Source of the DNA: Ignavibacteriales bacterium
GTDB taxonomy: Bacteria; Bacteroidota; Ignavibacteria; UBA10030
Reading direction: 5' to 3'
Assembly (NCBI GenBank): GCA_016186715.1
Contig: JACPLA010000100.1
Span: forward strand, 157-64,156
DNA: 64,000 bases
Program-made: the position numbers and the translations under genes
Part shown: positions 1 through 64,000 of the stretch, piece by piece
How the letters are laid out: every line of letters begins with the position of its first letter
Position numbering within the stretch: the first letter of the stretch is position 1
Notes under the pieces: model-generated
What the model saw: the letters and a program-made list of their open reading frames with translations, nothing else
What the model was told of the DNA's origin: nothing
Database searches by the model: none

Positions 1-1139
1 GAATCCGAAAAAAGCCCAGTCCCATGGAATGGAGGGTGGAACTTCAAGGAGAAGAGCGATCGCATTTCCAGCGGCCACACCGATCAGAATTCCAATAACA
101 CCGCCGAACTGACACAGAACGATGGCCTCGGTAATGAATTGAGCGAGGATATTCTTCTTCTGCGCACCCACAGCTTTCCTCACGCCAATCTCCCGCGTCC
201 GCTCCGTAACGGACACCAGCATGATATTCATGATGCCGACACCTGCGGCGATCAACGAGATGAAACTAATGAATCCAATTCCAAGCTTCACGTAGAACGT
301 GAATTCGTTGAAGGTCGTAATCATCGAGTCGTTGGAAAAGATGGAAAAATCGTCTTCATCGGACGGTGAGACATTGCGAATGGTACGCAGGTGAAACCGC
401 GATTCCTCGATGCAGTCCTCATAAACTTCAGGACCGGCCGCTTTGATCATAATGTGAATGCTGCGGTCTCTTTTTCCATAAATGGCAAAAAGAGTCGACA
501 GAGGAATCACCACGCGGTTGTCGCTATCGCCCCCCAGGCTGGCTCCCTTCGGCTCAAACGTGCCGATAACCCTGAAACGATCATTCCCGACTCTGATTTC
601 CTTTCCAACGGCCTCTTCCCCGCCGAACGGAAACAGTTTCTTCACGACCTCCGAGCCGAGGATCGCAACTCTTGCGGAATATTGAAGGTCATGCTCGTTC
701 AAACTCCTTCCGTACTGGATTTCCCAATTATTGGTCGGAATTCCTTCCGGCTCTTCTCCCGCCAGGCTGACGTTCGGATTCGTTTTTTGTGACCCATGCT
801 GAACAACCTTCCCCCCTTCCCAATCCTCCAACGCGACGTACTTTGCAAGCGTCATACGCTCTTTGAGCTCCAGCCCTTGCTCGTAGGTGATATCCTTACG
901 GTTTCTCGCCTTGAGCCATTCCCGTCGGCTTGCCATAACCGGACGCTTCTGAATCTGAAACGTGTGTGAGCCGAGATTGCTTAGTCCGCTTTCAATACTG
1001 TTTTGCAACACCCTGACCGCGGTCATGACGCCGATAATGGAAAATACGCCGACAACGATGCCCAACAGCGTGAGGACGGAGCGAAGCTTATTCGCGCGGA
1101 TGGCAGCAAGAGCGATTTGGATGATTTCGGCAAGCAGCA
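1..1139 (-). CDS. ABC transporter permease, FtsX/MacB-like (3' end runs off window start)
   Basis: I translated the minus strand from the ATG at 1137-1139. It gives MLLAEIIQIALAAIRANKLRSVLTLLGIVVG... and ends ...GIMNIMLVSVTERTREIGVRKAVGA, typical of FtsX permeases. No stop appears before position 1. It sits directly downstream of the second permease gene. Confidence 0.7.
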
Positions 1140-2369
1140 TTATTCGTACCTCAGAGCATCCACCGGATCAAGCCGCGAGGCCCGGTAGGCGGGAAGAAAT
1201 CCCGAAACTACTCCGACCAGAACGGAGATCACCAACGCGATTCCCACAACGCTCAGCGGCATCGCGGTCGGAAGAACCTGATCGATAATCAGGCTCAGGG
1301 GGAAGGCGATGATCAGTCCAATGATCCCGCCGATAAGACAAATGACGGCCGATTCAAGGAGGAACTGCAGCAGAATGGATCGCTTGGGGGCCCCGATCGC
1401 TTTTCGAATTCCGATCTCTTTGGTTCGTTCGGTCACGGAAACGAACATGATGTTCATGATGCCAATCCCCCCGACGAACAGAGAAAGGCCGGTAATGAAA
1501 AGCCCGACCGCGGCAATAACCCCTCCGATTTGATTGAATGTCTGAACGAGGATTTCCTGCTGATTGATCGCGAAATCATCCTTCTCCTTCGGTTCCAGCC
1601 TTCGGGCTTTCCGCATGATTCCGCGAATCTCTTCCTTCGTTTCCTCAACCTGTTCGAGAGAGGACGATTTCACCCAGATTTCGATTCCCCTGCGAAAAGA
1701 TTGGAATTCCTTGAAAAACCTATTGATCGGAACGTAGACACGGTTGTCCAAACTTTGCATTCCCAGAAAATTCCCCTGTTTCTCGAGCACACCCAACACT
1801 CGGTATGGATAGTTCCCTACCTTGACTGTTTTCCCTATTGGGTTCTCAACGGGAAACAAGCCCTCGGCCACTTCCGATCCAAGGACACACACGGGGCGGC
1901 CTCCCTCGGCTTCAAGCGCCGTCATGAATCGTCCCAACCAAACGTTGACATTGCTCGTCTCCAGGAAATCGGCGTCCGTCCCGACAACGATCACGTTTTC
2001 GATGACCTTGCTCTGGTATGTGACATTGCGTGCCGTCCCGGTGATGGGAGAAATACTGCGGACGATCTCAGCATTCCTCTCGAGCGCTTTTGCATGCCTG
2101 ATCGTGAGGTCGGGGCGATTGCGGATTTCCCACCAATCGTGTCCACCGCCCCACGGCCATTTCTGCACATACAAAACGTCGGCACCAACTGCGGCAATGC
2201 TTTTGTTGAACGCGCGGCTGAGGCCCTCGATCGCTGTCCCCATCAACGTCACGGAGACTATGCCGATCACGATGCCAAGGGTCGTAAGCACCGAACGCAT
2301 CTTGTTGGCCCTGATCGCCGCAAAGGCAATCAGCAGACCCTCCTTTGTTTCGTCAAGGTAGATGCGCAT
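1140..2369 (-). CDS. ABC transporter permease, FtsX/MacB-like
   Basis: 409-aa ORF with an N-terminal TM helix, a large periplasmic domain and a C-terminal FtsX 4-TM bundle (motif GIMNIMFVSVTERTKEIGIRKAIGA). It lies in an operon with the ATPase and HlyD genes. Confidence 0.85.
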   Translation of the reverse strand: MRIYLDETKEGLLIAFAAIRANKMRSVLTTLGIVIGIVSVTLMGTAIEGLSRAFNKSIAAVGADVLYVQKWPWGGGHDWWEIRNRPDLTIRHAKALERNAEIVRSISPITGTARNVTYQSKVIENVIVVGTDADFLETSNVNVWLGRFMTALEAEGGRPVCVLGSEVAEGLFPVENPIGKTVKVGNYPYRVLGVLEKQGNFLGMQSLDNRVYVPINRFFKEFQSFRRGIEIWVKSSSLEQVEETKEEIRGIMRKARRLEPKEKDDFAINQQEILVQTFNQIGGVIAAVGLFITGLSLFVGGIGIMNIMFVSVTERTKEIGIRKAIGAPKRSILLQFLLESAVICLIGGIIGLIIAFPLSLIIDQVLPTAMPLSVVGIALVISVLVGVVSGFLPAYRASRLDPVDALRYE

Positions 2370-2370
2370 C

Positions 2371-3096
2371 TCAGGCTGTCGTCATAGGAGTATGAGAGAC
2401 AATCCTGCGCTCCGTGACCAGCTCGTCACTCTCGATATGGCCGTCGCGAATCCGGACGCGCCGGTGCGCATGCGCGGCAATGTCTTCTTCGTGTGTCACC
2501 AGAATGATGGTGTTCCCTTGCTCATGCAGAAGGTCAAAGAGGTCCATGATCTCCGCGCCCGTCTTGGAGTCGAGGTTTCCGGTCGGCTCGTCCGCCAGGA
2601 GAATAGAAGGCCCTGTCACCAGCGCCCGCGCAATCGCCACCCGCTGCCTCTGTCCCCCCGAGAGCTCGTTCGGCTTATGGTGACTGCGGTCAGTGAGTCC
2701 GACTTTTTCGATCGCTTCCATCGCATGTTTTTTTCGTTCGGCTGAGTTGTATCCACCATAGATCAGCGGAAGCTCTACGTTGTGAAGAACGTCTGACCGG
2801 GCCAGCAAGTTGAACGTTTGGAAGACAAATCCGATTTCCTTGTTCCGGATTCGGGCAAGCTGATTGTCATTCATCTCGCTCACATTCACCCCGTTCAATT
2901 CGTACAATCCCGATGTCGGCGTGTCCAGACATCCGATGATGTTCATCATCGTCGATTTCCCGGAACCGGAGGGGCCCATGATCGCAACGTATTCATTCCG
3001 ACTGATCTCGAGTGTGACCCCGCGCAGCGCATGCACTTCTTCCATTCCCATCTGATACATTTTCGTGATGTCGCGAAACCGTATGACGACTGACAT
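2371..3096 (-). CDS. ABC transporter ATP-binding protein (MacB/LolD-like)
   Basis: Walker [10 protein letters not shown], the [15 protein letters not shown] signature and Walker [13 protein letters not shown]. The track ORF is extended 59 aa upstream; I placed the start at the ATG at 3094-3096 ([14 protein letters not shown]), preceded by AAGAGGAAAG. Confidence 0.9.
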
Positions 3097-3130
3097 AGTT
3101 CTTTCCTCTTCTTGATTCGTGGGGTGAGGC

Positions 3131-4369
3131 TCAGCCCGGTTGGCGAGATGTCTTGTTTTCAACGCGCACTTTGGACTCGTTCTCCAATTCGCGATTGATG
3201 GCTTTAAAGGGTCCTGAAACGACGTCCGCGCCTTCCAATCCTTCACCGGTGACCTCGACGTGGCTATCATCACTCAGACCGCGCTTCACAATGACCGTTT
3301 TTGCTTTGCCGTCGGCAACGACGAAAACGACCTCATCAAGGTCGTCGTCTTTCTTCTTCGATTTCTGCATGACCACTTCTCCCTCTGACGCATCCTCGGT
3401 TTTTTCTTTCTTCGGCGCCCGAACGGTTACGGACTGAATCGGAACGGCCAGTACGCTACCATGAGTCTCCGTTTCAATATCTGCTGTCATCGACATGCCG
3501 GGACGCAAACGGACATCTTCGGGAGTGTTCAGGAGGATCCGCACTTCAAAATTCGTCACCTGATCCTGGGTGCCGAGCCCCGTCGATTTCGCCGTATTGG
3601 CAATCTGCGAAACGATCCCGATGATCTTTCTGTCCATGTAAGCGTCTACCTCCACACGAGCTGTATCACCCATACTCACAAGAACGATGTCATTCTCTCC
3701 CACGTCCACGCGAGCCTCCATGCGCGAAAGATCGGCAATGGTCATGATCTCGGTGCCCTGGGTGAACGTGCTTCCGCTGACCCGCTCTCCGATTTCCGAG
3801 TTGAGCTGACTGACGACGCCGCTCATCGGCGCGTAGATCGTCGTTTTGGCGAGGGTTTCGCGTGCCTCTTTCAAAGAAGCATTCGCCTGCGCGTAAGAGG
3901 CTTTCGCGCTTTGAAAACTCGCGCGTGCAATCTCCATTTCTGCCTCGGAAACGAGTTTCTTTTCGAACAATTCTGAGACCCGCTTATGTTCCGATTCCGC
4001 TTTGACCAGATTCGCTTCACTCACCGCGAGGGCCGCCTGAGCACGCTCGTACTGTGCCTGGTACGCATCCGGCTTGATCCTCACGACGAGATCCCCCTTT
4101 CGGACACGCTGTCCCTCCCTCACCGGCAACTCGGTGATCTCTCCGCTTACTTCAGCATTGATCTTGACCTGAGTTTCCGGCTGAATCTTTCCCGTGGCCG
4201 TCACGATTTGAGTAATCGTCTTTCGCTCAACCTTTTCGGTCTGCACGGTAATGATGGTTTCCCGGCTACTCCCCATAATCACGAGGACGCCCAGCGCGAG
4301 CAGGACAGCACCTATACCTACCAGGATGATCAGTTTTTTCTTTGATTTTTTCTTTGTGTCATTTGCCAT
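3131..4369 (-). CDS. Efflux transporter periplasmic adaptor (HlyD/MacA family)
   Basis: N-terminal TM anchor, coiled-coil region, beta-barrel and MP domains. The track start at 4396 is a TTG; I prefer the ATG at 4367-4369 (MANDTKKK), which has GAAGGG upstream. Confidence 0.8.
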
Positions 4370-4392
4370 GAGAAAACCCTTCGGGTCATATG

Positions 4393-5751
4393 TCAATGAT
4401 ATTGGATCGTTCCGAGCGCGAGCTGCAGCTGGCTCTTTGCATTGAGGTATTGATAGACGGCGTTGATCTTTGTTGTGAGGGCGCTGTTGTAGTTGTTCCG
4501 GGCAAACAAGAGATCCAGAAGAGTACCTGCCCCGACGTTGTACTTTTCTTGATTGACTTTCAGATTCTGGTCCTGGTACTGGAGACTCTTGACGGCCGCG
4601 TCATAACTCTTTTCGGCTGCCTGAAGCGAGAGAATTGCGTTCTGAAGTTCGACGAGAACGGTTCGCTCCCGGTCTCTGTGGCTCTCTTCTGCGTTTTTCC
4701 GCGCGACTAAGGCCCGTTCGGACGCTTCATTGGTACGGAATCCCGAAAAGATGGGGAAAGAGACCGAAAAGCTCCAGTTCAGGTTCTTGTTGTTCTTGAA
4801 ATCGTCGAATTCATTCACCAGCCGGCTGTTGCCGCTCAGACTATAACTGGCACCCGCCGTAATGCGCGGCAGGTAGCCGCTTCGCGCGATGGTAACCCCT
4901 GCGTCTGCTGCGCCGAATGATTCTCTCGAGCTGAGGTAATCGGGCCTTGTCGCCAGCGCCCCCTGTGCAAGCTGCCGGAAGTTTCTCGTTTCTTCCCTTG
5001 CGCGGGCAAATTCCGATTCATCGATCTCCTCGGGAATTGAGGGATCCCCTATGACATAGTCCGCCGTGACATCCAACGCCAGGTACGCAATGAGGTTGGC
5101 CTTGGCAAGTTCGTATTCATTTTGTGCCTGGGCCAATCGTACCTCGTCCTGCCCGACCTGGGACTGCTGCTGATACACGTTGACGAGGGAAGCAGATCCT
5201 AATCGCGCCGTTTCCTTGACCCGATCAAGCTGCTGGGAGCTGTACTCGAGAGTCGCTTCCGCCACCCTCAGGAGTTTTTCCGTGCGGAGGACGTCATAGT
5301 ACAATCGCCGTGTCTGATTAACAACCATCTGCCGGGTCCGGCTTAGGGTATGCTCGCTCGCGACAGCAGTGGACGTGGCCTGACTCAATGTCGAGGTGTT
5401 TGAAAAGCCGTCGAAGAGAGTCATATTCGCGGAGATCGAGCTGGAAAAGCTCCTCACATTGGTGGAAGGAAGACGGGTCCCGTTGGGAAGAAATGATTCT
5501 CCCTGAGAACCACTCCACGAGGAGTTCAGATTCACATTCGGCAGGAAGTTCCCGTAGGCAGAGAGGACACCCGCCTGGCTCTGTTCAAGGTTGTTCTGCG
5601 CCTGACGGACCGTAAAATTAAGGTCAAGAGCGACGTCAATCGCCCCCGACAGGGTCAGTGTCTGGCCGGGCTCCGGGACATTTTGCGCAAGCAGGAAACC
5701 GGTCCCGGCCAAAATCAGAAAAGTAAGCAGAACTGCGTTCTTCATAACCAT
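4393..5751 (-). CDS. TolC-family outer membrane efflux protein
   Basis: Signal peptide MKNAVLLTFLILAGTGFLLAQ, then the two repeated coiled-coil/beta modules typical of OEP-family proteins. It is the first gene of the TolC-HlyD-ATPase-permease-permease operon. Start chosen at the ATG preceded by GGAGA. Confidence 0.8.
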   Translation of the reverse strand: MVMKNAVLLTFLILAGTGFLLAQNVPEPGQTLTLSGAIDVALDLNFTVRQAQNNLEQSQAGVLSAYGNFLPNVNLNSSWSGSQGESFLPNGTRLPSTNVRSFSSSISANMTLFDGFSNTSTLSQATSTAVASEHTLSRTRQMVVNQTRRLYYDVLRTEKLLRVAEATLEYSSQQLDRVKETARLGSASLVNVYQQQSQVGQDEVRLAQAQNEYELAKANLIAYLALDVTADYVIGDPSIPEEIDESEFARAREETRNFRQLAQGALATRPDYLSSRESFGAADAGVTIARSGYLPRITAGASYSLSGNSRLVNEFDDFKNNKNLNWSFSVSFPIFSGFRTNEASERALVARKNAEESHRDRERTVLVELQNAILSLQAAEKSYDAAVKSLQYQDQNLKVNQEKYNVGAGTLLDLLFARNNYNSALTTKINAVYQYLNAKSQLQLALGTIQYH

Positions 5752-5958
5752 TTCTCCAAGAAAAGTGAGGTAGGCTCTCTCCTTCGGCCCAAAGTTCAAA
5801 AACTCTAAGTATTAAACGAATCGGGAGAGGCAAAGTTTCATTTATGGCCCGAAAAGTCAATGAAACAGAAATGCCGATCCGGCGTGACAACCTGTGCGGA
5901 GACTGTTGTGGTGAGCAAAGCTCCCGCTCAGGGCGTCGGACGCGGGCTTCGGAATGAC

Positions 5959-7398
5959 TCACTTCCGGGTTGTCGAGGATTTCGTTCCCTTCTTTGACAA
6001 TACCTCGTCTTTGATTCTCAGCAGGTATTCCAGCGCCGCATCGTGCTCGTTCGGAATGTGACCGTCAAGAACGGCATCAACGACCATTTGTTTGAGATCC
6101 CCGACCGAAGGCCCTTCCTGAATTCCGCAGACCCTCATGATCTCGTCCCCCCGCAGCGCTGGCTGCCAGTTCCTCATCCGGTCCCTCTCTTCGACTACTT
6201 TCATTTTTTCTGCAACGCGGTCGTAGTTTTGCCTGACCTGTTTTACGAGTTTCGGATTTCTTGACGTGATATCGGCCCGGCAGAGTGTCATGAGGTCGTC
6301 GATGTCCGGACCCGCCTCGAAAAGAAGACGGCGTACCGCCGAATCGGTCACATCGTGATCGACAAGAGCCATTGGACGCAAATGCAGGCGAACCAGTTTC
6401 TCGACATACGGGACATGCTCCAAGGGGAATTTCATCCGCCGGAAGATCGGTTTGACCATTCTTGCACCGATTTCCTCATGTCCGTGGAATGTCCATCCCG
6501 TTCCCTCCTTGAACGCCTTTGTCTTCGGCTTGGCGACGTCATGCAGAAGCGCCGCCATTCTCAACCACACGTTTTCTGTCATCTCGCAGATGTTGTCCAC
6601 CACCTTGAGTGTGTGGAAGAAGACATCCTTGTGATGATACTCTTTTCTCTGCTCGACACCAGAAAGTTGGTGGATTTCGGGAAAAACAATCTCGACAACT
6701 CCTGTTTCCTGCATCAGCTTCCAGCCAACAGACGGTCGCCGACTTGCCATGAGCTTCAGGATCTCTTCGGAGATACGCTCCTGCGACACGATGCTGAGCC
6801 GTTGGCGCATGGTGCGGGCGGCCCGAAGGATTGCCGGAGCGACTTCGAAATCCAACTGTGCCGCGAACCTCATGGCGCGCATGACCCTGAGGGGATCGTC
6901 ATCAAACGTCTCCTCCGGATCCAGGGGAGTCCGAAGCAATTTCTTTTTGAGATCTTCCCGGCCCTTAAACGGATCCGTCACGTCGCCCCATGTTTCCCTG
7001 TTCAGGGAAACTGCCACGGCATTGACGGTGAAATCTCTGCGTGAAAGATCCTCGTCCAGGGTGCCTGTTTCGACGACCGGTTTGCGGGAATCTTTCGTAT
7101 AGCTTTCCTTGCGCGCTCCCACGAACTCGATTTTTCCATCGTCAAGTTGGAGCATCGCAGTGCCGAATTTCGGAAACGTCGCAAGATTTGTACGATGAAG
7201 CGCCTTGGCAACACGTTCAGCGAACGCGATTCCTTGTCCGAGGACGAGAATATCCATATCCTTCACTTCCCGTCCCAGGAGAAGATCCCTGACGTATCCG
7301 CCGACGACAAACGCAGGAATTTCGGCTTCATCGGCGAGGGCGCCGATTCTCCCGAGGAGGTCATTTTCAATTTTTACGCGACTCTTCTTCACGATCAA
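5959..7398 (-). CDS. cca: CCA tRNA nucleotidyltransferase / poly(A) polymerase family protein with HD domain
   Basis: VVGGYVRDLLLG nucleotidyltransferase motif, followed by an HD domain (LLHDVAKP, FHGHEEIG). The start is non-canonical: TTG at 7398 or GTG at 7392. Confidence 0.8.
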   Translation of the reverse strand: MIVKKSRVKIENDLLGRIGALADEAEIPAFVVGGYVRDLLLGREVKDMDILVLGQGIAFAERVAKALHRTNLATFPKFGTAMLQLDDGKIEFVGARKESYTKDSRKPVVETGTLDEDLSRRDFTVNAVAVSLNRETWGDVTDPFKGREDLKKKLLRTPLDPEETFDDDPLRVMRAMRFAAQLDFEVAPAILRAARTMRQRLSIVSQERISEEILKLMASRRPSVGWKLMQETGVVEIVFPEIHQLSGVEQRKEYHHKDVFFHTLKVVDNICEMTENVWLRMAALLHDVAKPKTKAFKEGTGWTFHGHEEIGARMVKPIFRRMKFPLEHVPYVEKLVRLHLRPMALVDHDVTDSAVRRLLFEAGPDIDDLMTLCRADITSRNPKLVKQVRQNYDRVAEKMKVVEERDRMRNWQPALRGDEIMRVCGIQEGPSVGDLKQMVVDAVLDGHIPNEHDAALEYLLRIKDEVLSKKGTKSSTTRK

Positions 7399-8396
7399 GC
7401 CCTGACCGTTTTCGCATCGATGGTTTGCAGAATTTTCTGAGCTACTTCGAGAGCCTGGAGGCCGTCTCGTCCGCTCACCACCGGCTCCGTCCCGTTCAGA
7501 ACCGAGGCGACAAAGAGATCCAACTCAACCTGCATGGCGTTGACATCCTTAACTTCCGGCTGCTCATAGACGATCGCGCGTTTTCGGGTCCCCTGGTCGA
7601 TTTCCCCCAACAACATGGTCGACTTAACGTGGGGATCGTTTTCATCGACAAGACGGAACACCTCGGCAAGTCCTTGGGCGAAGTCGATGGAGATATAGGC
7701 GTTCCGCTGGAAGAGCCGCATCTTGCGCATCTTGTTCTGAGATATCCTGCTTGCCGTCACATTCGCAACACACCCGTTTTCGAACTGAAGCCGCGCGTTG
7801 GCAATGTCGGCGCTCTCAGAGACCACTGCGATGCCGTTCGCGTCGATCCGGGTCACCTCGGATTTAACCAGGGAGAGGATCAGATCGATGTCGTGGATCA
7901 TCAGATCCAGTACGACAGCCACATCGGTTCCCCGCGGATTAAACTGGGCGAGCCTGTGCGATTCAATAAAAAGCGGCTGAAGGTGATAGTCTTCGAGAGC
8001 CAGAATGGCCGGGTTGAACCTCTCAATATGCCCGACCTGAATCGTGAGTTTCCCGGCTTCCGCCGTCTTCACCAAATCTTGTGCTTCGGCAATCGTTGCT
8101 GTAATCGGTTTTTCGATGAACACATGCCGTTTCGCCTCGAGCGCTTTGCTTGCGACGTTGTAGTGTGTTTTTGTTGTTGTCGCGACACTGACCGCCTCGG
8201 CGTCCTCGAGCAGCTGGTCCACGGTCTCATAGTGCCTTGTGCCGAGCTCGGATGCAACCTTGGCTCCTTTTGCACGGTCCGCGTCGTGGATGCCCACAAG
8301 GCGGACAGAGGCCAGGGTTGAAAACATTTTTGCGTGAAGGCTTCCCAAGTGGCCTGTACCGACAACCCCCACTTTAAGTTTTTTAGAATCGTTCAT
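7395..8396 (-). CDS. Gfo/Idh/MocA family NAD(P)-dependent oxidoreductase
   Basis: N-terminal Rossmann motif KVGVVGTGHLGSLH and a GFO_IDH_MocA C-terminal domain. Start at the ATG at 8394-8396 (MNDSKKLKVGVVG); the track ORF is 12 aa longer. Confidence 0.8.
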   Translation of the reverse strand: MNDSKKLKVGVVGTGHLGSLHAKMFSTLASVRLVGIHDADRAKGAKVASELGTRHYETVDQLLEDAEAVSVATTTKTHYNVASKALEAKRHVFIEKPITATIAEAQDLVKTAEAGKLTIQVGHIERFNPAILALEDYHLQPLFIESHRLAQFNPRGTDVAVVLDLMIHDIDLILSLVKSEVTRIDANGIAVVSESADIANARLQFENGCVANVTASRISQNKMRKMRLFQRNAYISIDFAQGLAEVFRLVDENDPHVKSTMLLGEIDQGTRKRAIVYEQPEVKDVNAMQVELDLFVASVLNGTEPVVSGRDGLQALEVAQKILQTIDAKTVRA

Positions 8397-8409
8397 GATC
8401 GTGGTACCG

Positions 8410-9639
8410 TTACTGTGTCGTTGCTGTGACACCGCCGGGACTTCTCCCTCTTGCTACACCCAGAATCCGGTCGAATCCGCCAAATCGTTGATCCCGATAA
8501 TATACGAACGCGGTGTAGTTATTTATGGTCCTCCAGTCGTTGCCTTCGAGAAGAATCCAGTCGTCGCCCGACACATACTGATAATCATAGCGTCCACGTC
8601 GGAGAGACGTCTGCCAGACGTACCGATCTTTTTCAAAGGACATGATGTTTTCCTCCGACGGTTTCCAGCCGTCGAAGTCACCGACAACATGAATCTTGTC
8701 CCGGCCTCCTTCATTCCACAGCAGTTCAAACCTGAAGTCGATGTAGTCGGCATACCGGCTCCCCCGGACAAGATTTGATCCGCCGTTGTTGTCCGAGCCG
8801 GGCTTTTCCAGAAATCGGCTCACATCGGCTCCCAGGCGAGCCCGTTGGACGCCGTCCTGGGGATAGAAATCCACGTTCCTTAGATCAAGAACACGGTATT
8901 CATTCCCCGGTTGGACGTCGTCAACGATGAATTCAAGATGTTCCAACCCGAAACCGTTAACAAACGTGTGGGGATCGCGGTCGTCGGCGTCGATCCGCCT
9001 CGGCCGGGAGATCTCACGATTCTTATAGACATCGACGGTTGAAAAAAGCAAAGGAGTGAAGACTTCGATCCTTGCAGTGTCCACCGGAACGTTGAAGGAT
9101 ACTGAAATCCTCTGAACCTGGTAGTACGGGTTCACATGAGTCGGTTCCTGTCTGTTGGCAATCCTCATCCGGGGTTTCATCAATGGTTCAACGACAAAAA
9201 ACCTTGCGCTGGCCAGCTTTTCACTCTCGGCCCGATCCCACAATTCAACGATGTAGTTTCCGGAAAAGAAAAACTCATCAAAAACACCTTCCGCCGGAAT
9301 CCTGATCACGGAGGTGTACGAATACCCCTTGATTCCCACCGGCGCGACCTCATAGGGGAGTTCCACACGGGTCCGGTCGCGCAGCGGATCATTGACAAAG
9401 GACGTCTGCGTTACGTTCCAGTTCCTGTCACAATGATAGAACCTTGCTTCAAGACTCGGCGGTTGCGAGCTGAGGATGTCACACTCAAGAGTAACAGGCT
9501 GTGTTCTCATCAGAGCAACCGGAAGATCGGATTCCCTGGACCCGAACAACACGAATCTCCGGACTTTCCGGGAATGGATTTCCTGAGCCTCAGCGATTGT
9601 GCCGAGCATGAGAAGAACAATGCAGATTCCGCGGCTCAT
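8410..9639 (-). CDS. Secreted hypothetical protein with C-terminal AMPK-beta/CBM48-like glycogen-binding-type domain
   Basis: Signal peptide MSRGICIVLLMLGTIAEAQE. The C-terminal segment HVVGDFDGWKPSEENIMSFEKDRYVWQTSLRRGRYDYQYVSGDDW resembles the AMPK1_CBM/CBM48 fold signature. The rest has no recognisable catalytic motif. Confidence 0.55.
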   Translation of the reverse strand: MSRGICIVLLMLGTIAEAQEIHSRKVRRFVLFGSRESDLPVALMRTQPVTLECDILSSQPPSLEARFYHCDRNWNVTQTSFVNDPLRDRTRVELPYEVAPVGIKGYSYTSVIRIPAEGVFDEFFFSGNYIVELWDRAESEKLASARFFVVEPLMKPRMRIANRQEPTHVNPYYQVQRISVSFNVPVDTARIEVFTPLLFSTVDVYKNREISRPRRIDADDRDPHTFVNGFGLEHLEFIVDDVQPGNEYRVLDLRNVDFYPQDGVQRARLGADVSRFLEKPGSDNNGGSNLVRGSRYADYIDFRFELLWNEGGRDKIHVVGDFDGWKPSEENIMSFEKDRYVWQTSLRRGRYDYQYVSGDDWILLEGNDWRTINNYTAFVYYRDQRFGGFDRILGVARGRSPGGVTATTQ

Positions 9640-9923
9640 GGATTTTTTTTTATAGGTTTTTCACAAACGGCCTGCACATGTCAGCGTGCAACCCGGCTCT
9701 AATTTCTAAAATTCCCCAATCTTTTGCACCCCTTCCTCATTAGGGGCTGTGTGAAAACCATGATGGAAGTGGCTAAAGCCACTCCTCGACTTGGAAATTG
9801 GATTGATTTGGGTATCCCCGACATGCTCGCCTCGCTCCGTCGCCTCGTCGAGACGGGCTTGGCGGAGGGGGAATGTCGGGGCAATTTATGAATTCTCACA
9901 CAAGCTCTATGCATCCCGGTTGC

Positions 9924-10574
9924 TCAGTCAAGACGGTTCTTTAACCAGCTATGAAACTCCTTCACATCATGAAAGATGTAGTCGGTGTTCATTCTCAGAA
10001 CGCGTTCCTTGCCATATGAATCCCACAGCACCGCGGCAATCTTCACCCCGGCTTCGTGAGAGGCTTTCACGTCGGCCACGGAGTCACCGACCATTAACAC
10101 TTTTTCCGGCTTAACCGCGAAGTGATCCAGGATCTTTCGTATTCCCTCTGCGGACGGTTTGTGAAGAACCACATCGTTTCCCGTCACAACATAATCAAAG
10201 AACGGGAGAAGTCCGAACTCTTCCAGTGTGATTTTGGTCGTATGAGTTCCTTTTCCCGTGAAGAGCGCGAGATGCTTATTCCTGCGCTTGATGTCTTTCA
10301 AGAGCTCCATGATACCCGGATATAATTGAGCAAGCCGGCCGTGGTTTTTCCGGTAGAACGTCAGATACTCTTTCATCGCCTGATCCAGTTTCTCCTCGCC
10401 CACGATCTTGACAATCGCCCCCTCTTCCGGAGGCCCAAACAAGGCGGCGATTTCGTGATTCTCCATGAGCTTCCCTGTGTATTTCTTCACAATGTAGTTG
10501 AACGAATCGAAAATCAATTGATTCGTCCGCGTGAGCGTTCCGTCCATGTCGAAGATGATGCACTGCAAACTCAT
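9924..10574 (-). CDS. HAD-superfamily hydrolase (phosphatase, Gph/PpaX-like)
   Basis: Motif I IIFDMDGTL at the N-terminus, and motifs III/IV (K...GDSVADV). Start at the ATG at 10572-10574 (MSLQCIIFDMDGT). Confidence 0.8.
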   Translation of the reverse strand: MSLQCIIFDMDGTLTRTNQLIFDSFNYIVKKYTGKLMENHEIAALFGPPEEGAIVKIVGEEKLDQAMKEYLTFYRKNHGRLAQLYPGIMELLKDIKRRNKHLALFTGKGTHTTKITLEEFGLLPFFDYVVTGNDVVLHKPSAEGIRKILDHFAVKPEKVLMVGDSVADVKASHEAGVKIAAVLWDSYGKERVLRMNTDYIFHDVKEFHSWLKNRLD

Positions 10575-10656
10575 GAGAGACCTCAAAAAAAAAGCGTCAA
10601 GATGATCCCGTGCCGGGGCATCTGGACGCCTCAATTCATTTCCCCCACGTACCCAC

Positions 10657-11706
10657 TCAGGCAATCGTTACGTCGGTCGAAAGATACACGTCCTGAATGG
10701 CATTCAGAATCTGAATTCCCTCTTTCAGAGGTTTCTGGAACGCTTTCCTGCCTGAAATCAGTCCCATTCCCCCGGCCCGTTTGTTAATCACCGCCGTCCT
10801 GACCGCCTCGGCAATGTCATTGGTCCCGGAAGGACCCCCGGAGTTGATCAGCCCGGACCTCCCCATGTAACCGTTGGCAACCTGATACCGTGTGAGGTCA
10901 ATGGGATGCTCGGACGTCAGCTGCTCATAGACTTTCTTGTGGGTCTTTCCGAAGTTCAGCGCGGTGTAGCCGCCGTTGTTTTCGGGAAGTTTTTGTTTGA
11001 CGATGTCCGCTTCGATCGTGACGCCCAAATGGTTCGCCTGTCCGGTCAGATCGGCCGCAACGTGATAGTCCTTCTCCTTCGTTTTGAAAGCCGGGTTTCT
11101 CGTGTAGCACCAAAGGATCGTCGCCATTCCCATCTCATGGGATTGCTGGAACGCCTGGCTGATTTCCCAGATTTGCCGTCGCGATTCCGGCGAGCCGAAA
11201 TAGATGGTTGCGCCGACTGCCGCCGCCCCCATGTCGAAGGCCTGCTTGACGCTGCCGAACAGTGATTGATCATGCGTGTTGGGATACGAAAGAAACTCGT
11301 TGTGATTGATTTTAAGAATGAACGGGATCTTGTGGGCGTATTTCCGAGCCACGGAGCCAAGAACGCCGAGGGTGGATGCAACGGCGTTGCAGCCACCGTC
11401 GATCGCGAGCCTGACGATGTTTTCCGAATCGAAATACATCGGATTCGGAGCAAAGGAAGCGCCGGCGGAATGTTCGATGCCCTGATCCACCGGGAGGATG
11501 GAAAGATATCCCGTTCCTGACAACCGGCCGTAATTGAAAAGAGACTGAAGGCTCCGAACCGCCGTGGGAGGCCGGTCGGAAAGTGTGAATATGCGGTCAA
11601 CCCAGTCCGGACCCGGGAGATGCAGCGACTCTTTCGGAAACGTTTTGCACTTGTGTTCAAGCATCGACTTTGCTTCAGCGCCAAGAAGTTCGGGAATATT
11701 AATCAT
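10657..11706 (-). CDS. fbaB: Class I fructose-bisphosphate aldolase (FbaB/DhnA type)
   Basis: DhnA-type aldolase signatures [12 protein letters not shown] and KINHNE. Start at the ATG at 11704-11706 ([13 protein letters not shown]); the track ORF has a 34-aa spurious extension. Confidence 0.85.
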
Positions 11707-11932
11707 GGAAGTAGGTCCTTTCTGAAGGGAGACAGAAACAGCAAGACAATATATCAATCCTTTTCCTCTGGTGCAAGAAACCAACGATCCCGGACGAGGT
11801 CGTGTCACCTCTCAAGCAGCAACGATACAGAAGGTTCATGTCGTTGCGGGGAGTCGCGACTCTGTCGGAAGAACGAAGCCATTCGGACTCCCCCGGTCTT
11901 GCCACGAGCAAAAGGAGGAGCACGTCCGACCA

Positions 11933-12015
11933 CCTGTCATTGCAAGGAGTCCGCCTAGTGGGAGAGTGAGCGACGAAGCAATCCAGGCTCCCCTGTCATT
12001 GCGAGGAGCGAAGCC
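11933..12015. repeat. REP-like imperfect direct/palindromic repeats (CCTGTCATTGCRAGGAG ... GCGACGAAGCAATCC ... GGCAACGAA) in a 390-bp intergenic region
   Basis: Two copies of CCTGTCATTGC(A/G)AGGAG are visible at 11933-11949 and 11992-12008. Both are flanked by complementary GCAATCC/CATTGC half-sites. A further stem-loop follows at 12040-12080. Confidence 0.4.
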
Positions 12016-12096
12016 CTCGGGGCAACGAATAATCTATCATTCCGTCCTCGTTGAACTTCGGTTGCTTCTCGGACGAATTGTGTCTACTTTTTCTTA

Positions 12097-13266
12097 ATGA
12101 AAAATCAGATCACATTAAAGAAACGGGAAGAACAAAGGCTTCTCTCGGGCCACCAATGGGTTTTCAGTAATGAGATCCAGTCAATACAGGGAAACCCCGA
12201 GGCCGGTGACATCATTGACCTGCTCCGGCACGACGGTAAGTTTCTTGGGCGCGGACTTTATAATCCGCACTCCTTGATCGCCGTCCGACTTCTCACACGG
12301 AACAAGGAAGAGATTTCGTTCGCATTCTTTGAACGACGAATCTCACAGGCCCTCAAGCTTCGACAGATCGTCTTTCCGCAAGCGGAAACCTTTCGGCTCG
12401 TCCACGGCGAAGGGGATTTTCTTCCCGGATTGATCATCGACAAGTACAACGAGTTTCTCTCGATTCAGACGCTCTCGTTTGGGATGGATCGCCGGCTGAC
12501 TCTGATTTGCGACGTGCTCGAGTCGATGTTACACCCGAAAGCGATCGTCGAGCGGAACGAATCGCACCTCCGGGCACTCGAGCATCTCGACTCGAGGAAA
12601 GGAGTTCTTCGGGGAACCTCTGATCACACGATTGTGACTGAAAACGGCATCAAATTCAACCTGGACCTGCTGGGCGGACAGAAAACCGGCCTGTTTCTGG
12701 ATCAACGTGAAAACCGGAAAGCGATTCGCCGTTATGTCTCGGGGAGATCTGTCCTCGACTGTTTTTGCAACGAAGGGGGGTTTAGTCTGAACGCCGCTGC
12801 CGGGGGCGCAACAAGGGTCGAGGCTTATGACGTTTCCGAGGCCGCGATAAGCAGAGCAAGGGTGAACGCGACCATCAACCAGGCGGCCTGCATCTCATTC
12901 GGGGTTTCTGATGCATTCGACCTTCTTCAGAAGAAAGTGGAGAATGGTGAAACCTACGACGTCGTTGTCCTCGATCCTCCGTCATTTACCCGAAGCCGGA
13001 AGAATGTGAACAGCGCTTTGAAAGTATACAAAGAGATTAACGGCAATGCCTTGAAGCTGCTGACAAACGGCGGGTTTCTTGCCACGGCTTCCTGTTCCCA
13101 CCATATTTCGGAAGAATCGTTTCTTGGCACGGTTGAATCCGCGGCCCATCATGCCGGGAGAACGGTTCGGCTTGTGCACGCGGCCGGAGCAGGACCCGAC
13201 CATCCGACTCTCCCCTCCATGCCGGAAACCAGGTATTTAAAATTCGCTGTGTTCGCCGTTGATTGA
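12097..13266 (+). CDS. rlmI: 23S rRNA (cytosine1962-C5)-methyltransferase RlmI (PUA + class I SAM MTase)
   Basis: 389 aa. N-terminal PUA-like domain and a C-terminal SAM-methyltransferase fold (VLDCFCNEGGFSL, DPPSF). The architecture is typical of RlmI. Confidence 0.85.
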   Translation: MKNQITLKKREEQRLLSGHQWVFSNEIQSIQGNPEAGDIIDLLRHDGKFLGRGLYNPHSLIAVRLLTRNKEEISFAFFERRISQALKLRQIVFPQAETFRLVHGEGDFLPGLIIDKYNEFLSIQTLSFGMDRRLTLICDVLESMLHPKAIVERNESHLRALEHLDSRKGVLRGTSDHTIVTENGIKFNLDLLGGQKTGLFLDQRENRKAIRRYVSGRSVLDCFCNEGGFSLNAAAGGATRVEAYDVSEAAISRARVNATINQAACISFGVSDAFDLLQKKVENGETYDVVVLDPPSFTRSRKNVNSALKVYKEINGNALKLLTNGGFLATASCSHHISEESFLGTVESAAHHAGRTVRLVHAAGAGPDHPTLPSMPETRYLKFAVFAVD

Positions 13267-13347
13267 AAACTTGCGTTTTACTCCATGCGGAACTATATTT
13301 CCCTCTGAGGAGTTGAATCTGAGAGAACCCATCATAAAGGTGATGAG

Positions 13348-14088
13348 ATGAAGAAGGGCGTTGTTCTTGCCGCCGCTGCATTTTTCATGTTCCCGGTAAT
13401 CCTGGCAGGCCAGGAAAGAGAGATGCCAGACTCCACGATCGTCTTCCAACCCATCAGGCCGGAGCTGATTCGACAGAGTTCATATTCCCCTCCCAGCCAT
13501 GCGTGGGGATTTGACATCATGATTTCGAACAACGGCTTTGGGGCGGGTGGTTTCTACCGCCATCAGTTTTCAGGCGTTCTTTCGGGAATTGCAACCCTTG
13601 CCATCTCCGATGTGAAGGACGACGCCGAAGTTGAGTACTTCGATTATTTCGGCAATTCGTTTGTTCCGGGAAAAAAGAACCGGCTTCTCATGATCCCTTT
13701 GATCTTCGGAGCACAATATCGACTGTTCAAGGATGACATCATGGACAACTTCCGCCCTTATTTGTCGGCTGGTCTCGGACCGACCATGATGTTTGTTGCT
13801 CCCTATGCCTATACGCGAACGACCACCGGACCCAGCGGCGAACAATTCACCGATAGCGAGGAAGTGGAGTTTTTTAGCAGCTTGAAATACGGCCAGGCAC
13901 GCTACACGGTGGGAGGCTTCCTCTCGGCCGGCGCCTATTTCGGAGCTCCGTACGGAACACTGATGGGATTGAGTTTTCGGTATTACCTTGTCCCCTTCCC
14001 CAAGGGAATCGAAATCATCGAGGGCACTTCTCCCGTGAAGAACTTCGGGGGATTCTACATCACGCTGAACATCGGTTCGTTTTACTAG
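13348..14088 (+). CDS. Outer-membrane beta-barrel hypothetical protein
   Basis: Signal peptide MKKGVVLAAAAFFMFPVILAGQ. The body has Gly/aromatic-rich alternating segments and a C-terminal aromatic residue (...NIGSFY). A Rho-independent terminator follows. Confidence 0.6.
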   Translation: MKKGVVLAAAAFFMFPVILAGQEREMPDSTIVFQPIRPELIRQSSYSPPSHAWGFDIMISNNGFGAGGFYRHQFSGVLSGIATLAISDVKDDAEVEYFDYFGNSFVPGKKNRLLMIPLIFGAQYRLFKDDIMDNFRPYLSAGLGPTMMFVAPYAYTRTTTGPSGEQFTDSEEVEFFSSLKYGQARYTVGGFLSAGAYFGAPYGTLMGLSFRYYLVPFPKGIEIIEGTSPVKNFGGFYITLNIGSFY

Positions 14089-14138
14089 CAGGCTGCTGAA
14101 AAACGAGCCATCGACTGAAAGTCGACGACTCAATTCCG

Positions 14139-14157
14139 CGAAACCCTTCGGGTTTTT
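14139..14157 (+). terminator. Rho-independent terminator (GAAACCCTTCGGGTTTTT)
   Basis: GC-rich hairpin (AAACCC ttcg GGGTTT) followed by a T-run, 50 nt after the stop of the 13348..14088 gene. Confidence 0.6.
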
Positions 14158-14506
14158 GTAAAATCTAGCCGTCCGATTCTATCGGATGGCGTGAAGAAAT
14201 GGTCGATTGGTTTTGCTTGTCAGGGGACACGCCTACCTATTCCATTCCCCACATGTGATTTCTCAGTTGAGGCGCGCCTAAACGAAGAAAGCACCCCGAA
14301 ATTCCAGAGCCTCCCCTGAGCTCTGAGAATCCACGGAGTGCTTTTCTTGTTACTCATTCAGTATACCATCTCTCACCTCCTTCCAGGGTGACTCGAGTCA
14401 CATTCGTAGTTTTTTCCTGACATCGTCTCAACGCTCTCAATTCTTGTCCAAAAAAAATCCCCCGATGGACTGCAGTCGGAGGAATCAAGAACTCGAGAAA
14501 AACCTC

Positions 14507-14971
14507 TTACGGGTAGAATCGAAATGCCAGCCCCCCCTCCAGACCAACACCGACAACGGGAGAAAGAACGAGGGCCGGGCCGAGTTCAAAGGCCAGGTCG
14601 AACGGATGCGAAGGGAAGAGGTAGTCAACGCCGAACATCATCCTCAACCCCAAGCCGAGCTGATTCGACTCGAACCTCGGTCCGCCGACGTTTGAAGAAC
14701 CGATAAACACGCCGGGACCGTAATAGAAAGGGACTTCATGCCTGTTGAAAGCATTAGAATGAAACGAGTAGTCGGCCCCAACGGTAAGTCCTCCGAACCC
14801 ACCGCCCACGTATCCATGAATCGCCTCCCGGGATGAATTCCAGTATTTAATTGTCAGTCCAGTCGGAGCTCCGATAATAACGCCGACGCCGAGCTTCTTT
14901 GGTTGCGCACCGGCCTGCTTGCCGGCAAAAACCATGACACCCACCAGCACCACCATCATACTTCTCCTCAT
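14507..14971 (-). CDS. Small outer-membrane beta-barrel hypothetical protein
   Basis: Signal peptide MRRSMMVVLVGVMVFAGKQAGAQ, a Gly-rich beta-strand pattern and a terminal aromatic (...AFRFYP). It overlaps the uvrA stop by 4 nt. Confidence 0.55.
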   Translation of the reverse strand: MRRSMMVVLVGVMVFAGKQAGAQPKKLGVGVIIGAPTGLTIKYWNSSREAIHGYVGGGFGGLTVGADYSFHSNAFNRHEVPFYYGPGVFIGSSNVGGPRFESNQLGLGLRMMFGVDYLFPSHPFDLAFELGPALVLSPVVGVGLEGGLAFRFYP

Positions 14972-17841
14972 ACGACCCTCCAGTTATTGTTGTCCTCCAA
15001 ACTTTTTCTGAGAAACTTTCCCGTAAAGGAACGCCCGGTTACCGCGATCTCCTCCGGCGTTCCGGCGGCAACCACGTGCCCGCCCGCATCTCCGCCTTCG
15101 GGACCGAGATCAATAATAAAGTCGGCGCATTTGATGACATCAACATTGTGCTCAATCACAACCAGCGAATGGCCCGCCGCGACCAACGCATCAAAACATT
15201 TGAGAAGCTTGGCGATATCGTCGAAGTGCAGCCCTGTGGTCGGTTCATCAAAGATAAAAAGCCCACGCCCCTCCGCCTGCGAAGAGAGAAGATGATGGGC
15301 AAGTTTGATGCGCTGGGCCTCGCCTCCCGACAGCGTGGTCGCCGCCTGCCCGAGCCTGATGTATCCCAGCCCGACATCATCCAGGATCCTCAGCTTCCTT
15401 GAAATTCTCTCCCCCGGCCTGGTCCCGCCAAAGAAGGCGATCGCCTCGGTCACCGTCATCTGAAGAATCTCATCGACGTTCTTTCCCCGGTACCGGATTT
15501 CCAACACCTCTTGCTTGAATCGCTTTCCTTTGCACGTCTCGCAAGTGAGGTATAAGTCCGCAAGAAACTGCATCTCGATTTTCTGAACGCCGTCTCCTTC
15601 ACAGGTTTCACAACGGCCTCCCGGAACGTTAAAAGAAAAATGTCCGGGTCGAAATCCGCGTAGTCTCGCGGCGGGTGTGGCCGACAGAAGGTCGCGGATC
15701 AGATCAAAGACTTTGATATACGTGACCGGATTGGATCGTGGCGTTCGACCGATCGGTGATTGATCGACAAGTTCAATCCGGTCGATCTGATCGCCCCCCT
15801 CGATCGAGGTGAAAGCGCCTACGCTCTCGAATCCCCCTTTTAATTTTGACAGTCCCGCATACAATACTTCGTGCACCAGACTGCTTTTTCCCGAGCCGCT
15901 GACCCCCGTCACGCACACCAGCATGTTTAACGGAATGCGGACGTCAATCCCCTTCAGATTGTTTGCCGCCGCACCTTTGATAAAGATCGATTGCTCAGAA
16001 TCGCGCCGCCGATTCTTGGGCAAAGAAACAGATGCAGTTCCATTGAGATACCGGGCGGTGACCGAGGAAGGGTGCTTTGTCAAATCCTCCACCGAACCCG
16101 AGAACACGACCTCACCCCCCTGCTCGCCGGCATGAGGACCCATGTCGACAACCACATCTGCCGACCGGATCATCTCCTCATCATGCTCAACCACCAGCAC
16201 AGTGTTCCCGACATCTCGAAGAGACTTGAGGATCGAAATCAGTTTCTGGTTGTCCCGCGGGTGCAGACCGATGCTCGGCTCATCCAGAACATAGAGCGAC
16301 CCGACGAGCGACGAACCCAATGAGGTCGCGAGATTGATCCGTTGCGATTCCCCGCCCGAAAGGGTCATCGTCAGCCGGTCGAGCGTGATGTAGCCGATTC
16401 CGACGTCATTCAGAAATTTCAGTCTCTTTCGAAGCTCTTCGAGGATGCGGCGGGCAATCTGCATCTCGAACTTCGACAGATGAAGATTCTGAAAGAAGAT
16501 GTTCGCTTCTTCAATGGTCATACGGACGACATCATGAATCGTCTTCTGCCCCACCCGGATATTCATCACGTCGGACCGGAGTCGTGATCCGCCGCATTCT
16601 TCGCAGGTCGTGTATCCCCGGTAGCGGCTGAGAAACACGCGGTAATGGATCTTGTATGATTTCCGCTCGATGAACCGGAAGAATTTATGAACACCGTCGA
16701 ATCCGTCGTGTCCGTTCATCACAACGTCAAGCTGCTCCCTTGCAAGATCCTTAAACGGAACGTCGACGGGTACACCGGCATCCGGGGCGATCTTGAGCAG
16801 ATCCCTCAGGTTTTCTTTCCAGCGGGGAAAGCTCCATGGATGAATAGCACCTCCGCGGATAGTTTTGTTCGGATCGGGAACCACGAGATTCATGTCGATG
16901 CCCACCGACCGGCCAAATCCCTGGCATTTTGGACAGGCGCCAACCGGATTGTTGAAGGAAAAGAGTCTCGGATCGGGTTCCTCGTATCGGATCTTGTCCT
17001 CCGGACATTCGAAGTGGCGCGTAAAGTGCAGAGTTTCGCCCCGATCCTGGATCTGAATCAGTGCATACCCGTCCCCCTCGGCAAAGGCGGTCTCGACCGA
17101 ATCCGCGAGCCGGGTTTCGGTTTCTTCTTCCCGTTTCAGCACGAGGCGATCGGCAAGCACCAGCACTTCTTTCTTGTTCTTCCCTTTGAAGCTCGTTTCA
17201 TTCAGATCAATCACCTCACCACCCGCGACGATCCGGAAGAAACCCCTTTCTTTTAGAACCGTCATCTCTTCCTTGATCGTTCGACCGGGATGGTCGTGTA
17301 AAGGAAACATCACGTAAATTTTCGTTCCTTCAGGCTCCTCCCGCAAGCGGTTGACGATCGTTGTTACCGTATCGCGTTTCACCGGTTTTCCGCAGACGCG
17401 GCAGTACGTTTGACCAACGCGCCCGAACAAAAGACGGAGATAATCATAGAGTTCCGTGGTTGTTGCGACGGTCGAGCGCGGATTCCGGCTTGTTGTCTTC
17501 TGTTCGATGGCAATCGCGGGACTGATACCCTGGATGAAATCCACATCGGGTTTATCCATGCGCTCAAGAAACTGGCGGGCATAGGAGGAGAGGCTCTCCA
17601 CATAACGACGCTGCCCTTCCGCGTAGATCGTATCAAAAGCGAGGCTCGACTTCCCGGAGCCGCTGACTCCTGTGACGACAACGAGACGATTACGCGGAAG
17701 TTCGAGATCGACGTTCTTGAGGTTATGAACTCGGGCGCCGCGAACAATAATTTTGGTCAGTTTTCCGCTTCCGACAGCGACAGGAGAATGAGCAGACGAG
17801 GTACGTGCGGTGATCTTCTTTTGGGGGGGCGATTTTTGCAT
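14968..17841 (-). CDS. uvrA: Excinuclease ABC subunit A
   Basis: Two ABC ATPase modules (GVSGSGKSSLAFDTIYAEGQRRYVESLSSYARQFL, a second GVSGSGKSSL), zinc fingers (CxxC) and LSGGEAQR signatures. I trimmed the track's 52-aa N-terminal extension to the ATG at 17839-17841 (MQKSPPQKK). Confidence 0.95.
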   Translation of the reverse strand: MQKSPPQKKITARTSSAHSPVAVGSGKLTKIIVRGARVHNLKNVDLELPRNRLVVVTGVSGSGKSSLAFDTIYAEGQRRYVESLSSYARQFLERMDKPDVDFIQGISPAIAIEQKTTSRNPRSTVATTTELYDYLRLLFGRVGQTYCRVCGKPVKRDTVTTIVNRLREEPEGTKIYVMFPLHDHPGRTIKEEMTVLKERGFFRIVAGGEVIDLNETSFKGKNKKEVLVLADRLVLKREEETETRLADSVETAFAEGDGYALIQIQDRGETLHFTRHFECPEDKIRYEEPDPRLFSFNNPVGACPKCQGFGRSVGIDMNLVVPDPNKTIRGGAIHPWSFPRWKENLRDLLKIAPDAGVPVDVPFKDLAREQLDVVMNGHDGFDGVHKFFRFIERKSYKIHYRVFLSRYRGYTTCEECGGSRLRSDVMNIRVGQKTIHDVVRMTIEEANIFFQNLHLSKFEMQIARRILEELRKRLKFLNDVGIGYITLDRLTMTLSGGESQRINLATSLGSSLVGSLYVLDEPSIGLHPRDNQKLISILKSLRDVGNTVLVVEHDEEMIRSADVVVDMGPHAGEQGGEVVFSGSVEDLTKHPSSVTARYLNGTASVSLPKNRRRDSEQSIFIKGAAANNLKGIDVRIPLNMLVCVTGVSGSGKSSLVHEVLYAGLSKLKGGFESVGAFTSIEGGDQIDRIELVDQSPIGRTPRSNPVTYIKVFDLIRDLLSATPAARLRGFRPGHFSFNVPGGRCETCEGDGVQKIEMQFLADLYLTCETCKGKRFKQEVLEIRYRGKNVDEILQMTVTEAIAFFGGTRPGERISRKLRILDDVGLGYIRLGQAATTLSGGEAQRIKLAHHLLSSQAEGRGLFIFDEPTTGLHFDDIAKLLKCFDALVAAGHSLVVIEHNVDVIKCADFIIDLGPEGGDAGGHVVAAGTPEEIAVTGRSFTGKFLRKSLEDNNNWRVV

Positions 17842-18240
17842 AAGGCCGAAACGGAAAATTAGCGAGCATCTCGCCGAAATGCAACCGAAAAAAAGAAGAG
17901 ACTCATACGGATAACTGCAAAGGACACCGAGGAGGCACAGAAGGACAGAGAAAGCAGTAACGCTTTTTTTTATGGGTGTTGCACCGACGTAGCTCACAGT
18001 TCCGCGGGCTCGTGTCTTAGGACGTGCGCGGAATGCCTCGGGAATTCAAATCCGTCTGAACTCCTCCCCAATTCAAATCCCCCGTATTTGACGATGAATG
18101 TTGTCGGTTGGGCGACTGATGCGTTCTCGGAGCGGAATATCCGCCTTCGTCTGCCCGAGGCAGACTCCGTCGGACAGGTCATTCCGACCTACACCCCAGA
18201 ACATGCAACGTTCATTATTCGATCTTTTCAAGCAATACCG

Positions 18241-18275
18241 AATGTTGAATGTAGAGTGTAGAATGTAGAATGTGG
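18241..18275. repeat. Tandem heptamer repeat, 5 copies (AATGTTG AATGTAG AGTGTAG AATGTAG AATGTGG)
   Basis: Directly visible in the sequence. It sits between the end of the PorU-led operon (18336) and the uvrA upstream region. Confidence 0.7.
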
Positions 18276-18335
18276 GTCTTGTCCTGAATCTGAACTCATT
18301 TGTGGAATCGTTTGAAGTTTTTCCAAATTCAAACA

Positions 18336-19229
18336 TCAAAAAGAAATGGTTGCGCGGGCGGTCGGTACAAACTCGACGAATCCGAACGGTCTCGCTCTCG
18401 GTTCAAGATGAACTTCGATTCGAAGGGAATTGTTGAACTGGGCTGCACTCCACGCTGCATCCAATGCGCTGAGAAGATGATTCGCCACAAGAACAAAGCC
18501 GGCCGTGCGGGCAACGTTGTAAAAATCGTTTGCCCTTCCCCTCATGTCGCGATATTCCCGGAACCGCATGGTAATCGACGTGAGATGATCCGGAGGTACG
18601 CCGATGAAATCCTCCCATCCAGGATTATACTGCTGATACTTCCCGATCAATTCATAATACTGCTGATCGGGACGCACGGGGAGCCGATGACTGAATCCGG
18701 TGCTTGCCCGTCTTCCGATGATCTCTTCGCATGCATTCAACGCCGCCCAATCCACTCGTTCCCACGGTTCCCCTGTACTTCTGATAATAATTGGCGGACA
18801 CGGAGGGGACCCGGGTTCTGCCAACTGGTCGTAATTATCTTCGATCCATTGTGCGTACTTGACCACAGACCAGTACTGATCGGCGTATTGCTCGAACTGG
18901 GCGGTCTGCCGATCTCCTTTGGAATCATACGTTGCATAGACGATCCAGAGAGCGACCTCAGCCCCAAAGAACGCCATGGACCGCCAGTAGCTCTCCGCGT
19001 AAAATTCGCCGGCCCCGGGAATAACTGCAGAATAGGCGGCCGCACGTAAGGGAGACTTCCGCTGGGGAGACGGTACGGCGGGCGGAATGGAGTCCTGGAA
19101 CTCAAGCCGCACATTGGTCAGCAAATCCAATCTGAGGTTACCGGTCAGCGGTTTGATTTCAACGTCGGATTGTGCCATCGCCGTCTGCCCGACGACAGTA
19201 ACCGCGACTACCAGGACAAAATTCTTCAT
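18336..19229 (-). CDS. Secreted hypothetical protein (last gene of the PorU-PorV operon)
   Basis: Signal peptide MKNFVLVVAVTVVGQTAMAQ. Motif YSAVIPGAGEFYAESYWRS. It starts 2 nt downstream of the preceding gene. Confidence 0.6.
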   Translation of the reverse strand: MKNFVLVVAVTVVGQTAMAQSDVEIKPLTGNLRLDLLTNVRLEFQDSIPPAVPSPQRKSPLRAAAYSAVIPGAGEFYAESYWRSMAFFGAEVALWIVYATYDSKGDRQTAQFEQYADQYWSVVKYAQWIEDNYDQLAEPGSPPCPPIIIRSTGEPWERVDWAALNACEEIIGRRASTGFSHRLPVRPDQQYYELIGKYQQYNPGWEDFIGVPPDHLTSITMRFREYRDMRGRANDFYNVARTAGFVLVANHLLSALDAAWSAAQFNNSLRIEVHLEPRARPFGFVEFVPTARATISF

Positions 19230-19231
19230 GA

Positions 19232-22200
19232 TTATCGAATCCTTCTCCGGGTCAGATCCCCGAGTTCAAAGCCAAACAGCACATTAAAATAGAACCGCCA
19301 CTCTTTTCCATACGAAACGTCCACTCCGCTGAATTGCCTCGTGAACCGGTCGAACCCGTACGCTCCTGAGAAAGTAAAGCGCGTGGGGTATGCATAGAAC
19401 GAGAACGACTCGAGGCGAAGCTCGAAACCGGCGTCTTTTTTCCAAGCGTTGATATCCGGGACAGTCCCCGTCCACGCATTCCCGAAGTCCGTGAAGACCG
19501 AGGCGTAGAGTTTGGTGAAATAGAATTGGAGCAGCCTGAAATCCACGCTCCTCGTCAGCGGAAAGCGATAGCCAAGATGGACGGTTGCCATAGAATTTCC
19601 CCCGAGGGCATAGTACGGATACCCCTTCATTCCGAGCATCCCGCCGGCATAAAAATCGAAAAAGGAGTCGACGGTTTTTCCTAATATTCCGCCTCCCCGG
19701 ACACCCAGTGCCAGCCTATGGTGGCGGAACGGCAGGCTCAGATATTCGTTCCAGGAAATCTCGGCCCTCTGGAAGCTGAAGTTGACGTACTGCGGAACCA
19801 GGACACCATCTTCAACCTCGAACTCTCCTTCCGCATTGAACTTATTGAATTCGTATCCATAACGGAGCATCACCGACCGTCCTCGTGGATTGATCTCATC
19901 ATCGACCCCCGGAAGAATTCCATTGAAGCCCAGGCGCGCCGTGAGCGCGTTTCCAATGAAATACACATTTCGAAACCCAGCAACGAGCGAGTTATCGTTC
20001 GGATTAACGAACGATCCGATGTCTGCGCTGTAGCGGCTCAAGACATAACGAAGCTCAAGCTGCATCTTTTCATTCAGCACAGGATGCCGTGCAACGGCAT
20101 CGAACTCAAAGAGGTTGTAGGTGATCTCAGGCGTGATGGTGACCGGCGACGGGTCAAGGGTGAAGCTGGAAAAGGTTTTTCGCGAAATGCTGTACAGCTC
20201 GAGGGAGAGGGCGGGTTCAAGTCCTTTTCTCCAAATCCAAGGCAGCCGATCCCGATATTCAAGAATTACAAATAAATCTCGTTCGAAGTTCCGATTCAGC
20301 GCCGCTCCAGCAAACAAGCTGAGTTTGTTCAGAACATCGGACGACACCGCATACAGGCCCGGTTTCACGATGTCGATTCCCTTATTCTTCGGATTGTAAT
20401 TATCGACGCGGATAAACGGAATCAAGGAAAGACTCGTAAAGACATTCCGATAGGGACGCTCTTCTGCCGTCACGGTTTCGTTCAAACGCTCATTCCCCAA
20501 CATAACCGGCGGAGAGATGTTCTTTCCGGTTGCTGCAATCAGGCGAGGAAGTTGTCTGTCGATCGGTTTTCGAGATGAAGCCGGAAGGAGCGCGATCTTG
20601 TATCCGTCCGAGGTGTAGGTTGCAAATACCAAATCGCCCGGCGCGTTGACGGTAGGGAGGAACGCTCCTCCCAAAACATTTGTGATCTGCTCCGAGTCGC
20701 CTGTCTCAAGATTATAGGACCAGATATTGAAAATCCCCGTACGGTCTGAAGAATAGTAAAGGACTTTCCCATCGGGAGCAAAGAAAGGATTGCGACAATC
20801 GCCTTCGGCCGCGATCAACCGCATGTCGCCCCCGCCCTCATCAATCAGCCCCAGAGACTGACGGTGTCCGTCTGAATACCCAAACGCAATCGACGATCCA
20901 TCCGAAGACCAGACCGGGGTATAAACCTGTTCTCCATTCACGAACCCTGTGATCTTCCTGAACCCAGTACCGTCCGCCTTTGTGATTCCGATATTCATCG
21001 TTCCATCAGAACCGAAGGCAAACACGAGCTTGGCGCCGTCAGAGGAGAGACGCGGATTTTGGGCCCGTAGTCCTTCCGTGAGCCTGGTTTCTTCTTCCTC
21101 AGCAATGTCATACCGGTACAGATCATAGAAGCGAGACCAGTGAGGATTGTTGTGGGTTGCCTTGGCGTAATACAGCGCTGTTCCATCGGGAGAAAAGGAA
21201 ATTGCCGACCGAACTCCCTCCACGATCCGTTCCGATTTCTTCTTCTTTACATCATAACGATAGACAGAACTCTGCCCGAAGTAATCTCTTCCTTTATTCG
21301 AGACATATGCGACGGCGGTTCCGCCGGGAACAAAGACAGGATGGAAATTGCCGAAGCCTTCGGTCTCGATGAGAATTCCTTCGTTCCGGGTTTCCCCCAC
21401 CCGCTCCTGAACGGCCCGATATTGACTGATCCTGGTTTCCTTCCATCGCCGATACACTTCCAGGGCCGGAATTCCCAAGACAGATTCAATCGCGCCGTCG
21501 ATCGTCACACGGTGAGCGGAACCCAGCTCGCGGGAGATTTCCCGGAGTCTCTCAGCGCCATACTCCTCCGCAATGAACTGCACAATGGAAAAGCCTGCAT
21601 TGTAGGCCGATTCATTTCCGAGACTGTTCTTTCCGAAGACCGCCATCTCCTCCCATGAAAGCGGATTCCCATCGATCATGTACATCCGGAGTATCATATC
21701 TCTATGGCTGTCCCAGTAATCGAAGCTCAGTTCCGGATGATTATACTGGGCCGTTCCTTCGGCAAACCAGCTTGGAACGATAAAGGCCGAAAGAGGGTAA
21801 GACACAAGGACGTTCGGAAATCCGTAGAGCACGTCGGGCCGCCGTTCAGCTTCATATCCGAACCACTGAAAATAGACTCCCGGAATCTTTCGCCCCAACT
21901 TCATTGCCGTTTGGATCTGAATGATGTGCGTCAATTCGTGGGTGATGACATTCCAAAGCCAAGGGTGAATTCCCCTCAGCTCGAAATCCATGGAGGAGGC
22001 CCAGACCTCGATTTTGTTATCGTAGAAATACGCCGCGCCGTTGGAGTAATCGTCGTGATCGCGAAGAATGATGCTGATTTTTTGGTCCGGTTCGTGATGA
22101 TACAGTGTGGTAATGGGACCGTAGACCGCTTCCGCAATCTCGGTACTTAACCTGCCGGTTCGTTCCGCTCCTGTGTGGAAATGGACCAGGAAATGCTCGG

Positions 22201-22324
22201 TTTCGAGCGTTTTCCATTCCAGTTCCGTGTGGGGAAATTCTGCTGTCTGACCGGCCAGAGAATGGGGAAGTGCAGCAAGGAGAGGGCCGACGAGAACCAA
22301 TCGTTTCACAAGCACGCTGATCAT
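19232..22324 (-). CDS. Large secreted multidomain protein: N-terminal HExxH zincin-like domain + TolB-like (PD40) beta-propeller + C-terminal Omp85/surface-antigen-like beta-barrel
   Basis: Signal peptide MISVLVKRLVLVGPLLAALPHSLAGQ. HELTH motif at 21926-21940. Repeated PD40-like blades (SFSPDGTALYY, PRLSSDGAKLVF, PVWSSDGSSIAF, PFFAPDGKVLYY). The C-terminal ~350 aa form a Gly/aromatic-rich beta-strand domain. Confidence 0.7.
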   Translation of the reverse strand: MISVLVKRLVLVGPLLAALPHSLAGQTAEFPHTELEWKTLETEHFLVHFHTGAERTGRLSTEIAEAVYGPITTLYHHEPDQKISIILRDHDDYSNGAAYFYDNKIEVWASSMDFELRGIHPWLWNVITHELTHIIQIQTAMKLGRKIPGVYFQWFGYEAERRPDVLYGFPNVLVSYPLSAFIVPSWFAEGTAQYNHPELSFDYWDSHRDMILRMYMIDGNPLSWEEMAVFGKNSLGNESAYNAGFSIVQFIAEEYGAERLREISRELGSAHRVTIDGAIESVLGIPALEVYRRWKETRISQYRAVQERVGETRNEGILIETEGFGNFHPVFVPGGTAVAYVSNKGRDYFGQSSVYRYDVKKKKSERIVEGVRSAISFSPDGTALYYAKATHNNPHWSRFYDLYRYDIAEEEETRLTEGLRAQNPRLSSDGAKLVFAFGSDGTMNIGITKADGTGFRKITGFVNGEQVYTPVWSSDGSSIAFGYSDGHRQSLGLIDEGGGDMRLIAAEGDCRNPFFAPDGKVLYYSSDRTGIFNIWSYNLETGDSEQITNVLGGAFLPTVNAPGDLVFATYTSDGYKIALLPASSRKPIDRQLPRLIAATGKNISPPVMLGNERLNETVTAEERPYRNVFTSLSLIPFIRVDNYNPKNKGIDIVKPGLYAVSSDVLNKLSLFAGAALNRNFERDLFVILEYRDRLPWIWRKGLEPALSLELYSISRKTFSSFTLDPSPVTITPEITYNLFEFDAVARHPVLNEKMQLELRYVLSRYSADIGSFVNPNDNSLVAGFRNVYFIGNALTARLGFNGILPGVDDEINPRGRSVMLRYGYEFNKFNAEGEFEVEDGVLVPQYVNFSFQRAEISWNEYLSLPFRHHRLALGVRGGGILGKTVDSFFDFYAGGMLGMKGYPYYALGGNSMATVHLGYRFPLTRSVDFRLLQFYFTKLYASVFTDFGNAWTGTVPDINAWKKDAGFELRLESFSFYAYPTRFTFSGAYGFDRFTRQFSGVDVSYGKEWRFYFNVLFGFELGDLTRRRIR

Positions 22325-22989
22325 AGAACCACGTTGACCCTTGTCAAGAAATTTTCCTCAACGTTCACGAGAATGCTTTTCACTGTGGTTCCCGCCTTCA
22401 GCTCAAGCTCAACCCGTCGGCCGGTGGCGTGGAGGCCCAAGAATTGATCCGTCAGGCTGTAGAGCGGTATCCCCGTCTGTGCCAAGGGAAGACTTTCCTG
22501 AGGAATGATGAATCGCCCGTTGACGTCCGACGTCGCTGAAACCGTCCCGTGAACAAGAACGACATACGACGCTCGTTCGGATCCTCCGGCGTGGTACTGA
22601 ACCGTGTACTTTCCGCCGGCAGCCTCGGAACCATCTGCCAGGCGTCCGTCCCAAAGAACCGTGATGACCGAGTCGGTGACGAGGCCCGAAAAAACGGTCC
22701 GGATGATGCGGTTGGAGGCATCGACAACCCGGACCTCGACAGACTCGCTGGAGGCCCGGAGAGCATAGGAACGCGACGGCTCCGGAGTGTTGCTTTCGAA
22801 AATGAATTCATAGAACAACCGGATTTGAACCTGTGCTAACGGTCTCCCGAGCCCATCTGAGACCGTTCCTTCAATTCGAAACCCGTTAATCGGTTCTGTG
22901 TCTGTTGAAAGGGGAATCTCTCTCTTGCAACTCCAGTGTACCAGGAGCAACGCCCAAACAGTCCCTCTGACAAGAGCCGATGTTCTCAT
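22321..22989 (-). CDS. Putative lipoprotein with CarbopepD_reg-like and FlgD-Ig-like beta-sandwich segments
   Basis: N-terminus MRTSALVRGTVWALLLVHWSC, a hydrophobic signal ending in Cys. GTVSDGLGRPLAQVQIRL resembles the carboxypeptidase regulatory-like fold. VLWDGRLADGSEAAGGKYTV resembles FlgD-Ig/CTD-like motifs. It is translationally coupled on both sides. Confidence 0.55.
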   Translation of the reverse strand: MRTSALVRGTVWALLLVHWSCKREIPLSTDTEPINGFRIEGTVSDGLGRPLAQVQIRLFYEFIFESNTPEPSRSYALRASSESVEVRVVDASNRIIRTVFSGLVTDSVITVLWDGRLADGSEAAGGKYTVQYHAGGSERASYVVLVHGTVSATSDVNGRFIIPQESLPLAQTGIPLYSLTDQFLGLHATGRRVELELKAGTTVKSILVNVEENFLTRVNVVL

Positions 22990-22994
22990 AGAGC

Positions 22995-25900
22995 TTACTT
23001 CACAACGGCGATCTTAATAACGACGGATTCCCGCTTCCCCGATCCCTGTGCCTCCAGCCGGGCCAGGTAGATTCCACTCTGAATGTCCTGCACATTCCAG
23101 GTCAGCTCTCCGTCGACGCCTCCGGCTGATTCTCCGCGCAGCTCGGTGATGGAGCCCCCTGCGACATCAAAGATCTTGACCGATATACTCGCGGGTTCCG
23201 TCGTATAGTAACGGATACGGGTCAGCGATCCGTACACAGGGTTTGGCCAGTTGTAGACGCGGTCTTTCGGCAGGAATTCCGTTGAGAGAGGAGACAAGAC
23301 AAGTCCAGAGCCGTCATAGAAGTTGGAATGGCCGGCGTCATTAAGAAATCCCGACCAATGCTTTCGCAGTGCTCCCCACGAGACGGCTGACTCCCACGCC
23401 TGAACGGCCCCGGATGGGCCTGCGACAATCAATCCCAGACTTCCCGATCCTGATTCATAGAGAACCAGCGATCCGTCCCCGGGCGACGCGGCCTGAAAGG
23501 GAAACGACGGAAGCACGCTCCCGTTTCGATCATACCCGAACACGGTTCCGGAACGTGTGAGACAGACCAGGTCCTGATAACCGTTGCCATCAACATCGAT
23601 GACAACCGGCGTTCCCACAAACACATTTCCTCCGGAGAACTGCTTTGGAAAGAAATCCAGCGTTGTCCCGTTTTCGTTGAAAGCATACAGACGTGATCGG
23701 GCAACGACCACAATATCGAGACGACCGTCGCCGTCGACGTCGGCCACAATAATTTCCGAAACCGTGTCGGAAACCGAGATCTCAAATCGTTGATCCCCGG
23801 TTGGATCGTAGGCGGCAACCCTGTGACCGCCCTCCTCCGCCACTGCGAAGATCGCTCCGGTCTGCGAGTTTCCCGCAGCAAGAAGCCACGGTCCTCCACC
23901 TCCCAGTTGGGTCTCATTTTGATTGCGGAACAGCGACCCGCCGCTTGTGAACGTGACGGAGCCATCGGCGCTTGTCCCGCGGGCCAGCCGTTTTACCGCG
24001 CCGCGTCCCGTCGGGAAGAAACTCTGCACCGTTCCATCCAAGCCGACCTTCCAGACGGTCCCCGATTCATCCCCGACAACGACGAGCGTTGTCCCTGCAG
24101 AATCGACCATCATCGGTGGCGCCGTGATCCGATTCGGAACAGCGACAGTGCGAAGACCGACGCTGTCATAGACTCCATCGCCTGTGTTGTCCCACAGCTC
24201 CCAGATCCGCAGCGTGCTGTCCTCCACACCGGCCACAACCGTGCGCGCCGACTCAAGTCCGGCCAGAGGAAACTGACTCGGGGACGCTGAGAGGAGACCC
24301 GCTGGATCCGTGACACCGGATGAACCGTTTTTCTGAAACACAAAAATCCCCTCGGCCGATGGTACGAAAACAGCGGAGTTCATGACAGTCGGATTGCCAA
24401 GCTGCGAGGGCGATCCAAGAGACATCGTCAGCGGCCCCGGCCGAAAATCTCCGGACCCCCGGTCCACCGTCATGACTGCGCGTACAGATTTTGCAGAGAA
24501 CTCTTTCATAGAGATGAAGCTTCGTGCTCCCGCGTTGCTGTTGCTCGACGGAATCGAGGTCTCGCTGAACTCGTTTCGATACACGGGTGCCGGGTTCCCG
24601 GCGAACCACGCATCGGGGGGCCAACCGTTCTCCGTCCCGCTCCCGGCCTCAAGAAACTCATATGGCACCCCGATGTCCTGCGAACCGTCGGCCTCTTCCA
24701 GATCAACGCCTCGTCGTTCCGGATCTGCGTTCACCGAGTTGGAAGCCAGGCCGGCCTCAATGATATCTTCATCGACATGCCAGATCAAAATTCCGCCCCC
24801 TTCGAACGATTGAAGAGACATATCGCCCGAAATCGCCCAATCGAAATCCTCGACGTCGATCAGGGACCCCGTGATCCCCCTGACATCGTTAAAGAAAAAG
24901 CCAGTCGTGTCGCGTTCGTAGTGCCGCGTGACGGTCACTCCGTTTTGAATAAGAGTCACCATCTGACCGTTCCCAAGCGGATCCCGGCTCCTGTTTTCAA
25001 CGAGGAAATACTCCCTGTGTGTTATCGGGATCTTGTAAATCGTGTCGTTGCCAGCTGTCGTCAGGCCGACGGCCGGAAGAATGAGCGATGAAGCCCCCGC
25101 GGCCGGGATGGTGGGGGTGGTCCAGCCGAGGTAAACTTTTTCCCATGCTGAGGGTTCAGGTGGAAACAATCCGCTGTAAGCGAAAATCGCCGCTCCGTCC
25201 ATCAGGCCGAATTGACCAATCCCTGATCGGCCCGTGCGAGTGTCGAAGAGATCCGGCAACCCAAGGAAACTCCCAAATGACGCGGCAAGCAGCCCGTTGA
25301 TGCTCAGCTGGAGAGTATCGCTTCTGCTTCCCGAGGTGAATACGCGTGTTTCGGTTTCAGGAAGAATCATAGAATTCGTTATAAAGAACGACCCGCCGTT
25401 CACAGGGATTCCGGGGAACGCAGGGTCGTTCAAAAGGTCTCTCATCGACGCGAGGTTCAGCGTGACGGAGGGAATGTCTAATGGTGTGGGATCAAATCCA
25501 AAGATGCCGACCAGATCGATGTCCCTGCCGACGCCCGCATGAAATATGATGAAGCCTTCGTATTGCGAAAACGGGAAGGCGGGGTTCAAGTCATTCGCCG
25601 CCGACCAGCTGTCAACAACGAGCCGCGCCAGAGGTTCGTTTGGTCCTTCTCTTGGGGGGGAGTATACAGCCATGTTTTCGGCAAGGGTCACGACAGGACC
25701 AAACAGGTCGGCGCTGATGAGAACCTTGCCGTTGGAGACTTTTCTGAAGTAATTCTCAAGAAAGCGCAGTTTACCGGTGAAATACGATGCATCGTGAGGA
25801 GGCGGATCGATTTGATCCGGGTTTCCCGGGGCGGCAAACGTACCGTCGCCGCTGGTGCGGGAATCCGAATCGCTTTTGAATTCGACCATAAGAGCGAGGA

Positions 25901-26045
25901 CACGAATCGTATCCTCAGCCTGGAGCCGGGGGGAAACAGCGGAGGGAGAAGAAAGCCGCACCCTCGAAAGCGGGCGTTCCTTCGGTTGGGAAAGACCGCC
26001 TGTAAACAAGACAGATAACGCGAAAGCAACAGAAAAAACCTTCAT
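22995..26045 (-). CDS. T9SS cargo: M6/InhA-like pseudo-metallopeptidase (HExxH replaced) + FG-GAP/VCBS beta-propeller repeats + T9SS C-terminal sorting domain
   Basis: Signal peptide MKVFSVAFALSVLFTGGLSQ (ATG at 26043-26045). M6 landmarks are present: GLLAASFGSFLGLPDLFDT aligns to the family's HEFGHxLGLPDxYD block, and SAWEKVYLGW, YFLVENR and ILIWHVDE also match. FG-GAP repeats VADVDGDGRLDIV and VIDVDGNGYQDLV. C-terminal domain ...SVKIFDVAGGSITELRGE...GIYLARLEAQGSGKRESVVIKIAVVK. Confidence 0.75.
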   Translation of the reverse strand: MKVFSVAFALSVLFTGGLSQPKERPLSRVRLSSPSAVSPRLQAEDTIRVLALMVEFKSDSDSRTSGDGTFAAPGNPDQIDPPPHDASYFTGKLRFLENYFRKVSNGKVLISADLFGPVVTLAENMAVYSPPREGPNEPLARLVVDSWSAANDLNPAFPFSQYEGFIIFHAGVGRDIDLVGIFGFDPTPLDIPSVTLNLASMRDLLNDPAFPGIPVNGGSFFITNSMILPETETRVFTSGSRSDTLQLSINGLLAASFGSFLGLPDLFDTRTGRSGIGQFGLMDGAAIFAYSGLFPPEPSAWEKVYLGWTTPTIPAAGASSLILPAVGLTTAGNDTIYKIPITHREYFLVENRSRDPLGNGQMVTLIQNGVTVTRHYERDTTGFFFNDVRGITGSLIDVEDFDWAISGDMSLQSFEGGGILIWHVDEDIIEAGLASNSVNADPERRGVDLEEADGSQDIGVPYEFLEAGSGTENGWPPDAWFAGNPAPVYRNEFSETSIPSSNSNAGARSFISMKEFSAKSVRAVMTVDRGSGDFRPGPLTMSLGSPSQLGNPTVMNSAVFVPSAEGIFVFQKNGSSGVTDPAGLLSASPSQFPLAGLESARTVVAGVEDSTLRIWELWDNTGDGVYDSVGLRTVAVPNRITAPPMMVDSAGTTLVVVGDESGTVWKVGLDGTVQSFFPTGRGAVKRLARGTSADGSVTFTSGGSLFRNQNETQLGGGGPWLLAAGNSQTGAIFAVAEEGGHRVAAYDPTGDQRFEISVSDTVSEIIVADVDGDGRLDIVVVARSRLYAFNENGTTLDFFPKQFSGGNVFVGTPVVIDVDGNGYQDLVCLTRSGTVFGYDRNGSVLPSFPFQAASPGDGSLVLYESGSGSLGLIVAGPSGAVQAWESAVSWGALRKHWSGFLNDAGHSNFYDGSGLVLSPLSTEFLPKDRVYNWPNPVYGSLTRIRYYTTEPASISVKIFDVAGGSITELRGESAGGVDGELTWNVQDIQSGIYLARLEAQGSGKRESVVIKIAVVK

Positions 26046-26154
26046 GACCCTCCGCCGGACTGCAACAGGATGGGAAGAACGGACCGACACCCTAGTGTCT
26101 CGACCTGCAGGACGCGGCACGATTTCTCTTACAAGGTATTTCTTAGACTCGACA

Positions 26155-27267
26155 CTAGAACGGGGATCCTTCCCACCGTATCATCAGAGTGAAGCGGAGT
26201 GTTTCTCCTAAGGGATGCTTGTCTTCAAACGCATCAATGTAGCTGAAGTCGAATCCGTACACATCATATCGGAGTCCGGCCCCGTACGTCATGAACTTGC
26301 GATTTCCGTATTGCGGATCTTCATAAAAATACCCGACGCGGAGGGCAATCAGCCTGGGTGACCCATACCAATATTCAAATCCCATGCTGGTCACAATGTC
26401 GCGCAATTCCTCACTCAACGGTTTGTCGATCCATGAATAGTACAGCGCTCTGTAAAATGGGTCTGTCTTTCCCTGGCTGTTGCGACGAACGAGCAGTTTG
26501 CTGAAATCAAGGATGTACGTCAGGTTGTTGAACTCCGACTGGATGGCATCAACTGCAAACCCGAGTCGAAAGTTCATCGGAAGGGGATCTGCCTGAGCTT
26601 CATCGATGTACGTCAGGTTCGGACCGATGTTCGAAACGTTGACACCGATGCTCAACCGATTGCCGAAATCGATATCTGTAAAAGGGATCATGACGATCCT
26701 CGGTCTGTACATCAGGCCGAGGTCGAAGCTAAGCCCGGAGGCGACGCCTTTGCCCTTCTCCTCCGCCGTTCCAAACGGAGCCAGCCTGCTGTGAATGAAC
26801 CGCACATTGACACCGAGAGCCAGTTCGTCGAAAACCATGGTAGCGTAGCCCGCAGTCAGGGCAAACTCATATCCTTTGAACCTACCGATCTCCTCAGGTC
26901 CGGTCGGGGCCGTTCGAATGAATTCGCCAAGATTGAGATATGTGAGGCCCGCCGAGATTGTCCCGTCCAGGTCAGGAACATTCTGCTTGTACACGGTATG
27001 AGCGATCCAGAGGTCTGAGAGTCCGAACCCGGGGAGCCAATTGGCATGAGACAATGCGACCTCGGAACCGGTCTGATACGCGTAACCGGCCGGGTTCCAA
27101 AACTGCGCCCACACGTCATCGGCAAGACCGGCACCCGCTTCTCCCATTCCGCTTGCCCTCGAATTCGGGGCGATGAGGAGAAACGGAACCGCCGAGGTGG
27201 ACACCTGAGCCGATATCTCGAATGTCATGACGATGAGAAGAATCGGCAGAATGATTTTCTTCAGCAT
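26155..27267 (-). CDS. porV: Type IX secretion system outer-membrane shuttle protein PorV (LptO)
   Basis: Signal peptide, then the PorV-family N-terminal signature PFLLIAPNSRASGMGEAGAGLADDVWAQFWNPAGYA. About 370 aa beta-barrel. It sits immediately downstream of porU. Start chosen at the ATG 9 nt after GGAGG; an alternative ATG is at 27276. Confidence 0.75.
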   Translation of the reverse strand: MLKKIILPILLIVMTFEISAQVSTSAVPFLLIAPNSRASGMGEAGAGLADDVWAQFWNPAGYAYQTGSEVALSHANWLPGFGLSDLWIAHTVYKQNVPDLDGTISAGLTYLNLGEFIRTAPTGPEEIGRFKGYEFALTAGYATMVFDELALGVNVRFIHSRLAPFGTAEEKGKGVASGLSFDLGLMYRPRIVMIPFTDIDFGNRLSIGVNVSNIGPNLTYIDEAQADPLPMNFRLGFAVDAIQSEFNNLTYILDFSKLLVRRNSQGKTDPFYRALYYSWIDKPLSEELRDIVTSMGFEYWYGSPRLIALRVGYFYEDPQYGNRKFMTYGAGLRYDVYGFDFSYIDAFEDKHPLGETLRFTLMIRWEGSPF

Positions 27268-27348
27268 AGACTGCATCCTCCGTGGAAACAAGGTCCCCGC
27301 GAGGGGACGGTTTTGATGATACCAGAATTATTTTCCATTTTCAATACT

Positions 27349-30300
27349 CTAGCGCAGGACCGTCAGTTTTCCGATAACTTCTTCAGAAGTACGACGATCG
27401 GAAGACCGGGTGACAACTTTGTAAAAGTACACACCGTTGGCGATCGGGTCTCCGTTCTGATCGCGCCCGTCCCAGGGAATCCGGACAAACCGGTCGACAA
27501 CGGAAAGCCCTTCTTGAATTTTGACCAGTCTGCCCGCAAGGGTATAGATCTTGACTTCGACGTCGATAGGATCCGACGAATTTCGTTGAAAGGTGAACAC
27601 CGTCGACCGCACAACAGGATTGGGGAAATTAAAGACATTGTAGATTTTCAAATCCGATACCGCGCGGACATCAAAGGCGATTTCCTCCTGAGCCGAATTG
27701 TTGTAAATATCCCATGCCTTGACCTTTAACGAGTGTCCTCCTTCCGAAAGATCCCGAAGTTGATAACGGACTTCTCCGCTCTGATACGTGTCGAGGTCTC
27801 CACGATAGAATGGGGTCAGATCAATGGACTGAGGTATTCCGCTGAGGGTGGCCTCAAGCCGGTGTCCGACACTTGCCGTCGATGTATTGATCCCGCTTTG
27901 GTCGAACAGTTTCACGAGAAGCAACGCATCCGGGGACACGACATCGCCTGACCGGAACGACTCATCATCGAGAAACACCTGCAGGAGAGGCCCCACGCTA
28001 TCGACGGCTGCCGCGGAATCTGTACCGGCGATCACGATGTTCTCCGTATAACCCACGGCATCGGATGAGGAGGACCGGGCATAGACGGAAATGCGGGCCC
28101 GGTTGTTGTCATACGAAACGTCCTTGGGAATGGGAACTGTGGCGCGGAACTTCCCCTGGTTGACGCTGATCTCACCGCGATACAACAGGCTGCCATTGAC
28201 TTCAAAGGAAAAATTCCCCCATTCCGGGACGAACACCCTGCGTTTGGAATCGAACATTTCCAGGAGCGCTCGTCCGGTGAAATCGCCCGACGGAGATCCG
28301 TCCGGTCGGAGAACAAGCCCGTTGATTTCGATACGACTGAGCGCGCTCACCTGGACGAGAGTCGATAACGGAGCGCCGTCGATGCTGTCCACACCTGCAA
28401 ACGTCGCCGGGAGATTTAGTCTCATGGTAGGATCAGCAAAGAGATGGTACTTAATGTCGTTGACACCGGAAAGTATTTGTTTCGTCCGGTACATGGCATC
28501 AACGAGTCTCCGCGGTCTTCCATCCGGATCACGGGGAAACAATTGCGCATAGAGCGTGTTGTTGAACTGTGAATTCTGAAACGAATAAACAGCACGGGAT
28601 GCCGTGACGACACCGATGGCGCCCCCCTGAGCCATGGTCAGTAACAGTTCCCCTGCACTTTCTTCAGCCGGATCGTCATAGCGGGCGAAGTCACAGGTGG
28701 CCGCAACAAGAAAAAAGGGTTGGGTGTAATTTCTGAGCAGGGGCAAGCTGGCCTCACGAGTGAAAATTGCCTCGTGGGCCCAGAGCTGCGGGTTCCCGTG
28801 TCCGGTATAGTTAAGAATAAGCGTCCCATCGTTGATGGCTTCCACGATCGCAGTGTTGGCTGTCGGTTTTCGCCGACCTGCCGCGCTGTTGACCGTCGGA
28901 TACTCCACGATAAAGATCTTCTTCTTTTCCACAATTGCGGGCGTAAAACTCTGCGCCAGGACCTCGGCCTGAAGCGTGTGAATGCTCCCGTCATCCCTTG
29001 TCGAGGTCAGGCCGTCATCCGCGACGTATGTGACGCGATTGCGCCACGGCTCCAAGGGTGCGGTTGTTTCATACGCAATGATCTTATCCACCGCAGCCCG
29101 TGCCTGCCCGAGTGAATTGATCGGAAGGCGACCGATCGCAACCGAAACCTTTGTGTCGCCGGGATTCAGTATGCCCAGATGATCGTCACTGGCATAAGAA
29201 AGGATCTGAAACACCGATTCCAGCGTTTCGTAGGGAGGGATCCAGTTCCGGTTGGAGGCCCGGATGTTTTTGTAATCGTAGTGGCCGTCGCCGAACAGCA
29301 GGACATAGCGGACCGGAACGCTCCAGTTCCCTCGTGTGGAAAGAAGAAAATCCCTGACCGCCAGCGGGTCGGTGTTTCCCCCCGAATACTCATTGACAAT
29401 ATTCTCAATGTCCACAACCAGGCACGTCAAGGAATCTCCCTGTTCGCGATGGGCCGCAAGACGATCCGCTTCGGACCGAAATTCTCTGGGCGTAATGATG
29501 ACGAACTCAGCCCCCGTTGTGAGACCCTGGAGGTTTGTATTCTCCACTTTCCGGACGTTCGTCGGCACAAGGAAGCCGTTCGGACCTATGGCAAGAAACT
29601 GGCGGACGCCTCCCGCGGTCTGCGGCGACTGAAACGCGCACATTCCCGGGTCGATCGGATCGACGGTCAAATTCGTGATTCTCACAACACTGTCATGGAC
29701 GCTCACATCGAAGACATTCACGTCTCGGCTGGAAAAACCGGAGACGCGATATTCCATGACGCCCGTCGTATCGGGCGACGAGAACGCGATGAAATCATTC
29801 AGAGCCTCAAAACGTCTCCGATACAGGATTTCAAACCAATCAAGCCATCCGTTTGCTCCCGACGAATTTGCCGAAAAACTGAACCGAAGAATGCTACGAT
29901 CGTCGGGCAACGTGACCTGGCGCGAGATCGTGGTCAACGGAGCCCGATATGCCGCGTTGCCTTCGATGTCTCTTACATCGATCCCCAACGTGATGATGGG
30001 ATTCCCAAGGGGTTCTCCATTCTCCTCAATCTGGAAAGACTCGTTTGTCAATGAACGCCCCAGAAACAGAAACCGGTAGGTGGTCGGTTTCGCGGAGACG
30101 AAGCCCGGAAGGAGAGTTGTGTACACCGCCGTCCTGCTTTCGGAGTCAAAGAGCGGGCCGAGCCACTGCCTTCCCGAGTGGATGAGATTGTTCCGTTCTT
30201 CCTCCACAAAGACCTTTTCCTGAAAATCTTCGACGAACGGACCGGAGGCATTCCCGGATGCAACGGAATCCATCGACTTCCCCGGATCACCGCCAAACGT

Positions 30301-31266
30301 GAAAAAATAGGCGTTCACATCTGTATAGTGATTGATAGAATGGTTGAATGTCTTTGTCGCAGGATTGTACCGCCACCCGCGCGTCGAGGCGCCGTAGAAG
30401 AGGAGATAATCCTCCGCGTCAAACAGACCGTTTCCGTTCCTGTCGACGATCATGCGGGCAACCTCCTGGAGGCCGCCGGATGGGCGGGGCTCCGAAACTC
30501 CCTCCGGCAGCGGTCTCCCGCCGTTTCCGTAGACGCGGATGGAACCAATGTCGGACACGGCGCTCACGGCAATGCCCGCATTGATGAAGAACGATTGATC
30601 CAATTTGTAAATCCCTGTTTCTCCGATATCCATCTTGTACCATTCGCCCTGCTTCAACGGCGAATCGGGCACTTGTCTCGACGCGACCTGACGGGAAGAT
30701 CCGGCCACTGATTTGACACGGACCACCATCGCGTCGTAGCGTCTCAGGATCTGCCGTGCTTCATCGTACTGAAGGGGATAAAGCTTCAGGAGGATGGTTG
30801 ATGTCCCGCTCAATGTGGTGATCTTTTCCACTTCTGTGAGCCTTGATGGGGCGAACCCTGCGGCTCCAGAAGGTCGGCCGGAAAACACCGGTACAGCTCC
30901 GAATTCCCTTTCGTCTTCTCTTCGGAATGCAGGATACGGCGCAGGGAGATGGCCCGGAAGCTCGGTGTACCGAACATCCACGATTTCCGCTTCCCAGTTC
31001 TCGCCTTGAAGTTCCAACGGAAGCACGCGGAAGGGAATCATCGGTTGTCCGGGATCTTCCCGAGACAAGATTCCGCCGGTAAATCCAACAAAGGTGTAGT
31101 GTCCTCCCCCGGCGCCGCGGATCGCTTGCGTGAAGAACTGCGGGTGGAATTCCAACACGATTGCAGAGGCGCTGCGTTCGCGAACGACCACATCGCCCTG
31201 ATCCTGACCGACGAGGATGACAGTGGAGAGGAAAAAAACAAGAAGTATGGAGATCGAACGCTGCAT
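27349..31266 (-). CDS. porU: Type IX secretion system sortase PorU (C25 gingipain-family cysteine peptidase)
   Basis: Signal peptide MQRSISILLVFFLSTVILVGQ. C25 catalytic His/Cys blocks (NYTGHGNPQLWAHE, FFLVAATCDFARYD). Retained T9SS C-terminal domain (...KIYTLAGRLVKIQEG...GVYFYKVVTRSSDRRTSEEVIGKLTVLR). The adjacent downstream porV is the conserved porU-porV arrangement. Confidence 0.8.
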   Translation of the reverse strand: MQRSISILLVFFLSTVILVGQDQGDVVVRERSASAIVLEFHPQFFTQAIRGAGGGHYTFVGFTGGILSREDPGQPMIPFRVLPLELQGENWEAEIVDVRYTELPGHLPAPYPAFRREDEREFGAVPVFSGRPSGAAGFAPSRLTEVEKITTLSGTSTILLKLYPLQYDEARQILRRYDAMVVRVKSVAGSSRQVASRQVPDSPLKQGEWYKMDIGETGIYKLDQSFFINAGIAVSAVSDIGSIRVYGNGGRPLPEGVSEPRPSGGLQEVARMIVDRNGNGLFDAEDYLLFYGASTRGWRYNPATKTFNHSINHYTDVNAYFFTFGGDPGKSMDSVASGNASGPFVEDFQEKVFVEEERNNLIHSGRQWLGPLFDSESRTAVYTTLLPGFVSAKPTTYRFLFLGRSLTNESFQIEENGEPLGNPIITLGIDVRDIEGNAAYRAPLTTISRQVTLPDDRSILRFSFSANSSGANGWLDWFEILYRRRFEALNDFIAFSSPDTTGVMEYRVSGFSSRDVNVFDVSVHDSVVRITNLTVDPIDPGMCAFQSPQTAGGVRQFLAIGPNGFLVPTNVRKVENTNLQGLTTGAEFVIITPREFRSEADRLAAHREQGDSLTCLVVDIENIVNEYSGGNTDPLAVRDFLLSTRGNWSVPVRYVLLFGDGHYDYKNIRASNRNWIPPYETLESVFQILSYASDDHLGILNPGDTKVSVAIGRLPINSLGQARAAVDKIIAYETTAPLEPWRNRVTYVADDGLTSTRDDGSIHTLQAEVLAQSFTPAIVEKKKIFIVEYPTVNSAAGRRKPTANTAIVEAINDGTLILNYTGHGNPQLWAHEAIFTREASLPLLRNYTQPFFLVAATCDFARYDDPAEESAGELLLTMAQGGAIGVVTASRAVYSFQNSQFNNTLYAQLFPRDPDGRPRRLVDAMYRTKQILSGVNDIKYHLFADPTMRLNLPATFAGVDSIDGAPLSTLVQVSALSRIEINGLVLRPDGSPSGDFTGRALLEMFDSKRRVFVPEWGNFSFEVNGSLLYRGEISVNQGKFRATVPIPKDVSYDNNRARISVYARSSSSDAVGYTENIVIAGTDSAAAVDSVGPLLQVFLDDESFRSGDVVSPDALLLVKLFDQSGINTSTASVGHRLEATLSGIPQSIDLTPFYRGDLDTYQSGEVRYQLRDLSEGGHSLKVKAWDIYNNSAQEEIAFDVRAVSDLKIYNVFNFPNPVVRSTVFTFQRNSSDPIDVEVKIYTLAGRLVKIQEGLSVVDRFVRIPWDGRDQNGDPIANGVYFYKVVTRSSDRRTSEEVIGKLTVLR

Positions 31267-31608
31267 AGAAAAATGAAAAAGCCGAACGACGGTCCATGTT
31301 CCTTCATTCGGCCACTTGGCTTCCACCGAATTCGATAAAGGCTTGCTCCGTCACTGCCACACCTGAACAAACCGCTTCGTTTGATCAGGAACCAACCTTT
31401 AACAAAGACTCGATAGAAGAATTTCCTGTATGCGTTTTACGATCTCGACTCTAAAGATAGCAGAAGGGTGTTTGAGAGTCAAGAAATCGCGTGTGCCATG
31501 TTACACGCACAGACTGAATGCGTTTTTCATTGCGCGCGGGTTTTTTGGTTGCAGTTAGCGCAAAAAATTATTAAATTTCCGTTGTTTTAGACACTTTTTC
31601 GAGGTAGA

Positions 31609-33087
31609 ATGTCGAAACCGCTGAATATTCTCTTCGTCTCCAGCGAGGTGGATCCGTTTGCGAAGACAGGGGGACTTGCCGATGTTTCCAGCTCCCTTCC
31701 AAAGGCCATCAAAGAATCCGGTCATGAAATTCGGATCATGATGCCGCGATACCGCTTTATCAGCGAACGAAAATTCAAGCTGCACGATATCATCCGATTG
31801 AAGGACATCCCGATTCCTGTGGGCGAGGCCGCGGAACTGGGCAACGTGAAATCCTCCTTTATCAGCAATCTGAAAGACAAAGTTCAGGTTTACTTCCTGG
31901 ACAATGCCAAATATTTTGGCCGCGACGGAGTCTATCAAAGCCCGGCAAGCAAGAAAGACTATCAGGACAATGATGAACGCTTCATTTTTTTCTGCCGAGG
32001 GGTATTGGAAACGCTCAAGCGCCTCGGCTGGCAGCCGGACATCATCCACTGCAACGATTGGCAGGCAGGATTGATTCCAGGATACGTGAAGACGGTATAT
32101 GGGGACGATGCCTTTTTCAAGAGCATCAAGACAGTGTTCACTATTCATAACATGGCATACCAGGGGGCTTTCCCGGGCGACTCATTTCAAAAGTCAGGTC
32201 TTCCGAAGGAAATTTTTGTTCCCGAGGGCGTTGAGGCATACGGAAAGTTCAATTTCCTCAAAACCGCGCTCTATTTTGCCGATGCGATTACGACCGTCAG
32301 CAAGAAATATGCTGAAGAAATCTGCGCATCGGACGAAATGGGGGCAGGTCTCAACGGTCTTCTTGCCCATCGTAAAAAGGACTTACACGGGATTCTCAAC
32401 GGCATCGACTATCATATCTGGAATCCGCTGACAGATGAGTTAATTTACCGGAAGTACGACGTCAAATCAATCGAAGCAAAAATCGACAACAAAAAGGCGT
32501 TGGTGAAACGATTCAATCTTGAGTACAATGACACTATTCCCCTTGTCGGAGCGATTTCCCGTCTTGTGGACCAAAAAGGGTTTGATCTTGTCCTGGAGGC
32601 TATGGACGATTTGATGAAGCTGGATCTGCAATTTGTGCTGCTAGGCGCCGGGGATCACAAGATTGAAAAAAAATTTGAATCGTATCAGAAAAAATACCCT
32701 TCAAAAATGGGAGTTTTCTTCGGCTTTGACGACGAACTTGCGCATCTGATCGAAGCCGGAAGTGACATGTTTCTCATGCCTTCGCGGTATGAACCGTGTG
32801 GGTTGAATCAGATGTACAGCATGCGGTACGGGACCGTTCCCGTGGTCAGAGCGACCGGAGGACTTGACGATACCGTGGAGGATTACGCGGGTGGAAAGGG
32901 AACGGGAGTGAAGTTCGAAAAATACGACCCAAAAGAACTGGTGAAAGCGGTTCATCGGGCGATGAAAATCTACCATCAGCCCGACGAGTGGAAAAAGCTG
33001 ATGCGAAACGGCATGGCCAAGGACTTCTCCTGGGAACACTCCGCCCGCCAGTACGCTGCGTTGTACCGGGAACTGCTGAAGCAATAA
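31609..33087 (+). CDS. glgA: Glycogen synthase (ADP-glucose type)
   Basis: N-terminal motif SSEVDPFAKTGGLADV and a GT-B C-terminal domain; 492 aa. GAGGTAG lies upstream of the ATG. Confidence 0.9.
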   Translation: MSKPLNILFVSSEVDPFAKTGGLADVSSSLPKAIKESGHEIRIMMPRYRFISERKFKLHDIIRLKDIPIPVGEAAELGNVKSSFISNLKDKVQVYFLDNAKYFGRDGVYQSPASKKDYQDNDERFIFFCRGVLETLKRLGWQPDIIHCNDWQAGLIPGYVKTVYGDDAFFKSIKTVFTIHNMAYQGAFPGDSFQKSGLPKEIFVPEGVEAYGKFNFLKTALYFADAITTVSKKYAEEICASDEMGAGLNGLLAHRKKDLHGILNGIDYHIWNPLTDELIYRKYDVKSIEAKIDNKKALVKRFNLEYNDTIPLVGAISRLVDQKGFDLVLEAMDDLMKLDLQFVLLGAGDHKIEKKFESYQKKYPSKMGVFFGFDDELAHLIEAGSDMFLMPSRYEPCGLNQMYSMRYGTVPVVRATGGLDDTVEDYAGGKGTGVKFEKYDPKELVKAVHRAMKIYHQPDEWKKLMRNGMAKDFSWEHSARQYAALYRELLKQ

Positions 33088-33094
33088 GCACACT

Positions 33095-33682
33095 ATGCAT
33101 GAAGAGGTTGGCATTTTTTTCGACAGAGACGGAACGATCAATGTGGAGCTTGATTATATCTCGGACCCCGACAAACTGGAGCTTGTTCCGGGCGCGGCCA
33201 AGGCCATTCGGGAAGCCAACGAATTTGGAGTCAAGGTTTTTGTCATCACGAATCAATCCGGCGTAGCCCGGGGTTTGTACACGGAACACGATGTCGAGGC
33301 AGTTCATACGCGGCTCCGCAAGACACTCGCAGACCACGGCGCGCATCTTGACGCCATCTACTACTGTCCGCACCATCCCGAGTACGGGACTCCAGCGTAT
33401 AGAAAAGTTTGCACCTGTCGCAAACCGAAGACGGGAATGCTCCAGGAGGCCCGCAAATCCTTTCGGATTGACCTGAGCAAATCGTATGTCGTGGGGGACA
33501 AGTGTACGGATATCGAGGCCGGCCGCACGGCACACTGTGGCACTGTTCTTGTGCTTACCGGATATGGGGCAGCGGAGGCCGAAGATTGCGGAAAGGCAGG
33601 GGGTGCAGATCATGTGGCAAAGGACATCTATGCGGCGTGGCATTACATCAGGAAAAACATTGATCGGACACAACAGCGCTAG
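33095..33682 (+). CDS. gmhB: D-glycero-beta-D-manno-heptose-1,7-bisphosphate 7-phosphatase (HAD-IIIA)
   Basis: Motif I FFDRDGTIN, then VITNQSGVARG, CYCPHHP...C.CRKPK (zinc site) and VGDK. This is the typical GmhB layout. Confidence 0.8.
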   Translation: MHEEVGIFFDRDGTINVELDYISDPDKLELVPGAAKAIREANEFGVKVFVITNQSGVARGLYTEHDVEAVHTRLRKTLADHGAHLDAIYYCPHHPEYGTPAYRKVCTCRKPKTGMLQEARKSFRIDLSKSYVVGDKCTDIEAGRTAHCGTVLVLTGYGAAEAEDCGKAGGADHVAKDIYAAWHYIRKNIDRTQQR

Positions 33683-34886
33683 GCTCTTTCGTCGTATTCA
33701 AAGCGACGCGATTTTTCCCCGAGTGATCGCCTCCTTCCTGCTTGTGCTTGCAGGATGCGTGGACGAACCCAGCCCCGTCGGCGCCGGGTTGTTCCCTTCG
33801 TCGGATCTTGTCAAACTGGACAGTATCATAGTTATTTCCCACGAGAGTTTCAGCAGGAAAGCTGTCCCCCGGTCGTTCTTCGTCGGAAGCCCGACGACAT
33901 TCGCCGTTGGACGAAGCGGAACGCTGGAGTCGTGGGGGCTGGTCCAATTTCCTGCCTTTGATAATTCACTCAACCAGGCCTCGGCCCTGAGGGCCGAACT
34001 CCGCCTCCGCACTGCCTACCACCTTGGAGATTCGCTGGGTCTCTCCCTCATCGTCCGGAAACCGACGATGAGTTGGAACAGGACCACATTTACGTACGAT
34101 TCTCTGAAGCTCCCTGGGTTTTACGTCCCCACAAATTCACCGGAATTCGACAAAGATGGAGACGAAATCCACATCGAACTGGACACCGCCCTCGTCAACG
34201 AATGGTTTCGGACCGGAACGGCCTCGACGCCGTTCGGGATCCTTTTGGAGCCCACAAACTTCACAGCACTGAAGGGATTTCATAATAGTCTTGCGGATAG
34301 CAGCGATGACAGACCGGAATTGACCGTTGTCTATACACCGAGTGCATCCCAGACAGCCGACACAATTCGATCAACGGGGTTTGTTGAAAAATTTGTCCTC
34401 GGCGCAACCGACACGTCATTTCTCAGCAGTACCACGCTGATGTATGCCCGCGCAGGAGCCGCCTTCCGCGGAGTCGCGGGATTTGATATCCGCGGTGTGC
34501 CTGACCGCGCATCCATTCACCGTGCAATCCTCGAAGTCACACTGGATCCCTCATCATCCGAGTTTACCTCGCAGGTGCTTGATTCTCTCGTTGCACATTA
34601 CATCTTGAGCGACGGATCATTCCAAGAGTTTTCTTTTTCGGCTGCCGGGTGGGTCCTCAACCCGGTCCAGCCCAGCACCGCCTTGACTGAATCCGGGCGG
34701 AGAATTTACCGCTTCACGGTGACCGAATTTGTTCAGGCCTGGGTCAGGGGATACGGAGAACGCCGTATCGGAGTAGCAGCAATGGGCGAAACAACGTCGA
34801 TTGACGGCTTCGCCGTGTTTGGAGCAGCCGCGGCCGATTCTTCTCTTCGACCAAAACTCAGCATCCTTTATTCCCCCACACACTGA
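33630..34886 (+). CDS. Hypothetical lipoprotein with two internal repeat modules (each ending RP(E/K)L(T/S)(V/I)(V/L)Y(T/S)P)
   Basis: Lipobox-like FLLVLAGC. There is no canonical start after the gmhB stop. The nearest in-frame ATG is at 33630 and overlaps gmhB by 53 nt; a TTG at 33660 is an alternative. Repeated motifs are DDRPELTVVYTP and SLRPKLSILYSP. Confidence 0.5.
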   Translation: MRRGITSGKTLIGHNSARLFRRIQSDAIFPRVIASFLLVLAGCVDEPSPVGAGLFPSSDLVKLDSIIVISHESFSRKAVPRSFFVGSPTTFAVGRSGTLESWGLVQFPAFDNSLNQASALRAELRLRTAYHLGDSLGLSLIVRKPTMSWNRTTFTYDSLKLPGFYVPTNSPEFDKDGDEIHIELDTALVNEWFRTGTASTPFGILLEPTNFTALKGFHNSLADSSDDRPELTVVYTPSASQTADTIRSTGFVEKFVLGATDTSFLSSTTLMYARAGAAFRGVAGFDIRGVPDRASIHRAILEVTLDPSSSEFTSQVLDSLVAHYILSDGSFQEFSFSAAGWVLNPVQPSTALTESGRRIYRFTVTEFVQAWVRGYGERRIGVAAMGETTSIDGFAVFGAAAADSSLRPKLSILYSPTH

Positions 34887-36124
34887 TGAAACGATCGCTC
34901 GCATTCGCTCTTGTCTTTTTTCTCACCGGCATCACCGTCGTGCACGCCGGGGGGCCGACGTTTACGCGTTTCGGCCTGGGCGATATTATTTTCTTCGGGG
35001 ATCCGCGGGCATCAGCCATAGGAATAACGGGCATTGCACTAACGGGCGATGGATTCATCAACACGATGAACCCCGCAGGCCTTGCCGGCATCACCCGCAC
35101 AAGAATCTTCGGGGGATTCGAGTACCTCAGCAGTACCATTTCCGATCAAGCGGGTTCTGAACGTTTCGTGCGGGGAGGATTCCAGGGAATCGCGCTTGCG
35201 GTACCGGCCTCCCCGGACGACGGTCTTGTCTTGTTTGCCCAGGCCAGCCCATTCAGCCGGGTGGATTACAACGCGGAAGTGCGAGAGCCCCTTCCCCCAA
35301 GCCCCTTCACTCAGGGACTGAAAGGAGTGGGAGGGCTTTCAAGTCTTTCCCTCGGCGCTTCGTACCGGCCGCTGACCCGCCTGGACATCGGTCTGAAATT
35401 CACGTACTACTATGGCACCATTCAACAGTTGGCCTCGGTGGATTTCGACGATTCCGCATTCGAAGACAGCGAAATCCAGAAATCATTGTTCCACTCAGGA
35501 ATGAACTTCGCGCTTGGTCTTACTTACCGCGGGCTGGCGGATCTTCCCGGGAGTTCGTTCTTCCAACCCTTGACGGTTGGCTTGATCCTCTCGGCCCCAG
35601 CCAAACTCTCCGTGAAAGAAGAACGGATCCTGCTCACCTCCACCTCCTCCGATACAGCGTCGGTTGCCCGGGGCACAACGGATCTTCCGCTCGGCCTTGG
35701 AGTGGGAGCATCCTACCTCGTCGCAGACCGGACGCTCATTTCCGGCGAAGTCTTCCACCAACAGTGGGGATCGGCAAACTTTTTTGGAATTCCACCTGTT
35801 GGAATAAGAAACAGCGGCCGATACGGAATCGGAGTGGAATTCCTCCCCCCCAGGAATCCCGAAACTTATTGGGCTGCGGTGGCATATCGGGCCGGATTTA
35901 CGTACCATTCTTCTTACTATTCGATCAACGGACAACCTGTCAATGAGTGGTACGGCTCTGCGGGCGTCGGATTGCCCATTGGACCCGATGCCAGGCTTCA
36001 CTTGACTGCGCAGATCGGTTCGCGGAGAGCCGCCTCCGGCGCGCTGCCTAAAGAAACCTTCGTAAGGATCTCAGCGTCGTTCAGCGCAAGCGAAGCCTGG
36101 TTCCTTACGATCGAAGAAGACTGA
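34886..36124 (+). CDS. PorV/PorQ-family (FadL-like) outer-membrane beta-barrel protein
   Basis: Signal peptide MKRSLAFALVFFLTGITVVHA. N-terminal motif GDPRASAIGITGIALTGDGFINTMNPAGLAG, compare the PorV block ARa.GMG.A..A..DD....WNPAG. Its ATG overlaps the upstream lipoprotein stop (TGATGA). Confidence 0.55.
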   Translation: MKRSLAFALVFFLTGITVVHAGGPTFTRFGLGDIIFFGDPRASAIGITGIALTGDGFINTMNPAGLAGITRTRIFGGFEYLSSTISDQAGSERFVRGGFQGIALAVPASPDDGLVLFAQASPFSRVDYNAEVREPLPPSPFTQGLKGVGGLSSLSLGASYRPLTRLDIGLKFTYYYGTIQQLASVDFDDSAFEDSEIQKSLFHSGMNFALGLTYRGLADLPGSSFFQPLTVGLILSAPAKLSVKEERILLTSTSSDTASVARGTTDLPLGLGVGASYLVADRTLISGEVFHQQWGSANFFGIPPVGIRNSGRYGIGVEFLPPRNPETYWAAVAYRAGFTYHSSYYSINGQPVNEWYGSAGVGLPIGPDARLHLTAQIGSRRAASGALPKETFVRISASFSASEAWFLTIEED

Positions 36125-36152
36125 ACATCAACTTTCGGAGGTCTCACTCGTC

Positions 36153-37436
36153 ATGAAACGTTTTTTCCTGATTCTGGGCGTCGTCTTACTCCTCACTTCC
36201 CAGGTTGTACCATCGAATGCCCAGACGAAACCGAATGCACCCGAAGCGGCAAAAAACTGGAGTCTCTTCTTTGAATATCATAAGAACGGAGACCACTTGA
36301 GCGCGGTCCCCTATGGATGGAGAGTGATTGAACTTGATCCTGACCGGTTCAAGACGATCTATGTCAAATTGGCCGACAGTTATCTCAGCTTCTCCCTGGA
36401 CACGACCCGGACCCCGACGGATCGGCGCGCCCATGCCGACACGATGATCCTGATTTACGATCTTGGGCTCAAAAACGTGCCCGACCGCGCGGCAGGTCTT
36501 TGGCTCAGCCGGGGATACGCACTCGCCACATATTTCGACGACCGGGGCGTTGAGGCAATCGAGAGCTATGAAAATGCGCTCGCCCTGGATCCGAAAACCG
36601 ACTTCGTCTATGCAGACCAGCTCGGAGTTCTTTATATGAAGAACCTTGAGAAGAACCCGGAATTCAAGAGCCGGGCCGTGGAATTGTATCGAAAGCAAAA
36701 GGAGAAGGACCCGACCAATACGGTCGCCAGTGAGAGGCTCAGGGCCCTCATCAGCGACCCCCAGGAGCTGATCGATCTGGCGGAGCATGATCTCAAGAAC
36801 GATCCGGAAAACGTCGAAAAAATCTGGGATGCGGTGATGGCGTACAAGGAGGGCGAACAGTTTGACGGAGCGGAGCGTCATCTCCTCAAGCTTGTGAAGA
36901 AAGTCCCGAGTGCGGCGAACTATTGGAATGAACTTGGCATCGTCCGGCACAGGGGGGGAAAATACAAGACAGCGATCGAAGCCTACGAGCAGGCCCTGAA
37001 GCTCAATCCTGCCCTCCGGGAGAATCATTTGAACATTGCGGCCAGTTATCGGGCCATGAAGAATTACGCGGCAGCCATTACCACCGCCCAGAGGGCAGCC
37101 CAGCGGGAACGAGGATGGGGCATGCCGTATATAGAGATCGCAGAGGTCTATAAAGCCGCCGTGGAAAACTGCATCCGCGATTTAAAGGGGGGGGATTGGT
37201 CAAAACTCGACTTCGACGACAAGCTCGTGTACCGGCTTGCACAGGAAACATATGCACGGGCGAAAGCAGTCGAGCCGGCGCTGGCGAACGAGGCAAATCA
37301 GCGCGTTAATGAGTTGTCAACGTTGGTACCGACGAAAGAAGACTATTTTTTTAACGACCAAAGAAAAGTCGCCGGCAAGTTTTCCGTTCAAGGCGACTGT
37401 TACAAGTGGGTCAGTGACCAAGTGACGGCACCCTAA
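36153..37436 (+). CDS. Secreted tetratricopeptide-repeat (TPR) protein
   Basis: Signal peptide MKRFFLILGVVLLLTSQVVPSNAQ. Multiple TPR-like helical repeats (AIEAYEQALKLNPALRENHLNIAASYRAMKNY etc.). Confidence 0.75.
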   Translation: MKRFFLILGVVLLLTSQVVPSNAQTKPNAPEAAKNWSLFFEYHKNGDHLSAVPYGWRVIELDPDRFKTIYVKLADSYLSFSLDTTRTPTDRRAHADTMILIYDLGLKNVPDRAAGLWLSRGYALATYFDDRGVEAIESYENALALDPKTDFVYADQLGVLYMKNLEKNPEFKSRAVELYRKQKEKDPTNTVASERLRALISDPQELIDLAEHDLKNDPENVEKIWDAVMAYKEGEQFDGAERHLLKLVKKVPSAANYWNELGIVRHRGGKYKTAIEAYEQALKLNPALRENHLNIAASYRAMKNYAAAITTAQRAAQRERGWGMPYIEIAEVYKAAVENCIRDLKGGDWSKLDFDDKLVYRLAQETYARAKAVEPALANEANQRVNELSTLVPTKEDYFFNDQRKVAGKFSVQGDCYKWVSDQVTAP

Positions 37437-37440
37437 AACC

Positions 37441-37878
37441 ATGATTGCCATTGCCAGCGACCACGCGGGGTTCCGATACAAGGAGCAGGTCAAGCGCGTT
37501 CTTGACGAACTTGGGCTTCAGTACCAGGACTTCGGTACGGATTCAGAACAATCGACCGACTACCCGGATTGGGCTCACCGCGCCTCGGAAGCAATCGTGT
37601 CAGGGAGATGCGAGCGCGGCATTCTCATCTGCGGCACCGGAATCGGCATGGCCATCGTCGCCAATAAACACCGGGGTATCAGAGCTGCAGTGTGCGAATC
37701 AGTCACCGCGGCGAGACTGGCTCGTCTCCATAATAATGCAAACGTTCTGACCGTCGGCGAACGTATCACCGGTTGGGAATCCGTCGCCGATATCGTCAAG
37801 ACGTTTCTCTCAACCTCGTTTGAAGGCGGACGTCATGAACGGCGCGTCGGCAAGATTCATTCGTTGACAGAGCTCTAA
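37441..37878 (+). CDS. rpiB: Ribose-5-phosphate isomerase B
   Basis: RpiB/LacAB signature ILICGTGIGMAIVANK; 145 aa. Confidence 0.9.
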   Translation: MIAIASDHAGFRYKEQVKRVLDELGLQYQDFGTDSEQSTDYPDWAHRASEAIVSGRCERGILICGTGIGMAIVANKHRGIRAAVCESVTAARLARLHNNANVLTVGERITGWESVADIVKTFLSTSFEGGRHERRVGKIHSLTEL

Positions 37879-37953
37879 CCGCTCTGCATTCGTCACAAGC
37901 GTCAGCCTTCCACCAATTCCTGCTTCGGTTCACCCATCACCAAGCGAACTCGT

Positions 37954-39261
37954 ATGCACCATCTCCAACAGCACGATCCTGAAGTTTTTGAGGCGATCAC
38001 GGGCGAGATCCACCGTCAGAACTCGAAGCTGGAACTGATCGCATCAGAGAACTTTGTCAGCCGCGCTGTCCTCCAGGCCATGGGTTCCCCCCTCACCAAC
38101 AAATACGCCGAGGGATATCCGGGGAAGCGGTATTACGGCGGCTGCGAATTCGTCGATGTGGCCGAAACCCTTGCGCGCGAACGGGTAAAGAGGCTCTTTG
38201 GCGCCGAGTATGCCAACGTTCAGCCTCACTCCGGCTCTCAAGCCAACATGGCGGTTTACTTCTCGTTCTTGAAACCGGGAGACACCGTGCTGGGGATGGA
38301 CCTTTCCCACGGAGGCCACCTGACCCACGGATCGCCCGTGAATTTTTCCGGTCAACTGTACCGGTTTACCGCCTACGGCGTTTCCAGAGAAACCGGCACC
38401 ATCGATTACGATCAGGTGACAGAGATTGCGCGCAGGGAGAAGCCGAAGATGATCACGGTGGGCGCGAGCGCCTACTCACGGAACATCGATTATAAGGCGT
38501 TTCGATCAATTGCCGATTCCGCGGACGCCTTCCTATTTGCCGATATTGCCCATCCGGCGGGATTGATCGCCAGCGGCCTTCTGAACGATCCGCTTCCTCA
38601 TTGTCATGTCGTCACCTCCACAACGCACAAAACGTTGCGGGGACCGCGTGGAGGATTAATTCTGATGGGGAAGGATTTTGAAAATCCGTTTGGGGTTGTT
38701 GCTCCGAAATCCGGTCGAAGGAGGATGATGTCGGAACTCATTGATTCGATGGTCATTCCCGGAATCCAGGGGGGTCCGCTGATGCACGTGATTGCAGCCA
38801 AGGCGGTGGGGTTCCGTGAGAATCTCCAGCCGGAATTCAAAACGTATTCGCAACAAGTGATCAAAAACGCGCAGGCGCTTGCCAAGGCTCTTGTCGGACG
38901 CGGATTCAATATCATCTCCGGAGGAACGGACAACCATCTGATGCTGATCGATCTGCGGAACAAGAAGGTCACAGGAAAGCAGGTGCAGGAAGCGCTGGAC
39001 GAATCGGGGATCACCGTGAACAAGAACGCGGTCCCCTGGGACGACAAATCTCCGTTTGTCACCAGCGGAATCCGGATCGGCACGCCCGCCGTCACAACCC
39101 GAGGAATGGAAGAAGCGCAGATGGAGACGATCGCAGAACTGATCGACACGGTGGTCCGGAATATCGAAAAGGCCGGGGTGTTTTCGGCTGTCAGCAGGAA
39201 AGTCGAAGAGCTCTGTTCCGCTTTTCCCCTTTATCCCGAAGGCGATTGGCTGAAGGCATGA
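37954..39261 (+). CDS. glyA: Serine hydroxymethyltransferase
   Basis: [24 protein letters not shown] and the PLP-lysine block [14 protein letters not shown]; 435 aa. Confidence 0.95.
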
Positions 39262-40055
39262 GTACGCCTCCGACATCTCAAGACACGAGGGAAAACCCGC
39301 GCGACATGTCGTTCCTTGACCACCTGGAGGAGCTTCGGTGGCATATCATCAAGGCGCTGGTCGGTCTCCTTCTTGCCACGATTGCCTGCGGCGTGTATGC
39401 CGATTTCATTGTGCAAGACATTCTGATGAAGCCGCTGCACGAGGCGGGCCTCAAGGTGCAGGTTCTCGCACCCTACGGAATTGTGCTCTTGTACATGCAA
39501 ACGGTCCTCATCTGCGGGCTTATCCTCAGCATGCCGAACACCCTGTTCTGGCTCTGGAGGTTTGTTGCGCCGGGGCTGCTGATCAAGGAGCGGCGGTACA
39601 TTGGCCGGCTGGTGTTCCTCACCTCTTTGTGTTTCTTTGCCGGCGTTGCGTTCTCGTACTTCATTCTGCTTCCCACCTCGCTGAAGTTTTTCGCGGTCTT
39701 CGGCACGCGCACAATAGACCTGAACATCGCCGCCGATCACTACGTCAGTTTTATTCTTACTCTTCTCCTCGGAGCGGGCCTTGTCTTTGAACTTCCGATG
39801 GTTTCTTATTTCCTGACGAAAATCGGCTTTCTCACTCCGGCGTTCATGCGTCACTACCGGAGACATTCGATTGTCGCCATTTTGATCATTTCGGCGATCG
39901 TCACACCCACTCCCGATCCGATGACGCAGGTGATGCTTGCGATGCCGATGCTGTTGTTGTATGAGATCAGTATCTTTGTCTCCAAGATCGCTTCGAAAAA
40001 AGAGGAGACGGCGGAAACGGAGCGGACACTCACCCCAAAGGAAGAATCCACGTGA
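39258..40055 (+). CDS. tatC: Sec-independent protein translocase TatC
   Basis: Six TM helices, with [14 protein letters not shown] at the N-terminus. The ATG overlaps the glyA stop (ATGA). Confidence 0.9.
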
Positions 40056-41047
40056 CCATCACGGGAAAATCGACGGCCTCTCTGGAAAAAATCAAACGGC
40101 CGATTGAGCAAGAGCTGAAGGAGTTCGACCGGTACTTCCGGGAAGCCATGCGCTCGAAGGTCGGCCTCATTGACCTGATTGCGCGCTATATTGTCCGGCA
40201 GAAGGGAAAGCGGGTGAGGCCGATCCTTGTGTTCCTGAGTGCCAAGGCGTGCGGGACTGTTTCCGAAAGCACATTCCGGGGCGCCACGCTGGTGGAGATC
40301 CTGCACACCGCTACGCTGGTCCACGACGACGTCGTCGATGACGCCGAGACCCGGCGCGGACTTGCTTCGATCAACGCAGTGTGGAAGAACAAGATTGCGG
40401 TCCTGATGGGCGATTATCTCCTTGCCCGCGGTCTTCTGCTCTCCGTGGAGCGGGACGATTATTATTTCCTGAGCTCGACCTCACATGCGGTCAAACGGAT
40501 GTCGGAAGGCGAATTGCTCCAGATTCAAAAAAGCCGGCGGCTGGACATGGACGAAGAAACGTACTTGCGGATCATCAGCGACAAGACCGCCTCATTGTTC
40601 TCGACCTGCACAGACATCGGGTGTGCCAGCGTAACGCAGGATGAAACGAGGAGGGCGGTCATGAAGGAGTTCGGTGAAAACGTCGGGATGGCGTTCCAGA
40701 TCCGCGACGACCTACTGGATTACCTGGGGCGCAAAAGCATCATTGGAAAACCGACCGGCATCGATGTCAAGGAGAAGAAGTTGACGCTTCCTTTGATTCA
40801 TTCCCTGAGGCAGGCCGACCGGAAAGATGCGCGGAGAGCGCTACGGATCGTCAAGAACGGAGCAAAGCAGAAAGAGATTGAATGGATTGCAAGTCTTGTG
40901 CGTGAAGCTGGAGGAATTGCGTACGCGAAGGAGAAAGCGGAGCAGTATGCACGACAAGCATGCAGCAATCTTCTCGCGATCCCCGATTCCCCCGCCAAAG
41001 TGGCTCTTCTTCAGTTTGTGGATTTCGTCACGGAGCGGGAGAGTTGA
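40052..41047 (+). CDS. Polyprenyl diphosphate synthase (IspB-like trans-prenyltransferase)
   Basis: FARM motif LVHDDVVDD and SARM motif QIRDDLLD. GTG start overlaps the tatC stop (GTGA). Confidence 0.85.
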   Translation: MTITGKSTASLEKIKRPIEQELKEFDRYFREAMRSKVGLIDLIARYIVRQKGKRVRPILVFLSAKACGTVSESTFRGATLVEILHTATLVHDDVVDDAETRRGLASINAVWKNKIAVLMGDYLLARGLLLSVERDDYYFLSSTSHAVKRMSEGELLQIQKSRRLDMDEETYLRIISDKTASLFSTCTDIGCASVTQDETRRAVMKEFGENVGMAFQIRDDLLDYLGRKSIIGKPTGIDVKEKKLTLPLIHSLRQADRKDARRALRIVKNGAKQKEIEWIASLVREAGGIAYAKEKAEQYARQACSNLLAIPDSPAKVALLQFVDFVTERES

Positions 41048-41275
41048 CGCCTGGGAGTTGCAATTTTGAACAAACCAAGATGTCGGAGTAACCCGCCCGC
41101 CGCGGAGAGTGCCACGAGGCGGGGCAGGCACTCCAACCTACACCTCTGTGGCCTACTTGATGACTCTTTGTGATCCAGTTGATCCCCAACGAAAACCTGC
41201 TGGCCTTCTATCCAAAACCCCATGTAGCGGGTGTCCTCCCGCCGGGCTCAACAAATCTTGATGCTGGTACCATTC

Positions 41276-41806
41276 CTATTTCACAAATTCACGCTCGCCG
41301 CTTCTCACCACCAGGACGGGACACGGCGCCTTGCGAACCACCTTCTCGGCCGTGCTGCCGAAAAGCGCATGTTCCAGGCCAGAGTGCCCGTGGGTGGCAA
41401 TAATAATCAAGTCGACCTGTTCTTCCTTCGCGTACTGAAGAATTTCATAGAACGCTTTTCCGGTCCGGATCGCGCGTTTCGCCGGAACTCGTTTTCCGAT
41501 TTCATGCCGGAGAAGATCGTCTAACTCCTCCCCGCCGCGCTTCCGCAGCTCGTCCTCGATCGCCGGAAATCCGACCTGACCAAAACTAAAATCGGCCGGA
41601 TAGACCGTCGGCTCTACCACATAGATCAGACTGATACGGGCGCGAAACTGACGGGCAAACGGAATTGCGTACTGGAGGGCTTTCTTGGAGTGCTCCGAAA
41701 AATCGATGGGGACCAGAATGTTCTTCAGGTCGATTCTTGTCGGCCGGCTCTTACGACTCCGCTTTCCTGGCCGGGCTGTCAGCTTCCTTGCTGTTTTCTT
41801 CGCCAT
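41276..41806 (-). CDS. Universal stress protein (UspA family)
   Basis: ILVPIDFSEHSKKAL and the C-terminal ATP-binding motif GHSGLEHALFGSTAEKVVRKAPCPVLVV. Start at the ATG at 41804-41806 with GAGAGGAGA upstream; an alternative ATG is at 41839. Confidence 0.8.
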   Translation of the reverse strand: MAKKTARKLTARPGKRSRKSRPTRIDLKNILVPIDFSEHSKKALQYAIPFARQFRARISLIYVVEPTVYPADFSFGQVGFPAIEDELRKRGGEELDDLLRHEIGKRVPAKRAIRTGKAFYEILQYAKEEQVDLIIIATHGHSGLEHALFGSTAEKVVRKAPCPVLVVRSGEREFVK

Positions 41807-42365
41807 TGGATCTCCTCTCAAGTTCTGACTGAAGGGCATCCATCTGACTCTTGAGTTTCGAAAGCTCCTTGTCCGTTTTTCTCAGGCGCTCTCCGACGAT
41901 TTCCGCAAGTTTCAGGACGATCTTGATTCCCAACGACGGCTTCCGTTCGATGAGATCGAGCAGATCCGGGCGGAAGAAGCCGATCAGCAAACATTCGGTC
42001 TTGCAGATGGCACTCGCCGAGCGCGGGGACTCATCGAGGAGCCCAAGTTCGCCGAAAAAATCTCCCTCAGAGAGCACAACAAGTTCTTTTTGCGCGTTGT
42101 CCTTATCGGCCAATGCAATGGACACCGTCCCTTCCTGGACGATGTACATCCCCAGCCCGGGATCACCCTGATAAAAAACAGGTTCTCCCGCGCGGTATTC
42201 GCGTTTGTGCACAATCGCTGCGACCTCTTTCAATTCGCGGAATGTCAGGTGCGCAAAGGCAGGTACTCTGCTGAGCAATTCCTGGGTCGACCCTTTCCGG
42301 ACACTGCGTTCGGAAAAGATGTTTTTCCAGATTACGCTTTCGCCGACGAATTTTGGAACAGCCAT
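41751..42365 (-). CDS. Cyclic nucleotide-binding domain protein (no DNA-binding domain)
   Basis: cNMP-binding signature GDFFGELGLLDESPRSASA. C-terminal coiled-coil. It overlaps the downstream usp by at least 56 nt. Confidence 0.75.
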   Translation of the reverse strand: MAVPKFVGESVIWKNIFSERSVRKGSTQELLSRVPAFAHLTFRELKEVAAIVHKREYRAGEPVFYQGDPGLGMYIVQEGTVSIALADKDNAQKELVVLSEGDFFGELGLLDESPRSASAICKTECLLIGFFRPDLLDLIERKPSLGIKIVLKLAEIVGERLRKTDKELSKLKSQMDALQSELERRSNGEENSKEADSPARKAES

Positions 42366-42389
42366 GTTCGTCTCCCGACTCGCAAGGTT

Positions 42390-43307
42390 CTAGATAAATG
42401 TGAGCCAGTTAAATTTGTCGTTGCCGGTCTGAACGATGTCGAAGAACGACTTCTGAATCTCTTTCGTAACCGGCCCGGGCTTCCCGTCTCCCACCAGGAT
42501 CTTATCCACGGACCGGATGGGCGTGATTTCGGCCGCCGTCCCCGTGAAAAACAACTCTTCAACCGTGAACAACATCTCCCTGGGAATCTGCATCTCAACG
42601 ACGGGGTAACCCAGCTCTTTTGCAAGGATCAACACTGCCGATCGCGTTACGCCCGGAAGAAGCGCAGACGAAAGCTGCGGGGTGAAGATTGTCCGGTCCC
42701 TCACGAGGAAGATATTCTCGCCGCTTCCCTCGCTCACGTTCCCGAAGTAGTCGAGGGCAATTCCTTCTGCGTACCCGCCGGCAAGCGCTTCGAGCTTGAT
42801 CAGCTGCGAATTCAGATAGTTGCCGGTTGCCTTTGCCATGGTGGCAAGGGTGTTGGGCGCCGGACGATGCCATGAAGCGACGCTGACGTCGATGCCGTTG
42901 GCAAGGGCCTCTTCCCCAAGATACGCGCCCCATTCCCAAACTGCAATAGAGACGTCAACCGGACACCCCAGCGGGTTCACGCCGACCTCCCCGTAGCCGC
43001 GGTAGACAAGGGGTCTGATATAGCAAGCCTTCAATTTGTTGGCCTGGATCGTCTCTTTGATAGCACCGACAAGCTGTTCCCTGTTATAGGGAATCTCCGT
43101 ACGGTAGATCTTGACAGAATCGTACAACCGCCTCAAATGGGCGTCGAGACGGAAGATCCCCGAACCCTTTTTTGTATTGTAGCAACGAATTCCTTCGAAC
43201 CACCCGGAACCGTAGTGAATAACGTGAGAAAGAATATGGATGCTCGCATCATCCCAGTCCACCAATTTTCCATTCATCCAAATTTTTTGAGCTTTTTTTA
43301 CCGGCAT
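42390..43307 (-). CDS. ilvE: Branched-chain amino acid aminotransferase
   Basis: Class IV aminotransferase motifs (GSGWFEG, EGSGENIFLV..., GTAAEITPI); 305 aa. Confidence 0.9.
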   Translation of the reverse strand: MPVKKAQKIWMNGKLVDWDDASIHILSHVIHYGSGWFEGIRCYNTKKGSGIFRLDAHLRRLYDSVKIYRTEIPYNREQLVGAIKETIQANKLKACYIRPLVYRGYGEVGVNPLGCPVDVSIAVWEWGAYLGEEALANGIDVSVASWHRPAPNTLATMAKATGNYLNSQLIKLEALAGGYAEGIALDYFGNVSEGSGENIFLVRDRTIFTPQLSSALLPGVTRSAVLILAKELGYPVVEMQIPREMLFTVEELFFTGTAAEITPIRSVDKILVGDGKPGPVTKEIQKSFFDIVQTGNDKFNWLTFI

Positions 43308-43330
43308 GACATTCGTTCCTTGTTCTGGTT

Positions 43331-44452
43331 TCAGGCAATCGGCATCTCGTAGATCCGATATTTCTTGTACGGCGTGCCGTTCATTGTATTGGCCGCCTTG
43401 ATCATTTTATCATTGTCCTCGAGAATCCAGCCGGCTTCGCCGTACTGGTAGCCAAGTTTCCGCGCCCTGGCCGCAGTCTCATAGAACAGGACTCCCGCTG
43501 CGCCGGAGGCCTGGTGCTCCGGAAGGACACCCAGGACAATGATCCGAACCGTGTTGATCCGCTTCTTATGCAGCGCGAGCCGGACCAACCCGGGGATCAA
43601 CCATCCCCTCGTATTCGACTTCAGGGCCGCGTTAATATCGGGAAGAGAAAGAGCAAATCCAACAGTTTTGCCGCGTGATTCGGCAAAGATCACCAAATCA
43701 GGAACGACTACCGGTTTCAAATCTGCGGCGAGCGCGTTGATTTCCGCGTCCGTCATTGGAACCTCTCCCCAATTGTGAACCCATGCTTTGTTGTAAACGT
43801 CTTTGATGCGTTGGACGTCCGAGTCAAACCGTTTCATGTCAAGCGAGCGAAACGAAAGACCCTGTCGTTCCTTCACAAGCGCATGTATGCGCTCCAGACG
43901 GTCCGAGTACACCGTCTCCTGGGAAAGCAGGAACGAATACAGATCCTTGATTTTGGTCAGTCCGTACGACTCGATCAACGTCGCATAGTACGGGGGGTTA
44001 TACGGCATCAGGATGACCGGCGAATGCTCGAACCCTTCGATGAGGAGGCCGTACTCATCATTGACCGACGGGTTCGCCGGTCCGCGCATGGCATTCATGC
44101 CGTGTGAGCGGAGGAATTCTCGCGCGGAGCTAAACAACGCCTTCGCGACGTCTCGATCGTTGATGCATTCAAAGAATCCGAAAAAGCCGACCTTGTCCCG
44201 ATGTTCCCTGTTGTGATTATGATTGACAATGGCTGCAATGCGTCCCACCATCTCCCCGTTCCGTTCGGCAATAAAGAACTCAGTCTCCGAATGGGCATAG
44301 AAAGGATTTTTCTTCCGGTCCATGAGTTTCTTCCGATCCATCCAGAGCGGAGGAACCCAAACCGGATTCCCGGCGTAAATCTTCCAAAGGAACCCGATGA
44401 ATTGTTTGGTATCTTTGGCCGTGCGGACAGGACGTACAGAAATGGAGTTCAT
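43331..44452 (-). CDS. GNAT-family N-acyltransferase (candidate bacterial ceramide synthase-type or N-acyltransferase of a sphingo-/sulfonolipid pathway)
   Basis: 373 aa, GNAT-like fold. It lies immediately downstream of an alpha-oxoamine synthase, separated from it by a terminator hairpin. Confidence 0.6.
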   Translation of the reverse strand: MNSISVRPVRTAKDTKQFIGFLWKIYAGNPVWVPPLWMDRKKLMDRKKNPFYAHSETEFFIAERNGEMVGRIAAIVNHNHNREHRDKVGFFGFFECINDRDVAKALFSSAREFLRSHGMNAMRGPANPSVNDEYGLLIEGFEHSPVILMPYNPPYYATLIESYGLTKIKDLYSFLLSQETVYSDRLERIHALVKERQGLSFRSLDMKRFDSDVQRIKDVYNKAWVHNWGEVPMTDAEINALAADLKPVVVPDLVIFAESRGKTVGFALSLPDINAALKSNTRGWLIPGLVRLALHKKRINTVRIIVLGVLPEHQASGAAGVLFYETAARARKLGYQYGEAGWILEDNDKMIKAANTMNGTPYKKYRIYEMPIA

Positions 44453-44490
44453 GAAAAATTCGGCGTTGGGAGAGATGAAAGGAGAAAATG

Positions 44491-44524
44491 AAAAAGCCGC
44501 GTCCTCGGGGGAAAGCGGCTTTTC
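44491..44524 (-). terminator. Rho-independent terminator hairpin (AAAAGCCGC...GCGGCTTTT) between spt-like gene and GNAT gene
   Basis: 9-bp perfect stem flanked by an A-run and a T-run. The symmetry makes it bidirectional. Confidence 0.6.
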
Positions 44525-44559
44525 ACAGCTGTGTCAGACCGGGCATACGCCATCGACGC

Positions 44560-45786
44560 TCAGTGTATAACTCCGAGGCTCCGGCCGACTTTCTTGAAGA
44601 TGGCGAGGGCTTTGTCGAGGTGCTCATCCTCATGCGAAGCCATATAGCTCGTCCGGAGCATTTCCATCCCCGGCGGCACTCCGGGGCGGATAAACGCATT
44701 GACAAAGACGCCTTCTTCAAAAAGACCCCGCCACATGCGAAGGACTTTTTCCGTGTCACCGATGATAACGGGAACGACCGCTGAATCGTGCTCGCCGACC
44801 CGGTATCCCATCTCGGCAAGCCCAATCCGCATTTTTCGCGCATTTTGCATGAGTTTGTCGATGCGATGCGGTTCTTTTTCGAGGATATCAAGCGCCGCCA
44901 GGGCTGCCGCCACGGAAGCGGGAGTCGGACTGGCGCTGAAGATCAACGCGGGGGCATGATGTTTCAGGTAGTTGATGACCGTTCTGTCGCCGACCACAAA
45001 GCCGCCCAACGACGCAAACGTCTTGCTGAACGTTCCCATTGTCATATCTGTTTCTTTTTCCAGGCCAAAGTGGCTGGCTGTCCCGCGGCCCCCTTTTCCG
45101 ATGACTCCGACAGCGTGGGCATCGTCAACCAGAATCCGCGCATTGTGCCGCCGTGCGATGCTCACCATCCCCGGAAGGTCAACAATCTCTCCGGAGGTGC
45201 TGAATACACCGTCGGTTACGATAAGTTTTGGCGCATCAGCCGGGAGCTTGGAAACGACGGCCTCAAGATGACTCGTGTCGTTGTGCTTGTACCGAATGAT
45301 GGTTTGTACTTTTCCATCCACAAGGGCGTTGGCCCCGGCTGCCATAAGATTCCCGGCAACAATGCAGGCATGGTTGTCCTTGTCCGAAACGACGTATTCC
45401 CCTCTCTGGACGAGGGTGGGGATGATTCCTTGTGCCGTTTGATATCCTGTGCTATAGAGGAGGCAATCTTCTTTTCCAAAGAATTTTGCCAGGCGCGTTT
45501 CCAATTCGACATGCAGGTCGAGCGTTCCGGTGAGGTAACGCGATCCCGAACAACCGGTGCCGTATTTCTCCACCGCTTTGCTGGCAGCTTCCTTAACGCG
45601 GGGATCGGCGGTCAGCCCGAGGTAGTTATTTGACCCGGCCATGATGACCTTCCGCCCCTCAATCTGAACTACCGGGCCTTCGTTCTCTTCGATCGCATGA
45701 AAGTACGGATACAAACCGAGCGCCTTGGTTTCATCCGCGCGGGTGAACGCTTTACACTTATCGAAAAGGTCCAACGTGCACTCCAA
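44560..45786 (-). CDS. Alpha-oxoamine synthase family PLP enzyme (serine palmitoyltransferase / 8-amino-7-oxononanoate synthase-like)
   Basis: PLP-lysine block [12 protein letters not shown] and AOS-family motifs ([16 protein letters not shown]); 408 aa. Confidence 0.85.
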
Positions 45787-46078
45787 AGTTATTGAAACGA
45801 GGAAGGTCGAAGAAAGGCCTTCATGTTGGGTAGCGTCTCTCCCGGATTTCGAAAAAGAATCATCGCAGAGACGCAGGGAGACAGAGGGTAGCAGAGCCTC
45901 CGCGATTTTCTTTTTTCAAAAGCGAGACATCATCTCTTTTTGCTTGTCAAAGCAATTTTTAATATACTCGAATTAGTTTCTAAAGTCAATCGACCTTCCT
46001 TGAACGCGGAGAATCTGTATCGCCACTGTTGCCGTCACGGGGGGAACCGGATTCATCGGGAGTCACACCGTTGAAGCG

Positions 46079-47002
46079 TTGTTGAGCCAGGGCTTCACGG
46101 TGCGGTGTCTTGTTCGTCCCGGCAGGAAAGGCCTCGGATGGTTGACCGGCCTTCCTGTCGAGACCGTGGAGGCAGACCTGTTTCATCGACCTTCCCTTCT
46201 CAACGCGCTGAACGGAACCGAGTTCCTCGTCCACATCGCCGGGGTCACGCGAGGCAAGCGTCGCCGGGATTTCTACCGCGGCAACGTCGAAACCACTCTC
46301 AACCTTCTCAACGCCGCCGAACAATACGGCTCAATCAAACAGTTCTGTTTTCTCAGCAGCCTCACAGCAACGGGGCCAAGCCGGAACGGGACTCCTGTGG
46401 CCGAAGAAACTCCATGCCGTCCCATCACGCCGTACGGGCATTCAAAGCTGGAGGCAGAACAGGCTTGCAGGCAGTTTCAGCACAGGGTTCCCGTGGTGAT
46501 CGTTCGCCCTCCGGCAGTCTACGGCCCGCGCGACCGCGATATCCTGCATATGTTCCGATGGATCAAGTTCGGCATCATGCCCCTGATGGGCCCGCGAGAA
46601 AAAACCCTGAGCCTCATTTATGTGTCCGACCTTGCACGGGCGCTTGTCAGAGTGTTGACCTCGCCCATGGCAACCGGCAAGACATATTTTGCCGCCGATC
46701 GATCTGTTTACAAATATTCCGACCTGGTCTCGTTTGCGGCATCACTGATGGGCAAAACGACGCGTTCCGTTTTTCTCCCCAAAGCTTTGATGTACTCGGT
46801 CGCGGCAGCGACACAAACGGTTTCCTGGATCCTGCCCAAGCCGTCAGTCGTCAACATCGATAAGGTGCGTGATCTGATCACTCCGCATTGGGTCTGCAGC
46901 GCGGAAAAAATCAAACGAGAACTCGGGTTCCAGACGACGCTCTATGCGGAGGAAGGATTGAGCCTGACGCTTGAATGGTACCGCGTGCAGGGGTGGTTGT
47001 AG
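46079..47002 (+). CDS. NAD-dependent epimerase/dehydratase family SDR (true start probably upstream near 46013-46019)
   Basis: Extended SDR fold. The Rossmann motif IAVTGGTGFIGSH is encoded in-frame upstream of the first canonical start (TTG at 46079), after a stop at 46001-46003. Confidence 0.7.
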   Translation: MLSQGFTVRCLVRPGRKGLGWLTGLPVETVEADLFHRPSLLNALNGTEFLVHIAGVTRGKRRRDFYRGNVETTLNLLNAAEQYGSIKQFCFLSSLTATGPSRNGTPVAEETPCRPITPYGHSKLEAEQACRQFQHRVPVVIVRPPAVYGPRDRDILHMFRWIKFGIMPLMGPREKTLSLIYVSDLARALVRVLTSPMATGKTYFAADRSVYKYSDLVSFAASLMGKTTRSVFLPKALMYSVAAATQTVSWILPKPSVVNIDKVRDLITPHWVCSAEKIKRELGFQTTLYAEEGLSLTLEWYRVQGWL

Positions 47003-47004
47003 AA

Positions 47005-47991
47005 TCAGAATATCGGAGTCAAGACTTCAAACGACAGTGCGGCAAGAATTGCAGAGACCGGGATCGTCAGCACCCAGGCGACAATAATTCTGCCTGCCAA
47101 CCCCCATCGGACCGCAGAAATCCTCCTCGTCGATCCAACGCCCATAATTGCGCCCGCGATGGTGTGAGTCGTGCTGACCGGAATCCCGAAAAGCGCCGTT
47201 CCCAGCAAGACCAGGGCGCCGCCCGTCTCCGCACAAAATCCCCCCACAGGTTTCAGATGGGTGAGTTTCATCCCCAACGTTCTGATGACCCTCCATCCGC
47301 CCACGAACGTTCCGAGGCCAATGGCTGTGTGAGCCGAGAGGATCACCCAGACCGGCACCTCGAATTCCTCAAGATATCCCCCGGAAAACAGAAGAATGGT
47401 GATGATCCCCATGGTTTTCTGCGCATCGTTGGTCCCGTGACCGAGGCTATAAGCCGCCGAAGAGACAAGCTGGCCGATACGGAAAAGCCGGTCCACTCTT
47501 CGCACTGAGGAATTCCGAAAGATCCAGGAAACAACAATCATCAGGAAAAATCCGACCAAGAGACCAATAATCGGTGCCAGAAAGATAAACACGACAACCT
47601 TGGCTATTCCTCCTGCGTTTAAGGACACCAGTCCGCCTTTAATGATTCCCGCCCCAACGAGTCCCCCGATCAGGGAGTGAGACACACTGATCGGGAAGCC
47701 GTAGCGGGTGCACAGGTGGGTCCAGACAATCGCTCCTGCCAGGGCTGCGAGAATGACCTGTTCGTTCACGATCGCCGGATCGATAATTCCCCTCCCAATG
47801 GTTTTCGCAACCGCGACCCCGAAGCCGAACGCAGCAACAAAGTTGAAAAAAGCCGCCCAGAGCACGGCCATTTTGGGTGAAAGAACGCGAGTCGAAACCA
47901 CCGTGGCAATGGAGTTGGCGGCATCATTCATGCCGTTGAGGAAGTCGAAGAGGAGGGCGATGAAAACAATGAAAACAGTGAGTGCGAGCAC
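47005..47991 (-). CDS. Inorganic phosphate transporter, PiT family
   Basis: PiT motifs (NGMNDAANSIATVV, GHGTNDAQKTMGII); about 10 TM helices. GTG start. Confidence 0.85.
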   Translation of the reverse strand: MLALTVFIVFIALLFDFLNGMNDAANSIATVVSTRVLSPKMAVLWAAFFNFVAAFGFGVAVAKTIGRGIIDPAIVNEQVILAALAGAIVWTHLCTRYGFPISVSHSLIGGLVGAGIIKGGLVSLNAGGIAKVVVFIFLAPIIGLLVGFFLMIVVSWIFRNSSVRRVDRLFRIGQLVSSAAYSLGHGTNDAQKTMGIITILLFSGGYLEEFEVPVWVILSAHTAIGLGTFVGGWRVIRTLGMKLTHLKPVGGFCAETGGALVLLGTALFGIPVSTTHTIAGAIMGVGSTRRISAVRWGLAGRIIVAWVLTIPVSAILAALSFEVLTPIF

Positions 47992-48024
47992 GGGTGTTAT
48001 TCCTTGAATTCTGAGGGGTCCGGG

Positions 48025-48672
48025 TCAGGCGTGCTTGATGAGGATTCCTTCGAGGATATTGGCCGCATCTTCGCATTTATCCGTCGCTGTTTCCAATCCA
48101 ACGTACATCTCTTTCAGCTTGATGAGTTGAATCGGATTCTTTTCCTTTTTGAAGAGGTCGGCGACGGCGCGGTCAAAAATAACGTCGGCATCGTTTTCGT
48201 ACTGGTTGACCCTTTCAAGTACTTCCTGCAAACGACTGGTCTCATGAAGGTTTTTCAAAAGACTCACGCCGCGTTGGAGCTCGGCGATGGACAGGGCCAG
48301 AACGTCGCACAGCTGCACAAGCTCCCGCGGAAATTTGCGGATGTTATAAAGGATAACGCGTTGAGCGCTTCCGTCGATGTGGTCCATGATATCATCCAAC
48401 GCCGAGGTGAGCAAATGAATGTCTTCGCGGTCGAGGGGGGTCACAAATGTTGCATTCAATTCGGAAAAGATCGTGTGCGTGATACTGTCTCCGCGGTGTT
48501 CCAGATCCTTGATCTCATCCACGAGGTTTGTTTGTTGACGAAGCGAACTGGCCAGGGAAAGTTTTTTCAGCAAATCTCCCGCCATAATGAGGTTGTTGGT
48601 TGATTCCCCCAGAAGGGAAAAGAACTTGTCATCATGGGGAAGCAACTGCCGAATCAGTTTGTCAAGTATCAT
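48025..48672 (-). CDS. DUF47-family protein (PhoU-like regulator partner of PiT transporters)
   Basis: 215 aa, helical. It has the conserved PiT-adjacent architecture. The ATG at 48670-48672 was confirmed in the sequence. Confidence 0.8.
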   Translation of the reverse strand: MILDKLIRQLLPHDDKFFSLLGESTNNLIMAGDLLKKLSLASSLRQQTNLVDEIKDLEHRGDSITHTIFSELNATFVTPLDREDIHLLTSALDDIMDHIDGSAQRVILYNIRKFPRELVQLCDVLALSIAELQRGVSLLKNLHETSRLQEVLERVNQYENDADVIFDRAVADLFKKEKNPIQLIKLKEMYVGLETATDKCEDAANILEGILIKHA

Positions 48673-48750
48673 GAGTAGTCCAGGGATGATGAAGAATGAT
48701 AAGGAATTGTGATGTTAGACACCAAGGCCGAAGGACTGAGCGGTATTGGC

Positions 48751-50532
48751 TTAGACCCCGCGCGCCTCAAGTCGCTGCTGAAGAAGGTCGATCTGATGCG
48801 AGACTTCGTGAGGGAGGCGACGACCAAACTGTGCGAAAAACTCCCGCATACTTTTCGCTGCGTTCATCCAACCGTTCCAGTCAACTTCGGTTAGACGCCT
48901 CATCGTCTCGGGGGAAATCTCCAGACCGGAGGTGTCGATGGACCACCGCGTCGGCAAGTATCCGATGGGAGACTCAACGGCTTCTCCTTCCCCCCGTACC
49001 CGCTCCAGAATCCACTTCAGAACCCTGATGTTCTCTCCATATCCGGGCCAGAGGAAAGCGCCGTTCTCATCTTTTCGAAACCAGTTCACGCGGAAAATCA
49101 GCGGAGGCTTTTTCAATTTTCTGCCGATTGCCAACCAATGATTGAAATAATCTCCCATATGATAGCCGCAAAACGGAAGCATGGCCATGGGGTCGCGGCG
49201 CACAACTCCAACGGCGCCGGTCGCAGCGGCCGTCGTCTCCGCGCCCATGCCCGCCCCCATCATCACGCCGTGTTCCCAATTCAACGACTGCATGACCAGC
49301 GGAACAATCACCGATCGCCGGCTTCCGAAAATGATTGCCGAAATCGGAACCCCTTCTGGATCCTCCCAGGCATCATCGATCGAAGGACATTGAGATGCAG
49401 GGGCTGTAAACCGCGAATTCGGATGAGCGGCATCCCCTCGGCCGCTTTTCCAGATCTCGCCACGCCAATCGAGGAGACCCGCAGGCGGATCCACACCGAT
49501 TCCTTCCCACCATGGTTCTCCGCCGGGTGTCATCGCGACATTCGTAAAGATCGTCCCACGATGCACCATTTCCATGGCCACCGGGTTTGTCTTTGAACTC
49601 ATTCCGGGCGCGACACCGAAGAATCCCGCTTCAGGATTGATGGCTCGCAGTCGACCATCTCCGTCGATGTGGAGCCACGCAATGTCGTCACCGACAGTTG
49701 TAATCTTGTATCCCTGGTCAGCCAGAGCGGAGACCATCATGGCGAGGTTGGTTTTGCCGGAGGCGCTGGGAAACGCGGCCGCCATGTATGTCTTGTGTCC
49801 GCCCGGATCCTCAAGACCGAGAATCAACATGTGTTCCGCCATCCATCCTTCCTCACGCGCCATCCAGCTGGCAATCCGCAGGGCGAAACATTTCTTGCCG
49901 AGGAGCGCGTTACCGCCGTATCCTGATCCGAAACTCCAGATCAGTCTTTCTTCCGGAAAATGAAGGATGAACCGCCGGGCAGGATCGAGGTCGCCCAGGG
50001 AGTGAAGACCGGGAACAAATTCGCCCGATTCGTGGAGATGATCCATTGCCGGCTTACCCACGCGTGTCATGATGTGCATGTTGACAGCAACATACAGACT
50101 GTCGGTGACTTGAATTCCAACCTTGCTGTATGGCGAACCCACCGGCCCCATCAGGTACGGGATGACATACATCCTCCTTCCCTTCATGCTCCCGGTGAAC
50201 AGCCTTCCCACTTTTTCCTTCGCATCCTTTGGAGCCATCCAGTTGTTTGTAGGACCGGCATCGTCTTTTGAGCGGGTGCAGATGAAAGTCAGATCTTCCG
50301 TCCGCGCCACATCATTGGTGCTGCTGCGATGGAGGTAACAGTTGGGGTACGTCTTTTCATTCAGCTTCACGAGGGTCCCGTCTTCGAGCATCCTTTCAAC
50401 GAATGTCCGGTATTCTTCCTTCGAACCATCACACCAGTAGATCGAATCAGGTTGTGTGAGTCGGGCGGCTTCATCGACCCATTCCTGCATCGACGGATGC
50501 GCAGCAGCTCCATTTTTCTGTAAGGAAATCAC
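48751..50532 (-). CDS. pckG: Phosphoenolpyruvate carboxykinase (GTP)
   Basis: GTP-PEPCK kinase-1a block [15 protein letters not shown] and PEP/OAA-binding motifs; 593 aa. GTG start. Confidence 0.9.
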
Positions 50533-51173
50533 AGCCGGCTCTTCCAGGTTCGTATGGTTATAGGATCAATGCGCACCTCATCCCCGGCCACCGCGCTGGG
50601 AAAGGGGTCCGGGTAGTACTTCTGACAGCATGCATACGCTTCCAGGCTGGCCATGTTCCAGTAGGACGGACATGATGCGCAATGAATATTGTTTCCGCTG
50701 AGGTAGAAGTCCGTTGAGCCGCAGTGCTCACTCTTGCTCATGGCCGTCACAAGTTTTCCCTGAGGAGTCACATAGGCAATCATGGGGACTTCCTGAATCT
50801 TTTCCGGATCGAAGAACCGGACCAGCTTGTTTTCCTGCACGGCCCGCAGCGGAATTGCAATCGCCCCTCCTTTCATGGTTGCCTCGATCGGAACGCTGGC
50901 AATTTTCTGCTCACGATACATCGTCACCATTCCAACTGTCGGCTGCCGCTCAATGACCGGATGGAAGGTTCTCAGCAATTGATCCAGGAACACGCCGATG
51001 CCGCCGACAAGGACCAAGATCATTGTCGCCCGGACCATCCACCGTTTCGCCGGTACTTTCGGCTTCCGCTGTTCGCCCCCCGACTTCTCCTCGACGAATT
51101 TCAGAGCGGTGCCGCACGTCGGACACACGCCCGTTTTCCCCTGCACCTCTGTTCCACATTGATGGCACGTCAT
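50529..51173 (-). CDS. Membrane-anchored Cys-rich protein (zinc-ribbon N-terminus + TM + DUF2318-like Fe-S/metal-binding domain)
   Basis: N-terminal zinc-ribbon [20 protein letters not shown], one TM helix, and a C-terminal Cys cluster [23 protein letters not shown]...YACC. It overlaps the pckG start by 4 nt. Confidence 0.6.
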
Positions 51174-51186
51174 TCTGTCGAACCTC

Positions 51187-52386
51187 CTAAACCGCAGTCA
51201 CCGATGTGCGTGTTAACTTCCCACCCGGACTTCGTACCACGGCATTCGCCTCTTCTCCGATTAGCCGCTCGAGCTTCTGAACTTTTTCCTCCACCTCCGG
51301 ACGTGACCGGCCGAGAACCGTCATGTGGCCCATCTTGCGTTTTGGCTCCCTCCTCGATTTCCCGTACAGGTGTATTTTTGCGCCTTCGATTTTCTGGACT
51401 TCAGCCAGATCGAGACGCTGGAGATGTTTGCCAAGGAGGTTCACCATTGCACAGGGACTGAGAAGCCTCGGTTGATGAATCGGAAGTCCGCAAACGCATC
51501 GGACGAGCGCTTCAAATTGTGAAACACTCGAAGCGTCAAGCGAGAAATGTCCCGAATTGTGCGGACGGGGCGCAAGCTCATTCACTAGCAACCGACCGTC
51601 GTGTGTCACAAACATTTCCACACACAGGACGCCCACGATGCGAAAATGCTCAATCACCGCTCTGCCCAGGTCCGTCGCCTTTTGTGCCAGATCGGCGGGG
51701 AGTTCTGCGGGAACGCGTGTCACGTGGAGGATGTTCTCGCGATGTTCATTTTCCAGGACCGGGAATGTCGTCACCGTCCCCTCGCGCCCGCGGACGGCAA
51801 TCACCGAGATTTCAAGCTGGAGAGGAAGGAATTGCTCAACCACGCGCTCCGCAAATTGTTCCCCCTCCTTCTTCAAGAATGATTCAAGTTCCTCCCCTGT
51901 ACGCAAGACGGATTGTCCTTTGCCGTCGTACCCTGTCGTTGAAGTTTTCACCACAACCGGGTACCCAATCTCCCGAACAGCCGTTTTCAATCCGTCCGCC
52001 GTAGAAGCAGACAAGAACCTCACAACCGGAAACCCAGCTTTCAGTAAAGCTTCTTTTTCCACTCCCCGGTGTTGGGCTATGCGAAGGATGGGGCTTCCGG
52101 GAAAAACCGGTTTGTTCGATTCAATGGTTTCAACGGTCTGCGCGTCGATATTCTCGAACTCGTACGTGACGACGTCGGAAGACCGGCCAAGTTGCTCCGC
52201 GGCTTGTGTGTCCTCGAAAGGAGCCGTGATGGTTCTTTCGGCAACCTTTGAAGCCGGGCATTCCGGATCGGAATCCCACACGATACTCCGGTATCCCATC
52301 CGACGGGCTTCGCGGAGCGTCATCATGCCGAGTTGTCCGCCGCCGATCATCCCGATCGTCGCCGGCGGGAGAAGGGTGTTGGTCAT
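51187..52386 (-). CDS. purK: N5-carboxyaminoimidazole ribonucleotide synthase
   Basis: ATP-grasp motifs ([27 protein letters not shown]). I trimmed the track's 197-aa spurious extension to the ATG at 52384-52386, which overlaps the purE stop (ATGA). Confidence 0.9.
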
Positions 52387-52886
52387 ACCGATGTGGAAAG
52401 AACCTTCTGTTCGGTATCTCTCCGATAGTGTTCGAGCTTTTCGGCAAATTCCGGACGCTTCACGGCGAGGATCCTGACGGCGAGCAATCCGGCATTTGTT
52501 GCTCCGTCGATCGCGACCGTTGCGACGGGAACTCCGGCCGGCATTTGTACGATCGAGAGGAGGGAGTCGATTCCGCTCAGCGCCCTCGATTTTACCGGAA
52601 CGCCGATCACCGGAAGCGCCGTTTTCGACGCGACCATGCCCGGCAAATGGGCCGCCCCGCCCGCACCCGCAATAATGACCTCGATCCCGCGTCCCGCCGC
52701 GTCCTCCGCATACCGAAACATGTGGTCCGGAGTACGGTGCGCCGACACCACCTTGAATTCGAAGGGAACGCCAAACGACTTCAGAATATCTCTCGCCGGA
52801 GCCAGGTGCTCGGCATCCGAGGCGCTTCCCATGATAATGGCGACAAGGGGGGGTACGCCTTTTCTGCCGCGTCGTCTTAGTTTCAT
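52383..52886 (-). CDS. purE: N5-carboxyaminoimidazole ribonucleotide mutase
   Basis: PurE signature [10 protein letters not shown], then AHRTP and [13 protein letters not shown]. Confidence 0.9.
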
Positions 52887-53038
52887 TGGAATCAGCAATT
52901 ACGAAAGACCTGTCGGAAACGGACCGGACGATCAGGCGCCGTCCAGGCCGCACCCTTCGACCGGCTAGAAATGGCAAAGAGGGTCTCAGGGCATGCGTGA
53001 ACGTACGAAAGAGTTTCTAGAATCGAAAGGGGAATGAT

Positions 53039-53803
53039 TCAGAGCCGTGCCGCAGACTCGTCGGATGCCGTCTGACGATTACGGTTCTGTTTCTTTTTCT
53101 CAGCCGCAATCCGATTCGCGATAAGAGCCGCTGTCGCACCTGCGCCGAACCCGTTATCGATATTCACCACGGTCAGCCCCGGCGCGCACGACTGCAGCAT
53201 CGTCATCAACGCAGCCTCTCCCTTTCCGCCATATCCGTATCCCACGCTCGTCGGCACGCCGATCACCGGAACCGGTACAAGTCCCCTCACGACTGTTGGG
53301 AGTGCTCCCTCCATTCCCGCCACCACGACCACTGCCGAAGCATCCTGAGAGCGAATCTCTTCGAGCGGATTCACAAGCCGATGAATGCCCGCCACGCCGA
53401 CATCATAAAACCGAAGCACCTTGCAGCCCATCGCCTCGGCCGTCACACGCGCTTCCTCGGCAACGGGGAGATCCGACGTTCCCGCGGCGAGTACCGCTAT
53501 CACCCCCCCTGTGGTGTGAATCCCCCTCCCCGGCCGCTGAAGTACAATTGTCCGGGAAATGTCGTTGACGGCAACATCGAACGATTCTCCCAGTTCGCTT
53601 TTCACGGCTGCGGCCACCGCCGCGCTCGCACGGGTAACCAGGGCAAGACCTTCCTGCATTGTCATCGATTCAACGAGCTTCACAACCTGTTCGGCCGTCT
53701 TTCCTTCCGCAAGCACCGCTTCCGGAATCCCGGTGCGCTCCCGGCGGTGAATATCAAGACGGCCAAATGAATCTAACGACGATTTGGGATCTTCCAATGT
53801 CAT
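53039..53803 (-). CDS. larB: LarB-family PurE-like carboxylase (nickel-pincer cofactor biosynthesis protein LarB homolog)
   Basis: N-terminal LDIHRRERTGIPEAV block plus a PurE-like fold in the C-terminal half (AVLAAGTSDLPVA, VAGMEGALP). Confidence 0.7.
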   Translation of the reverse strand: MTLEDPKSSLDSFGRLDIHRRERTGIPEAVLAEGKTAEQVVKLVESMTMQEGLALVTRASAAVAAAVKSELGESFDVAVNDISRTIVLQRPGRGIHTTGGVIAVLAAGTSDLPVAEEARVTAEAMGCKVLRFYDVGVAGIHRLVNPLEEIRSQDASAVVVVAGMEGALPTVVRGLVPVPVIGVPTSVGYGYGGKGEAALMTMLQSCAPGLTVVNIDNGFGAGATAALIANRIAAEKKKQNRNRQTASDESAARL

Positions 53804-54810
53804 GCTTTCGAAGCTTTCCGTAAACGATCCATGACCGCCGTGCCAAGGCCGCCTTCATCGACCTGCTCAACGAGAATGATATCGGCCCCCTCGTGATCCA
53901 GTTCCCGAAAGGTACGAAACAGATATCGGGCAAAAAAGTCGATCGGCGCGGGAAGGACTTTAAAAAACACTCCGGATTCCACGCTCGCCATCTCGGGAGA
54001 ATGAACAATGCAGCCGACAGATTTTCCGTCCTGCCGAAATTCTTTGAGCGCTCTCTTCAATCCCTCCACATCTTCACGGTCAACAAGGACAATCTTTGCA
54101 TTGGGCGCATAGTGACGATGCCTCGTCCCCGGTGAACGCCTGAGAAACTCCTCCTCCGAAGCAAGCCGCACCGGCCCCACGATATCTTCGAGGCTCTCTT
54201 TGTGCAACCCACCGGGCCGGAGAATCAGGGGCGGATCCAGCGTGACATCCACCACCGTCGATTCAATGCCGATGTCCGTCGGACCGCCATTCAAGACCAT
54301 GTCGATTCTCCCCTTGAGATCCTCCATCACATGATTTGCACTCGTCGGGCTTGGACGACCTGTCAGGTTGGCGCTCGGCCCCACGATTCCGCCGTCGAAT
54401 TCTTCGATGAGGGCGAGAGCGACCGGATGATCGGGCATACGGATGGCAACCGTGTCCAGCCCGGAAGTGACAATTTCCGGAACCAGATAGGTTTTCCTGA
54501 CAACCAGCGTTAACGGCCCGGGCCAGAATTCCTTCGCGAGGCGTTCTCCTTTTTCCGACACTTCCTCCGCAAGTTCCATCAACTGATGACGCACTGCGAT
54601 GTGAACGATCAACGGGTTATCGGACGGACGACCCTTCGCGGCAAAAACTTTCTGAACGGCTTCAGAATTGAGCGCATCAGCTCCGAGTCCATAAACGGTC
54701 TCGGTTGGGAACGCGACTACTCCCCCTTTCTTCAGAACCTCCGCGGCCTCTGCAATAATTTGAACATCCGGATTCTCAAGCGAAACTGTTGCAAGTCTTG
54801 TTTCAATCAT
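53800..54810 (-). CDS. tsaC: L-threonylcarbamoyladenylate synthase (YrdC/Sua5 family, with Sua5 C-terminal domain)
   Basis: YrdC motifs (AFPTETVYGLGADA, VRMPDHP) and a Sua5-type C-terminal domain; 336 aa. Confidence 0.85.
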   Translation of the reverse strand: MIETRLATVSLENPDVQIIAEAAEVLKKGGVVAFPTETVYGLGADALNSEAVQKVFAAKGRPSDNPLIVHIAVRHQLMELAEEVSEKGERLAKEFWPGPLTLVVRKTYLVPEIVTSGLDTVAIRMPDHPVALALIEEFDGGIVGPSANLTGRPSPTSANHVMEDLKGRIDMVLNGGPTDIGIESTVVDVTLDPPLILRPGGLHKESLEDIVGPVRLASEEEFLRRSPGTRHRHYAPNAKIVLVDREDVEGLKRALKEFRQDGKSVGCIVHSPEMASVESGVFFKVLPAPIDFFARYLFRTFRELDHEGADIILVEQVDEGGLGTAVMDRLRKASKA

Positions 54811-54834
54811 TCCGACAACATGTTCAAGAGTACG

Positions 54835-55332
54835 CTACAACGGTTTGAACCGCTCAAACGACTGACGGCAGGAATCGCAATAGAAAATTTGTTTGCAGAG
54901 GGTTGCGCCGAACGCGCTTTCAAGATGCGTTTGATTCGAGCGGCAAAACGGACAGGGAACGGGAAGAGCCAGCGTTGCCCGAAAATCCTCCGTTTTCAAA
55001 GGCGGGGGGGCGATTCCAAAGTCCCTCAGCTTTTGTTTTGTTTCATCACTCAGCTCATCTGTCGACCAGGATCCCGAGGCAACCGTGTCCACCGTGATTT
55101 CATCAAACCCGAGGTCCTGAAGTTTTTCGCGAACTTCCCGGCGCATCAAGTCCATCGCCGGGCAGCCGGCAAACGTCGGAACCAGTTTCACCGTGACGCT
55201 TCCATTGTCCACCTGAACATCGCGAATCACATTGAGCTCAACAAGGGAAAGAACGGGAATCTCGGGATCTTTGACATCGCGCAGGGCTTTCCAGACTTCG
55301 GCAACACTCCGTCGTGAGGTCGTTTTCACCAT
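54835..55332 (-). CDS. paaD: 1,2-phenylacetyl-CoA epoxidase subunit PaaD-like (DUF59/MIP18 + C-terminal zinc ribbon)
   Basis: DUF59 motif DPEIPVLSLVELNV and a C-terminal CPFC...CDSC. Start at the ATG at 55330-55332. Confidence 0.7.
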   Translation of the reverse strand: MVKTTSRRSVAEVWKALRDVKDPEIPVLSLVELNVIRDVQVDNGSVTVKLVPTFAGCPAMDLMRREVREKLQDLGFDEITVDTVASGSWSTDELSDETKQKLRDFGIAPPPLKTEDFRATLALPVPCPFCRSNQTHLESAFGATLCKQIFYCDSCRQSFERFKPL

Positions 55333-56120
55333 GGTTGACCTGGGGCGAGTTGATACACGTGTTGGAGGTCGGAAACCAGCTGCCGGAGGTCGTCGGTATG
55401 GCGGCCGGTCCTTCCCCCAAGATCCGGAGAACACTCAGGCTCGAACGTACCGTTCTTTTTCCGAACCGGAACAACGAGGGTAGCCCGAGTGAGGACCCGC
55501 ATGATTTCTGTCAGCCATTCTTCTTGAAGCTCGCGGCTTGGTTTGACCACTCCGGCTTTCACCAGATCCGCCTCTGCAGGAAAATCCTCAAACAGACCCA
55601 GCGACTGAGGAAAGGCGGTTTCGGCGGCGGCTTGCATGCGCCGGTGGCTCTCTTCGGTACCATCACCCAACCGCTCCACAAGTCCCTGGCTGTGCATCAG
55701 GTGATAGGCCTCCTCGGCCAGAATTTTCACTGAAAGCTGGCGCAGGGGGTCAAAGGAACTCTGGGCGAAAGACTTCATCCGTACTTGTTCTGCGGCGTCG
55801 AAAAAAAACTGGCGCACGACGGTATAAGCGAAGTCTCCCTTGGGATATGCGACAAGCCGGCAGCAGGCAAAGTCGCGCCAATTCCGTTCAAAGGCCATCC
55901 AGTCAGGCGTTTTCCCGGTGAGCTGTTCATGAAGGGAGAACCACGCAAGGGAGTGACCCAGTTCGTCCTGAGCAATGTTGGAGAACGCAATATCTTCTTC
56001 GAGGATTGGCGCAAACCCCGTCCACTCGGAGTTCCGGTGACCGAGCACAAGTTCGTCGTCGCCGAGGGCGACAATCATCCCGAGCAAAGGTTCTGAGGGA
56101 AGGCCGGAAGGGATGTTCAT
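55326..56120 (-). CDS. paaC: 1,2-phenylacetyl-CoA epoxidase subunit PaaC-like
   Basis: Ferritin-like fold with degenerate diiron ligands. Its position between paaB and paaD matches the usual gene order. Confidence 0.7.
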   Translation of the reverse strand: MNIPSGLPSEPLLGMIVALGDDELVLGHRNSEWTGFAPILEEDIAFSNIAQDELGHSLAWFSLHEQLTGKTPDWMAFERNWRDFACCRLVAYPKGDFAYTVVRQFFFDAAEQVRMKSFAQSSFDPLRQLSVKILAEEAYHLMHSQGLVERLGDGTEESHRRMQAAAETAFPQSLGLFEDFPAEADLVKAGVVKPSRELQEEWLTEIMRVLTRATLVVPVRKKNGTFEPECSPDLGGRTGRHTDDLRQLVSDLQHVYQLAPGQPW

Positions 56121-56127
56121 CGACTTC

Positions 56128-56418
56128 CTAGGATTCTGCCGGTTCGGTTCTTGCGGGTGCGTCAAACGCTTTGGGATCGCGGTAACTCTTATCGAACACC
56201 TGTGAGAAGAAATTCGGGTCCTGATAGTCGGTTTGCGCGATATCGCTGCTCCGGACCACCCAGAGGCTCACGCAGTCGAGCCGTCGTGCAAACTGATCGC
56301 GAGCCATCTGGAGCGCCATTTCCGGATCGGGGGCATGCACCGACCCGACATGCTCATGGGGCCTTCCGCGCCGGGATTGGTGGAAGACTTCATATGTTTC
56401 CCACTGTGTATCGCTCAT
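56128..56418 (-). CDS. paaB: 1,2-phenylacetyl-CoA epoxidase subunit PaaB
   Basis: About 96 aa. PaaB signature WEVF...[15 protein letters not shown]. Confidence 0.8.
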
Positions 56419-57353
56419 GCGGCATTCGCCCGCTTTGCCTTTGCGGCCAGAGCTTCCCGGACCCATCGGCCTTCTTCATGCGACCTCCGGCGAACGTCGA
56501 GGCGTTCCTTGTTCATCGGCCCGTCGCCGTTGATGACTCTTTTCAATTCCTCCCAATCCGGCTGCGTGAAGCGATAGTGACCAGCGGCCTCATCATAGAC
56601 ACAGTCGCGGTCGGGAACATCCAGTCCGAGCGCCCGGATCTGAGGGACGATGAGATCGACAAACTCCTGGCGCACCTGGTCATTCGTCTTGGTTTTGATC
56701 CGCCATCGCATGGCTTTTTCGGTGTGGGGGGACGCCTTGTCGGGCGGACCGGACATCATGAGAGTCGGATACCACCAGCGATGGATCGCGTCCTGGGCCA
56801 TCGCCCGTTGCGCAGGAGTTCCTTTGGCAAGAGCAACGATAGCGTCATATCCCTGTTTGATATGAAAAGACTCTTCGTAGCAAATCCTCTTCATCGCACG
56901 GGCATACGGGCCGTACGACCCTTGGGCCAGCATGGATTGGTTAATCACCGCGGCGGTGTCCACGAGCCACCCGATGACGCCCACGTCGGCCCAGGTCGGC
57001 GTGGGATAGTTAAACACGTTCGAATATTTGGCCTTCCCTGCCAGAAGTTCATCAATCATTTCTTCCCGGCTCTTCCCAAGCGTCTCGGCTGCACGGTATA
57101 GCAATTGACCGTGGCCCGCCTCATCCTGCACCTTGGCAACCAGGGTCAGCTTGCGGCGAAAGCCGGGGGCATAAGGGATCCACTTTCCTTCCGGAAGCTG
57201 TCCCACGATCTCGCTGTGAGCGTGCTGGCCGATCATTCTGATCAGGTTTTGCCGGTATTCGTCGGGCATCCAGTCGCCGGGCTCGACTTTGTCGCCGCGT
57301 GCCACCCGCGCTTCAAATTCGGTAAGTTGTTCGTTGTGTGATTTCTCGGTCAT
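56415..57353 (-). CDS. paaA: 1,2-phenylacetyl-CoA epoxidase catalytic subunit PaaA
   Basis: Diiron carboxylate motifs ([28 protein letters not shown]). Start at the ATG at 57351-57353. Confidence 0.85.
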
Positions 57354-57470
57354 AGAAAGAAACGAAGTGATCGTAGACCAGAATATAGCGATTTTTGGGG
57401 TTGAAGTAAACCTCCACTCTTTAAGTTTCTTCTTAACTGGGATTTCCGACGGCGATGATGCGCAAGCGTT

Positions 57471-57630
57471 GCAGAGTCCGATTCGCAATCGGACCTCATG
57501 GCCGCGGCCCGGCCTCGGATATTCGCCAGAGGCGAATGAGTCTTTGGCTCAAATCCGACGCCTTGTAGAGTCCGATTCGTAATCGGACCTCACAAGCCTT
57601 CGTGTGCGGTCGCGGACCGGACTCTACAAC
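57471..57630. repeat. REP-like hairpin/direct-repeat cluster (2 copies of ~28-bp unit RYAGAGTCCGATTCGYAATCGGACCTCA; nested 12-bp inverted repeat TTGTAGAGTCCG/CGGACTCTACAA)
   Basis: Copies at 57471-57498 and 57565-57592, each containing the hairpin TCCGATT-CGY-AATCGGA. A similar hairpin ATTCGCC-AGA-GGCGAAT lies at 57521-57537. Confidence 0.5.
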
Positions 57631-57866
57631 GTTGTTGTCTAGGGAACAAAGAAATCCCCCTTCGGGGGATTGGCAAAAGAATAAGCCGTCCCCGCCAGCC
57701 TATGATGTTTCAATGAGGCGGGCTGGGGCTTTAACCGGTGGCGATGAAGGCAACCCAAGTCCGCGCGCAAGCCCCATTCAACCATTCGCCATTTCACCAA
57801 TCACCAACCCCCTGTTACCTCATTTCGTTATAACCTTCGGAAGGTTAAGCCTTCCGAAGGTTCCCA

Positions 57867-58625
57867 TTACCGCATCGCCGTTAAAACCAGCTTAAACGCT
57901 GCCACGAACAGAACCGCTGCGAGGATTCTTCGCAAAACAACCGCGGTGAGAACCCTGGATCCTGCATAGGACCCTGCCAACCCTCCCACAAATGCTGCCG
58001 CAACGAACGGCCAAATCGCTCCGACTTCGAGACCTCCGCGTGCGAACCGACCCACGAGTCCCCCAAGCGAATTGACAACAATAAAAAATGCCGAAATCGC
58101 TGCGGTTTGCTTCATGGAGGCCCATCTCACCAGGATCATGATCGGACTGAGGAAAATTCCTCCCCCGACGCCGACAATTCCGGACAAAAAACCGATTCCA
58201 GCCCCCGCCCCAAGCGCAACCGGGAATGATGGTTGCACGGCTCTTTCTTCCGCTGTCTTTCCCATCGTGGCAGCGGCAAGTCGATATGCGGCAAACAAAA
58301 GAACCCCGGCCAAAAGAAGAAAGTAGATCGTCTCAGAAATCCGGATGTATCCGCCCAGAAATGCTGCCGGAATCGAGAGAAGAACAAAAGGCCAGGCAAG
58401 GCGGAATGAAAAATGACCTGCCCGAAGAAACTGCACCATGCCAATGCCGGCGACAAGAACATTCAGAACCAGGGCAGTGGTGGACATCAGGGAAGGTGAA
58501 ACGAGAAAAAACGAGAGGACAGCAAGGTAACCGGATGCGCCGCCATGTCCAACTGACGAGTAAAGGGCAGCAACGACAAGCATTAAAAGTGCGACTATCA
58601 AGAACTCAACGAGGGTAAGTTCCAT
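57867..58625 (-). CDS. TauE/SafE-family (DUF81) sulfite/anion exporter membrane protein
   Basis: 252 aa, about 8 TM helices. It shows the two Gly-rich internal repeats typical of the TauE/SafE family. Confidence 0.8.
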   Translation of the reverse strand: MELTLVEFLIVALLMLVVAALYSSVGHGGASGYLAVLSFFLVSPSLMSTTALVLNVLVAGIGMVQFLRAGHFSFRLAWPFVLLSIPAAFLGGYIRISETIYFLLLAGVLLFAAYRLAAATMGKTAEERAVQPSFPVALGAGAGIGFLSGIVGVGGGIFLSPIMILVRWASMKQTAAISAFFIVVNSLGGLVGRFARGGLEVGAIWPFVAAAFVGGLAGSYAGSRVLTAVVLRRILAAVLFVAAFKLVLTAMR

Positions 58626-58646
58626 GAACCCATTTCCAATAATTGA

Positions 58647-59207
58647 TCACGTCTGCTCAAGGGGACCGGCAATAACTTCGCAACCAAGCTTGGTCGGGTG
58701 GTCAAGGACTTTTGCATCTGCCGGGACGGATCGGAGCACCCAGAGCCCCAGCAAGTCTCCACCCGCTGCGCCCAGAAACAAAGCTCCCAGAATCGTGAAC
58801 CAGGCGTCGCCGGTGATCAGGCCGACGGTGGCAGGAAGAAACCCGAGGAAAAGGGCGGGCAGGACGACGCCAACGCGGTAGGCCCTTGCTGTAATCGGTA
58901 CCTTGCAGTGTGCGTACGGCGTGATGAGTTTCCAATGGACTCCGAACTTGATGTCTTCCCAGGCAATCTTCCCCGCGAACTTCCATCCAATACCATGGAG
59001 CAATTCATGAAGAAAGATTCCCGCAACCAGCGCAATCAGCGTTGTCCGCGTCAGAAAAACGCGCACCAGAACCATGTCGCCCCAGACCAGATGAAACGCA
59101 TATCCATAGACGGCAACAAGACCGACAAACAGTGGAGCGGCCAGGAGGTTGGCGAGACCGACGGACATCGTCACGTCGCGGCGTTCTGGGGTGGGTTCAG
59201 GATTCAT
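58647..59207 (-). CDS. DUF3267-like putative membrane zincin (HExxH)
   Basis: TM helices flank an HELLHG motif. Start at the ATG at 59205-59207 (MNPEPTPE); the track ORF is 53 aa longer. It overlaps the upstream response-regulator stop by 11 nt. Confidence 0.55.
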   Translation of the reverse strand: MNPEPTPERRDVTMSVGLANLLAAPLFVGLVAVYGYAFHLVWGDMVLVRVFLTRTTLIALVAGIFLHELLHGIGWKFAGKIAWEDIKFGVHWKLITPYAHCKVPITARAYRVGVVLPALFLGFLPATVGLITGDAWFTILGALFLGAAGGDLLGLWVLRSVPADAKVLDHPTKLGCEVIAGPLEQT

Positions 59208-60090
59208 GGAACGGTATGGTGACAAGAACTTTGTTCCCGCTATTGAAATATTGCAAGTCGAGAAACGCACGTGCCATGGCAATCCCGCGGCCATGGTTAT
59301 CGAGGAGGCGATTTTCGTCAAGGTCCAGATACTTCGCAAAATCAAAACCTCTTCCCTCATCCTCAATCAGAACCGTCATCCTATCGTCATAACGCTTCAG
59401 ATTAACATCGACAAACTTTGCTTTGTTCTCCTCGAACTCCAGTCTTCTCTGAATCTCCGCCAGCCAGGTCCCTTCTTCCATCAGCCTCCCTTTTTCCCGG
59501 TACGTAATCCCCAGATTCCCATGCTCGATGGCGTTTGTGATCATTTCCATGACCAGGGCGGCCCGCTCGGGTACGGGGCAAGCATTGGCAATCCGGACGG
59601 CGAGGAATTCTCCTTCTCCTAATGTGCGGAAGCGAAAGGAGCCCTCCGTCAAAAAACGGAAAGGGTTTTCGCTCTCCTTGATTTTTTTCAGGAGCTGCTG
59701 TTTTTCCGAATAATCCTGAACAGCTGCCCGGACAAGGGAATGAATAACCTCCCGCGTTGCAGGCTTTGGGAGGTAGTAGTATGCCCCGGCATCGATCCCC
59801 TCCTTCATCTGCTCAGAGCTGGTCAGAACCGTGTGCAGGATGACCGGAATATATTCGAACGTTGCCTGCTCTTTCGCCCAGCGGAGAAACTCGATTCCGG
59901 ACATCCTTGGCATCGTCCAGTCCAAAATGATCGCCGAAATCCGTTTTCCGTCCCTCTCCATGACCTGCTGCGCATCCACGCCGTCCTTCGCCATCAGCAA
60001 ATCATATCCCTCTTCTTTTAGGATAACCTCTAGCATCGTTCGGAGACTGACATCGTCATCGACGATGAGGATGGTGGAATTGGCTGGCAC
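59197..60090 (-). CDS. Response regulator receiver domain fused to a GHKL/HATPase_c-like domain
   Basis: REC domain (ILIVDDDVSLRTMLE, the phospho-acceptor D in ILDWTMP, K in YYLPKP). The C-terminus has N/G1-box-like MITNAIEHG and G2-like DEGRGF. Confidence 0.7.
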   Translation of the reverse strand: MPANSTILIVDDDVSLRTMLEVILKEEGYDLLMAKDGVDAQQVMERDGKRISAIILDWTMPRMSGIEFLRWAKEQATFEYIPVILHTVLTSSEQMKEGIDAGAYYYLPKPATREVIHSLVRAAVQDYSEKQQLLKKIKESENPFRFLTEGSFRFRTLGEGEFLAVRIANACPVPERAALVMEMITNAIEHGNLGITYREKGRLMEEGTWLAEIQRRLEFEENKAKFVDVNLKRYDDRMTVLIEDEGRGFDFAKYLDLDENRLLDNHGRGIAMARAFLDLQYFNSGNKVLVTIPFHES

Positions 60091-60145
60091 GTTTTGGACG
60101 TGAGAAGTGAGATGTGAAAAGTGAGAGGTACAGACAATATGGAAA

Positions 60146-61594
60146 CTACTTCTTCGGAAAAAGAAAATTTTCGCCCACTTTCACTTTTGTCACTTTGTTA
60201 TCGGAACTCATTTCGAAGATGACGAGCTCTCCGTCCCCGTTCTCGCCTATCATGCGGAACGTATTGGGGGCTTCCTGCGTCAGGTCCACAAGGTTTCCCC
60301 TGGGATTCCCCTCGGGTGGATAACTGTAGTCGTACATCATGAGTTTGCCATTCATCAGCAGAATGTCTGTTTCGAAAGACCAGGCGTCAACGTATTTTCC
60401 TGTATACTTGATCCACGACGGGTCGGGGATGAAAATATCAATTGACGTTGCCGTGGCTCTTCGCAGGGAAGGAAGCATCATACTCAGGATCCGTTCTGTA
60501 AAATATCCGGGATCACCGTCGTCGCCGTTGGTCAGGACAATCAAGGCAATCTTGTCGTCCGGCAGCAATGAAAACTGCGACCGATATCCCGAAATCCATC
60601 CCGAATGACCCACCACAGTTTTTTCCTCCTGCCTCCAGACCGCAAATCCGATCCCCCAGGCGCTCTTCCAGTTTGGGTTGAGCCACTGCACACGCTGCAT
60701 TTCCTTGACAGTGCTCCCTTTCAGGATCTGAGAGCCAAACACGACATGACCCTCTCTAAACTGGAGCGAGGCGAATTTTGCGAGGTCTTCGACCGTTGAC
60801 GTCATGTTAGCCGCCGCCGCAAGACCTTTTGCGTTGGTGAAATCGACTTCCTTTCGGGATCCGTCTTCGAGCCGCCGACCATATCCCGTCGCAAGCCGAC
60901 GCCGGTGAACATCCTGAAAAAACACGGTCGTGCTGTTCATTCCAAGGGGTTCCAGGATATTCCTGGTTACGTAATCTGCATACGGAATTCCGGAGACTTC
61001 GGCGACAATCTCGCCGGCGAGGGCATAGGCAAGATTGGAGTATTTCATCCGCGTCTCGGTCGGAAACAAAGTCTCCTGCTGCGCCATCGCGGCGATCATC
61101 TCGTTGCGTGTCGGAAACTTGTTATCGGTCCAATAGGGGAATGCGGCTTCCCGCGGAAGCCCCGATGTGTGCGTCAGCAAATGCCAGACCGTGACGGTCG
61201 GCGCGTTGGGATAGCGATTCTTAATCCGAAACCATTTGAGATGCTTTTCGATCGGATCGTCCAGCTGGAGCTTCCCTTGATCCCGCAGCTGCATAATAGC
61301 CATGGCCGTAAAGGTCTTCGTGATGGAAGCAATCCGAAACATTATTTGAGGAGTCACAGGGATTTCATCGTCGACATCGGCAAACCCGAACCCCTTGGCG
61401 TACACAAGGTCCTGGTCATACACGATCCCTATGCATATCCCGGGCAGTTGTCGGTACTGCATTTGAGCCTCAACCCATCGCTCCATCAGCTTCAGGCTGG
61501 AGCCGACTTCGGGAACTTCAGCGATTTTGTGTGTCTGTGCGTGAATGACGACAGGAAGGATCAGGCTCCACACGAGGGACCACAACCGTTTCAT
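60146..61594 (-). CDS. Serine hydrolase, class C beta-lactamase/penicillin-binding-protein family
   Basis: Signal peptide MKRLWSLVWSLILPVVIHAQ. SxxK motif FRIASITKTF, a YxN-like YSN and HSG. I trimmed the track ORF by 29 aa; the start ATG position is uncertain by 1 nt in my manual indexing. Confidence 0.8.
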   Translation of the reverse strand: MKRLWSLVWSLILPVVIHAQTHKIAEVPEVGSSLKLMERWVEAQMQYRQLPGICIGIVYDQDLVYAKGFGFADVDDEIPVTPQIMFRIASITKTFTAMAIMQLRDQGKLQLDDPIEKHLKWFRIKNRYPNAPTVTVWHLLTHTSGLPREAAFPYWTDNKFPTRNEMIAAMAQQETLFPTETRMKYSNLAYALAGEIVAEVSGIPYADYVTRNILEPLGMNSTTVFFQDVHRRRLATGYGRRLEDGSRKEVDFTNAKGLAAAANMTSTVEDLAKFASLQFREGHVVFGSQILKGSTVKEMQRVQWLNPNWKSAWGIGFAVWRQEEKTVVGHSGWISGYRSQFSLLPDDKIALIVLTNGDDGDPGYFTERILSMMLPSLRRATATSIDIFIPDPSWIKYTGKYVDAWSFETDILLMNGKLMMYDYSYPPEGNPRGNLVDLTQEAPNTFRMIGENGDGELVIFEMSSDNKVTKVKVGENFLFPKK

Positions 61595-61932
61595 GGCTTT
61601 ACACTCCTCATTCAGAAAAAGACTACAGAAGTCTGCGCAACTTATGGAATACGTGGAGGAAAAGCAAGAAAAGAGTGACAAGATGCAGAAGGAAGAACGT
61701 TGTCAGAAGGTCCGGGAAAGAACGACCCCAAAAAAAGAACAACTTGTCGGGTGGATCGTGTACCTCGGGATCAATGTGTTTGAACGTGCGCCAGACCAAC
61801 GTTCTCTCCGGTTGACTGTGCACATGCAGTCCTCCGTGCGGCCCTTTCATGAATTTGCGCTCTTAACATCAAGCTAAGGAAGATGCCGCAACCTGATGAA
61901 CGGAAGTCTCCGGCCGCGAAACCCACGGTTGA

Positions 61933-62628
61933 CTACAGAGCCAATCCCAACGTGATCACAAATGCACCAAAGGCCGGGCCGGTGTCGCTCACCTCACCGG
62001 CGGGATCCCAATCGCTCGCCGCGCCTCCGGCAACCAGGAACCGGTACTCAGGCGACACCACAACCGACGCAAACTGGAGTTGCGCGCCAATGCCGAGGGA
62101 AAATGCGAAAATGTTTTCATCCCATGGCGAGCTATAAGAATACTCCGCCCGGTTGGCGAACTGGTCGCCCACGCCTTCTCCGTTCGAGTTCAGCAGGGAG
62201 TAATGAAACGCGGGCGCAAGGTAAGGCGTAAGCCCGAAGGTTGGAAGCGGCAGGGGATATGTGAGCTTAAGACCGGCAGCAGCGCCGAATGACGGACCTC
62301 CCGAGGAGATCGTTTCACCAAGAGGCAGCCAATCCTCTTTCGTATCTCCGCCAAGACCGACATGAACTTCTCCTCTGATGCCGAGGCCGATCGGTCCCAG
62401 GGAGACGATCGACGTTTCATAAAAAAGGATCGCCTGTGTCCGACCGAAAACATGTATGGGATATGTTTCCCTCAGTCCGGCGGAGGCGCTGGAATTGTAG
62501 CGATACCAATTTGTCGTAAACGTGTAGAATCCTATTCCTCCCCCCACCGACGATTGCCGGGCCAAAAGGTCTGCCGGAACCAGCATTCCAACAATCAGGA
62601 ATGAGGTCGCAACAATGGTTGATTTCAT
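61933..62628 (-). CDS. Outer-membrane beta-barrel hypothetical protein
   Basis: Signal peptide MKSTIVATSFLIVGMLVPADLLA, with a perfect RBS AAGGAGG 6 nt upstream of the ATG at 62626-62628. Gly-rich amphipathic strands follow. Confidence 0.6.
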   Translation of the reverse strand: MKSTIVATSFLIVGMLVPADLLARQSSVGGGIGFYTFTTNWYRYNSSASAGLRETYPIHVFGRTQAILFYETSIVSLGPIGLGIRGEVHVGLGGDTKEDWLPLGETISSGGPSFGAAAGLKLTYPLPLPTFGLTPYLAPAFHYSLLNSNGEGVGDQFANRAEYSYSSPWDENIFAFSLGIGAQLQFASVVVSPEYRFLVAGGAASDWDPAGEVSDTGPAFGAFVITLGLAL

Positions 62629-62687
62629 TGGATCCTCCTTCGTTGGATGATTCGTACCAATCATTGTTCGGTTTGGTCCGGATGAGT

Positions 62688-62897
62688 CTATCGCACTTCA
62701 CCCGCCTTCCCTATCTTTTCAAATGTGTGCAGAACTCTCGTCACCCCATGCTTGAGCATGGAAACGACGGCAACATCACCATCAAGCTCTGTGAGCTTCT
62801 CCTGCGCAACCTTTTTTGCCTCCTCTTCGCTCTCGAGAATCGCGTGGTATAGATTCGTTGGAACGTCTAGTGTTCTTGTGACCAGCACTCGGTACAT
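62688..62897 (-). CDS. Small hypothetical protein (69 aa)
   Basis: Isolated ORF with no overlapping larger ORF. No recognisable family. Confidence 0.3.
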   Translation of the reverse strand: MYRVLVTRTLDVPTNLYHAILESEEEAKKVAQEKLTELDGDVAVVSMLKHGVTRVLHTFEKIGKAGEVR

Positions 62898-62951
62898 CAT
62901 GGGTCTCTTTCAGTTAAAATATTCTGATACCTTAACAGTCGTGCACCCGGA

Positions 62952-63584
62952 TTATTCGAATCTCTGTGTCTTCCATTTTCTCGCCTTCCTGCTGTCCGTT
63001 TCCCAATTCAGGGGATTGTCGATAATGTATTGGCGGATTCTGTCTAGTTCACCCTCGTCGCGGATTATCCGATCATGGAACCGTTCCTGCCATTGGAAAT
63101 CGGCAAATCCTTCATCGTGGATTCGGCTGGTGCATTTGGATTTGAACTGCCCTAGGATAGAACCCAGGGAATTTGGTTTTAATTTGGGTTTTGGTTTTCC
63201 CGCAGGTGTCATACCCGTAGAGACGACCGGATCGGTCGTCTCTACGATGGGAACAACAAATGATTTTTCCCAATCCACAAATGGTATTTGACCTGACGAT
63301 GCCGCGGATTTGGATTCGTGGATCATGATTATTCCGTGCATATGATTCGGCATCACGCGCCATTCATCCAACGTAACCGTCGGCCGAATCGTCGGCGTCT
63401 TCAGCCATTCCTCTGCAACAATTTCCCCGATCTGTGACAGTTTCATTTGTCCGTTTGCAACATCACCAAACCACCAAATCATCCCTTCCGTGTCAATCGT
63501 TACAAAGTACGATCCGGGCGATGAATAGTCGAATCCTTTCAACCGCGCGGATTCAATCCGGTACTTCCCCTGAAATAGCGCCAT
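62952..63584 (-). CDS. REP-associated tyrosine transposase (RAYT; IS200/IS605 TnpA-like Y1 HUH transposase)
   Basis: HUH motif MPNHMHGII. A catalytic Tyr-containing C-terminal helix (RFHDRIIRDEGELDRIRQYIIDNP). Start at the ATG at 63582-63584. Confidence 0.75.
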   Translation of the reverse strand: MALFQGKYRIESARLKGFDYSSPGSYFVTIDTEGMIWWFGDVANGQMKLSQIGEIVAEEWLKTPTIRPTVTLDEWRVMPNHMHGIIMIHESKSAASSGQIPFVDWEKSFVVPIVETTDPVVSTGMTPAGKPKPKLKPNSLGSILGQFKSKCTSRIHDEGFADFQWQERFHDRIIRDEGELDRIRQYIIDNPLNWETDSRKARKWKTQRFE

Positions 63585-63996
63585 GGTGTCCCCCATTCGA
63601 ATGTTCCTGTGTTGCCTCGTACAAGATCTCAGCGATATCCTTGACCTCAACTTGTTCCTGCGCTTCTTTTGCCTTTACCCCGTCGGTCATCATGGTCATG
63701 CAGAAGGGGCATGCGGTCCCGATGACACCGGCCTTCGTCTCCAACGCTTCCTCAGTCCTTTCGATATTCACACGTTTCCCTTCCGTTTCCTCCATCCACA
63801 TGCGTCCCCCTCCGGCTCCGCAGCAAAAACCACGGGTTCGCGTCCGTTTCATCTCCACCAGCTCAACACCGGGGACTGACTTCAATGCTTCCCTTGGGGA
63901 ATCATACACATCGTTATACCGGCCGAGATAACAGGGATCATGATACGTAATCCTCGCCTTCTGGCCCTGAGAAACCCTGATCCTCCCTTCGTCCAC
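63553..63996 (-). CDS. (Fe-S)-binding oxidoreductase, CCG-domain C-terminus (GlcF/GlpC/LutA-like); 5' end beyond window
   Basis: Cysteine-rich CCG motifs HDPCYLGR and GFCCGAGGG...CPFC. The ORF reaches the window end at 63996, so the N-terminus is likely missing. Confidence 0.55.
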   Translation of the reverse strand: MDEGRIRVSQGQKARITYHDPCYLGRYNDVYDSPREALKSVPGVELVEMKRTRTRGFCCGAGGGRMWMEETEGKRVNIERTEEALETKAGVIGTACPFCMTMMTDGVKAKEAQEQVEVKDIAEILYEATQEHSNGGHHGAISGEVPD

Positions 63997-64000
63997 AAGC

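Follow-up and report, generated by a model that had tools for sequence, protein, structure and literature searches.

Caulobacter crescentus has a three-enzyme ceramide pathway made up of Spt (CC_1162), CerS, also called bCerS (CC_1154), and CerR (CC_1164); bCerS and CerR were reportedly defined in a Nat Chem Biol paper of 2022 by Stankeviciute et al. Orthologous clusters of the Caulobacter type occur in Sphingomonas paucimobilis and in E. coli B (spt ECD_02854, epi ECD_02852, yghO ECD_02850); in E. coli K-12 the yghO cluster is not intact. The genes of the E. coli yghO cluster are given as orthologues of CC_1162, CC_1154 and CC_1164: yghO/ECD_02850 and CC_1154 are orthologous acyl-CoA N-acyltransferases for dihydroceramide, and ECD_02852/CC_1164 is the reductase (PMC9386255). 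Reports on the sphingolipid-producing Bacteroidota examined to date describe the three genes as unclustered. The literature already cites a sphingolipid gene potential of Ignavibacteria; in the literature that we searched, there is no enzyme assay or lipid analysis of any Ignavibacteria member.

An Ignavibacteriales locus with a ceramide-type gene trio

We analysed a stretch of 64,000 nucleotides, hereafter the window, from a metagenome-assembled genome of an uncultured Ignavibacteriales bacterium (GCA_016186715.1 JACPLA010000100.1:157-64156). It contains an alpha-oxoamine synthase (AOS), a GNAT N-acyltransferase and a divergent SDR reductase, the same three enzyme families as in Caulobacter. 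Judging from their sequences, these genes very probably constitute a bacterial-type three-gene core pathway for ceramide (dihydroceramide), as the first-pass annotation had proposed. The ceramide reading is supported by full-length homology of all three proteins to their counterparts in literature-anchored clusters, and by linkage of the trio across several phyla. Two clusters serve as anchors, one the spt cluster of the Sphingomonas paucimobilis type and the other the yghO cluster of E. coli, both compared through plasmid/chromid records; membership in the CerS and CerR families is thus anchored via orthologues from these two organisms that PMC9386255 names, not via the Caulobacter sequences themselves (CCNA_01212 and CCNA_01222). 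The ceramide-type cluster itself is an already known kind, to which the Ignavibacteriales locus adds one more member.

Like the Sphingomonas and E. coli genes, those of the window are clustered, and their products align over the full length at 33-35% identity for the GNAT, about 37.5% for the AOS and 30-32% for the SDR. The window AOS lies on the Bacteroidota-type branch of Spt and not on the proteobacterial one. Unlike in Proteobacteria, neither a dedicated acyl carrier protein (AcpR), nor an acyl-ACP synthetase (AasR), nor LptF/LptG paralogues adjoin the trio. Since no dedicated ACP or acyl-ACP synthetase accompanies spt, the acyl donor is probably acyl-CoA or a housekeeping acyl-ACP, by analogy with other Bacteroidota-type Spt enzymes. 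The reductase gene is divergently transcribed, contrary to clusters of the Caulobacter, Sphingomonas and E. coli type.

Side-by-side trios, as in the window, are also found in Streptomyces sp. NBC_01001, Rubrobacter radiotolerans and Aureispira anguillae. In the actinobacterial ones all three genes run in the same direction as one operon, with stops that overlap starts, whereas the window SDR is divergent. Aureispira has the identical divergent layout, with the SDR pointing one way and AOS followed by GNAT the other, and shows the highest identities to the window: 58% for the AOS, 39% for the GNAT and 37% for the SDR.

Linkage and natural fusions

We surveyed 80 species genomes or loci, none of them from an isolate, 74 of which were testable for AOS-GNAT adjacency. 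The AOS gene lies directly upstream of the GNAT gene in 65 of these 74, and an SDR was found in 56 of the 80, spanning Ignavibacteria, Gemmatimonadota and Calditrichia. In the Zixibacteria loci, which have a synthase near the GNAT, we detected no cluster-type SDR. Outside the survey, the trio recurs in Aureispira, Rubrobacter and Streptomyces.

Natural fusion proteins of AOS and GNAT also exist (P0279, P0390 and P0322). Two of them, P0279 and P0390, are only 42% identical to each other, and the gene of P0279 has an SDR gene and a PAP2_3 gene as its neighbours.

The synthase resembles serine palmitoyltransferase

The spt-like gene, coding for a predicted serine palmitoyltransferase with the Pfam domain Aminotran_1_2, is placed at 44560-45774 on the minus strand. 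The mechanical ORF, 44560-45786 (408 aa, start TTG 45786), was adopted in the first-pass annotation; the ORF and its Spt-like character are sound, its start less so. From the sequence, translation most likely begins at the second TTG, at 45774 (404 aa), because this codon and a GGAG 7-8 nt upstream of it are kept in five related loci and because most homologues are 404 aa long.

The top NCBIfam match of the AOS is NF047600 (Spt-CFB) with 477 bits, all other families scoring at most 360. This stays under the curated equivalog cutoff of 640 bits, so we name the protein Spt-like and not an NF047600 equivalog member. The model seems narrow, as the AOS of the Aureispira cluster, at 487 bits, falls short of it too. 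In the PDB the best match is the serine palmitoyltransferase of Sphingobacterium multivorum (SmSPT; 3A2B, 8GUH), with 382 bits and 46% identity over 394 aligned positions. Next come a Thermus BioF/Kbl (282 bits), Kbl (226-239), cysteate acyltransferases (200-212) and BioF (180); HemA and CqsA, too, are more distant than Spt.

Many homologues are named 8-amino-7-oxononanoate synthase by JGI or NCBI, and the profile scores for bioF (356 bits) and Kbl (349 bits) are substantial; the AOS could accordingly be a housekeeping enzyme of biotin synthesis (BioF) or threonine degradation (Kbl), with the GNAT and the SDR as unrelated neighbours. Both scores nevertheless stay under their curated cutoffs (426 and 460 bits, respectively), and the Spt profile exceeds them by about 120 bits. 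There are no bio or tdh genes near the AOS among the annotated ORFs of the window, and the conserved linkage to GNAT and SDR across phyla, together with the fusions described above, argues against mere neighbourhood. We regard a housekeeping role as extremely unlikely.

The active site points to Spt as well. Of 16 SmSPT active-site residues checked, 14 are conserved in the window AOS, among them all PLP-binding, catalytic and substrate-anchoring ones. The residues matching the PLP- and serine-binding sites are N53, G81, S82, H139, S196, D221, A223, H224, T252, S254, K255, S284, A285 and R378. K255, H139, D221 and H224 align with K244, H138, D210 and H213 of SmSPT (the PLP Schiff-base lysine and the PLP cage); S254, T252 and R378 align with S243, T241 and R367. 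The histidine and arginine that anchor the carboxylate in Spt are conserved. The two changes, F114 of SmSPT to Y and M271 to I, concern main-chain contacts, and 10 extra residues are inserted in the window enzyme at about positions 150-159.

One active-site position bears on a second interpretation, which the first-pass annotation had put beside the ceramide one: a capnine or sulfonolipid core, in which the AOS would join cysteate and an acyl thioester, the SDR would reduce 3-ketocapnine and the GNAT would N-acylate capnine. The chemistry is parallel, sulfonolipids occur in Bacteroidota, and the GNAT and SDR alone could not tell the two pathways apart. The window AOS shares its fold and PLP chemistry with the cysteate-C-fatty acyltransferases SulA/CapB, but its similarity to the solved enzymes of this kind (200-212 bits) is about 170 bits lower than that to SmSPT. 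Lys281 of SulA, reported to distinguish it from Spt, which has alanine there, corresponds to Ala285 in the window and to Ala274 in SmSPT. Furthermore, the annotated window ORFs include no gene resembling cysteate synthase. A sulfonolipid product is therefore very unlikely.

The N-acyltransferase belongs to the CerS/YghO family

The bcerS-like gene (43331-44452, minus strand) codes for the 373-aa GNAT noted beside the AOS in the first pass, a tandem-GNAT N-acyltransferase of the CC_1154/YghO family in which Pfam Acetyltransf_1 covers residues 215-352. A look-up of its exact sequence in an index of contigs gave no match. Full-length alignments with E. coli YghO and the cluster GNATs of Sphingomonas, Streptomyces, Rubrobacter and Aureispira give identities of 33-41%. 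Against the Sphingomonas cluster acyltransferase the identity is 34.6% (E 6e-75) and against YghO 33% (E 3e-66), with a coverage of 98-99%; 39 columns are invariant in six phylogenetically distant members. That Sphingomonas cluster has as its AOS the very SPT of S. paucimobilis, which scores 907 bits against 2jg2. Homology to bCerS is thereby borne out through an orthologue, YghO being listed as that of CC_1154 (PMC9386255).

An AlphaFold2 model of the protein (pLDDT 86.5) has a tandem-GNAT fold. Its search against the PDB returned generic tandem GNATs only, the best with a TM-score of about 0.6. The acyl-CoA binding motif of GNAT enzymes is Q/R-x-x-G-x-G/A; Q-A-S-G-A-A, at about residues 313-318 in the C-terminal GNAT half, fits it. 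We predict from its sequence that the enzyme N-acylates 3-ketosphinganine or sphinganine. With an AOS closest to Spt, a GNAT of the CerS/YghO family and no biotin or threonine genes nearby, none of the observations that the first-pass annotation had named as contrary to its proposal was made.

The reductase and its start codon

The cerR-like gene encodes the extended SDR of the NAD-dependent epimerase/dehydratase family (Pfam Epimerase, 124 bits) that had been described as divergent; it is indeed on the plus strand, at 46019-47002. Full-length identities to the cluster SDRs of E. coli, Sphingomonas, Streptomyces, Rubrobacter and Aureispira range from 30 to 37%. The identity is 29.6% to the E. 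coli cluster epimerase, equivalent to ECD_02852 (E 8e-43), and 32% to the Sphingomonas NAD(P)H-binding protein adjoining acpR-spt (E 1e-37). The proposed homology to CerR is thus upheld through these counterparts of CC_1164; identity being modest (about 30-37%), orthology leans on gene context as well. The window SDR and the anchor SDRs share the same NCBIfam pattern, with HpnA as the best match, below its cutoff, and OleD among the sub-threshold ones.

The Rossmann motif TGxxGxxG reads TGGTGFIG (46037-46060) and the catalytic YxxxK reads Y-G-H-S-K. A periplasmic location has been reported for Caulobacter CerR. The N-terminus of the window SDR enters the Rossmann strand at once and leaves no room for a signal peptide; as the E. 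coli and Sphingomonas orthologues likewise start with this strand, the feature speaks neither for nor against a periplasmic site.

The apparent start of the reductase gene is a conserved non-canonical codon, ATC or ATT. In the window, no stop interrupts the frame from 46004 onward, and the sequence suggests ATC 46019 as the likely start. The start of the mechanical ORF, TTG 46079, lies inside the protein and removes TGGTGFIG. Standard ORF calling hence shortens the reductase at the expense of its NAD-binding motif, which gives the start-codon finding a practical value for gene calling.

Sequence elements between the genes

In the divergent intergenic region, a sigma-70-like promoter for spt (TTGACT, 17 nt, TATATT) lies at 45961-45989 on the minus strand, the sole promoter-like match in 42300-47100. 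The form TTGACTTT-N17-(A)GTATATT is kept in lineages L012, L014/15, L003 and L001. A looser promoter pattern occurs in 19 of 38 intergenic regions of divergent layout, about 14 of these having the TTGACTTT...TATATT form.

A few nucleotides downstream of the spt -10 box, at 45940-45955, is the perfect palindrome TTGCTTgtcaAAGCAA, a candidate operator or 5' mRNA hairpin. Its presence in the divergent promoter region, as noted in the first pass, is confirmed, but it is weak on its own: 13 of 100 shuffles of the window contain a match. L017 has an identical palindrome and L012 has TTGTTTtgacAAACAA, with both arms altered and the symmetry kept. Outside these two, only the promoter-distal arm is conserved (AAGCAA/AATCAA on the spt strand). 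The idea of a conserved operator is therefore borne out only in part, the TTGCTT arm not being conserved beyond the closest relatives.

Between spt and the GNAT gene, at about 44479-44524 on the minus strand, a hairpin with arms AAAAGCCGC...GCGGCUUUUU precedes a U-rich tail and resembles an intrinsic terminator or an attenuator. The hairpin described here earlier as a strong terminator is real: in isolation it folds at -17 kcal/mol (z = -4.07) and none of 200 shuffles is as stable. The significance is confined to the isolated hairpin, the fold of the whole 107-nt spacer being unremarkable (z = -0.76). A simple terminator scan with a loop limit of 3-8 nt did not find the hairpin, since its outer stem encloses more than that. 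Hairpins with a U-run but of differing sequence, read from full-spacer folds, occupy the same position in four of five further lineages (L012, L003, L001 and L016).

Neighbouring genes and the nature of the product

The locus neighbours are ilvE and genes for a cNMP-binding protein, Usp, PiT, a PhoU-like protein and PEPCK. Among the annotated window ORFs, with about twenty ORFs, mostly at 1-31 kb, lying outside the scan, there are no head-group or transport genes. The branched-chain amino-acid aminotransferase gene ilvE (42390-43307, minus strand; NCBIfam ilvE, 424 bits, over cutoff) is co-directional with the GNAT gene and follows it after 23 nt. Of the 80 related loci, 18 show this adjacency, all of them from close relatives, so the association may be plain synteny; we rejected ilvE as an integral pathway gene for the same reason. 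It is a possible accessory gene, its membership in the cluster being uncertain.

Spt enzymes accept serine, alanine and glycine alike, and their contacts to the serine hydroxyl are mostly water-mediated; consequently, the amino-acid substrate of the AOS is not readable from its sequence. The trio might then produce a related N-acylated long-chain amino alcohol, such as an alanine-derived 1-deoxyceramide or a base made from glycine, perhaps iso-branched through ilvE. The same enzyme set makes 1-deoxyceramides, which in nature are attributed to Bacteroidota, and the syntenic ilvE would agree with an iso-branched product. On the other hand, the window AOS retains every residue that lies around the serine side chain in SmSPT, and the ilvE linkage has the narrow range just described. 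We consider such a product unlikely, and keep ceramide from serine as the preferred one.

A proposed route

The sequence analysis shows the homology, the conserved active site, the linkage of the genes, the fusions and the sequence elements; from here on we infer substrates, product, order of steps and regulation. The Spt-like PLP enzyme is predicted from its sequence to condense L-serine with a long-chain acyl thioester, which would yield 3-ketosphinganine. The tandem-GNAT enzyme of the CerS/YghO family would then place an N-acyl group on the amine of 3-ketosphinganine, and the CerR-like extended SDR would finally reduce the 3-keto group with NAD(P)H. N-acylation before reduction is an order borrowed from the Caulobacter model, and it fits the natural Spt-GNAT fusion proteins.

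As for expression, spt would be transcribed from the conserved sigma-70-like promoter, and the conserved hairpin and U-run past it probably stop some transcripts short of the GNAT gene and ilvE. Transcription of the reductase would be divergent, with translation apparently starting at a weak ATC codon. It is conceivable, though we rather doubt it, that the ceramide genes of this Ignavibacteria subclade are a tuned expression unit. The ratios between the enzymes would then depend on the conserved partial terminator, the conserved weak AUC/AUU reductase start and the promoter-proximal palindrome as operator, and ilvE, if co-transcribed, would supply branched-chain primers for iso-branched sphingoid bases. 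Separately, and with the same doubt, the Spt-GNAT fusions, as ancient proteins, could count as genomic evidence of their own for N-acylation before reduction, an order of steps that is disputed for bacteria.

Significance for Ignavibacteria

In Ignavibacteria and Saprospiria the three ceramide genes are found together, contrary to what has been reported for the studied sphingolipid-producing Bacteroidota. The ceramide reading gives a specific and testable function to genes publicly named 'hypothetical protein', 'GNAT family N-acetyltransferase' and '8-amino-7-oxononanoate synthase', names that sit on thousands of MAG proteins from Ignavibacteria and other Bacteroidota. The attribution of environmental ceramides to Ignavibacteria, which are widespread anaerobes, gains support from it.

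Organization of the candidate ceramide locus

Three ORFs of the window (G+C ~54%) make up the candidate ceramide cluster: a 373-aa GNAT acyltransferase (43331-44452, minus strand), an alpha-oxoamine synthase (AOS; 44560-45786, minus strand) and, divergent from both, an SDR of the NAD-dependent epimerase/dehydratase family that ends at 47002 on the plus strand. The first-pass annotation had read this trio as a ceramide or sulfonolipid core; all three ORFs were found, and Pfam backs their families. The window derives from an Ignavibacteriales metagenome-assembled genome (MAG), its GNAT protein matching NCBI entry HYW57_08485 at 100% identity. Both flanks are of a housekeeping nature, with ilvE, a cNMP-binding protein, Usp, polyprenyl synthase, TatC, SHMT and RpiB on one side and PiT, a PhoU-like protein, PEPCK, PurK/PurE, Sua5 and Paa genes on the other. 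Pfam and NCBIfam annotation of the neighbours revealed no biotin, threonine-dehydrogenase or cysteate-synthase genes.

Elsewhere in the window, the PurK-like ORF (51187-52977, minus strand, 596 aa) and the PurE-like ORF (53039-53803, minus strand, 254 aa) carry ~200 and ~100 residues, respectively, ahead of their Pfam domains, reflecting either overlong ORF calls or genuine N-terminal extensions. A series of very large ORFs (1009, 1030, 1041 and 1325 aa) occupies 14968-31326 on the minus strand, a stretch that includes a PorV-like type IX secretion gene (26155-27291) and an ORF with a FlgD-Ig domain.

The synthase is Spt-like

Among NCBIfam models, that of the CFB-group serine palmitoyltransferase scores highest for the AOS (477 bits, below its curated cutoff of 640); a BioF/Kbl-related subfamily (360 bits), bioF (356) and Kbl (349) follow. 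Ranked against all PDB sequences, the AOS is closest to the serine palmitoyltransferase of Sphingobacterium multivorum (SmSPT, 382 bits), ahead of Thermus BioF/Kbl (282), Sphingomonas SPT (265-277), Kbl (226-239), cysteate-C-fatty acyltransferases (200-212) and E. coli BioF (180). Its identity as a BioF or Kbl enzyme, the families next in the model ranking, is disfavoured.

A HMMER alignment (46% identity over 394 columns) was used to map the AOS onto the SmSPT active-site residues described in PMC10196870. Asn52, Gly80, Ser81, His138, Ser185, Asp210, Ala212, His213, Thr241, Ser243, Lys244, Ser273, Ala274 and Arg367 of SmSPT are all identical; the differences among the residues checked are limited to two main-chain contacts, F114Y and M271I. 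Enzymes of the SulA type, which act in sulfonolipid synthesis, have a diagnostic Lys281 at the position of SmSPT Ala274 (PMC9304779). The window enzyme has Ala285 there, and the sulfonolipid alternative is therefore disfavoured. Judged by these alignments, the AOS is Spt-like. It most likely starts at a conserved TTG (45774) with GGAG ahead of it.

The acyltransferase belongs to the bacterial ceramide synthase family

The GNAT family comprises 1,678 clusters at 50% identity (E < 1e-30), nearly all of ~375 aa; it has no NCBIfam model, and neither the window protein nor the anchor acyltransferases described below have any NCBIfam match. The AlphaFold model of the window GNAT (pLDDT 86.5) has a tandem-GNAT fold, its closest solved structures being generic tandem GNATs at ~12% identity. 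In an alignment of six members across phyla, 39 columns are invariant.

Anchors were found by tblastn against plasmid and chromid records. The homologue of Sphingomonas parapaucimobilis (34.6% identity, full length) is the N-acetyltransferase of a classical sphingolipid cluster, where it follows genes for an NAD(P)H-binding protein, ACP and AOS, then LptF/LptG paralogues and a desaturase; the AOS of this cluster scores 907 bits against 2JG2 and is S. paucimobilis SPT itself. The E. coli homologue, YghO (33% identity), adjoins a fatty acyl-AMP ligase, an epimerase-family SDR, ACP, AOS and LptF/LptG paralogues. In E. coli PN43 (L005; NZ_MG591698.1, 2343-10122), the yghO region encodes a full sphingolipid gene set of the Caulobacter type, with LptF/LptG paralogues, spt, ACP, epimerase, fatty acyl-AMP ligase and yghO. 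E. coli B strains had previously been reported to have such a cluster, and the same paper names CC_1154, yghO/ECD_02850 and DRN02_007910 as orthologues, the acyl-CoA N-acyltransferases needed to make dihydroceramide (PMC9386255). By homology, the window GNAT is a member of this CC_1154/YghO family of bacterial ceramide synthases.

Two members of the family have unusual architectures: P0241 (784 aa) contains the whole ~375-aa unit twice in tandem, and P0354 (503 aa) has a PilZ domain fused N-terminally to the GNAT.

The reductase and its start codon

Over its full length, the SDR is 29.6% identical to the SDR of the E. coli cluster (E 8e-43), 32% to that of Sphingomonas (E 1e-37), 34% to those of Streptomyces and Rubrobacter and 37% to that of Aureispira. 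It also has the same NCBIfam pattern as the anchor SDRs, with HpnA on top, far under its cutoff, and OleD sub-threshold as well. CC_1164, ECD_02852 and DRN02_007875 are given as the reductase of the pathway in PMC9386255. The window SDR matches the CerR-position reductases of the anchor clusters.

ORF callers start the SDR at TTG 46079 and lose its NAD-binding motif, because in this region (46001-46079, plus strand) no ATG, GTG or TTG occurs from the in-frame stop (46001-46003) to the Rossmann motif. The related loci L017, L020 and L021 have no canonical start before the motif either; in L014/15 the nearest one lies 32 codons upstream. All five lineages (these four and the window) have an ATC or ATT with GGAG-like, Shine-Dalgarno-like purines 6-9 nt upstream. 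This codon stands ten codons ahead of the motif in L014/15 and six in the other four lineages, the exact site of an ATG in L026. We therefore propose ATC 46019 as the start, and a conserved weak AUY initiation codon is likely.

Conservation of the cluster

The layout, with the SDR divergent from AOS-GNAT-ilvE-cNMP-Usp, was found again in related contigs. A scan of one genome per species yielded 80 loci, distributed over Ignavibacteria, Melioribacteraceae, Kapaibacteria, Gemmatimonadota, Zixibacteria and Calditrichia. In 65 of the 74 loci that could be tested, the gene immediately upstream of the GNAT is the AOS. Of the 80 loci, 56 contain an SDR homologue, placed divergently beside the AOS in 37 and 3' of the GNAT in 13 (mostly Gemmatimonadota). 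The trio was also found in Aureispira (Saprospiria), Rubrobacter and Streptomyces. In eight loci (L036, L043, L047, L052, L058, L063, L071 and L088), from Kapaibacteria and some Ignavibacteria/Chlorobiota MAGs, no AOS or SDR lies within 6 kb of the GNAT homologue (47-54% identity); the alternatives are a split cluster in those lineages or a different partner for the GNAT.

The ilvE, cNMP-binding and universal stress protein genes (41276-43307, minus strand) follow the GNAT on the same strand with gaps of 23-24 nt, the final two ORFs overlapping. Synteny of this array extends to close relatives, ilvE being present at 18 of the 80 loci; a tie to iso-branched sphingoid bases is speculative.

Three representatives are natural fusions of an N-terminal Spt-like AOS and a C-terminal tandem GNAT of the CerS family: P0279 (780 aa; L011, 8001-10343), P0390 (777 aa) and the N-terminally incomplete P0322 (648 aa). 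The two full-length proteins are only 42% identical, so the fusion is old and no assembly artefact. In L011 an SDR and a PAP2_3-family gene lie on either side of it. Such proteins would combine the condensing and N-acylating steps, consistent with the acylate-then-reduce order proposed for Caulobacter (PMC11087976). A text search of one paper found no mention of AOS-GNAT fusions.

Candidate regulatory elements

The terminator-like hairpin noted earlier between spt and the GNAT gene is real: it lies 3' of the AOS stop codon (-17 kcal/mol, z = -4.1, U-rich tail), with counterparts of different sequence in four of five other lineages. The GNAT start lies only ~40 nt beyond it, and a promoter scan found no internal promoter-like site there, so GNAT expression probably relies on readthrough.

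A sigma-70-like spt promoter, TTGACT-17-TATATT (45989-45961, minus strand), is conserved in many relatives. The form TTGACTTT-N17-(A)GTATATT is strongly conserved, being kept in L001, L003, L012, L014, L017, L018, L020, L021, L026, L027, L029-L031, L034, L059 and L060, with a conserved AAGCAA/AATCAA box ~15-20 nt further downstream. The palindrome reported in the divergent promoter region is present just downstream of the -10 box, at a distance of a few nt. Its sequence is unchanged in the closest GTDB relative, and in L012 both arms are altered with symmetry kept; more distant relatives conserve one arm only.

Relation to known sphingolipid producers

The ceramide pathway and its gene clustering are already known, and a lipidomics paper has cited sphingolipid gene potential in 'Ignavibacter' (PMC10667739); the literature searched contained no direct evidence of such lipids in members of the class Ignavibacteria. 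The three genes are reportedly unclustered in the sphingolipid-producing Bacteroidota examined to date, whereas they are clustered in the window and in Saprospiria. The trio is a sound yet ordinary finding, of which a few regulatory details are modestly interesting.

Follow-up and report, generated by a model that had tools for sequence, protein, structure and literature searches.

An SDR gene of an Ignavibacteriales-like lineage whose translation probably begins at a conserved AUH codon (AUC) behind a Shine-Dalgarno site

The window analysed here, a stretch of 64,000 nucleotides of DNA from an Ignavibacteriales bacterium, contains an SDR gene whose NAD-binding motif is encoded ahead of its first canonical start codon. 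We hold it very probable that this gene is intact and functional, and that its translation begins at the codon ATC (AUC) at positions 46019..46021, by way of a Shine-Dalgarno-like GGAG at 46008..46011, in an arrangement conserved in its clade. The coding sequence would then run from 46019 to 47002 on the plus strand, 327 amino acids and a stop, and its product, of the NAD-dependent epimerase/dehydratase family, is a CerR-like candidate. Actual initiation at 46019 is what we infer from the reading frame, the protein family and the orthologues.

The frame of the gene is closed upstream by a TGA at 46001..46003, the nearest in-frame stop above the TTG at 46079..46081; comparable near stops are found in the orthologous loci L164, L166, L006 and L007. 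After the TGA, the codons read ACG CGG AGA ATC TGT ATC GCC ACT GTT GCC GTC ACG, with the two ATC at 46013 and 46019, and this last ACG is followed, in the stretch from 46037, by GGG GGA ACC GGA TTC ATC GGG AGT CAC. The translation is T R R I C I A T V A V T G G T G F I G S H T V E A. This confirms what a sequence-only reading of the region had claimed, namely that the Rossmann motif lies in frame upstream of the first canonical start: the TGxxGxxG dinucleotide-binding motif TGGTGFIGSH, at 46037..46066, is encoded 14 codons ahead of TTG 46079, which is followed by TTG 46082 and GTG 46100. The same reading held that no ATG, GTG or TTG precedes the Gly-rich motif and that only two ATC codons are available; on re-reading, there is indeed no such in-frame codon in 46004-46078, and the ATC at 46013..46015 and the ATC at 46019 are the only AT-starting codons ahead of TGGTGFIGSH. 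[quoted passage not shown]

Started at 46019, the protein scores 123.7 bits against PF01370, above the gathering threshold of 20.9 bits, and the match begins at residue 4 and covers profile positions 1-234 of 240. Started at TTG 46079, it matches only from profile position 43 of 240: the 42 positions cut off hold strand beta-1 and the Gly-rich TGxxGxxG loop, and the claim that this start deletes the dinucleotide-binding loop is therefore upheld. The segment TGGTGFIG forms residues 7-14 (46037-46060) and is invariant in the alignments, and the catalytic Ser...YxxxK is present, with S114, Y139 and K143 invariant in alignments of 26 and of 28 sequences. By its whole-domain score, its N-terminal motif and its catalytic residues, the gene product is an extended SDR (PF01370). 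The best NCBIfam model, TIGR03466, aligns end to end, its positions 2-325 of 327 covering residues 3-325, and solved SDR structures (PDB) align from query residues 2-6. Since the HMM and PDB alignments begin at residues 2-6, and since every canonical start would leave the Rossmann fold incomplete, the protein itself argues for a start at 46019.

The orthologues point to the same codon. The DNA of 15 of them, from other species and with 47-70% identity, was read together with the window, for a total of 16 loci; all the sequences compared come from uncultured MAGs or metagenomes. Scans of metagenomes and genomes yielded at least six close relatives, and the remaining orthologue DNA was obtained through exact-protein matches chosen partly by their odd gene calls: the selection is biased in that 9 of the 15 loci were picked for odd-looking calls. 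All 15 have ATC, ATT or ATA (ATH, or AUH in the mRNA) at the codon aligned with 46019, and the unbiased top hits among the matches listed (L004-L007, L084 and L085) have ATH in six cases out of six. The codon is ATC in the window, L164, L165, L168, L005, L170 and L007, ATT in L004, L166, L006, L085, L171 and L175, and ATA in L084, L169 and L172; it is ATG in L173, to which we return below. The alignment of orthologue N-termini, which the sequence-only reading had suggested as a check, thus shows a conserved ATH codon at 46019, ahead of the Rossmann motif.

In a codon-by-codon table of these loci, the column at 46019 contains only I or M, and each of the four columns upstream contains 6 to 9 different residues, stop included; as read from the table, the boundary of amino-acid conservation falls exactly at codon 46019. 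From codon 4 onward, invariant residues are carried by up to four synonymous codons, a variation that indicates purifying selection on the translated region; within the TGxxGxxG motif, T, G, G, G, F, G, S and H are invariant over such synonymous variation. Neither TTG 46079 nor GTG 46100 has a counterpart that is kept as a start codon: the codon aligned with the first is CTG, TTC, TTA, TTT, CTA or CTT in most orthologues, and TTG again in L169, L007 and L175. The window, L164, L166, L006 and L007 have a stop in frame 0-6 codons ahead of the ATH codon; in L164 a TGA directly abuts the ATC start, and in the other four the distance is 4-5 codons. In 11 of the 16 loci the frame is open further upstream, and a start there is excluded only by the lack of conservation and by the overlap with the promoter-like element described below.

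The Shine-Dalgarno sites accompany these codons. The GGAG of the window ends 7 nt before ATC 46019, and most of the 15 orthologues have GGAG, GGAGG or GGGAG 3-8 nt ahead of their ATH codon; L165 and L166 have weaker sites of the AGG type, and the 3-8 nt spacing holds for all 16 loci. The median pairing energy to CACCUCCUU is -9.5 kcal/mol in the ATH loci versus -2.4 in 134 canonical-start homologues, in a comparison that ignores kinship. In L164 (456-482), a mini-ORF of five codons, TTG AAA CGG AGG AGT TGA, spans the Shine-Dalgarno site and ends at the ATC; it is not conserved in the other orthologues.

On a neighbour-joining tree, the ATH loci are spread throughout one clade, and the proteins of an outgroup clade (Kryptonia-like and others) begin in the ordinary way with M or V. 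A nested subclade, P0004-P0022, has canonical M calls, and its sole member read as DNA, L173/L174, has a true ATG. In this member (1790-2003), an insertion of about 110 nt separates the upstream element from the ATG, the element is kept beside the Spt-like gene, and a search upstream of the ATG of L173 found no Shine-Dalgarno site. As placed on this tree, the nested subclade has switched to AUG, with loss of the Shine-Dalgarno site and a remodelled leader. All the AUH starts come with a Shine-Dalgarno site and the regained AUG has none, a pattern that fits stabilising selection on total initiation strength. The best explanation, we infer, is that an AUH start with a strong Shine-Dalgarno site is an ancestral and conserved feature of this orthologue clade in Ignavibacteriales-like bacteria.

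There remains the choice between the two ATC codons. Translation from 46013 would give a protein of 329 amino acids, MCIATV..., and this is how NCBI annotates it: MBI2620104.1 (P0121, from an Ignavibacteriales bacterium MAG, MCIATVAVTGG...) is the same gene, and 46013 is likewise an ATC, in frame and downstream of the TGA. However, GGAG ends at 46011, which would leave a spacer of 1 nt compared to 3-8 nt in the orthologues; none of these has ATH at the aligned column, where the residues are D, G, H, I, L, S, T and V; and the column between the two ATC is a stop codon in L164. The alignment of the orthologous ATH codons and the Shine-Dalgarno spacing thus lead us to prefer 46019 and to consider 46013 an unlikely start, so that one of the two candidates of the sequence-only reading stands and the other is disfavoured. 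Initiation of the SDR gene at ATC would then be already implicit in the NCBI annotation, probably placed two codons early. The database has a second ATH start in this family, P0065 (MPTALVTGG...), which is encoded by L175 and whose first codon is ATT. That NCBI annotators already accept ATH starts in these two cases also speaks for 46019.

Public gene calls in this clade otherwise go astray. Among relatives with at least 47% identity, many calls are truncated and start at VTGG or further downstream; others have long N-terminal extensions, which are a conserved upstream DNA motif translated in varying frames; and the relatives with odd calls have Ile where other relatives carry Met. The errors are systematic in the proteins P0001-P0079: about 18 calls are cut short and begin only after the NAD-binding motif, 8 begin at VTGG, and about 20 run on upstream across the promoter-like element. 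The origin of these miscalled proteins lies in callers that do not allow ATH starts.

Truncated calls of this kind could also be taken at face value: after a recent loss of its start codon, the gene would be a pseudogene, or would yield only a shortened protein from TTG 46079 or GTG 46100. Callers of the Prodigal type do give such products (P0001, 300 amino acids), and a canonical start is absent ahead of the motif. Against this stand the same layout in 15 orthologues with intact open reading frames (327 codons), the first 20 codons varying synonymously over invariant residues, a truncated product that would have neither beta-1 nor the TGxxGxxG loop, and a search for Shine-Dalgarno sites that found none before 46079 or 46100. 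Moreover TTG 46079, which is Leu21 in the proposed protein and which we judge not to be the start, is CTG in sister strains. We regard a decayed or shortened gene as very improbable. The recent start-codon loss envisaged by the sequence-only reading is rejected, the ATH codon, the Shine-Dalgarno site and the 327-codon frame being conserved down to 47% identity, and its suggestion of non-canonical ATC initiation gains strong support from the same features in the 15 orthologues.

Another possibility is that the missing ATG is an error of sequencing or assembly, for example a base gained or lost in the G6 run (46039-46044) or a wrong base call at 46021. A homopolymer run does lie just downstream of the start, and MAG assemblies can contain errors. 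However, the same sequence is found in three Logan assemblies from different SRA runs (SRR12113385, SRR12113424 and SRR12113425), each of which encodes P0001, a product 99% identical to that of the window, and in the NCBI MAG protein; orthologues without any G6 run share the ATH start; and the in-frame translation yields a perfect TGGTGFIGSH motif. Over 45800-46130 the Logan assemblies are identical to the window except for polymorphic C/A at 45994 and T/C at 46079, so that the TGA, both ATC and the G6 run are the same in all four. The second polymorphism turns TTG 46079 into the synonymous CTG (Leu) in two of the three assemblies (L001 and L003, from 99% identical strains). An error has next to no probability on this evidence, and this option of the sequence-only reading is discarded. 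Frameshifting at the G6 run was also considered and is ruled out by the absence of the run from orthologues. The leader C/A at 45994 and the T/C at 46079 define two natural-population haplotypes among the window and L001-L003, and P0001 differs from the window protein by one amino acid (L/V).

Upstream of the gene lies an intergenic element that about 25 loci share with fixed spacings, TTG(C/A)TT-N17-TATACT-N13-AAAGTCAA, at 45940-45989 in the window. It is found in the window, L004-L007, L009-L011, L013, L018, L023, L084-L086, L089, L091, L092, L099 and L164-L175, and is thus conserved well beyond the ATH-start clade. On the plus strand, it contains a promoter-like TTGCTT-N17-TATACT (45940..45968), whose sequence and spacing are kept in these loci; it is weak by consensus (3/6 for the -35 and 5/6 for the -10), was not called by the promoter scan, and has its predicted transcription start near 45975, for an SDR 5' UTR of about 44 nt. 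On the minus strand, a promoter-like TTGACT-N17-TATATT (45961..45989) faces the Spt-like gene and holds the conserved AAAGTCAA (45982-45989). This second site matches the sigma-70 consensus at 10 of 12 positions, shuffled sequences giving a mean of 0.3, and is the sole promoter-like site in the scan. The -10 hexamers of the two strands overlap, and the spacing ATATACT-N13-AAAGTCAA is strictly conserved. The simplest reading is that the element would be a bidirectional promoter shared by the Spt-like and SDR arms.

An RNA element was also considered. Across the whole window, Rfam gave no match to a known RNA family at its gathering threshold, the segment 45700-46150 searched with a permissive E-value gave only chance-level eukaryotic hits, and the predicted 5' UTRs of 16 clade loci, once folded, had no shared structure; this last result is why the upstream motif is read as promoter hexamers. 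A perfect palindrome, TTGCTTgtcaAAGCAA, overlaps the plus-strand -35 at 45940-45955; the window shares it only with L165 and L004, more distant orthologues lack it, and it may be a lineage-specific operator or due to chance. Compared to orthologues such as L170, the intergenic sequence between the element and the Spt-like start is longer by some 120-150 nt in the window and its closest strains (45787-45935), and the Spt-like mRNA would accordingly have a 5' UTR of about 180 nt; this segment has no Rfam hit.

The element also bears on the possibility that ribosomes initiate out of frame, at TTG 45940 or TTG 46000, and reach the SDR frame by frameshifting or reinitiation. An open reading frame of 44 codons (45940-46074) does overlap the SDR start, and the mini-ORF of L164 ends at a TGA that abuts the ATC. 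Yet what the orthologues share upstream is a similarity of DNA, whose frame changes from one orthologue to another, a conserved slippery site is missing, and the upstream frame would begin within the promoter-like element. Such a detour strikes us as extremely unlikely. Initiation at 46019 itself draws support from this region: the distance from the element to the ATH codon varies by lengths that are not multiples of 3, and conservation of amino acids begins at the codon.

The neighbours of the gene suggest what its product does. Divergent from it, on the minus strand, are a serine-palmitoyltransferase-like alpha-oxoamine synthase of 404 amino acids (44560..45774), whose best NCBIfam model is NF047600 with 477 bits, below the cut-off of 640, and a GNAT-like protein of 373 amino acids (43331..44452; PF00583, 30.2 bits), a candidate bacterial ceramide synthase. 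This three-gene synteny, with both genes divergent from the SDR gene, holds in 8 of the 8 loci with enough flank, and a protein of about 372 amino acids occupies the GNAT-like position in all eight whose contig reaches far enough. The known bacterial ceramide pathway, whose genes are often clustered, consists of Spt, a ceramide synthase of the GNAT type (bCerS) and a reductase that resembles NDUFA9 (CerR) (PMC11087976, PMC11334938). The SDR protein matches NDUFA9 chains with E about 2e-11, and GalE-type epimerases score as well or better. Based on this match and on neighbours that resemble a ceramide cluster, the protein is probably a CerR-like reductase.

Two other features of the neighbourhood are worth recording. 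For the Spt-like gene, too, a start other than ATG is conserved: among 17 loci (the window and 16 orthologous loci), 15 have TTG and 2 have GTG, and each of the 17 has GGAG or GAGG 6-8 nt upstream (45772-45786 in the window, minus strand). Its start in the window is most likely TTG 45774, which follows a GGAG at 45784-45781 and gives the 404 amino acids, and not the first TTG, at 45786. Downstream of the SDR gene, at 47005-50532 on the minus strand, are genes for a PHO4 phosphate transporter, PhoU_div and a GTP-dependent PEPCK, a block that is syntenic with the SDR gene in L001, L168 and L173/L174 and is kept in closer relatives.

These elements can be assembled into a mechanism. The reductase gene would be transcribed from a promoter region common to the divergent Spt-like and GNAT-like genes of a ceramide-type lipid cluster. 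On its mRNA, the strong Shine-Dalgarno site GGAG would anchor the 30S subunit 7 nt ahead of AUC 46019, and the initiator tRNA would read this near-cognate codon as fMet. The N-terminus would then be (f)M-ATVAVTGGTGFIGSHTVEALLSQGFTVR, and MCIATV... if 46013 were used. A weak codon combined with a strong Shine-Dalgarno site may set a low level of reductase translation, possibly sensitive to IF3 or to the growth state, and low reductase output relative to the co-transcribed divergent arm would be its most likely role. Selection for a weak start, rather than its mere tolerance, is unproven: avoidance of G at the third position of the start codon was looked for, but there are too few independent changes, and ATG occurs. 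More tentatively, and with the odds somewhat against it, one may conjecture that AUH with an obligatory strong Shine-Dalgarno site has been selected across a deep clade, as a set-point for the final ceramide-type reductase step or as a sensor of IF3 or of the growth state.

The practical consequence lies in annotation. Callers that admit only ATG, GTG and TTG give wrong annotations for this SDR family: many of its public products are 300-307 amino acids long and lack the NAD-binding loop, or reach into the promoter region, and such miscalls corrupt homology-based surveys of sphingolipid genes in metagenomes. Many genes of this lineage have no Shine-Dalgarno site, and a clade-wide AUH start with a strong one would also be a natural experiment on compensation between start codon and Shine-Dalgarno strength, and it hints at translational tuning of an enzyme of a lipid pathway. 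To our knowledge, conserved AUH start codons are very rare, and we have found in the literature no description of a clade-wide AUH start with an obligatory Shine-Dalgarno site. If AUH has been selected in the way conjectured above, the SDR gene would be among the very few deeply conserved AUH-start genes outside infC; start-codon and Shine-Dalgarno strength would co-evolve, the site being lost where AUG is regained; and the divergent Spt-like gene, with its conserved UUG or GUG and Shine-Dalgarno site, would share with it one conserved bidirectional promoter.

It is natural to compare this gene with known systems. HpnA, the hopanoid-associated sugar epimerase, provides the best NCBIfam model of the SDR protein (TIGR03466), aligned end to end, but there are no hopanoid genes near the window gene, and identity with HpnA is rejected since its 150.7 bits fall far short of the 367.65 required by the cut-off. 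Bacterial promoters that work in both directions through overlapping -10 elements are a known class. The intergenic element resembles them in having two sigma-70-like -35/-10 pairs on opposite strands between divergent genes, and differs in its weak plus-strand -35 (3/6) and in being a promoter predicted from sequence. The likeness to CerR in the Spt-bCerS-CerR clusters, as in Caulobacter crescentus (PMC11087976, PMC11334938), lies in an NAD-binding SDR with similarity to NDUFA9 that adjoins Spt-like and GNAT-like acyltransferase genes in conserved synteny; the Spt-like protein of the window stays at 477 bits for a 640-bit NCBIfam cut-off.

The closest parallels for the start itself, in E. coli and relatives, are infC, which encodes IF3, with AUU or AUC, and pcnB, with AUU. 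Initiation from AUA, AUC or AUU reaches 1-2% of the AUG level in E. coli and gives an N-terminal Met, and infC and pcnB are the only confirmed AUU-start genes there (bioRxiv 10.1101/063800); IF3 autoregulation acts on the AUU or AUC start of infC, and a regulatory function is proposed for conserved non-AUG starts in some genes (PMC5499595). The SDR gene would share with both a near-cognate AUH codon that is conserved in orthologues behind a Shine-Dalgarno site, with low initiation efficiency and discrimination by IF3 to be expected (bioRxiv 10.1101/063800; PMC5499595). It differs in that it encodes an SDR of a lipid pathway rather than a factor of translation or RNA metabolism, in that it has no obvious autoregulatory logic and all three AUH codons interchange, and in that it belongs to an Ignavibacteriales-like lineage of MAGs, where the start is predicted from DNA. 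With these differences, the SDR gene would be a conserved AUH start of the infC type: a real but modest example, and not a new mechanism.

What the first reader, a model, noticed from the sequence alone, without database searches (positions are those of the whole stretch)
54835..57353. paaABCD-like diiron epoxidase cluster without a paaE reductase in the window, flanked by tsaC and larB rather than phenylacetate-catabolic genes
The four subunits A (diiron ligands present), B, C and D occur in canonical order and are tightly coupled (overlaps of 4 and 7 nt). No ferredoxin-NADPH reductase (PaaE) follows, and no paaK/paaG/paaZ genes are present. Neighbours are unrelated (tsaC/sua5, LarB, purEK). 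Stand-alone PaaABCD sets in organisms that do not degrade phenylacetate are poorly understood. They may use a trans-acting reductase or act on a different acyl-CoA.
Basis: partly seen in the sequence, partly recalled or inferred. Interest (0 to 1): 0.5.

Follow-up and report, generated by a model that had tools for sequence, protein, structure and literature searches.

The report
Reductase-less phenylacetyl-CoA epoxidase with iron-ready PaaC
This is a real four-gene phenylacetyl-CoA ring-epoxidase core in an Ignavibacteriales genome, from a large branch of the family that never carries the usual reductase gene next to it and whose "structural" subunit PaaC still has all six iron-binding residues, unlike the E. 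coli model.

Summary
paaA, paaB, paaC and paaD lie on the minus strand at 54835-57353, and each scores above its NCBIfam equivalog cut-off. PaaA is 59-60% identical to E. coli PaaA. It keeps the six iron ligands, the lysine bridge, Lys103 and Phe108.

No PaaE and no other Paa protein is encoded in the 64 kb window, and I found no Fe-S or FNR motif. Neighbours are housekeeping genes. This layout (TauE-paaABCD-sua5-larB-purEK) is conserved across Ignavibacteria MAGs.

The missing paaE is a lineage trait, not a local accident:
- PaaA proteins from paaE-linked clusters form one clade (85/100 bootstrap).
- The window's PaaA lies outside it, with Anaerolineae and Deinococcus. Thermus and haloarchaea, also without linked paaE, branch more basally.
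- Several of these clusters sit next to paaK, paaZ or paaG, so they are genuine phenylacetate clusters.

In this lineage PaaC keeps the full E/ExxH/D/ExxH ligand set, which E. coli-type PaaC has lost. Ligand-complete PaaC had linked paaE in 0 of 131 loci. Degenerate PaaC had it in 11 of 35.

The likely function is phenylacetyl-CoA epoxidation with an unlinked electron donor. The rest of the pathway could not be checked, because only this window was available.

The parts
56415..57353 (-). paaA, catalytic diiron subunit (312 aa). Ligands are E48, E78, H81, D132, E161 and H164. The lysine bridge is E55/K74. K109 and F114 correspond to E. coli Lys103 and Phe108.
   Evidence: TIGR02156 467 bits. 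E=1.7e-122 to PDB 3PVR_A. Residue mapping.
56128..56418 (-). paaB, bridging subunit (96 aa). It overlaps the paaA stop by 4 nt.
   Evidence: TIGR02157 95.8 bits and PF06243. 41% identity to E. coli PaaB.
55326..56120 (-). paaC (264 aa). It has a complete diiron-type ligand set at E23, E53, H56, D108, E137 and H140 (codons 56052-56054, 55962-55964, 55953-55955, 55797-55799, 55710-55712, 55701-55703). It lacks equivalents of the lysine bridge and Phe108.
   Evidence: TIGR02158 230 bits. E=3.6e-38 to PDB 3PVR_B. Ligand register from MAFFT and from profile-profile alignment with PaaA at probability 99.9%. Codon positions.
54835..55332 (-). paaD (165 aa). It has a DUF59/SufT-like domain plus a C-terminal Cys4 ribbon (CPFC at residue 127, CDSC at residue 152). 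It overlaps the paaC stop by 7 nt.
   Evidence: TIGR02159 170.6 bits, PF01883 and PF23451. Cysteine positions.
53800..54810 (-). sua5/tsaC (threonylcarbamoyl-AMP synthase), 24 nt downstream of paaD. Probably co-transcribed with the paa genes.
   Evidence: TIGR00057 223 bits and Sua5_C. No terminator-like site between paaD and larB on this strand. The adjacency recurs in Ignavibacteria loci.
53039..53803 (-). larB, overlapping the sua5 stop by 4 nt.
   Evidence: NF033503 266 bits.
57382..57410 (-). Sigma-70-like promoter match (TTTACT-17-TATATT), 29 nt upstream of the paaA ATG.
   Evidence: This is a consensus match only: 3 sites found against 2.2 expected in shuffles.
57476..57588 (.). Two copies of a perfect 19-bp palindrome, GTCCGATTRCGAATCGGAC, at 57476-57494 and 57570-57588 in the 513-nt region upstream of paaA. 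Possibly an operator or a species-specific repeat.
   Evidence: 0.17 matches expected by chance. The palindrome is not conserved upstream of paaA in 21 related loci.
57653..57671 (-). Terminator-like hairpin (AATCCCCCGAAGGGGGATT followed by a T-rich tail) after the upstream TauE gene. It separates that gene from the paa unit.
57867..58625 (-). Upstream neighbour, a TauE/SafE-family permease. It is syntenic in Ignavibacteria.
   Evidence: PF01925. Synteny.

Best explanation
The four genes encode the complete oxygenase core of 1,2-phenylacetyl-CoA epoxidase. PaaA is the catalytic diiron subunit, PaaB the bridging subunit, PaaC the partner subunit and PaaD the maturation factor.

Shown:
- They belong to a large, phylogenetically coherent branch of the family, which I call type II here. 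It includes Ignavibacteria, Anaerolineae/Chloroflexota, Planctomycetota and Deinococcus. Thermus and haloarchaea share the same features but branch more basally.
- No FNR-type PaaE reductase is linked to the cluster in this branch.
- PaaC in this branch keeps all six diiron ligand positions.
- The PaaA active site matches that of E. coli PaaA.

Inferred:
- PaaA binds phenylacetyl-CoA and epoxidises C1-C2 with O2.
- The two electrons arrive through the conserved lysine-bridge face from a redox partner encoded elsewhere. This is most simply a free ferredoxin (or similar carrier) with its reductase.
- PaaC binds its own dimetal centre.
- In this Ignavibacteriales genome the cluster is vertically inherited inside a housekeeping block. 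It is probably co-transcribed with sua5 and larB.
For: - Family membership of all four proteins rests.
- PaaA is 59-60% identical to E. coli PaaA. All six ligands, Glu49/Lys68, Lys103 and Phe108 are kept. 82 of 309 positions are invariant over 88 PaaAs of both types, and only two positions are type-specific.
- The window holds no PaaE. Of 80 genome loci fetched with +-10 kb flanks, only 3 carry PaaE. None of 80 metagenome loci does, although 13 carry paaK, 7 paaZ, 9 paaG, 10 paaI and 4 paaX.
- paaE-linked PaaAs form one clade that excludes the window, with 85/100 NJ bootstrap support.
- PaaC ligands: the window and 48 of 76 genome loci read EEHDEH. 78 of 80 metagenome loci are ligand-complete. 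Deinococcus, Haloferax, Haloarcula and Natribaculum are complete. All 11 paaE-linked clusters are degenerate. Fisher tests on these counts give p=9e-9, or 2e-6 for well-flanked loci only, not corrected for relatedness.
- Among 48 type II PaaCs with mean pairwise identity 49% (minimum 35%), all six ligand positions are invariant. The register is confirmed by hhalign.
- Thermus thermophilus HB8 has a PaaR-repressed paaR-paaABCD-paaZ operon without paaE (PMC6651687), and the genus is cited as an experimentally characterised phenylacetate degrader (PMC13186573).
- The layout TauE-paaABCD-sua5-larB-purE-purK recurs in at least 9 Ignavibacteria loci.
Against: - The rest of the genome was not available, so a PaaE orthologue or the downstream genes paaG/Z/J/K may or may not exist elsewhere.
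- No biochemical data exist for any type II enzyme in the papers I could read. Metal binding by PaaC is inferred from sequence only.
- The link between intact PaaC ligands and missing paaE is not strict. A nested group (Chitinophaga and allies: AKHDIH, LKQDLH) has degenerate PaaC and still no paaE within 10 kb.
- Many metagenome loci are short. Only 22 have at least 1.5 kb on both sides of the cluster, and 15 have at least 4 kb.
- The tree is neighbour-joining with a midpoint root. Support for the paaE-less remainder as one clade is only 48/100.
Confidence: 0.6

Rival explanations
1. This is an ordinary E. coli-type PaaABCDE enzyme whose paaE gene, and the rest of the paa pathway, simply lie elsewhere in the genome. 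The PaaC ligand pattern would be an evolutionary leftover without function.
For: An earlier survey found paaE outside the cluster in 4 of 23 cases and absent from 2 of 25 genomes (PMC2653477). The PaaA lysine-bridge face proposed for PaaE docking is intact. Only 64 kb of the genome could be examined.
Against: Ligand-complete PaaC had no linked paaE in any of 131 loci from several phyla and archaea, including clusters that do carry paaK/Z/G/I/X. PaaAs from paaE-linked clusters form a separate clade. Six PaaC positions staying invariant at down to 35% pairwise identity is hard to explain as a neutral leftover.
Confidence: 0.22
2. The stand-alone cluster acts on a different acyl-CoA or another substrate, with a housekeeping role. 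This would fit its conserved position among t6A, NAD, purine and quinone biosynthesis genes.
For: In Ignavibacteria, Chitinophaga and related MAGs the cluster sits among housekeeping genes with no paa genes within 10 kb. These include sua5, larB, purEK and nadD, and also a methyltransferase, an amidohydrolase, a UbiA prenyltransferase and a DAHP synthase. The short paaD-sua5 and sua5-larB junctions suggest co-transcription.
Against: The residues known to position phenylacetyl-CoA and relay electrons are all conserved, and PaaA scores 467 bits on the PaaA equivalog model. Close type II relatives are embedded in phenylacetate clusters. There is no BoxB-like signal: the best hit is 19.8 bits against a cut-off of 499.
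Confidence: 0.12
3. The cluster is a decaying remnant of a lost phenylacetate pathway.
For: No other paa gene lies in 64 kb.
Against: All four reading frames are intact and translationally coupled. PaaA is 80-87% identical across many Ignavibacteria MAGs with the same synteny. All catalytic residues are kept.
Confidence: 0.03

Closest known systems
E. coli K-12 PaaABC(D)E, 1,2-phenylacetyl-CoA epoxidase (PDB 3PVR/3PW1; Klebsiella 4IIT)
   Same: The subunit set A, B, C, D and the gene order are the same. PaaA is 59-60% identical and keeps all ligand, lysine-bridge and Phe108/Lys103 residues. PaaD has the same DUF59 plus Cys4-ribbon architecture.
   Different: No PaaE (FNR-[2Fe-2S]) gene is linked. 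PaaC reads E,E,H,D,E,H at the ligand positions where E. coli PaaC reads C,L,Q,D,A,H and is described as iron-free (PMC7497051). The window's PaaA falls outside the paaE-linked clade. No paaF-K, paaZ, paaX or paaY is nearby.
Thermus thermophilus HB8 paaR-paaABCD-paaZ operon (TTHA0973-0968)
   Same: paaABCD has no paaE in the operon (PMC6651687). A Thermus plasmid copy of PaaC reads K,E,H,D,E,H at the ligand positions, i.e. nearly complete.
   Different: The Thermus operon is PaaR-regulated and carries paaZ, with paaK and paaI in a neighbouring operon. The window has no regulator and no downstream enzyme. Thermus PaaA branches basally rather than with the window.
Haloarchaeal paaABCD plus the 55-aa 'PaaE' (NCBIfam NF041867-NF041869)
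   Same: There is no FNR-type reductase. PaaC is ligand-complete in Haloferax, Haloarcula and Natribaculum.
   Different: In haloarchaea the Cys4 ribbon is a separate small protein that NCBI names PaaE. In the window it is the C-terminus of PaaD: residues 124-163 match NF041869. The haloarchaeal clusters carry paaK, paaI and an aldehyde dehydrogenase.
BoxAB benzoyl-CoA 2,3-epoxidase
   Same: It is also a diiron epoxidase of an aromatic CoA thioester, with a reductase that associates only transiently (PMC4498308).
   Different: There is no sequence membership: BoxB TIGR03225 scores 19.8 bits against a cut-off of 499, and only for PaaC. No BoxA-like or BoxC-like genes are present.

Membership tests
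1,2-phenylacetyl-CoA epoxidase, PaaA (TIGR02156) | Full-length match above the curated equivalog cut-off | tested here: met
   467 bits against a cut-off of 280. E=1.7e-122 to PDB 3PVR_A.
1,2-phenylacetyl-CoA epoxidase, PaaA (TIGR02156) | Six diiron ligands (Glu42, Glu72, His75, Asp126, Glu155, His158), the lysine bridge (Glu49, Lys68) and Phe108 | tested here: met
   All are identical in the pairwise alignment and invariant in 88 PaaAs. Residue list taken from PMC4498308.
1,2-phenylacetyl-CoA epoxidase, PaaB (TIGR02157) | Match above cut-off and position between paaA and paaC | tested here: met
   95.8 bits against 85.45. Gene order.
1,2-phenylacetyl-CoA epoxidase, PaaC (TIGR02158) | Match above cut-off | tested here: met
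   230.4 bits against 133.35. E=3.6e-38 to PDB 3PVR_B.
1,2-phenylacetyl-CoA epoxidase, PaaC as described for E. coli | Non-iron, purely structural homologue of PaaA, with the ligand residues lost | tested here: not met
   The window PaaC has E23, E53, H56, D108, E137 and H140 at the six ligand positions. Actual metal binding was not tested.
1,2-phenylacetyl-CoA epoxidase, PaaD (TIGR02159) | DUF59 domain plus C-terminal Cys4 ribbon, with a match above cut-off | tested here: met
   170.6 bits against 108.15, with PF01883 and PF23451. CPFC and CDSC motifs.
Five-component PaaABCDE enzyme | PaaE reductase (FAD/NAD(P)H domains plus a plant-type [2Fe-2S] domain) encoded with the oxygenase genes | tested here: not met
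   No hit in the window at E<=0.01 with six PaaE queries and no motif hit. The rest of the genome could not be tested.
Phenylacetate catabolic (paa) gene cluster | paaK ligase, paaG isomerase, paaZ hydrolase/dehydrogenase and the beta-oxidation genes paaF/H/J nearby | tested here: not met
   tblastn of the E. coli proteins finds none in 64 kb, and none within +-10 kb in about 22 Ignavibacteria loci.
Phenylacetate catabolic pathway (whole organism) | Downstream enzymes present anywhere in the genome | not testable with these tools
BoxB benzoyl-CoA epoxidase (TIGR03225) | Match above cut-off | tested here: not met
   There is no hit for PaaA. PaaC scores 19.8 bits against 499.1.

The most novel reading that the evidence does not exclude
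In the paaE-less branch of the family, PaaC is a second functional dimetal subunit, either catalytic or an electron relay. The enzyme does not use a dedicated NADPH reductase at all. It is reduced by a general low-potential carrier, for example ferredoxin made by 2-oxoacid:ferredoxin oxidoreductases that also produce phenylacetyl-CoA, or through the rubredoxin-like Cys4 ribbon of PaaD. The E. coli PaaABCE model would then describe only a derived sub-clade.
Probability: 0.3. Interest if true: 0.7.

Novelty: new variant of a known kind. Interest (0 to 1): 0.5.

Why it matters
The mechanistic picture of this widespread aromatic-ring epoxidase comes from the E. coli, Klebsiella and Pseudomonas enzymes. 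In that picture PaaA holds the only diiron site, PaaC is iron-free scaffolding, and PaaE delivers NADPH electrons. The comparison made here suggests the picture holds for one clade only.

A second, probably older and taxonomically broad branch never has paaE linked and keeps a complete, strictly conserved ligand set in PaaC. It covers Ignavibacteria, Chloroflexota, Deinococcus-Thermus, haloarchaea and many marine and soil metagenome lineages.

This gives a concrete, testable question: what reduces these enzymes, and does PaaC bind iron? It also warns against calling phenylacetate degradation incomplete in MAG annotation merely because paaE is missing.

For this particular window the cluster itself is already annotated in public records, and its physiological role in Ignavibacteria stays open.

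Tried and rejected
- Rfam scan of 50000-64000 at E<=1 gave no hit, so there is no known riboswitch or leader in the 513-nt region upstream of paaA.
- A search for a conserved operator failed. The two 19-bp palindromes are specific to this species and absent upstream of paaA in 21 related loci.
- I looked for an alternative redox partner conserved in type II clusters.
  - The extra length of PaaB in Anaerolineae and Deinococcus is a tandem PaaB duplication, not a redox domain.
  - An EthD-domain gene follows paaD in only 5 Anaerolineae loci and is absent from the window.
  - Recurrent neighbours in the metagenome loci (gene groups c9, c15, c19, c21, c22) look like unrelated metabolism or transport genes, judged from their N-terminal sequences only.
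  - Fe-S motif scans of 160 loci found no recurrent small ferredoxin. The only recurrent hit is a rubredoxin-like CxxCG...CPxC pattern inside PaaD itself in the clusters ordered A-D-B-C.
- The search for homologous proteins with PaaC returned only close Ignavibacteria relatives, so it gave no sample of family diversity.
- The look-up of encoding contigs on 50%-identity representatives returned contigs of only 2-3 kb.
- The Grishin 2011 and Teufel 2010 papers are not in the held library.
- A literature search for Ignavibacteria together with phenylacetate found nothing relevant.
- Structure prediction was not run, because the tool returns no coordinates from which metal-site geometry could be judged.
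Full report
**1. Observation**

The minus strand of 54835-57353 carries four translationally coupled genes:
- paaA at 56415-57353 (312 aa)
- paaB at 56128-56418 (96 aa)
- paaC at 55326-56120 (264 aa)
- paaD at 54835-55332 (165 aa)

Identical gene calls exist on two public Logan contigs. Each product exceeds the curated NCBIfam equivalog cut-off for PaaA, PaaB, PaaC or PaaD, and Pfam gives PaaA_PaaC, PaaB, PaaA_PaaC, and FeS_assembly_P plus Zn_ribbon_PaaD. PaaA matches E. coli PaaA (PDB 3PVR_A) at E=1.7e-122 over its whole length, and PaaC matches 3PVR_B at E=3.6e-38.

Downstream lie sua5/tsaC (24-nt gap), larB (4-nt overlap), purE and purK. Upstream lies a TauE-family permease, beyond a 513-nt spacer.

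I took the 14 E. coli K-12 Paa proteins from NC_000913.3. A tblastn of all of them against the window finds only A, B, C and D. Six diverse PaaE sequences give nothing even at E<=0.01. No Fe-S, Rieske, rubredoxin or FNR motif lies in a credible ORF. Pfam scans of about 40 other window ORFs show efflux, type IX secretion, glycogen, serine hydroxymethyltransferase, TatC, PEP carboxykinase, aminotransferases and the like, but no aromatic or acyl-CoA catabolism.

**2. Organism and synteny**

The closest PaaA genes in one-genome-per-species contigs are 80-87% identical and come from Ignavibacteria/Ignavibacteriales MAGs. The window's own PaaC is on record as an NCBI Ignavibacteriales MAG protein.

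In these MAGs the layout TauE-paaABCD-sua5-larB-purE-purK-(zinc-ribbon membrane protein)-PEP carboxykinase recurs. Occasional genes are inserted between paaC and paaD or after paaD. So the cluster is an old, vertically inherited part of a housekeeping block, not a recently acquired catabolic island. None of about 22 Ignavibacteria loci has any other paa gene within +-10 kb.

**3. The PaaA active site is that of the characterised enzyme**

All of the following are identical in the window's PaaA (residue list from PMC4498308):
- the six iron ligands (Glu42, Glu72, His75, Asp126, Glu155, His158 in E. coli numbering)
- the lysine bridge proposed for electron entry (Glu49, Lys68)
- the door residue Lys103
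- Phe108, which positions the phenyl ring

Over 88 PaaAs from both branches described below, 82 of 309 positions are invariant, including all of these. Only two positions differ systematically between the branches: L77Q and R160K. There is no BoxB signal.

**4. The missing paaE is a property of a whole branch of the family**

Of 80 related genome loci, only three Bacteroidia loci (L054, L061, L076) have paaE next to paaABCD. Several Anaerolineae loci carry paaK, J, G, F or H around a paaE-less paaABCD, so they are genuine phenylacetate clusters.

Annotated plasmid records show the same split.
- With paaE: Saprospira, Ralstonia, Sinorhizobium, Paracoccus, Gordonia, Roseateles and Pseudosulfitobacter.
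- Without an FNR-type paaE: Deinococcus (paaABCD-paaZ), Thermus, Haloferax, Haloarcula and Natribaculum.

In a neighbour-joining PaaA tree, all paaE-linked sequences, E. coli included, form one clade with 85/100 bootstrap support. The window's PaaA lies outside it with Ignavibacteria, Anaerolineae, Planctomycetota and Deinococcus. Thermus and Haloferax are basal under midpoint rooting.

The literature agrees in outline:
- paaE was unlinked or absent in some genomes in a 2009 survey (PMC2653477).
- A 2026 survey lists "partial multicomponent" configurations in Bacillota, Deinococci and Halobacteria (PMC13186573).
- T. thermophilus HB8 has a PaaR-repressed paaR-paaA-B-C-D-paaZ operon without paaE (PMC6651687).

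So a paaE-less paaABCD is not an oddity of this window.

**5.

At the six ligand positions, E. coli PaaC reads C,L,Q,D,A,H, and reviews describe it as a non-iron structural homologue of PaaA (PMC7497051, PMC4498308). The window's PaaC reads E,E,H,D,E,H. The motifs are DDE(23)LV, QDE(53)LGH(56), FFD(108)AA and AEE(137)AYH(140). A profile-profile alignment of PaaA and PaaC families confirms the register at 99.9% probability.

The pattern holds across the data sets:

| Data set | Ligand state of PaaC |
|---|---|
| 76 related genome loci | 48 read EEHDEH: all Ignavibacteria and most Anaerolineae |
| 48 type II PaaCs, mean pairwise identity 49%, minimum 35% | all six positions invariant, among only 32 near-invariant columns |
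| 129 full-length 50%-identity representatives nearest the window's PaaC | 38 read EEHDEH and 11 carry only D/E swaps; the rest are degenerate and highly variable at these positions |
| 80 metagenome loci retrieved through the QDE[LI]GHA motif | 78 also keep the four ligand positions outside that motif |

None of the 80 metagenome loci has a PaaE-like gene, although 13 have paaK, 7 paaZ, 9 paaG, 10 paaI and 4 paaX.

All 11 paaE-linked clusters examined have degenerate PaaC. Pooled, ligand-complete PaaC had linked paaE in 0 of 131 loci, and degenerate PaaC had it in 11 of 35. Fisher tests on these counts give p=9e-9, or 2e-6 for well-flanked loci only, not corrected for relatedness.

I found no paper describing this.

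**6. Caveats**

- The association is not absolute. A group nested inside the paaE-less clade (Chitinophaga and allied Bacteroidia: AKHDIH, LKQDLH) has lost the PaaC ligands without acquiring a linked paaE.
- PaaC lacks equivalents of the lysine bridge and Phe108 (it reads N, I, V), so a second substrate site is doubtful.
- Metal binding is inferred only from sequence.
- Many metagenome contigs are short.

**7. Mechanism**

Shown: a complete, conserved PaaABCD core with an E. coli-like PaaA active site, belonging to a paaE-less, PaaC-ligand-complete lineage.

Inferred: it epoxidises phenylacetyl-CoA with O2. The electrons come from a partner encoded elsewhere, and PaaC binds a dimetal centre whose role is unknown.

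I looked for a conserved alternative partner in type II clusters and found none.
- The long PaaB of Anaerolineae and Deinococcus is a tandem PaaB duplication.
- An EthD-domain gene follows paaD only in some Anaerolineae. An Exiguobacterium cluster has the same arrangement (PMC9416434).
- No recurrent ferredoxin gene is present.

One speculative route is the Cys4 ribbon of PaaD. In clusters ordered A-D-B-C it shows a rubredoxin-like CxxCG...CPxC pattern, and in haloarchaea it is a separate 55-aa protein that NCBI names PaaE.

Whether this Ignavibacteriales organism has the downstream enzymes, and hence whether it degrades phenylacetate, cannot be decided from the window.

**8. Transcription unit**

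- A terminator-like hairpin at 57653-57671 follows the upstream TauE gene.
- A sigma-70-like match lies 29 nt before paaA.
- No terminator-like site separates paaD, sua5 and larB.
- Two perfect 19-bp palindromes lie upstream of paaA, against 0.17 expected by chance. They are not conserved in relatives.
- No Rfam family matches the region.

**9. Verdict**

The finding is real and correctly described, but the genes are already annotated as PaaABCD in public records. The absence of paaE is normal for this branch of the family. The added value is the family-wide split between paaE-linked clusters with degenerate PaaC and paaE-less clusters with ligand-complete PaaC. To my knowledge this has not been described, and it gives a testable challenge to the E. 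coli-based model.

I rate it a new variant of a known kind, with moderate interest.

Noticed in passing
window 57476-57494 and 57570-57588: Two perfect copies of the 19-bp palindrome GTCCGATTRCGAATCGGAC lie 94 bp apart upstream of paaA, each inside a repeat of about 30 nt. They are present in this species (window, L001, L002) but not upstream of paaA in other Ignavibacteria. They could be an operator or a REP-like element.
   Followed up: partly
L069 9935-10921, L082 9938-10918, L070 (around 3878): Here paaA stands alone with no paaB, paaC or paaD. It is followed by a MazG-like gene and unrelated genes, in MAGs labelled Patescibacteria, Didemnitutus and Hyphomicrobiales. These PaaAs nest within the paaE-less clade.
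   Followed up: partly
L031 10864-11529, L038 10879-11475, L049 4425-5090, L026 6727-7365, L084 8406-8948: PaaB is about 180-220 aa in Anaerolineae and Deinococcus because of a tandem duplication of the PaaB domain. The canonical protein forms a dimer that bridges two PaaAC lobes, so a fused double PaaB may replace that dimer.
   Followed up: partly
L048 12802-13116, and L026, L052, L065, L071: A gene of about 100 aa with an EthD domain (PF07110) directly follows paaD in five paaE-less Anaerolineae clusters. A published Exiguobacterium paa cluster has the same arrangement (PMC9416434). It is absent from the window.
   Followed up: partly
L091 10406-11158 and L180 9503-10258: In Paracoccus and Roseateles a third PaaA/PaaC-like gene, annotated 'Phenylacetic acid catabolic protein', follows paaE. 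It reads E,K,H,G,E,H at the ligand positions.
   Followed up: no
L086 10199-10366 and L182 8228-8395; window PaaD residues 124-163: The haloarchaeal 'PaaE' named by NCBI is a 55-aa Cys4 ribbon that corresponds to the C-terminal ribbon of bacterial PaaD. It is not an FNR-type reductase, so the name is misleading.
   Followed up: partly
L105 3677-4156, L108 7636-8115 and about 12 other metagenome loci: A divergent sub-family has the gene order paaA-paaD-paaB-paaC, with PaaA about 40% identical to E. coli PaaA. Its PaaD ribbon carries a rubredoxin-like CxxCG...CPxC motif.
   Followed up: no
L060 11385-12371: A gene for a TIR-domain protein is inserted between paaC and paaD in a Bacteroidia MAG.
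   Followed up: no
L005, L008, L009, L014, L015 (between paaC and paaD): A small predicted lipoprotein of about 125-150 aa is inserted between paaC and paaD in several Ignavibacteria MAGs. The window lacks it.
   Followed up: no
L053 12617-16572, L067 4695-6718, L072 15305-16615: In paaE-less clusters with degenerate PaaC (MAGs labelled Alphaproteobacteria, Armatimonadota and Chlorobiota), paaD is followed by a methyltransferase and an amidohydrolase. In L053 a UbiA prenyltransferase and a DAHP synthase come next. This looks like a quinone or aromatic biosynthesis neighbourhood. I did not test whether the association exceeds chance.
   Followed up: partly
window 14968-31326: Four very large minus-strand ORFs (1009, 1030, 1041 and 1325 aa) lie beside PorV (26155-27291), a FlgD-Ig-like protein and a DUF5683 protein, with a T9SS plug protein at 8410-9639. 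They are probably type IX secretion cargo. I did not analyse them.
   Followed up: no
window 59197-60090: A response-regulator receiver domain is fused to an HATPase_c_2 (RsbW-like anti-sigma kinase) domain. It is syntenic upstream of the paa block in some Ignavibacteria.
   Followed up: no

Follow-up and report, generated by a model that had tools for sequence, protein, structure and literature searches.

Probable GTAG-type REP elements in the intergenic region upstream of paaA in an Ignavibacteriales genome

REPs, REPINs and RAYTs are themselves well known. Elements of the GTAG-tagged REP super-family, such as the REPs and BIMEs of E. coli and Pseudomonas, are dispersed extragenic stem-loops with an 8-bp stem, a 3-nt loop and an unpaired GTAG. 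They frequently form head-head dimers with spacers of 10-40 nt, including heteromeric dimers in which the stems of the partners are different, and occasionally head-to-tail arrays, and RAYT genes are bordered by the repeats (PMC3733652). The 2013 survey of Di Nocera et al. reported GTAG repeats from Proteobacteria, Cyanobacteria, Chloroflexi and the PVC group, and only CGTC-type repeats from Bacteroidetes and Chlorobi (PMC3733652). In REPIN-RAYT systems, one long hairpin can form from two inverted REPs and the short spacer that separates them, and a single transposase-like gene is bordered by the same repeats (Bertels & Rainey, 2011; Bertels et al., 2017; PMC3116915, PMC5581495). The described RAYT subclasses have a YxxxNP motif (Table 1 of PMC6006769). 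One of them, TnpA-REP subclass 2.4 (RAYT Group 4), carries a REP within the gene and was found in Cyanobacteria, Bacteroidetes and Chlorobia (Quentin et al., 2018; PMC6006769). Cleavage at GTAG by a cognate RAYT is known only for the TnpA-REP of E. coli (PMC3733652, PMC6006769). Our literature search for REPs in Ignavibacteria found no description.

We analyzed a 64-kb stretch of Ignavibacteriales DNA (the window) in which a 513-bp gap separates two minus-strand genes: one for a TauE/SafE-family membrane protein (57867-58625; Pfam TauE, 109.8 bits) and, downstream of it, paaA (56415-57353; Pfam PaaA_PaaC, 293 bits), the first gene of paaABCD. Given that both flanking genes are on the minus strand, the gap is to be read on that strand, along which it contains a 13-bp hairpin, an unexplained stretch, two terminator-like hairpins, three REP copies and a putative paaA promoter, in that order. 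An earlier interpretation (the sequence-only reading) had listed repeats and hairpins in this gap and suggested that it is either a REP array or a structured leader RNA. All of the listed elements exist in the sequence, with small corrections that are given below. The array proposal holds for three REP copies, but not for the whole 513 bp: the sequences of the AATCCCCC and CCTTCGGAAGG hairpins are unique, and the only segments that resemble other loci are 57464-57500, 57560-57595 and 57604-57632. The gap is a composite, of which REPs account for a part only. We predict, with a probability of roughly 85%, that the repeats are three copies of a GTAG-type REP (copies 2 and 3 as a doublet, copy 1 alone and mutated in its head), and that they are non-autonomous passengers.

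The 24-nt element reads GTAGAGTCC-GATT-CGY-AATC-GGAC, and has a GTAG head, a stem of 8 bp and a loop of 3 nt. The singleton, copy 1 (57471-57494, plus strand; GCAGA-GTCCGATT-cgc-AATCGGAC), has the head GCAG instead of GTAG. Copy 2 (57565-57588, plus strand; GTAGA-GTCCGATT-cgt-AATCGGAC) is a canonical member, and copy 3 (57604-57627, minus strand; GTAGA-GTCCGGTC-cgc-GACCGCAC) is inverted and has one stem mismatch. Against R1, a covariance model of the family built from 42 sequences, the three copies score 37.9, 42.2 (the best) and 34.4 bits, respectively, the values for copies 1 and 3 being slightly inflated by the inclusion of these copies among the training sequences. The GCAG head of copy 1 and the stem mismatch of copy 3 imply that some copies may be decaying relics. 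Running R1 on the 64-kb window with filters off recovered exactly three members, all of them inside this gap, and neither the model nor a mismatch search identified further copies in the window. Copies known from the source genome are thus three, in one gap, with 64 kb covered.

The direct repeat noted previously is present in two copies (57466-57498 and 57560-57592, with 91% identity over 33 nt), with a stem of 8 bp (GTCCGATT/AATCGGAC, loop of 3 nt) and not the 7 bp claimed. The 64 kb contain its 26-nt core exactly twice; none of 100 shuffles had two or more matches. The 12-nt inverted repeat is exact, as reported (TTGTAGAGTCCG at 57563 on the plus strand and at 57618-57629 on the minus strand), and arises because copy 3 is an inverted, slightly degenerate element that faces copy 2. 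Together, copies 2 and 3 constitute a GTAG-outside (REPIN-like) doublet with a 15-nt spacer, within the 10-15 nt spacing class. Folded as DNA, the cluster (57455-57640) is far better than shuffles (z = -5.75). A hairpin that had been placed at 14190 and grouped with these repeats does exist, at 14172-14187. It was rejected as a member of the family: it has a 6-bp stem, lacks the GTAG head and is not matched by R1 with filters off.

Membership of a dispersed REP-like family, as the sequence-only reading had suspected, is borne out by the core element, which numerous Ignavibacteriota/Bacteroidota genomes contain at many loci. We scanned 185,579 species-representative prokaryotic genomes for GAGTCCGATT-N3-AATCGGAC and identified at least 110 stretches. 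GTA directly precedes the seed in 88 of the 129 matches listed, versus about two expected by chance, which yields GTAGAGTCCGATTNNNAATCGGAC. These GTA-preceded matches fall in at least 18 assemblies labelled Bacteroidota or with a name beginning in Ignavibacteri-, and three assemblies have at least 18, at least 14 and at least 12 exact-seed copies, respectively. Sequence conservation ends exactly at GTAG and at the last base of the stem. Among the matches listed, those from unrelated phyla are single seed matches with arbitrary flanks, in line with chance, and the commonest core of other genomes (35 copies) is identical to copy 2. The same loci encode, again among the matches listed, 45 additional GTAGAGTC-headed hairpins with stems that are different yet complementary. 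Stem variants at the listed loci include GTCCATTT (20 times), GTCCGTTC (five times) and GTCCGGTC, the stem of copy 3 (also five times), along with others.

Covariation in related genomes, which had been proposed as a check, revealed compensatory changes in the stem. Over 42 distinct 24-mers, 96% of cells pair and compensatory changes occur at four of the eight pairs. Double-sided stem changes number 38, versus 9.6 +/- 2.6 in shuffles (none of 500 reached this value), and in a control with the partner shifted by one to three columns, pairing falls to 16-48%. Thus, the hairpin itself is conserved, and not merely the sequence. The elements are mainly extragenic (at the listed loci, an ORF of at least 150 aa overlaps 35% of them, versus 83% of random positions), and 40 of the 55 neighbouring pairs at these loci have the GTAG-outside inverted arrangement, with spacers of 10-38 nt. 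The family shares with the GTAG super-family (PMC3733652) the form of the stem-loop and its unpaired head, the extragenic dispersal, the head-head dimers, with partners that differ in their stems, the occasional head-to-tail arrays and the bordered RAYT genes. Unlike that super-family are the host lineage and the core, GTAGAGTCCGATT and what follows, which is particular to the present family.

In 8-kb regions around the at least 110 repeat loci we identified five RAYT genes in a REPtron arrangement, with these elements on both sides, mostly as doublets (MAGs L047, L099, L111, L026 and L063). The encoded proteins are about 175 aa long and about 60% identical to each other. All five match the NCBIfam model REP_Tyr_transpos (86.6 bits for L047, with a cutoff of 80), and the best PDB match of a flanked RAYT is E. 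coli TnpA-REP (4ER8). Their motifs are MPDH[IV]HL (HUH; MPDH-H-L is invariant), WQ and Y-x-x-Y-N-S/C (Y-x-x-Y-N is invariant), the last of which differs from the YxxxNP of the described subclasses. The likeness to REPIN-RAYT systems lies in the arrangement of repeats and gene, with copies 2 and 3 as the inverted pair. We suggest tentatively, at somewhat less than even odds, that the GTAGAGTCC-hairpin elements and the approximately 175-aa RAYTs represent a previously undescribed REPIN-RAYT lineage in the Ignavibacteria/FCB group, from which published surveys list no GTAG-type REPs. The data document a clean GTAG-type REP/RAYT system outside the Proteobacteria and Cyanobacteria, where such systems have mostly been studied. 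It comes with a consensus of 24 nt, covariation in the stem, a doublet architecture and five REPtrons, and provides an independent lineage for comparison in studies of REPIN-RAYT co-evolution.

Beside that possible lineage, the window holds a second, subclass-2.4-like RAYT with an intragenic GTAGAG palindrome. This gene (62952-63584, minus strand), which is of a different subfamily, was recognized in the sequence-only reading and proposed there as a possible mobilizer of the repeats at 57.5 kb. It is likened to subclass 2.4 by description (NH[IFV]H-like, WQ and YIxNNP-like motifs, here NHMH, WQ and YIIDNP, and an intragenic palindrome of REP type; PMC6006769), its score against NCBIfam NF047646 (REP_Tyr_transpos) being 51 bits, below the cutoff of 80. 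The score against Pfam Y1_Tnp is also below threshold (18.4 bits versus 23), and a PDB sequence search with the protein returned no match. The palindrome is perfect, with 13-bp arms (GTAGAGACGACCG-atc-CGGTCGTCTCTAC; 63217-63245).

The HUH (NHMH), WQ and YIIDNP motifs, the sub-threshold REP_Tyr_transpos match, the position only 5 kb from the REP cluster and an internal palindrome that opens with GTAGAG, the hexamer common to the REPs, are what would be expected if this gene mobilized the 57.5-kb copies. We consider this quite unlikely, however. The gene directly adjoins the one upstream and has no flanking REPs, and no similarity was detected between its protein and the five RAYTs that these REPs flank. 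Homologues of it were not found in the 772 kb around the at least 110 REP loci, where the L047 type occurs five times. Its palindrome has a different stem (ACGACCG) and is of a type that forms a separate recurrent family (75 metagenome stretches), found in L144, L161 and L173 within homologues of the same gene, which fits subclass 2.4, in which the REP is carried inside the gene (PMC6006769). The cognate REP association of the window RAYT is with this internal palindrome and not with the 57.5-kb elements; the gene most likely has its own, different REP. Thus, given its different subfamily and its own GTAGAG palindrome, it is probably not the mobilizer of the cluster. That role more probably belongs, we infer, to an L047-type RAYT elsewhere in the source genome; this cognate type was not found within the 64-kb window.

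Mobility of the non-autonomous elements would be supplied in trans by a single-copy HUH/Y1 RAYT. By analogy with E. coli TnpA-REP (PMC3733652, PMC6006769), this enzyme would recognize the folded single-stranded hairpin, cut at GTAG and rejoin, and cutting at GTAG may seed new copies in extragenic DNA. The doublets are the likely mobile unit.

A likely paaA promoter, TTTACTTC-N17-TATATT, was located by a promoter scan at 57382-57410 (minus strand); the ATG is 29 nt downstream, and the motif spans 29-58 nt from it. The motif TTTACTTC-N17-TATMTT also precedes paaA in L113, L114, L200/201, L202, L204 and L205. It was read directly from the sequences and not from a MAFFT alignment of the promoter-proximal regions, which misplaced the row of the window because the spacing from -10 to ATG differs. 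All of the hairpins are upstream of this motif, and the predicted paaA leader is thus about 20 nt long and hairpin-free. The REP cluster precedes the promoter by 60-240 nt and comes after the terminator-like hairpins of the TauE-like gene, and we predict that it lodged in a neutral, permissive site between terminator and promoter.

A structured 5' leader, which was the other proposal of the sequence-only reading, or else a riboswitch or small RNA with control over paa, would account for the many stable hairpins and for a fold of 57455-57640, as DNA or RNA, that is much better than those of shuffles. Such an RNA is nevertheless extremely improbable. All three copies are upstream of the conserved promoter motif, a canonical predicted terminator intervenes between the upstream gene and the REPs, and conservation in the gap outside the REP cores was not found in any relative examined. 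An Rfam scan of the whole window at gathering thresholds, which had also been called for, returned no match to a housekeeping or any other RNA, and relaxing the threshold to E values up to 10 for 57200-58000 gave noise only (snoRNA, miRNA and CRISPR-DR fragments with E of 1 or more).

Nor are the repeats present in the orthologous gap of L113 (PaaA 87% identical), the closest relative that keeps the order response regulator, TauE, paaABCD; its TauE-paaA gap is 137 nt. Also lacking them are the gaps of L114 (182 nt) and L119 (69 nt). Thus, the repeats are not a conserved part of paa regulation, and their absence from orthologous gaps counts against the leader proposal as well as against a second regulatory alternative, in which the palindromes are operator sites of a transcription factor that controls the paa operon. 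The geometry could suit operators: two 8-3-8 palindromes are 94 bp apart, or about nine helical turns, so that looping would be possible, the sites are 60-200 nt from the promoter on its upstream side, and L116-118 and L200/201 also have REP-like hairpins upstream of paaA. Against this, scores of unrelated extragenic loci carry this sequence, which also flanks transposase genes, such palindromes are missing upstream of paaA in five relatives (L113, L114, L119, L202 and L204), their orientation and position with respect to the promoter are inconsistent among the lineages that have them, and no regulator gene is adjacent. Elements that are neither conserved upstream of paa nor restricted to a regulon do not behave as PaaX/PaaR-type operators, and we regard an operator function as very improbable.

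In L116-118, three GTACAGTCCGGTC-cct-GACCGGAC units form the REP-like hairpins upstream of paaA; in L200/201 the hairpin is GTAGGCGTCCGTT-tct-AACGGACGC. These hairpins are GTAG/GTAC-headed, and could mean a locus-specific role or an insertion preference.

We infer that the cluster is ordinary selfish DNA without a role in paa control, rather than a paa control RNA. It may have a side effect on transcription or on the binding of nucleoid proteins. Compatible with its arrival as mobile DNA is a later local co-option, in which the cluster, lying between paaA and the TauE-like gene, might insulate transcription, bind nucleoid proteins or stabilize read-through transcripts at the 3' side. Binding of REPs by IHF, gyrase and Pol I, and stabilization of mRNA, have been reported (PMC6006769, PMC3733652), and of eight lineages sampled, three have REP-like hairpins upstream of paaA, a recurrence that, if true, would hint at insertion preference or local co-option. 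Their position is not conserved, however, and L113 has kept the gene order without the elements. Co-option therefore seems unlikely. With neither a riboswitch, a leader RNA nor an operator array supported before the phenylacetate genes, a false lead is removed.

The remaining hairpins of the gap are probably unrelated to the REPs. A terminator scan identified an intrinsic-terminator-like hairpin on the minus strand, AATCCCCC-gaa-GGGGGATT followed by TTCTTTGTT (57643-57671), in unique sequence. The hairpin itself spans 57653-57671, one base away from the start given previously, and has a stem of eight pairs, five of them GC, followed on the minus strand by the tail TCTTTGTTCC. It is predicted to be a Rho-independent terminator, as it combines a GC-rich 8-bp stem with a T-run on the transcribed strand. 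The same scan found a second, weaker terminator-like hairpin, followed by TCTTTTGCC (57681-57703, minus strand); of the two, the one nearer the REPs (AATCCCCC/GGGGGATT) is canonical. The two CCTTCGGAAGG palindromes of the sequence-only reading are present, but pair with each other as the arms of a single perfect hairpin of 13 bp, AACCTTCGGAAGG-cttaa-CCTTCCGAAGGTT (57832-57862), 4 nt past the stop codon of the TauE-like gene. Unlike a Rho-independent terminator, this hairpin has no T-run. The AATCCCCC and CCTTCGGAAGG hairpins resemble terminators or other 3'-end structures belonging to the upstream gene.

Between the 13-bp hairpin and the terminators is an unexplained stretch of about 125-150 nt (57704-57831, minus strand), for which no Rfam match was found. 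None of the loci compared contained a homologue of 57680-57830, and the fold of 57640-57880 is marginally better than shuffles (z-score of -2.3). The previously noted hairpin ATTCGCC-aga-GGCGAAT (57521-57537; stem of 7 bp) was also confirmed; it is located between copies 1 and 2 and has no similarity to other loci. It is possibly a decayed partner of copy 1, or due to chance. Its flanking GAGTCTTT fits GACTCTAC at only five of eight positions, and we left it unassigned.

Two short-read contigs with an identical PaaA end inside copy 2, and three short-read contigs of the same population, coming from the other side, stop at the 13-bp hairpin (57832-57862). We rejected the ends inside copy 2 as a sign of REP polymorphism or mobility because the hairpin at which the other three contigs end is unrelated to the REPs. 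Strong hairpins simply break short-read assemblies here, which explains assembly breaks in such intergenic regions of these organisms.

In the SCUC01 MAG, the GTAG-headed 24-nt REP hairpin (8-bp stem, 3-nt loop), three copies of which lie between paaA and the TauE-like gene in the window, forms the middle of a longer stretch that is conserved as a whole, ...GGGGCTGTCTCAAAAGTTGAAGAAC-REP-AAATTTTTAGCCGAAATTTTATCGAATTCTAC... (loci L010, L025, L036, L059, L064, L074, L094 and L097). The partner spacer is constant at 34 nt. The conserved flanks and fixed spacer suggest that these REPs are part of a larger MITE-like or REPIN (inverted REP doublet) unit. Assembly CAVSHI01 encodes a head-to-tail array of 6.9 units with a period of 32 (L009, 2170-2390), each consisting of the 24-nt REP and an 8-nt spacer, AGGGAGCC. 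On the surface this resembles a tiny CRISPR array, but the units are REPs. A head-to-tail array of this kind was also observed in L102.

The RAYT-like gene of the window (62952-63584, minus strand) contains an in-frame perfect palindrome with 13-bp arms, GTAGAGACGACCG-atc-CGGTCGTCTCTAC (63217-63245). Palindromes of this type were identified in 75 stretches from JGI metagenomes, often as arrays or doublets, and are also internal to the homologues of this gene in L144, L161 and L173. The internal palindrome fits assignment of the window gene to TnpA-REP subclass 2.4 (PMC6006769). A second, distant Y1-transposase-like ORF (motifs VIMPSHFHWVV and YIHNNP) is encoded in assembly CAWHAG01 (L033, 1465-2019), with flanking REP copies at 1250 and 2545, and may represent a further type of RAYT in this genome, which is rich in REPs.

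Five Logan short-read contigs from the same population as the window (L001, L002, L122-L124) end exactly at hairpins, either inside REP copy 2 (57570/57571) or at the 13-bp hairpin that follows the stop codon of the TauE-like gene (57832/57833). Strong hairpins appear to have caused these breaks in short-read assembly. On the minus strand, the post-stop hairpin is separated from the terminators by a segment of about 125 nt (57704-57831) for which no homologue was found among the loci compared, and neither an Rfam match nor a convincing ORF was identified. The segment could represent a 3' UTR specific to the lineage; alternatively, it could belong to a small RNA that ends at the terminator-like hairpin at 57653-57671.

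Upstream of paaA, the motif TTTACTTC-N17-TATMTT is kept in at least seven lineages. It occurs on the minus strand of the window (57382-57410), in L113 (about 3930-3965), in L114 (about 2843-2873) and in L200-L205. Conservation of the 8-nt upstream box exceeds that needed for a plain -35 element, so the box might additionally serve as a site for a regulator or an alternative sigma factor. In two other lineages (L116, 2790-2875; L200/L201, 1285-1313), in which the gene upstream of paaA differs, being a TonB-dependent receptor, paaA is likewise preceded by REP-like hairpins, whose heads are GTAC or GTAG; insertion preference, shared ancestry or chance may explain their placement. Also upstream of paaA, L114 has at least five occurrences of a reiterated ATCWGCGTAAATC-like motif (2730-2845), a candidate array for regulator binding with no relation to REPs.
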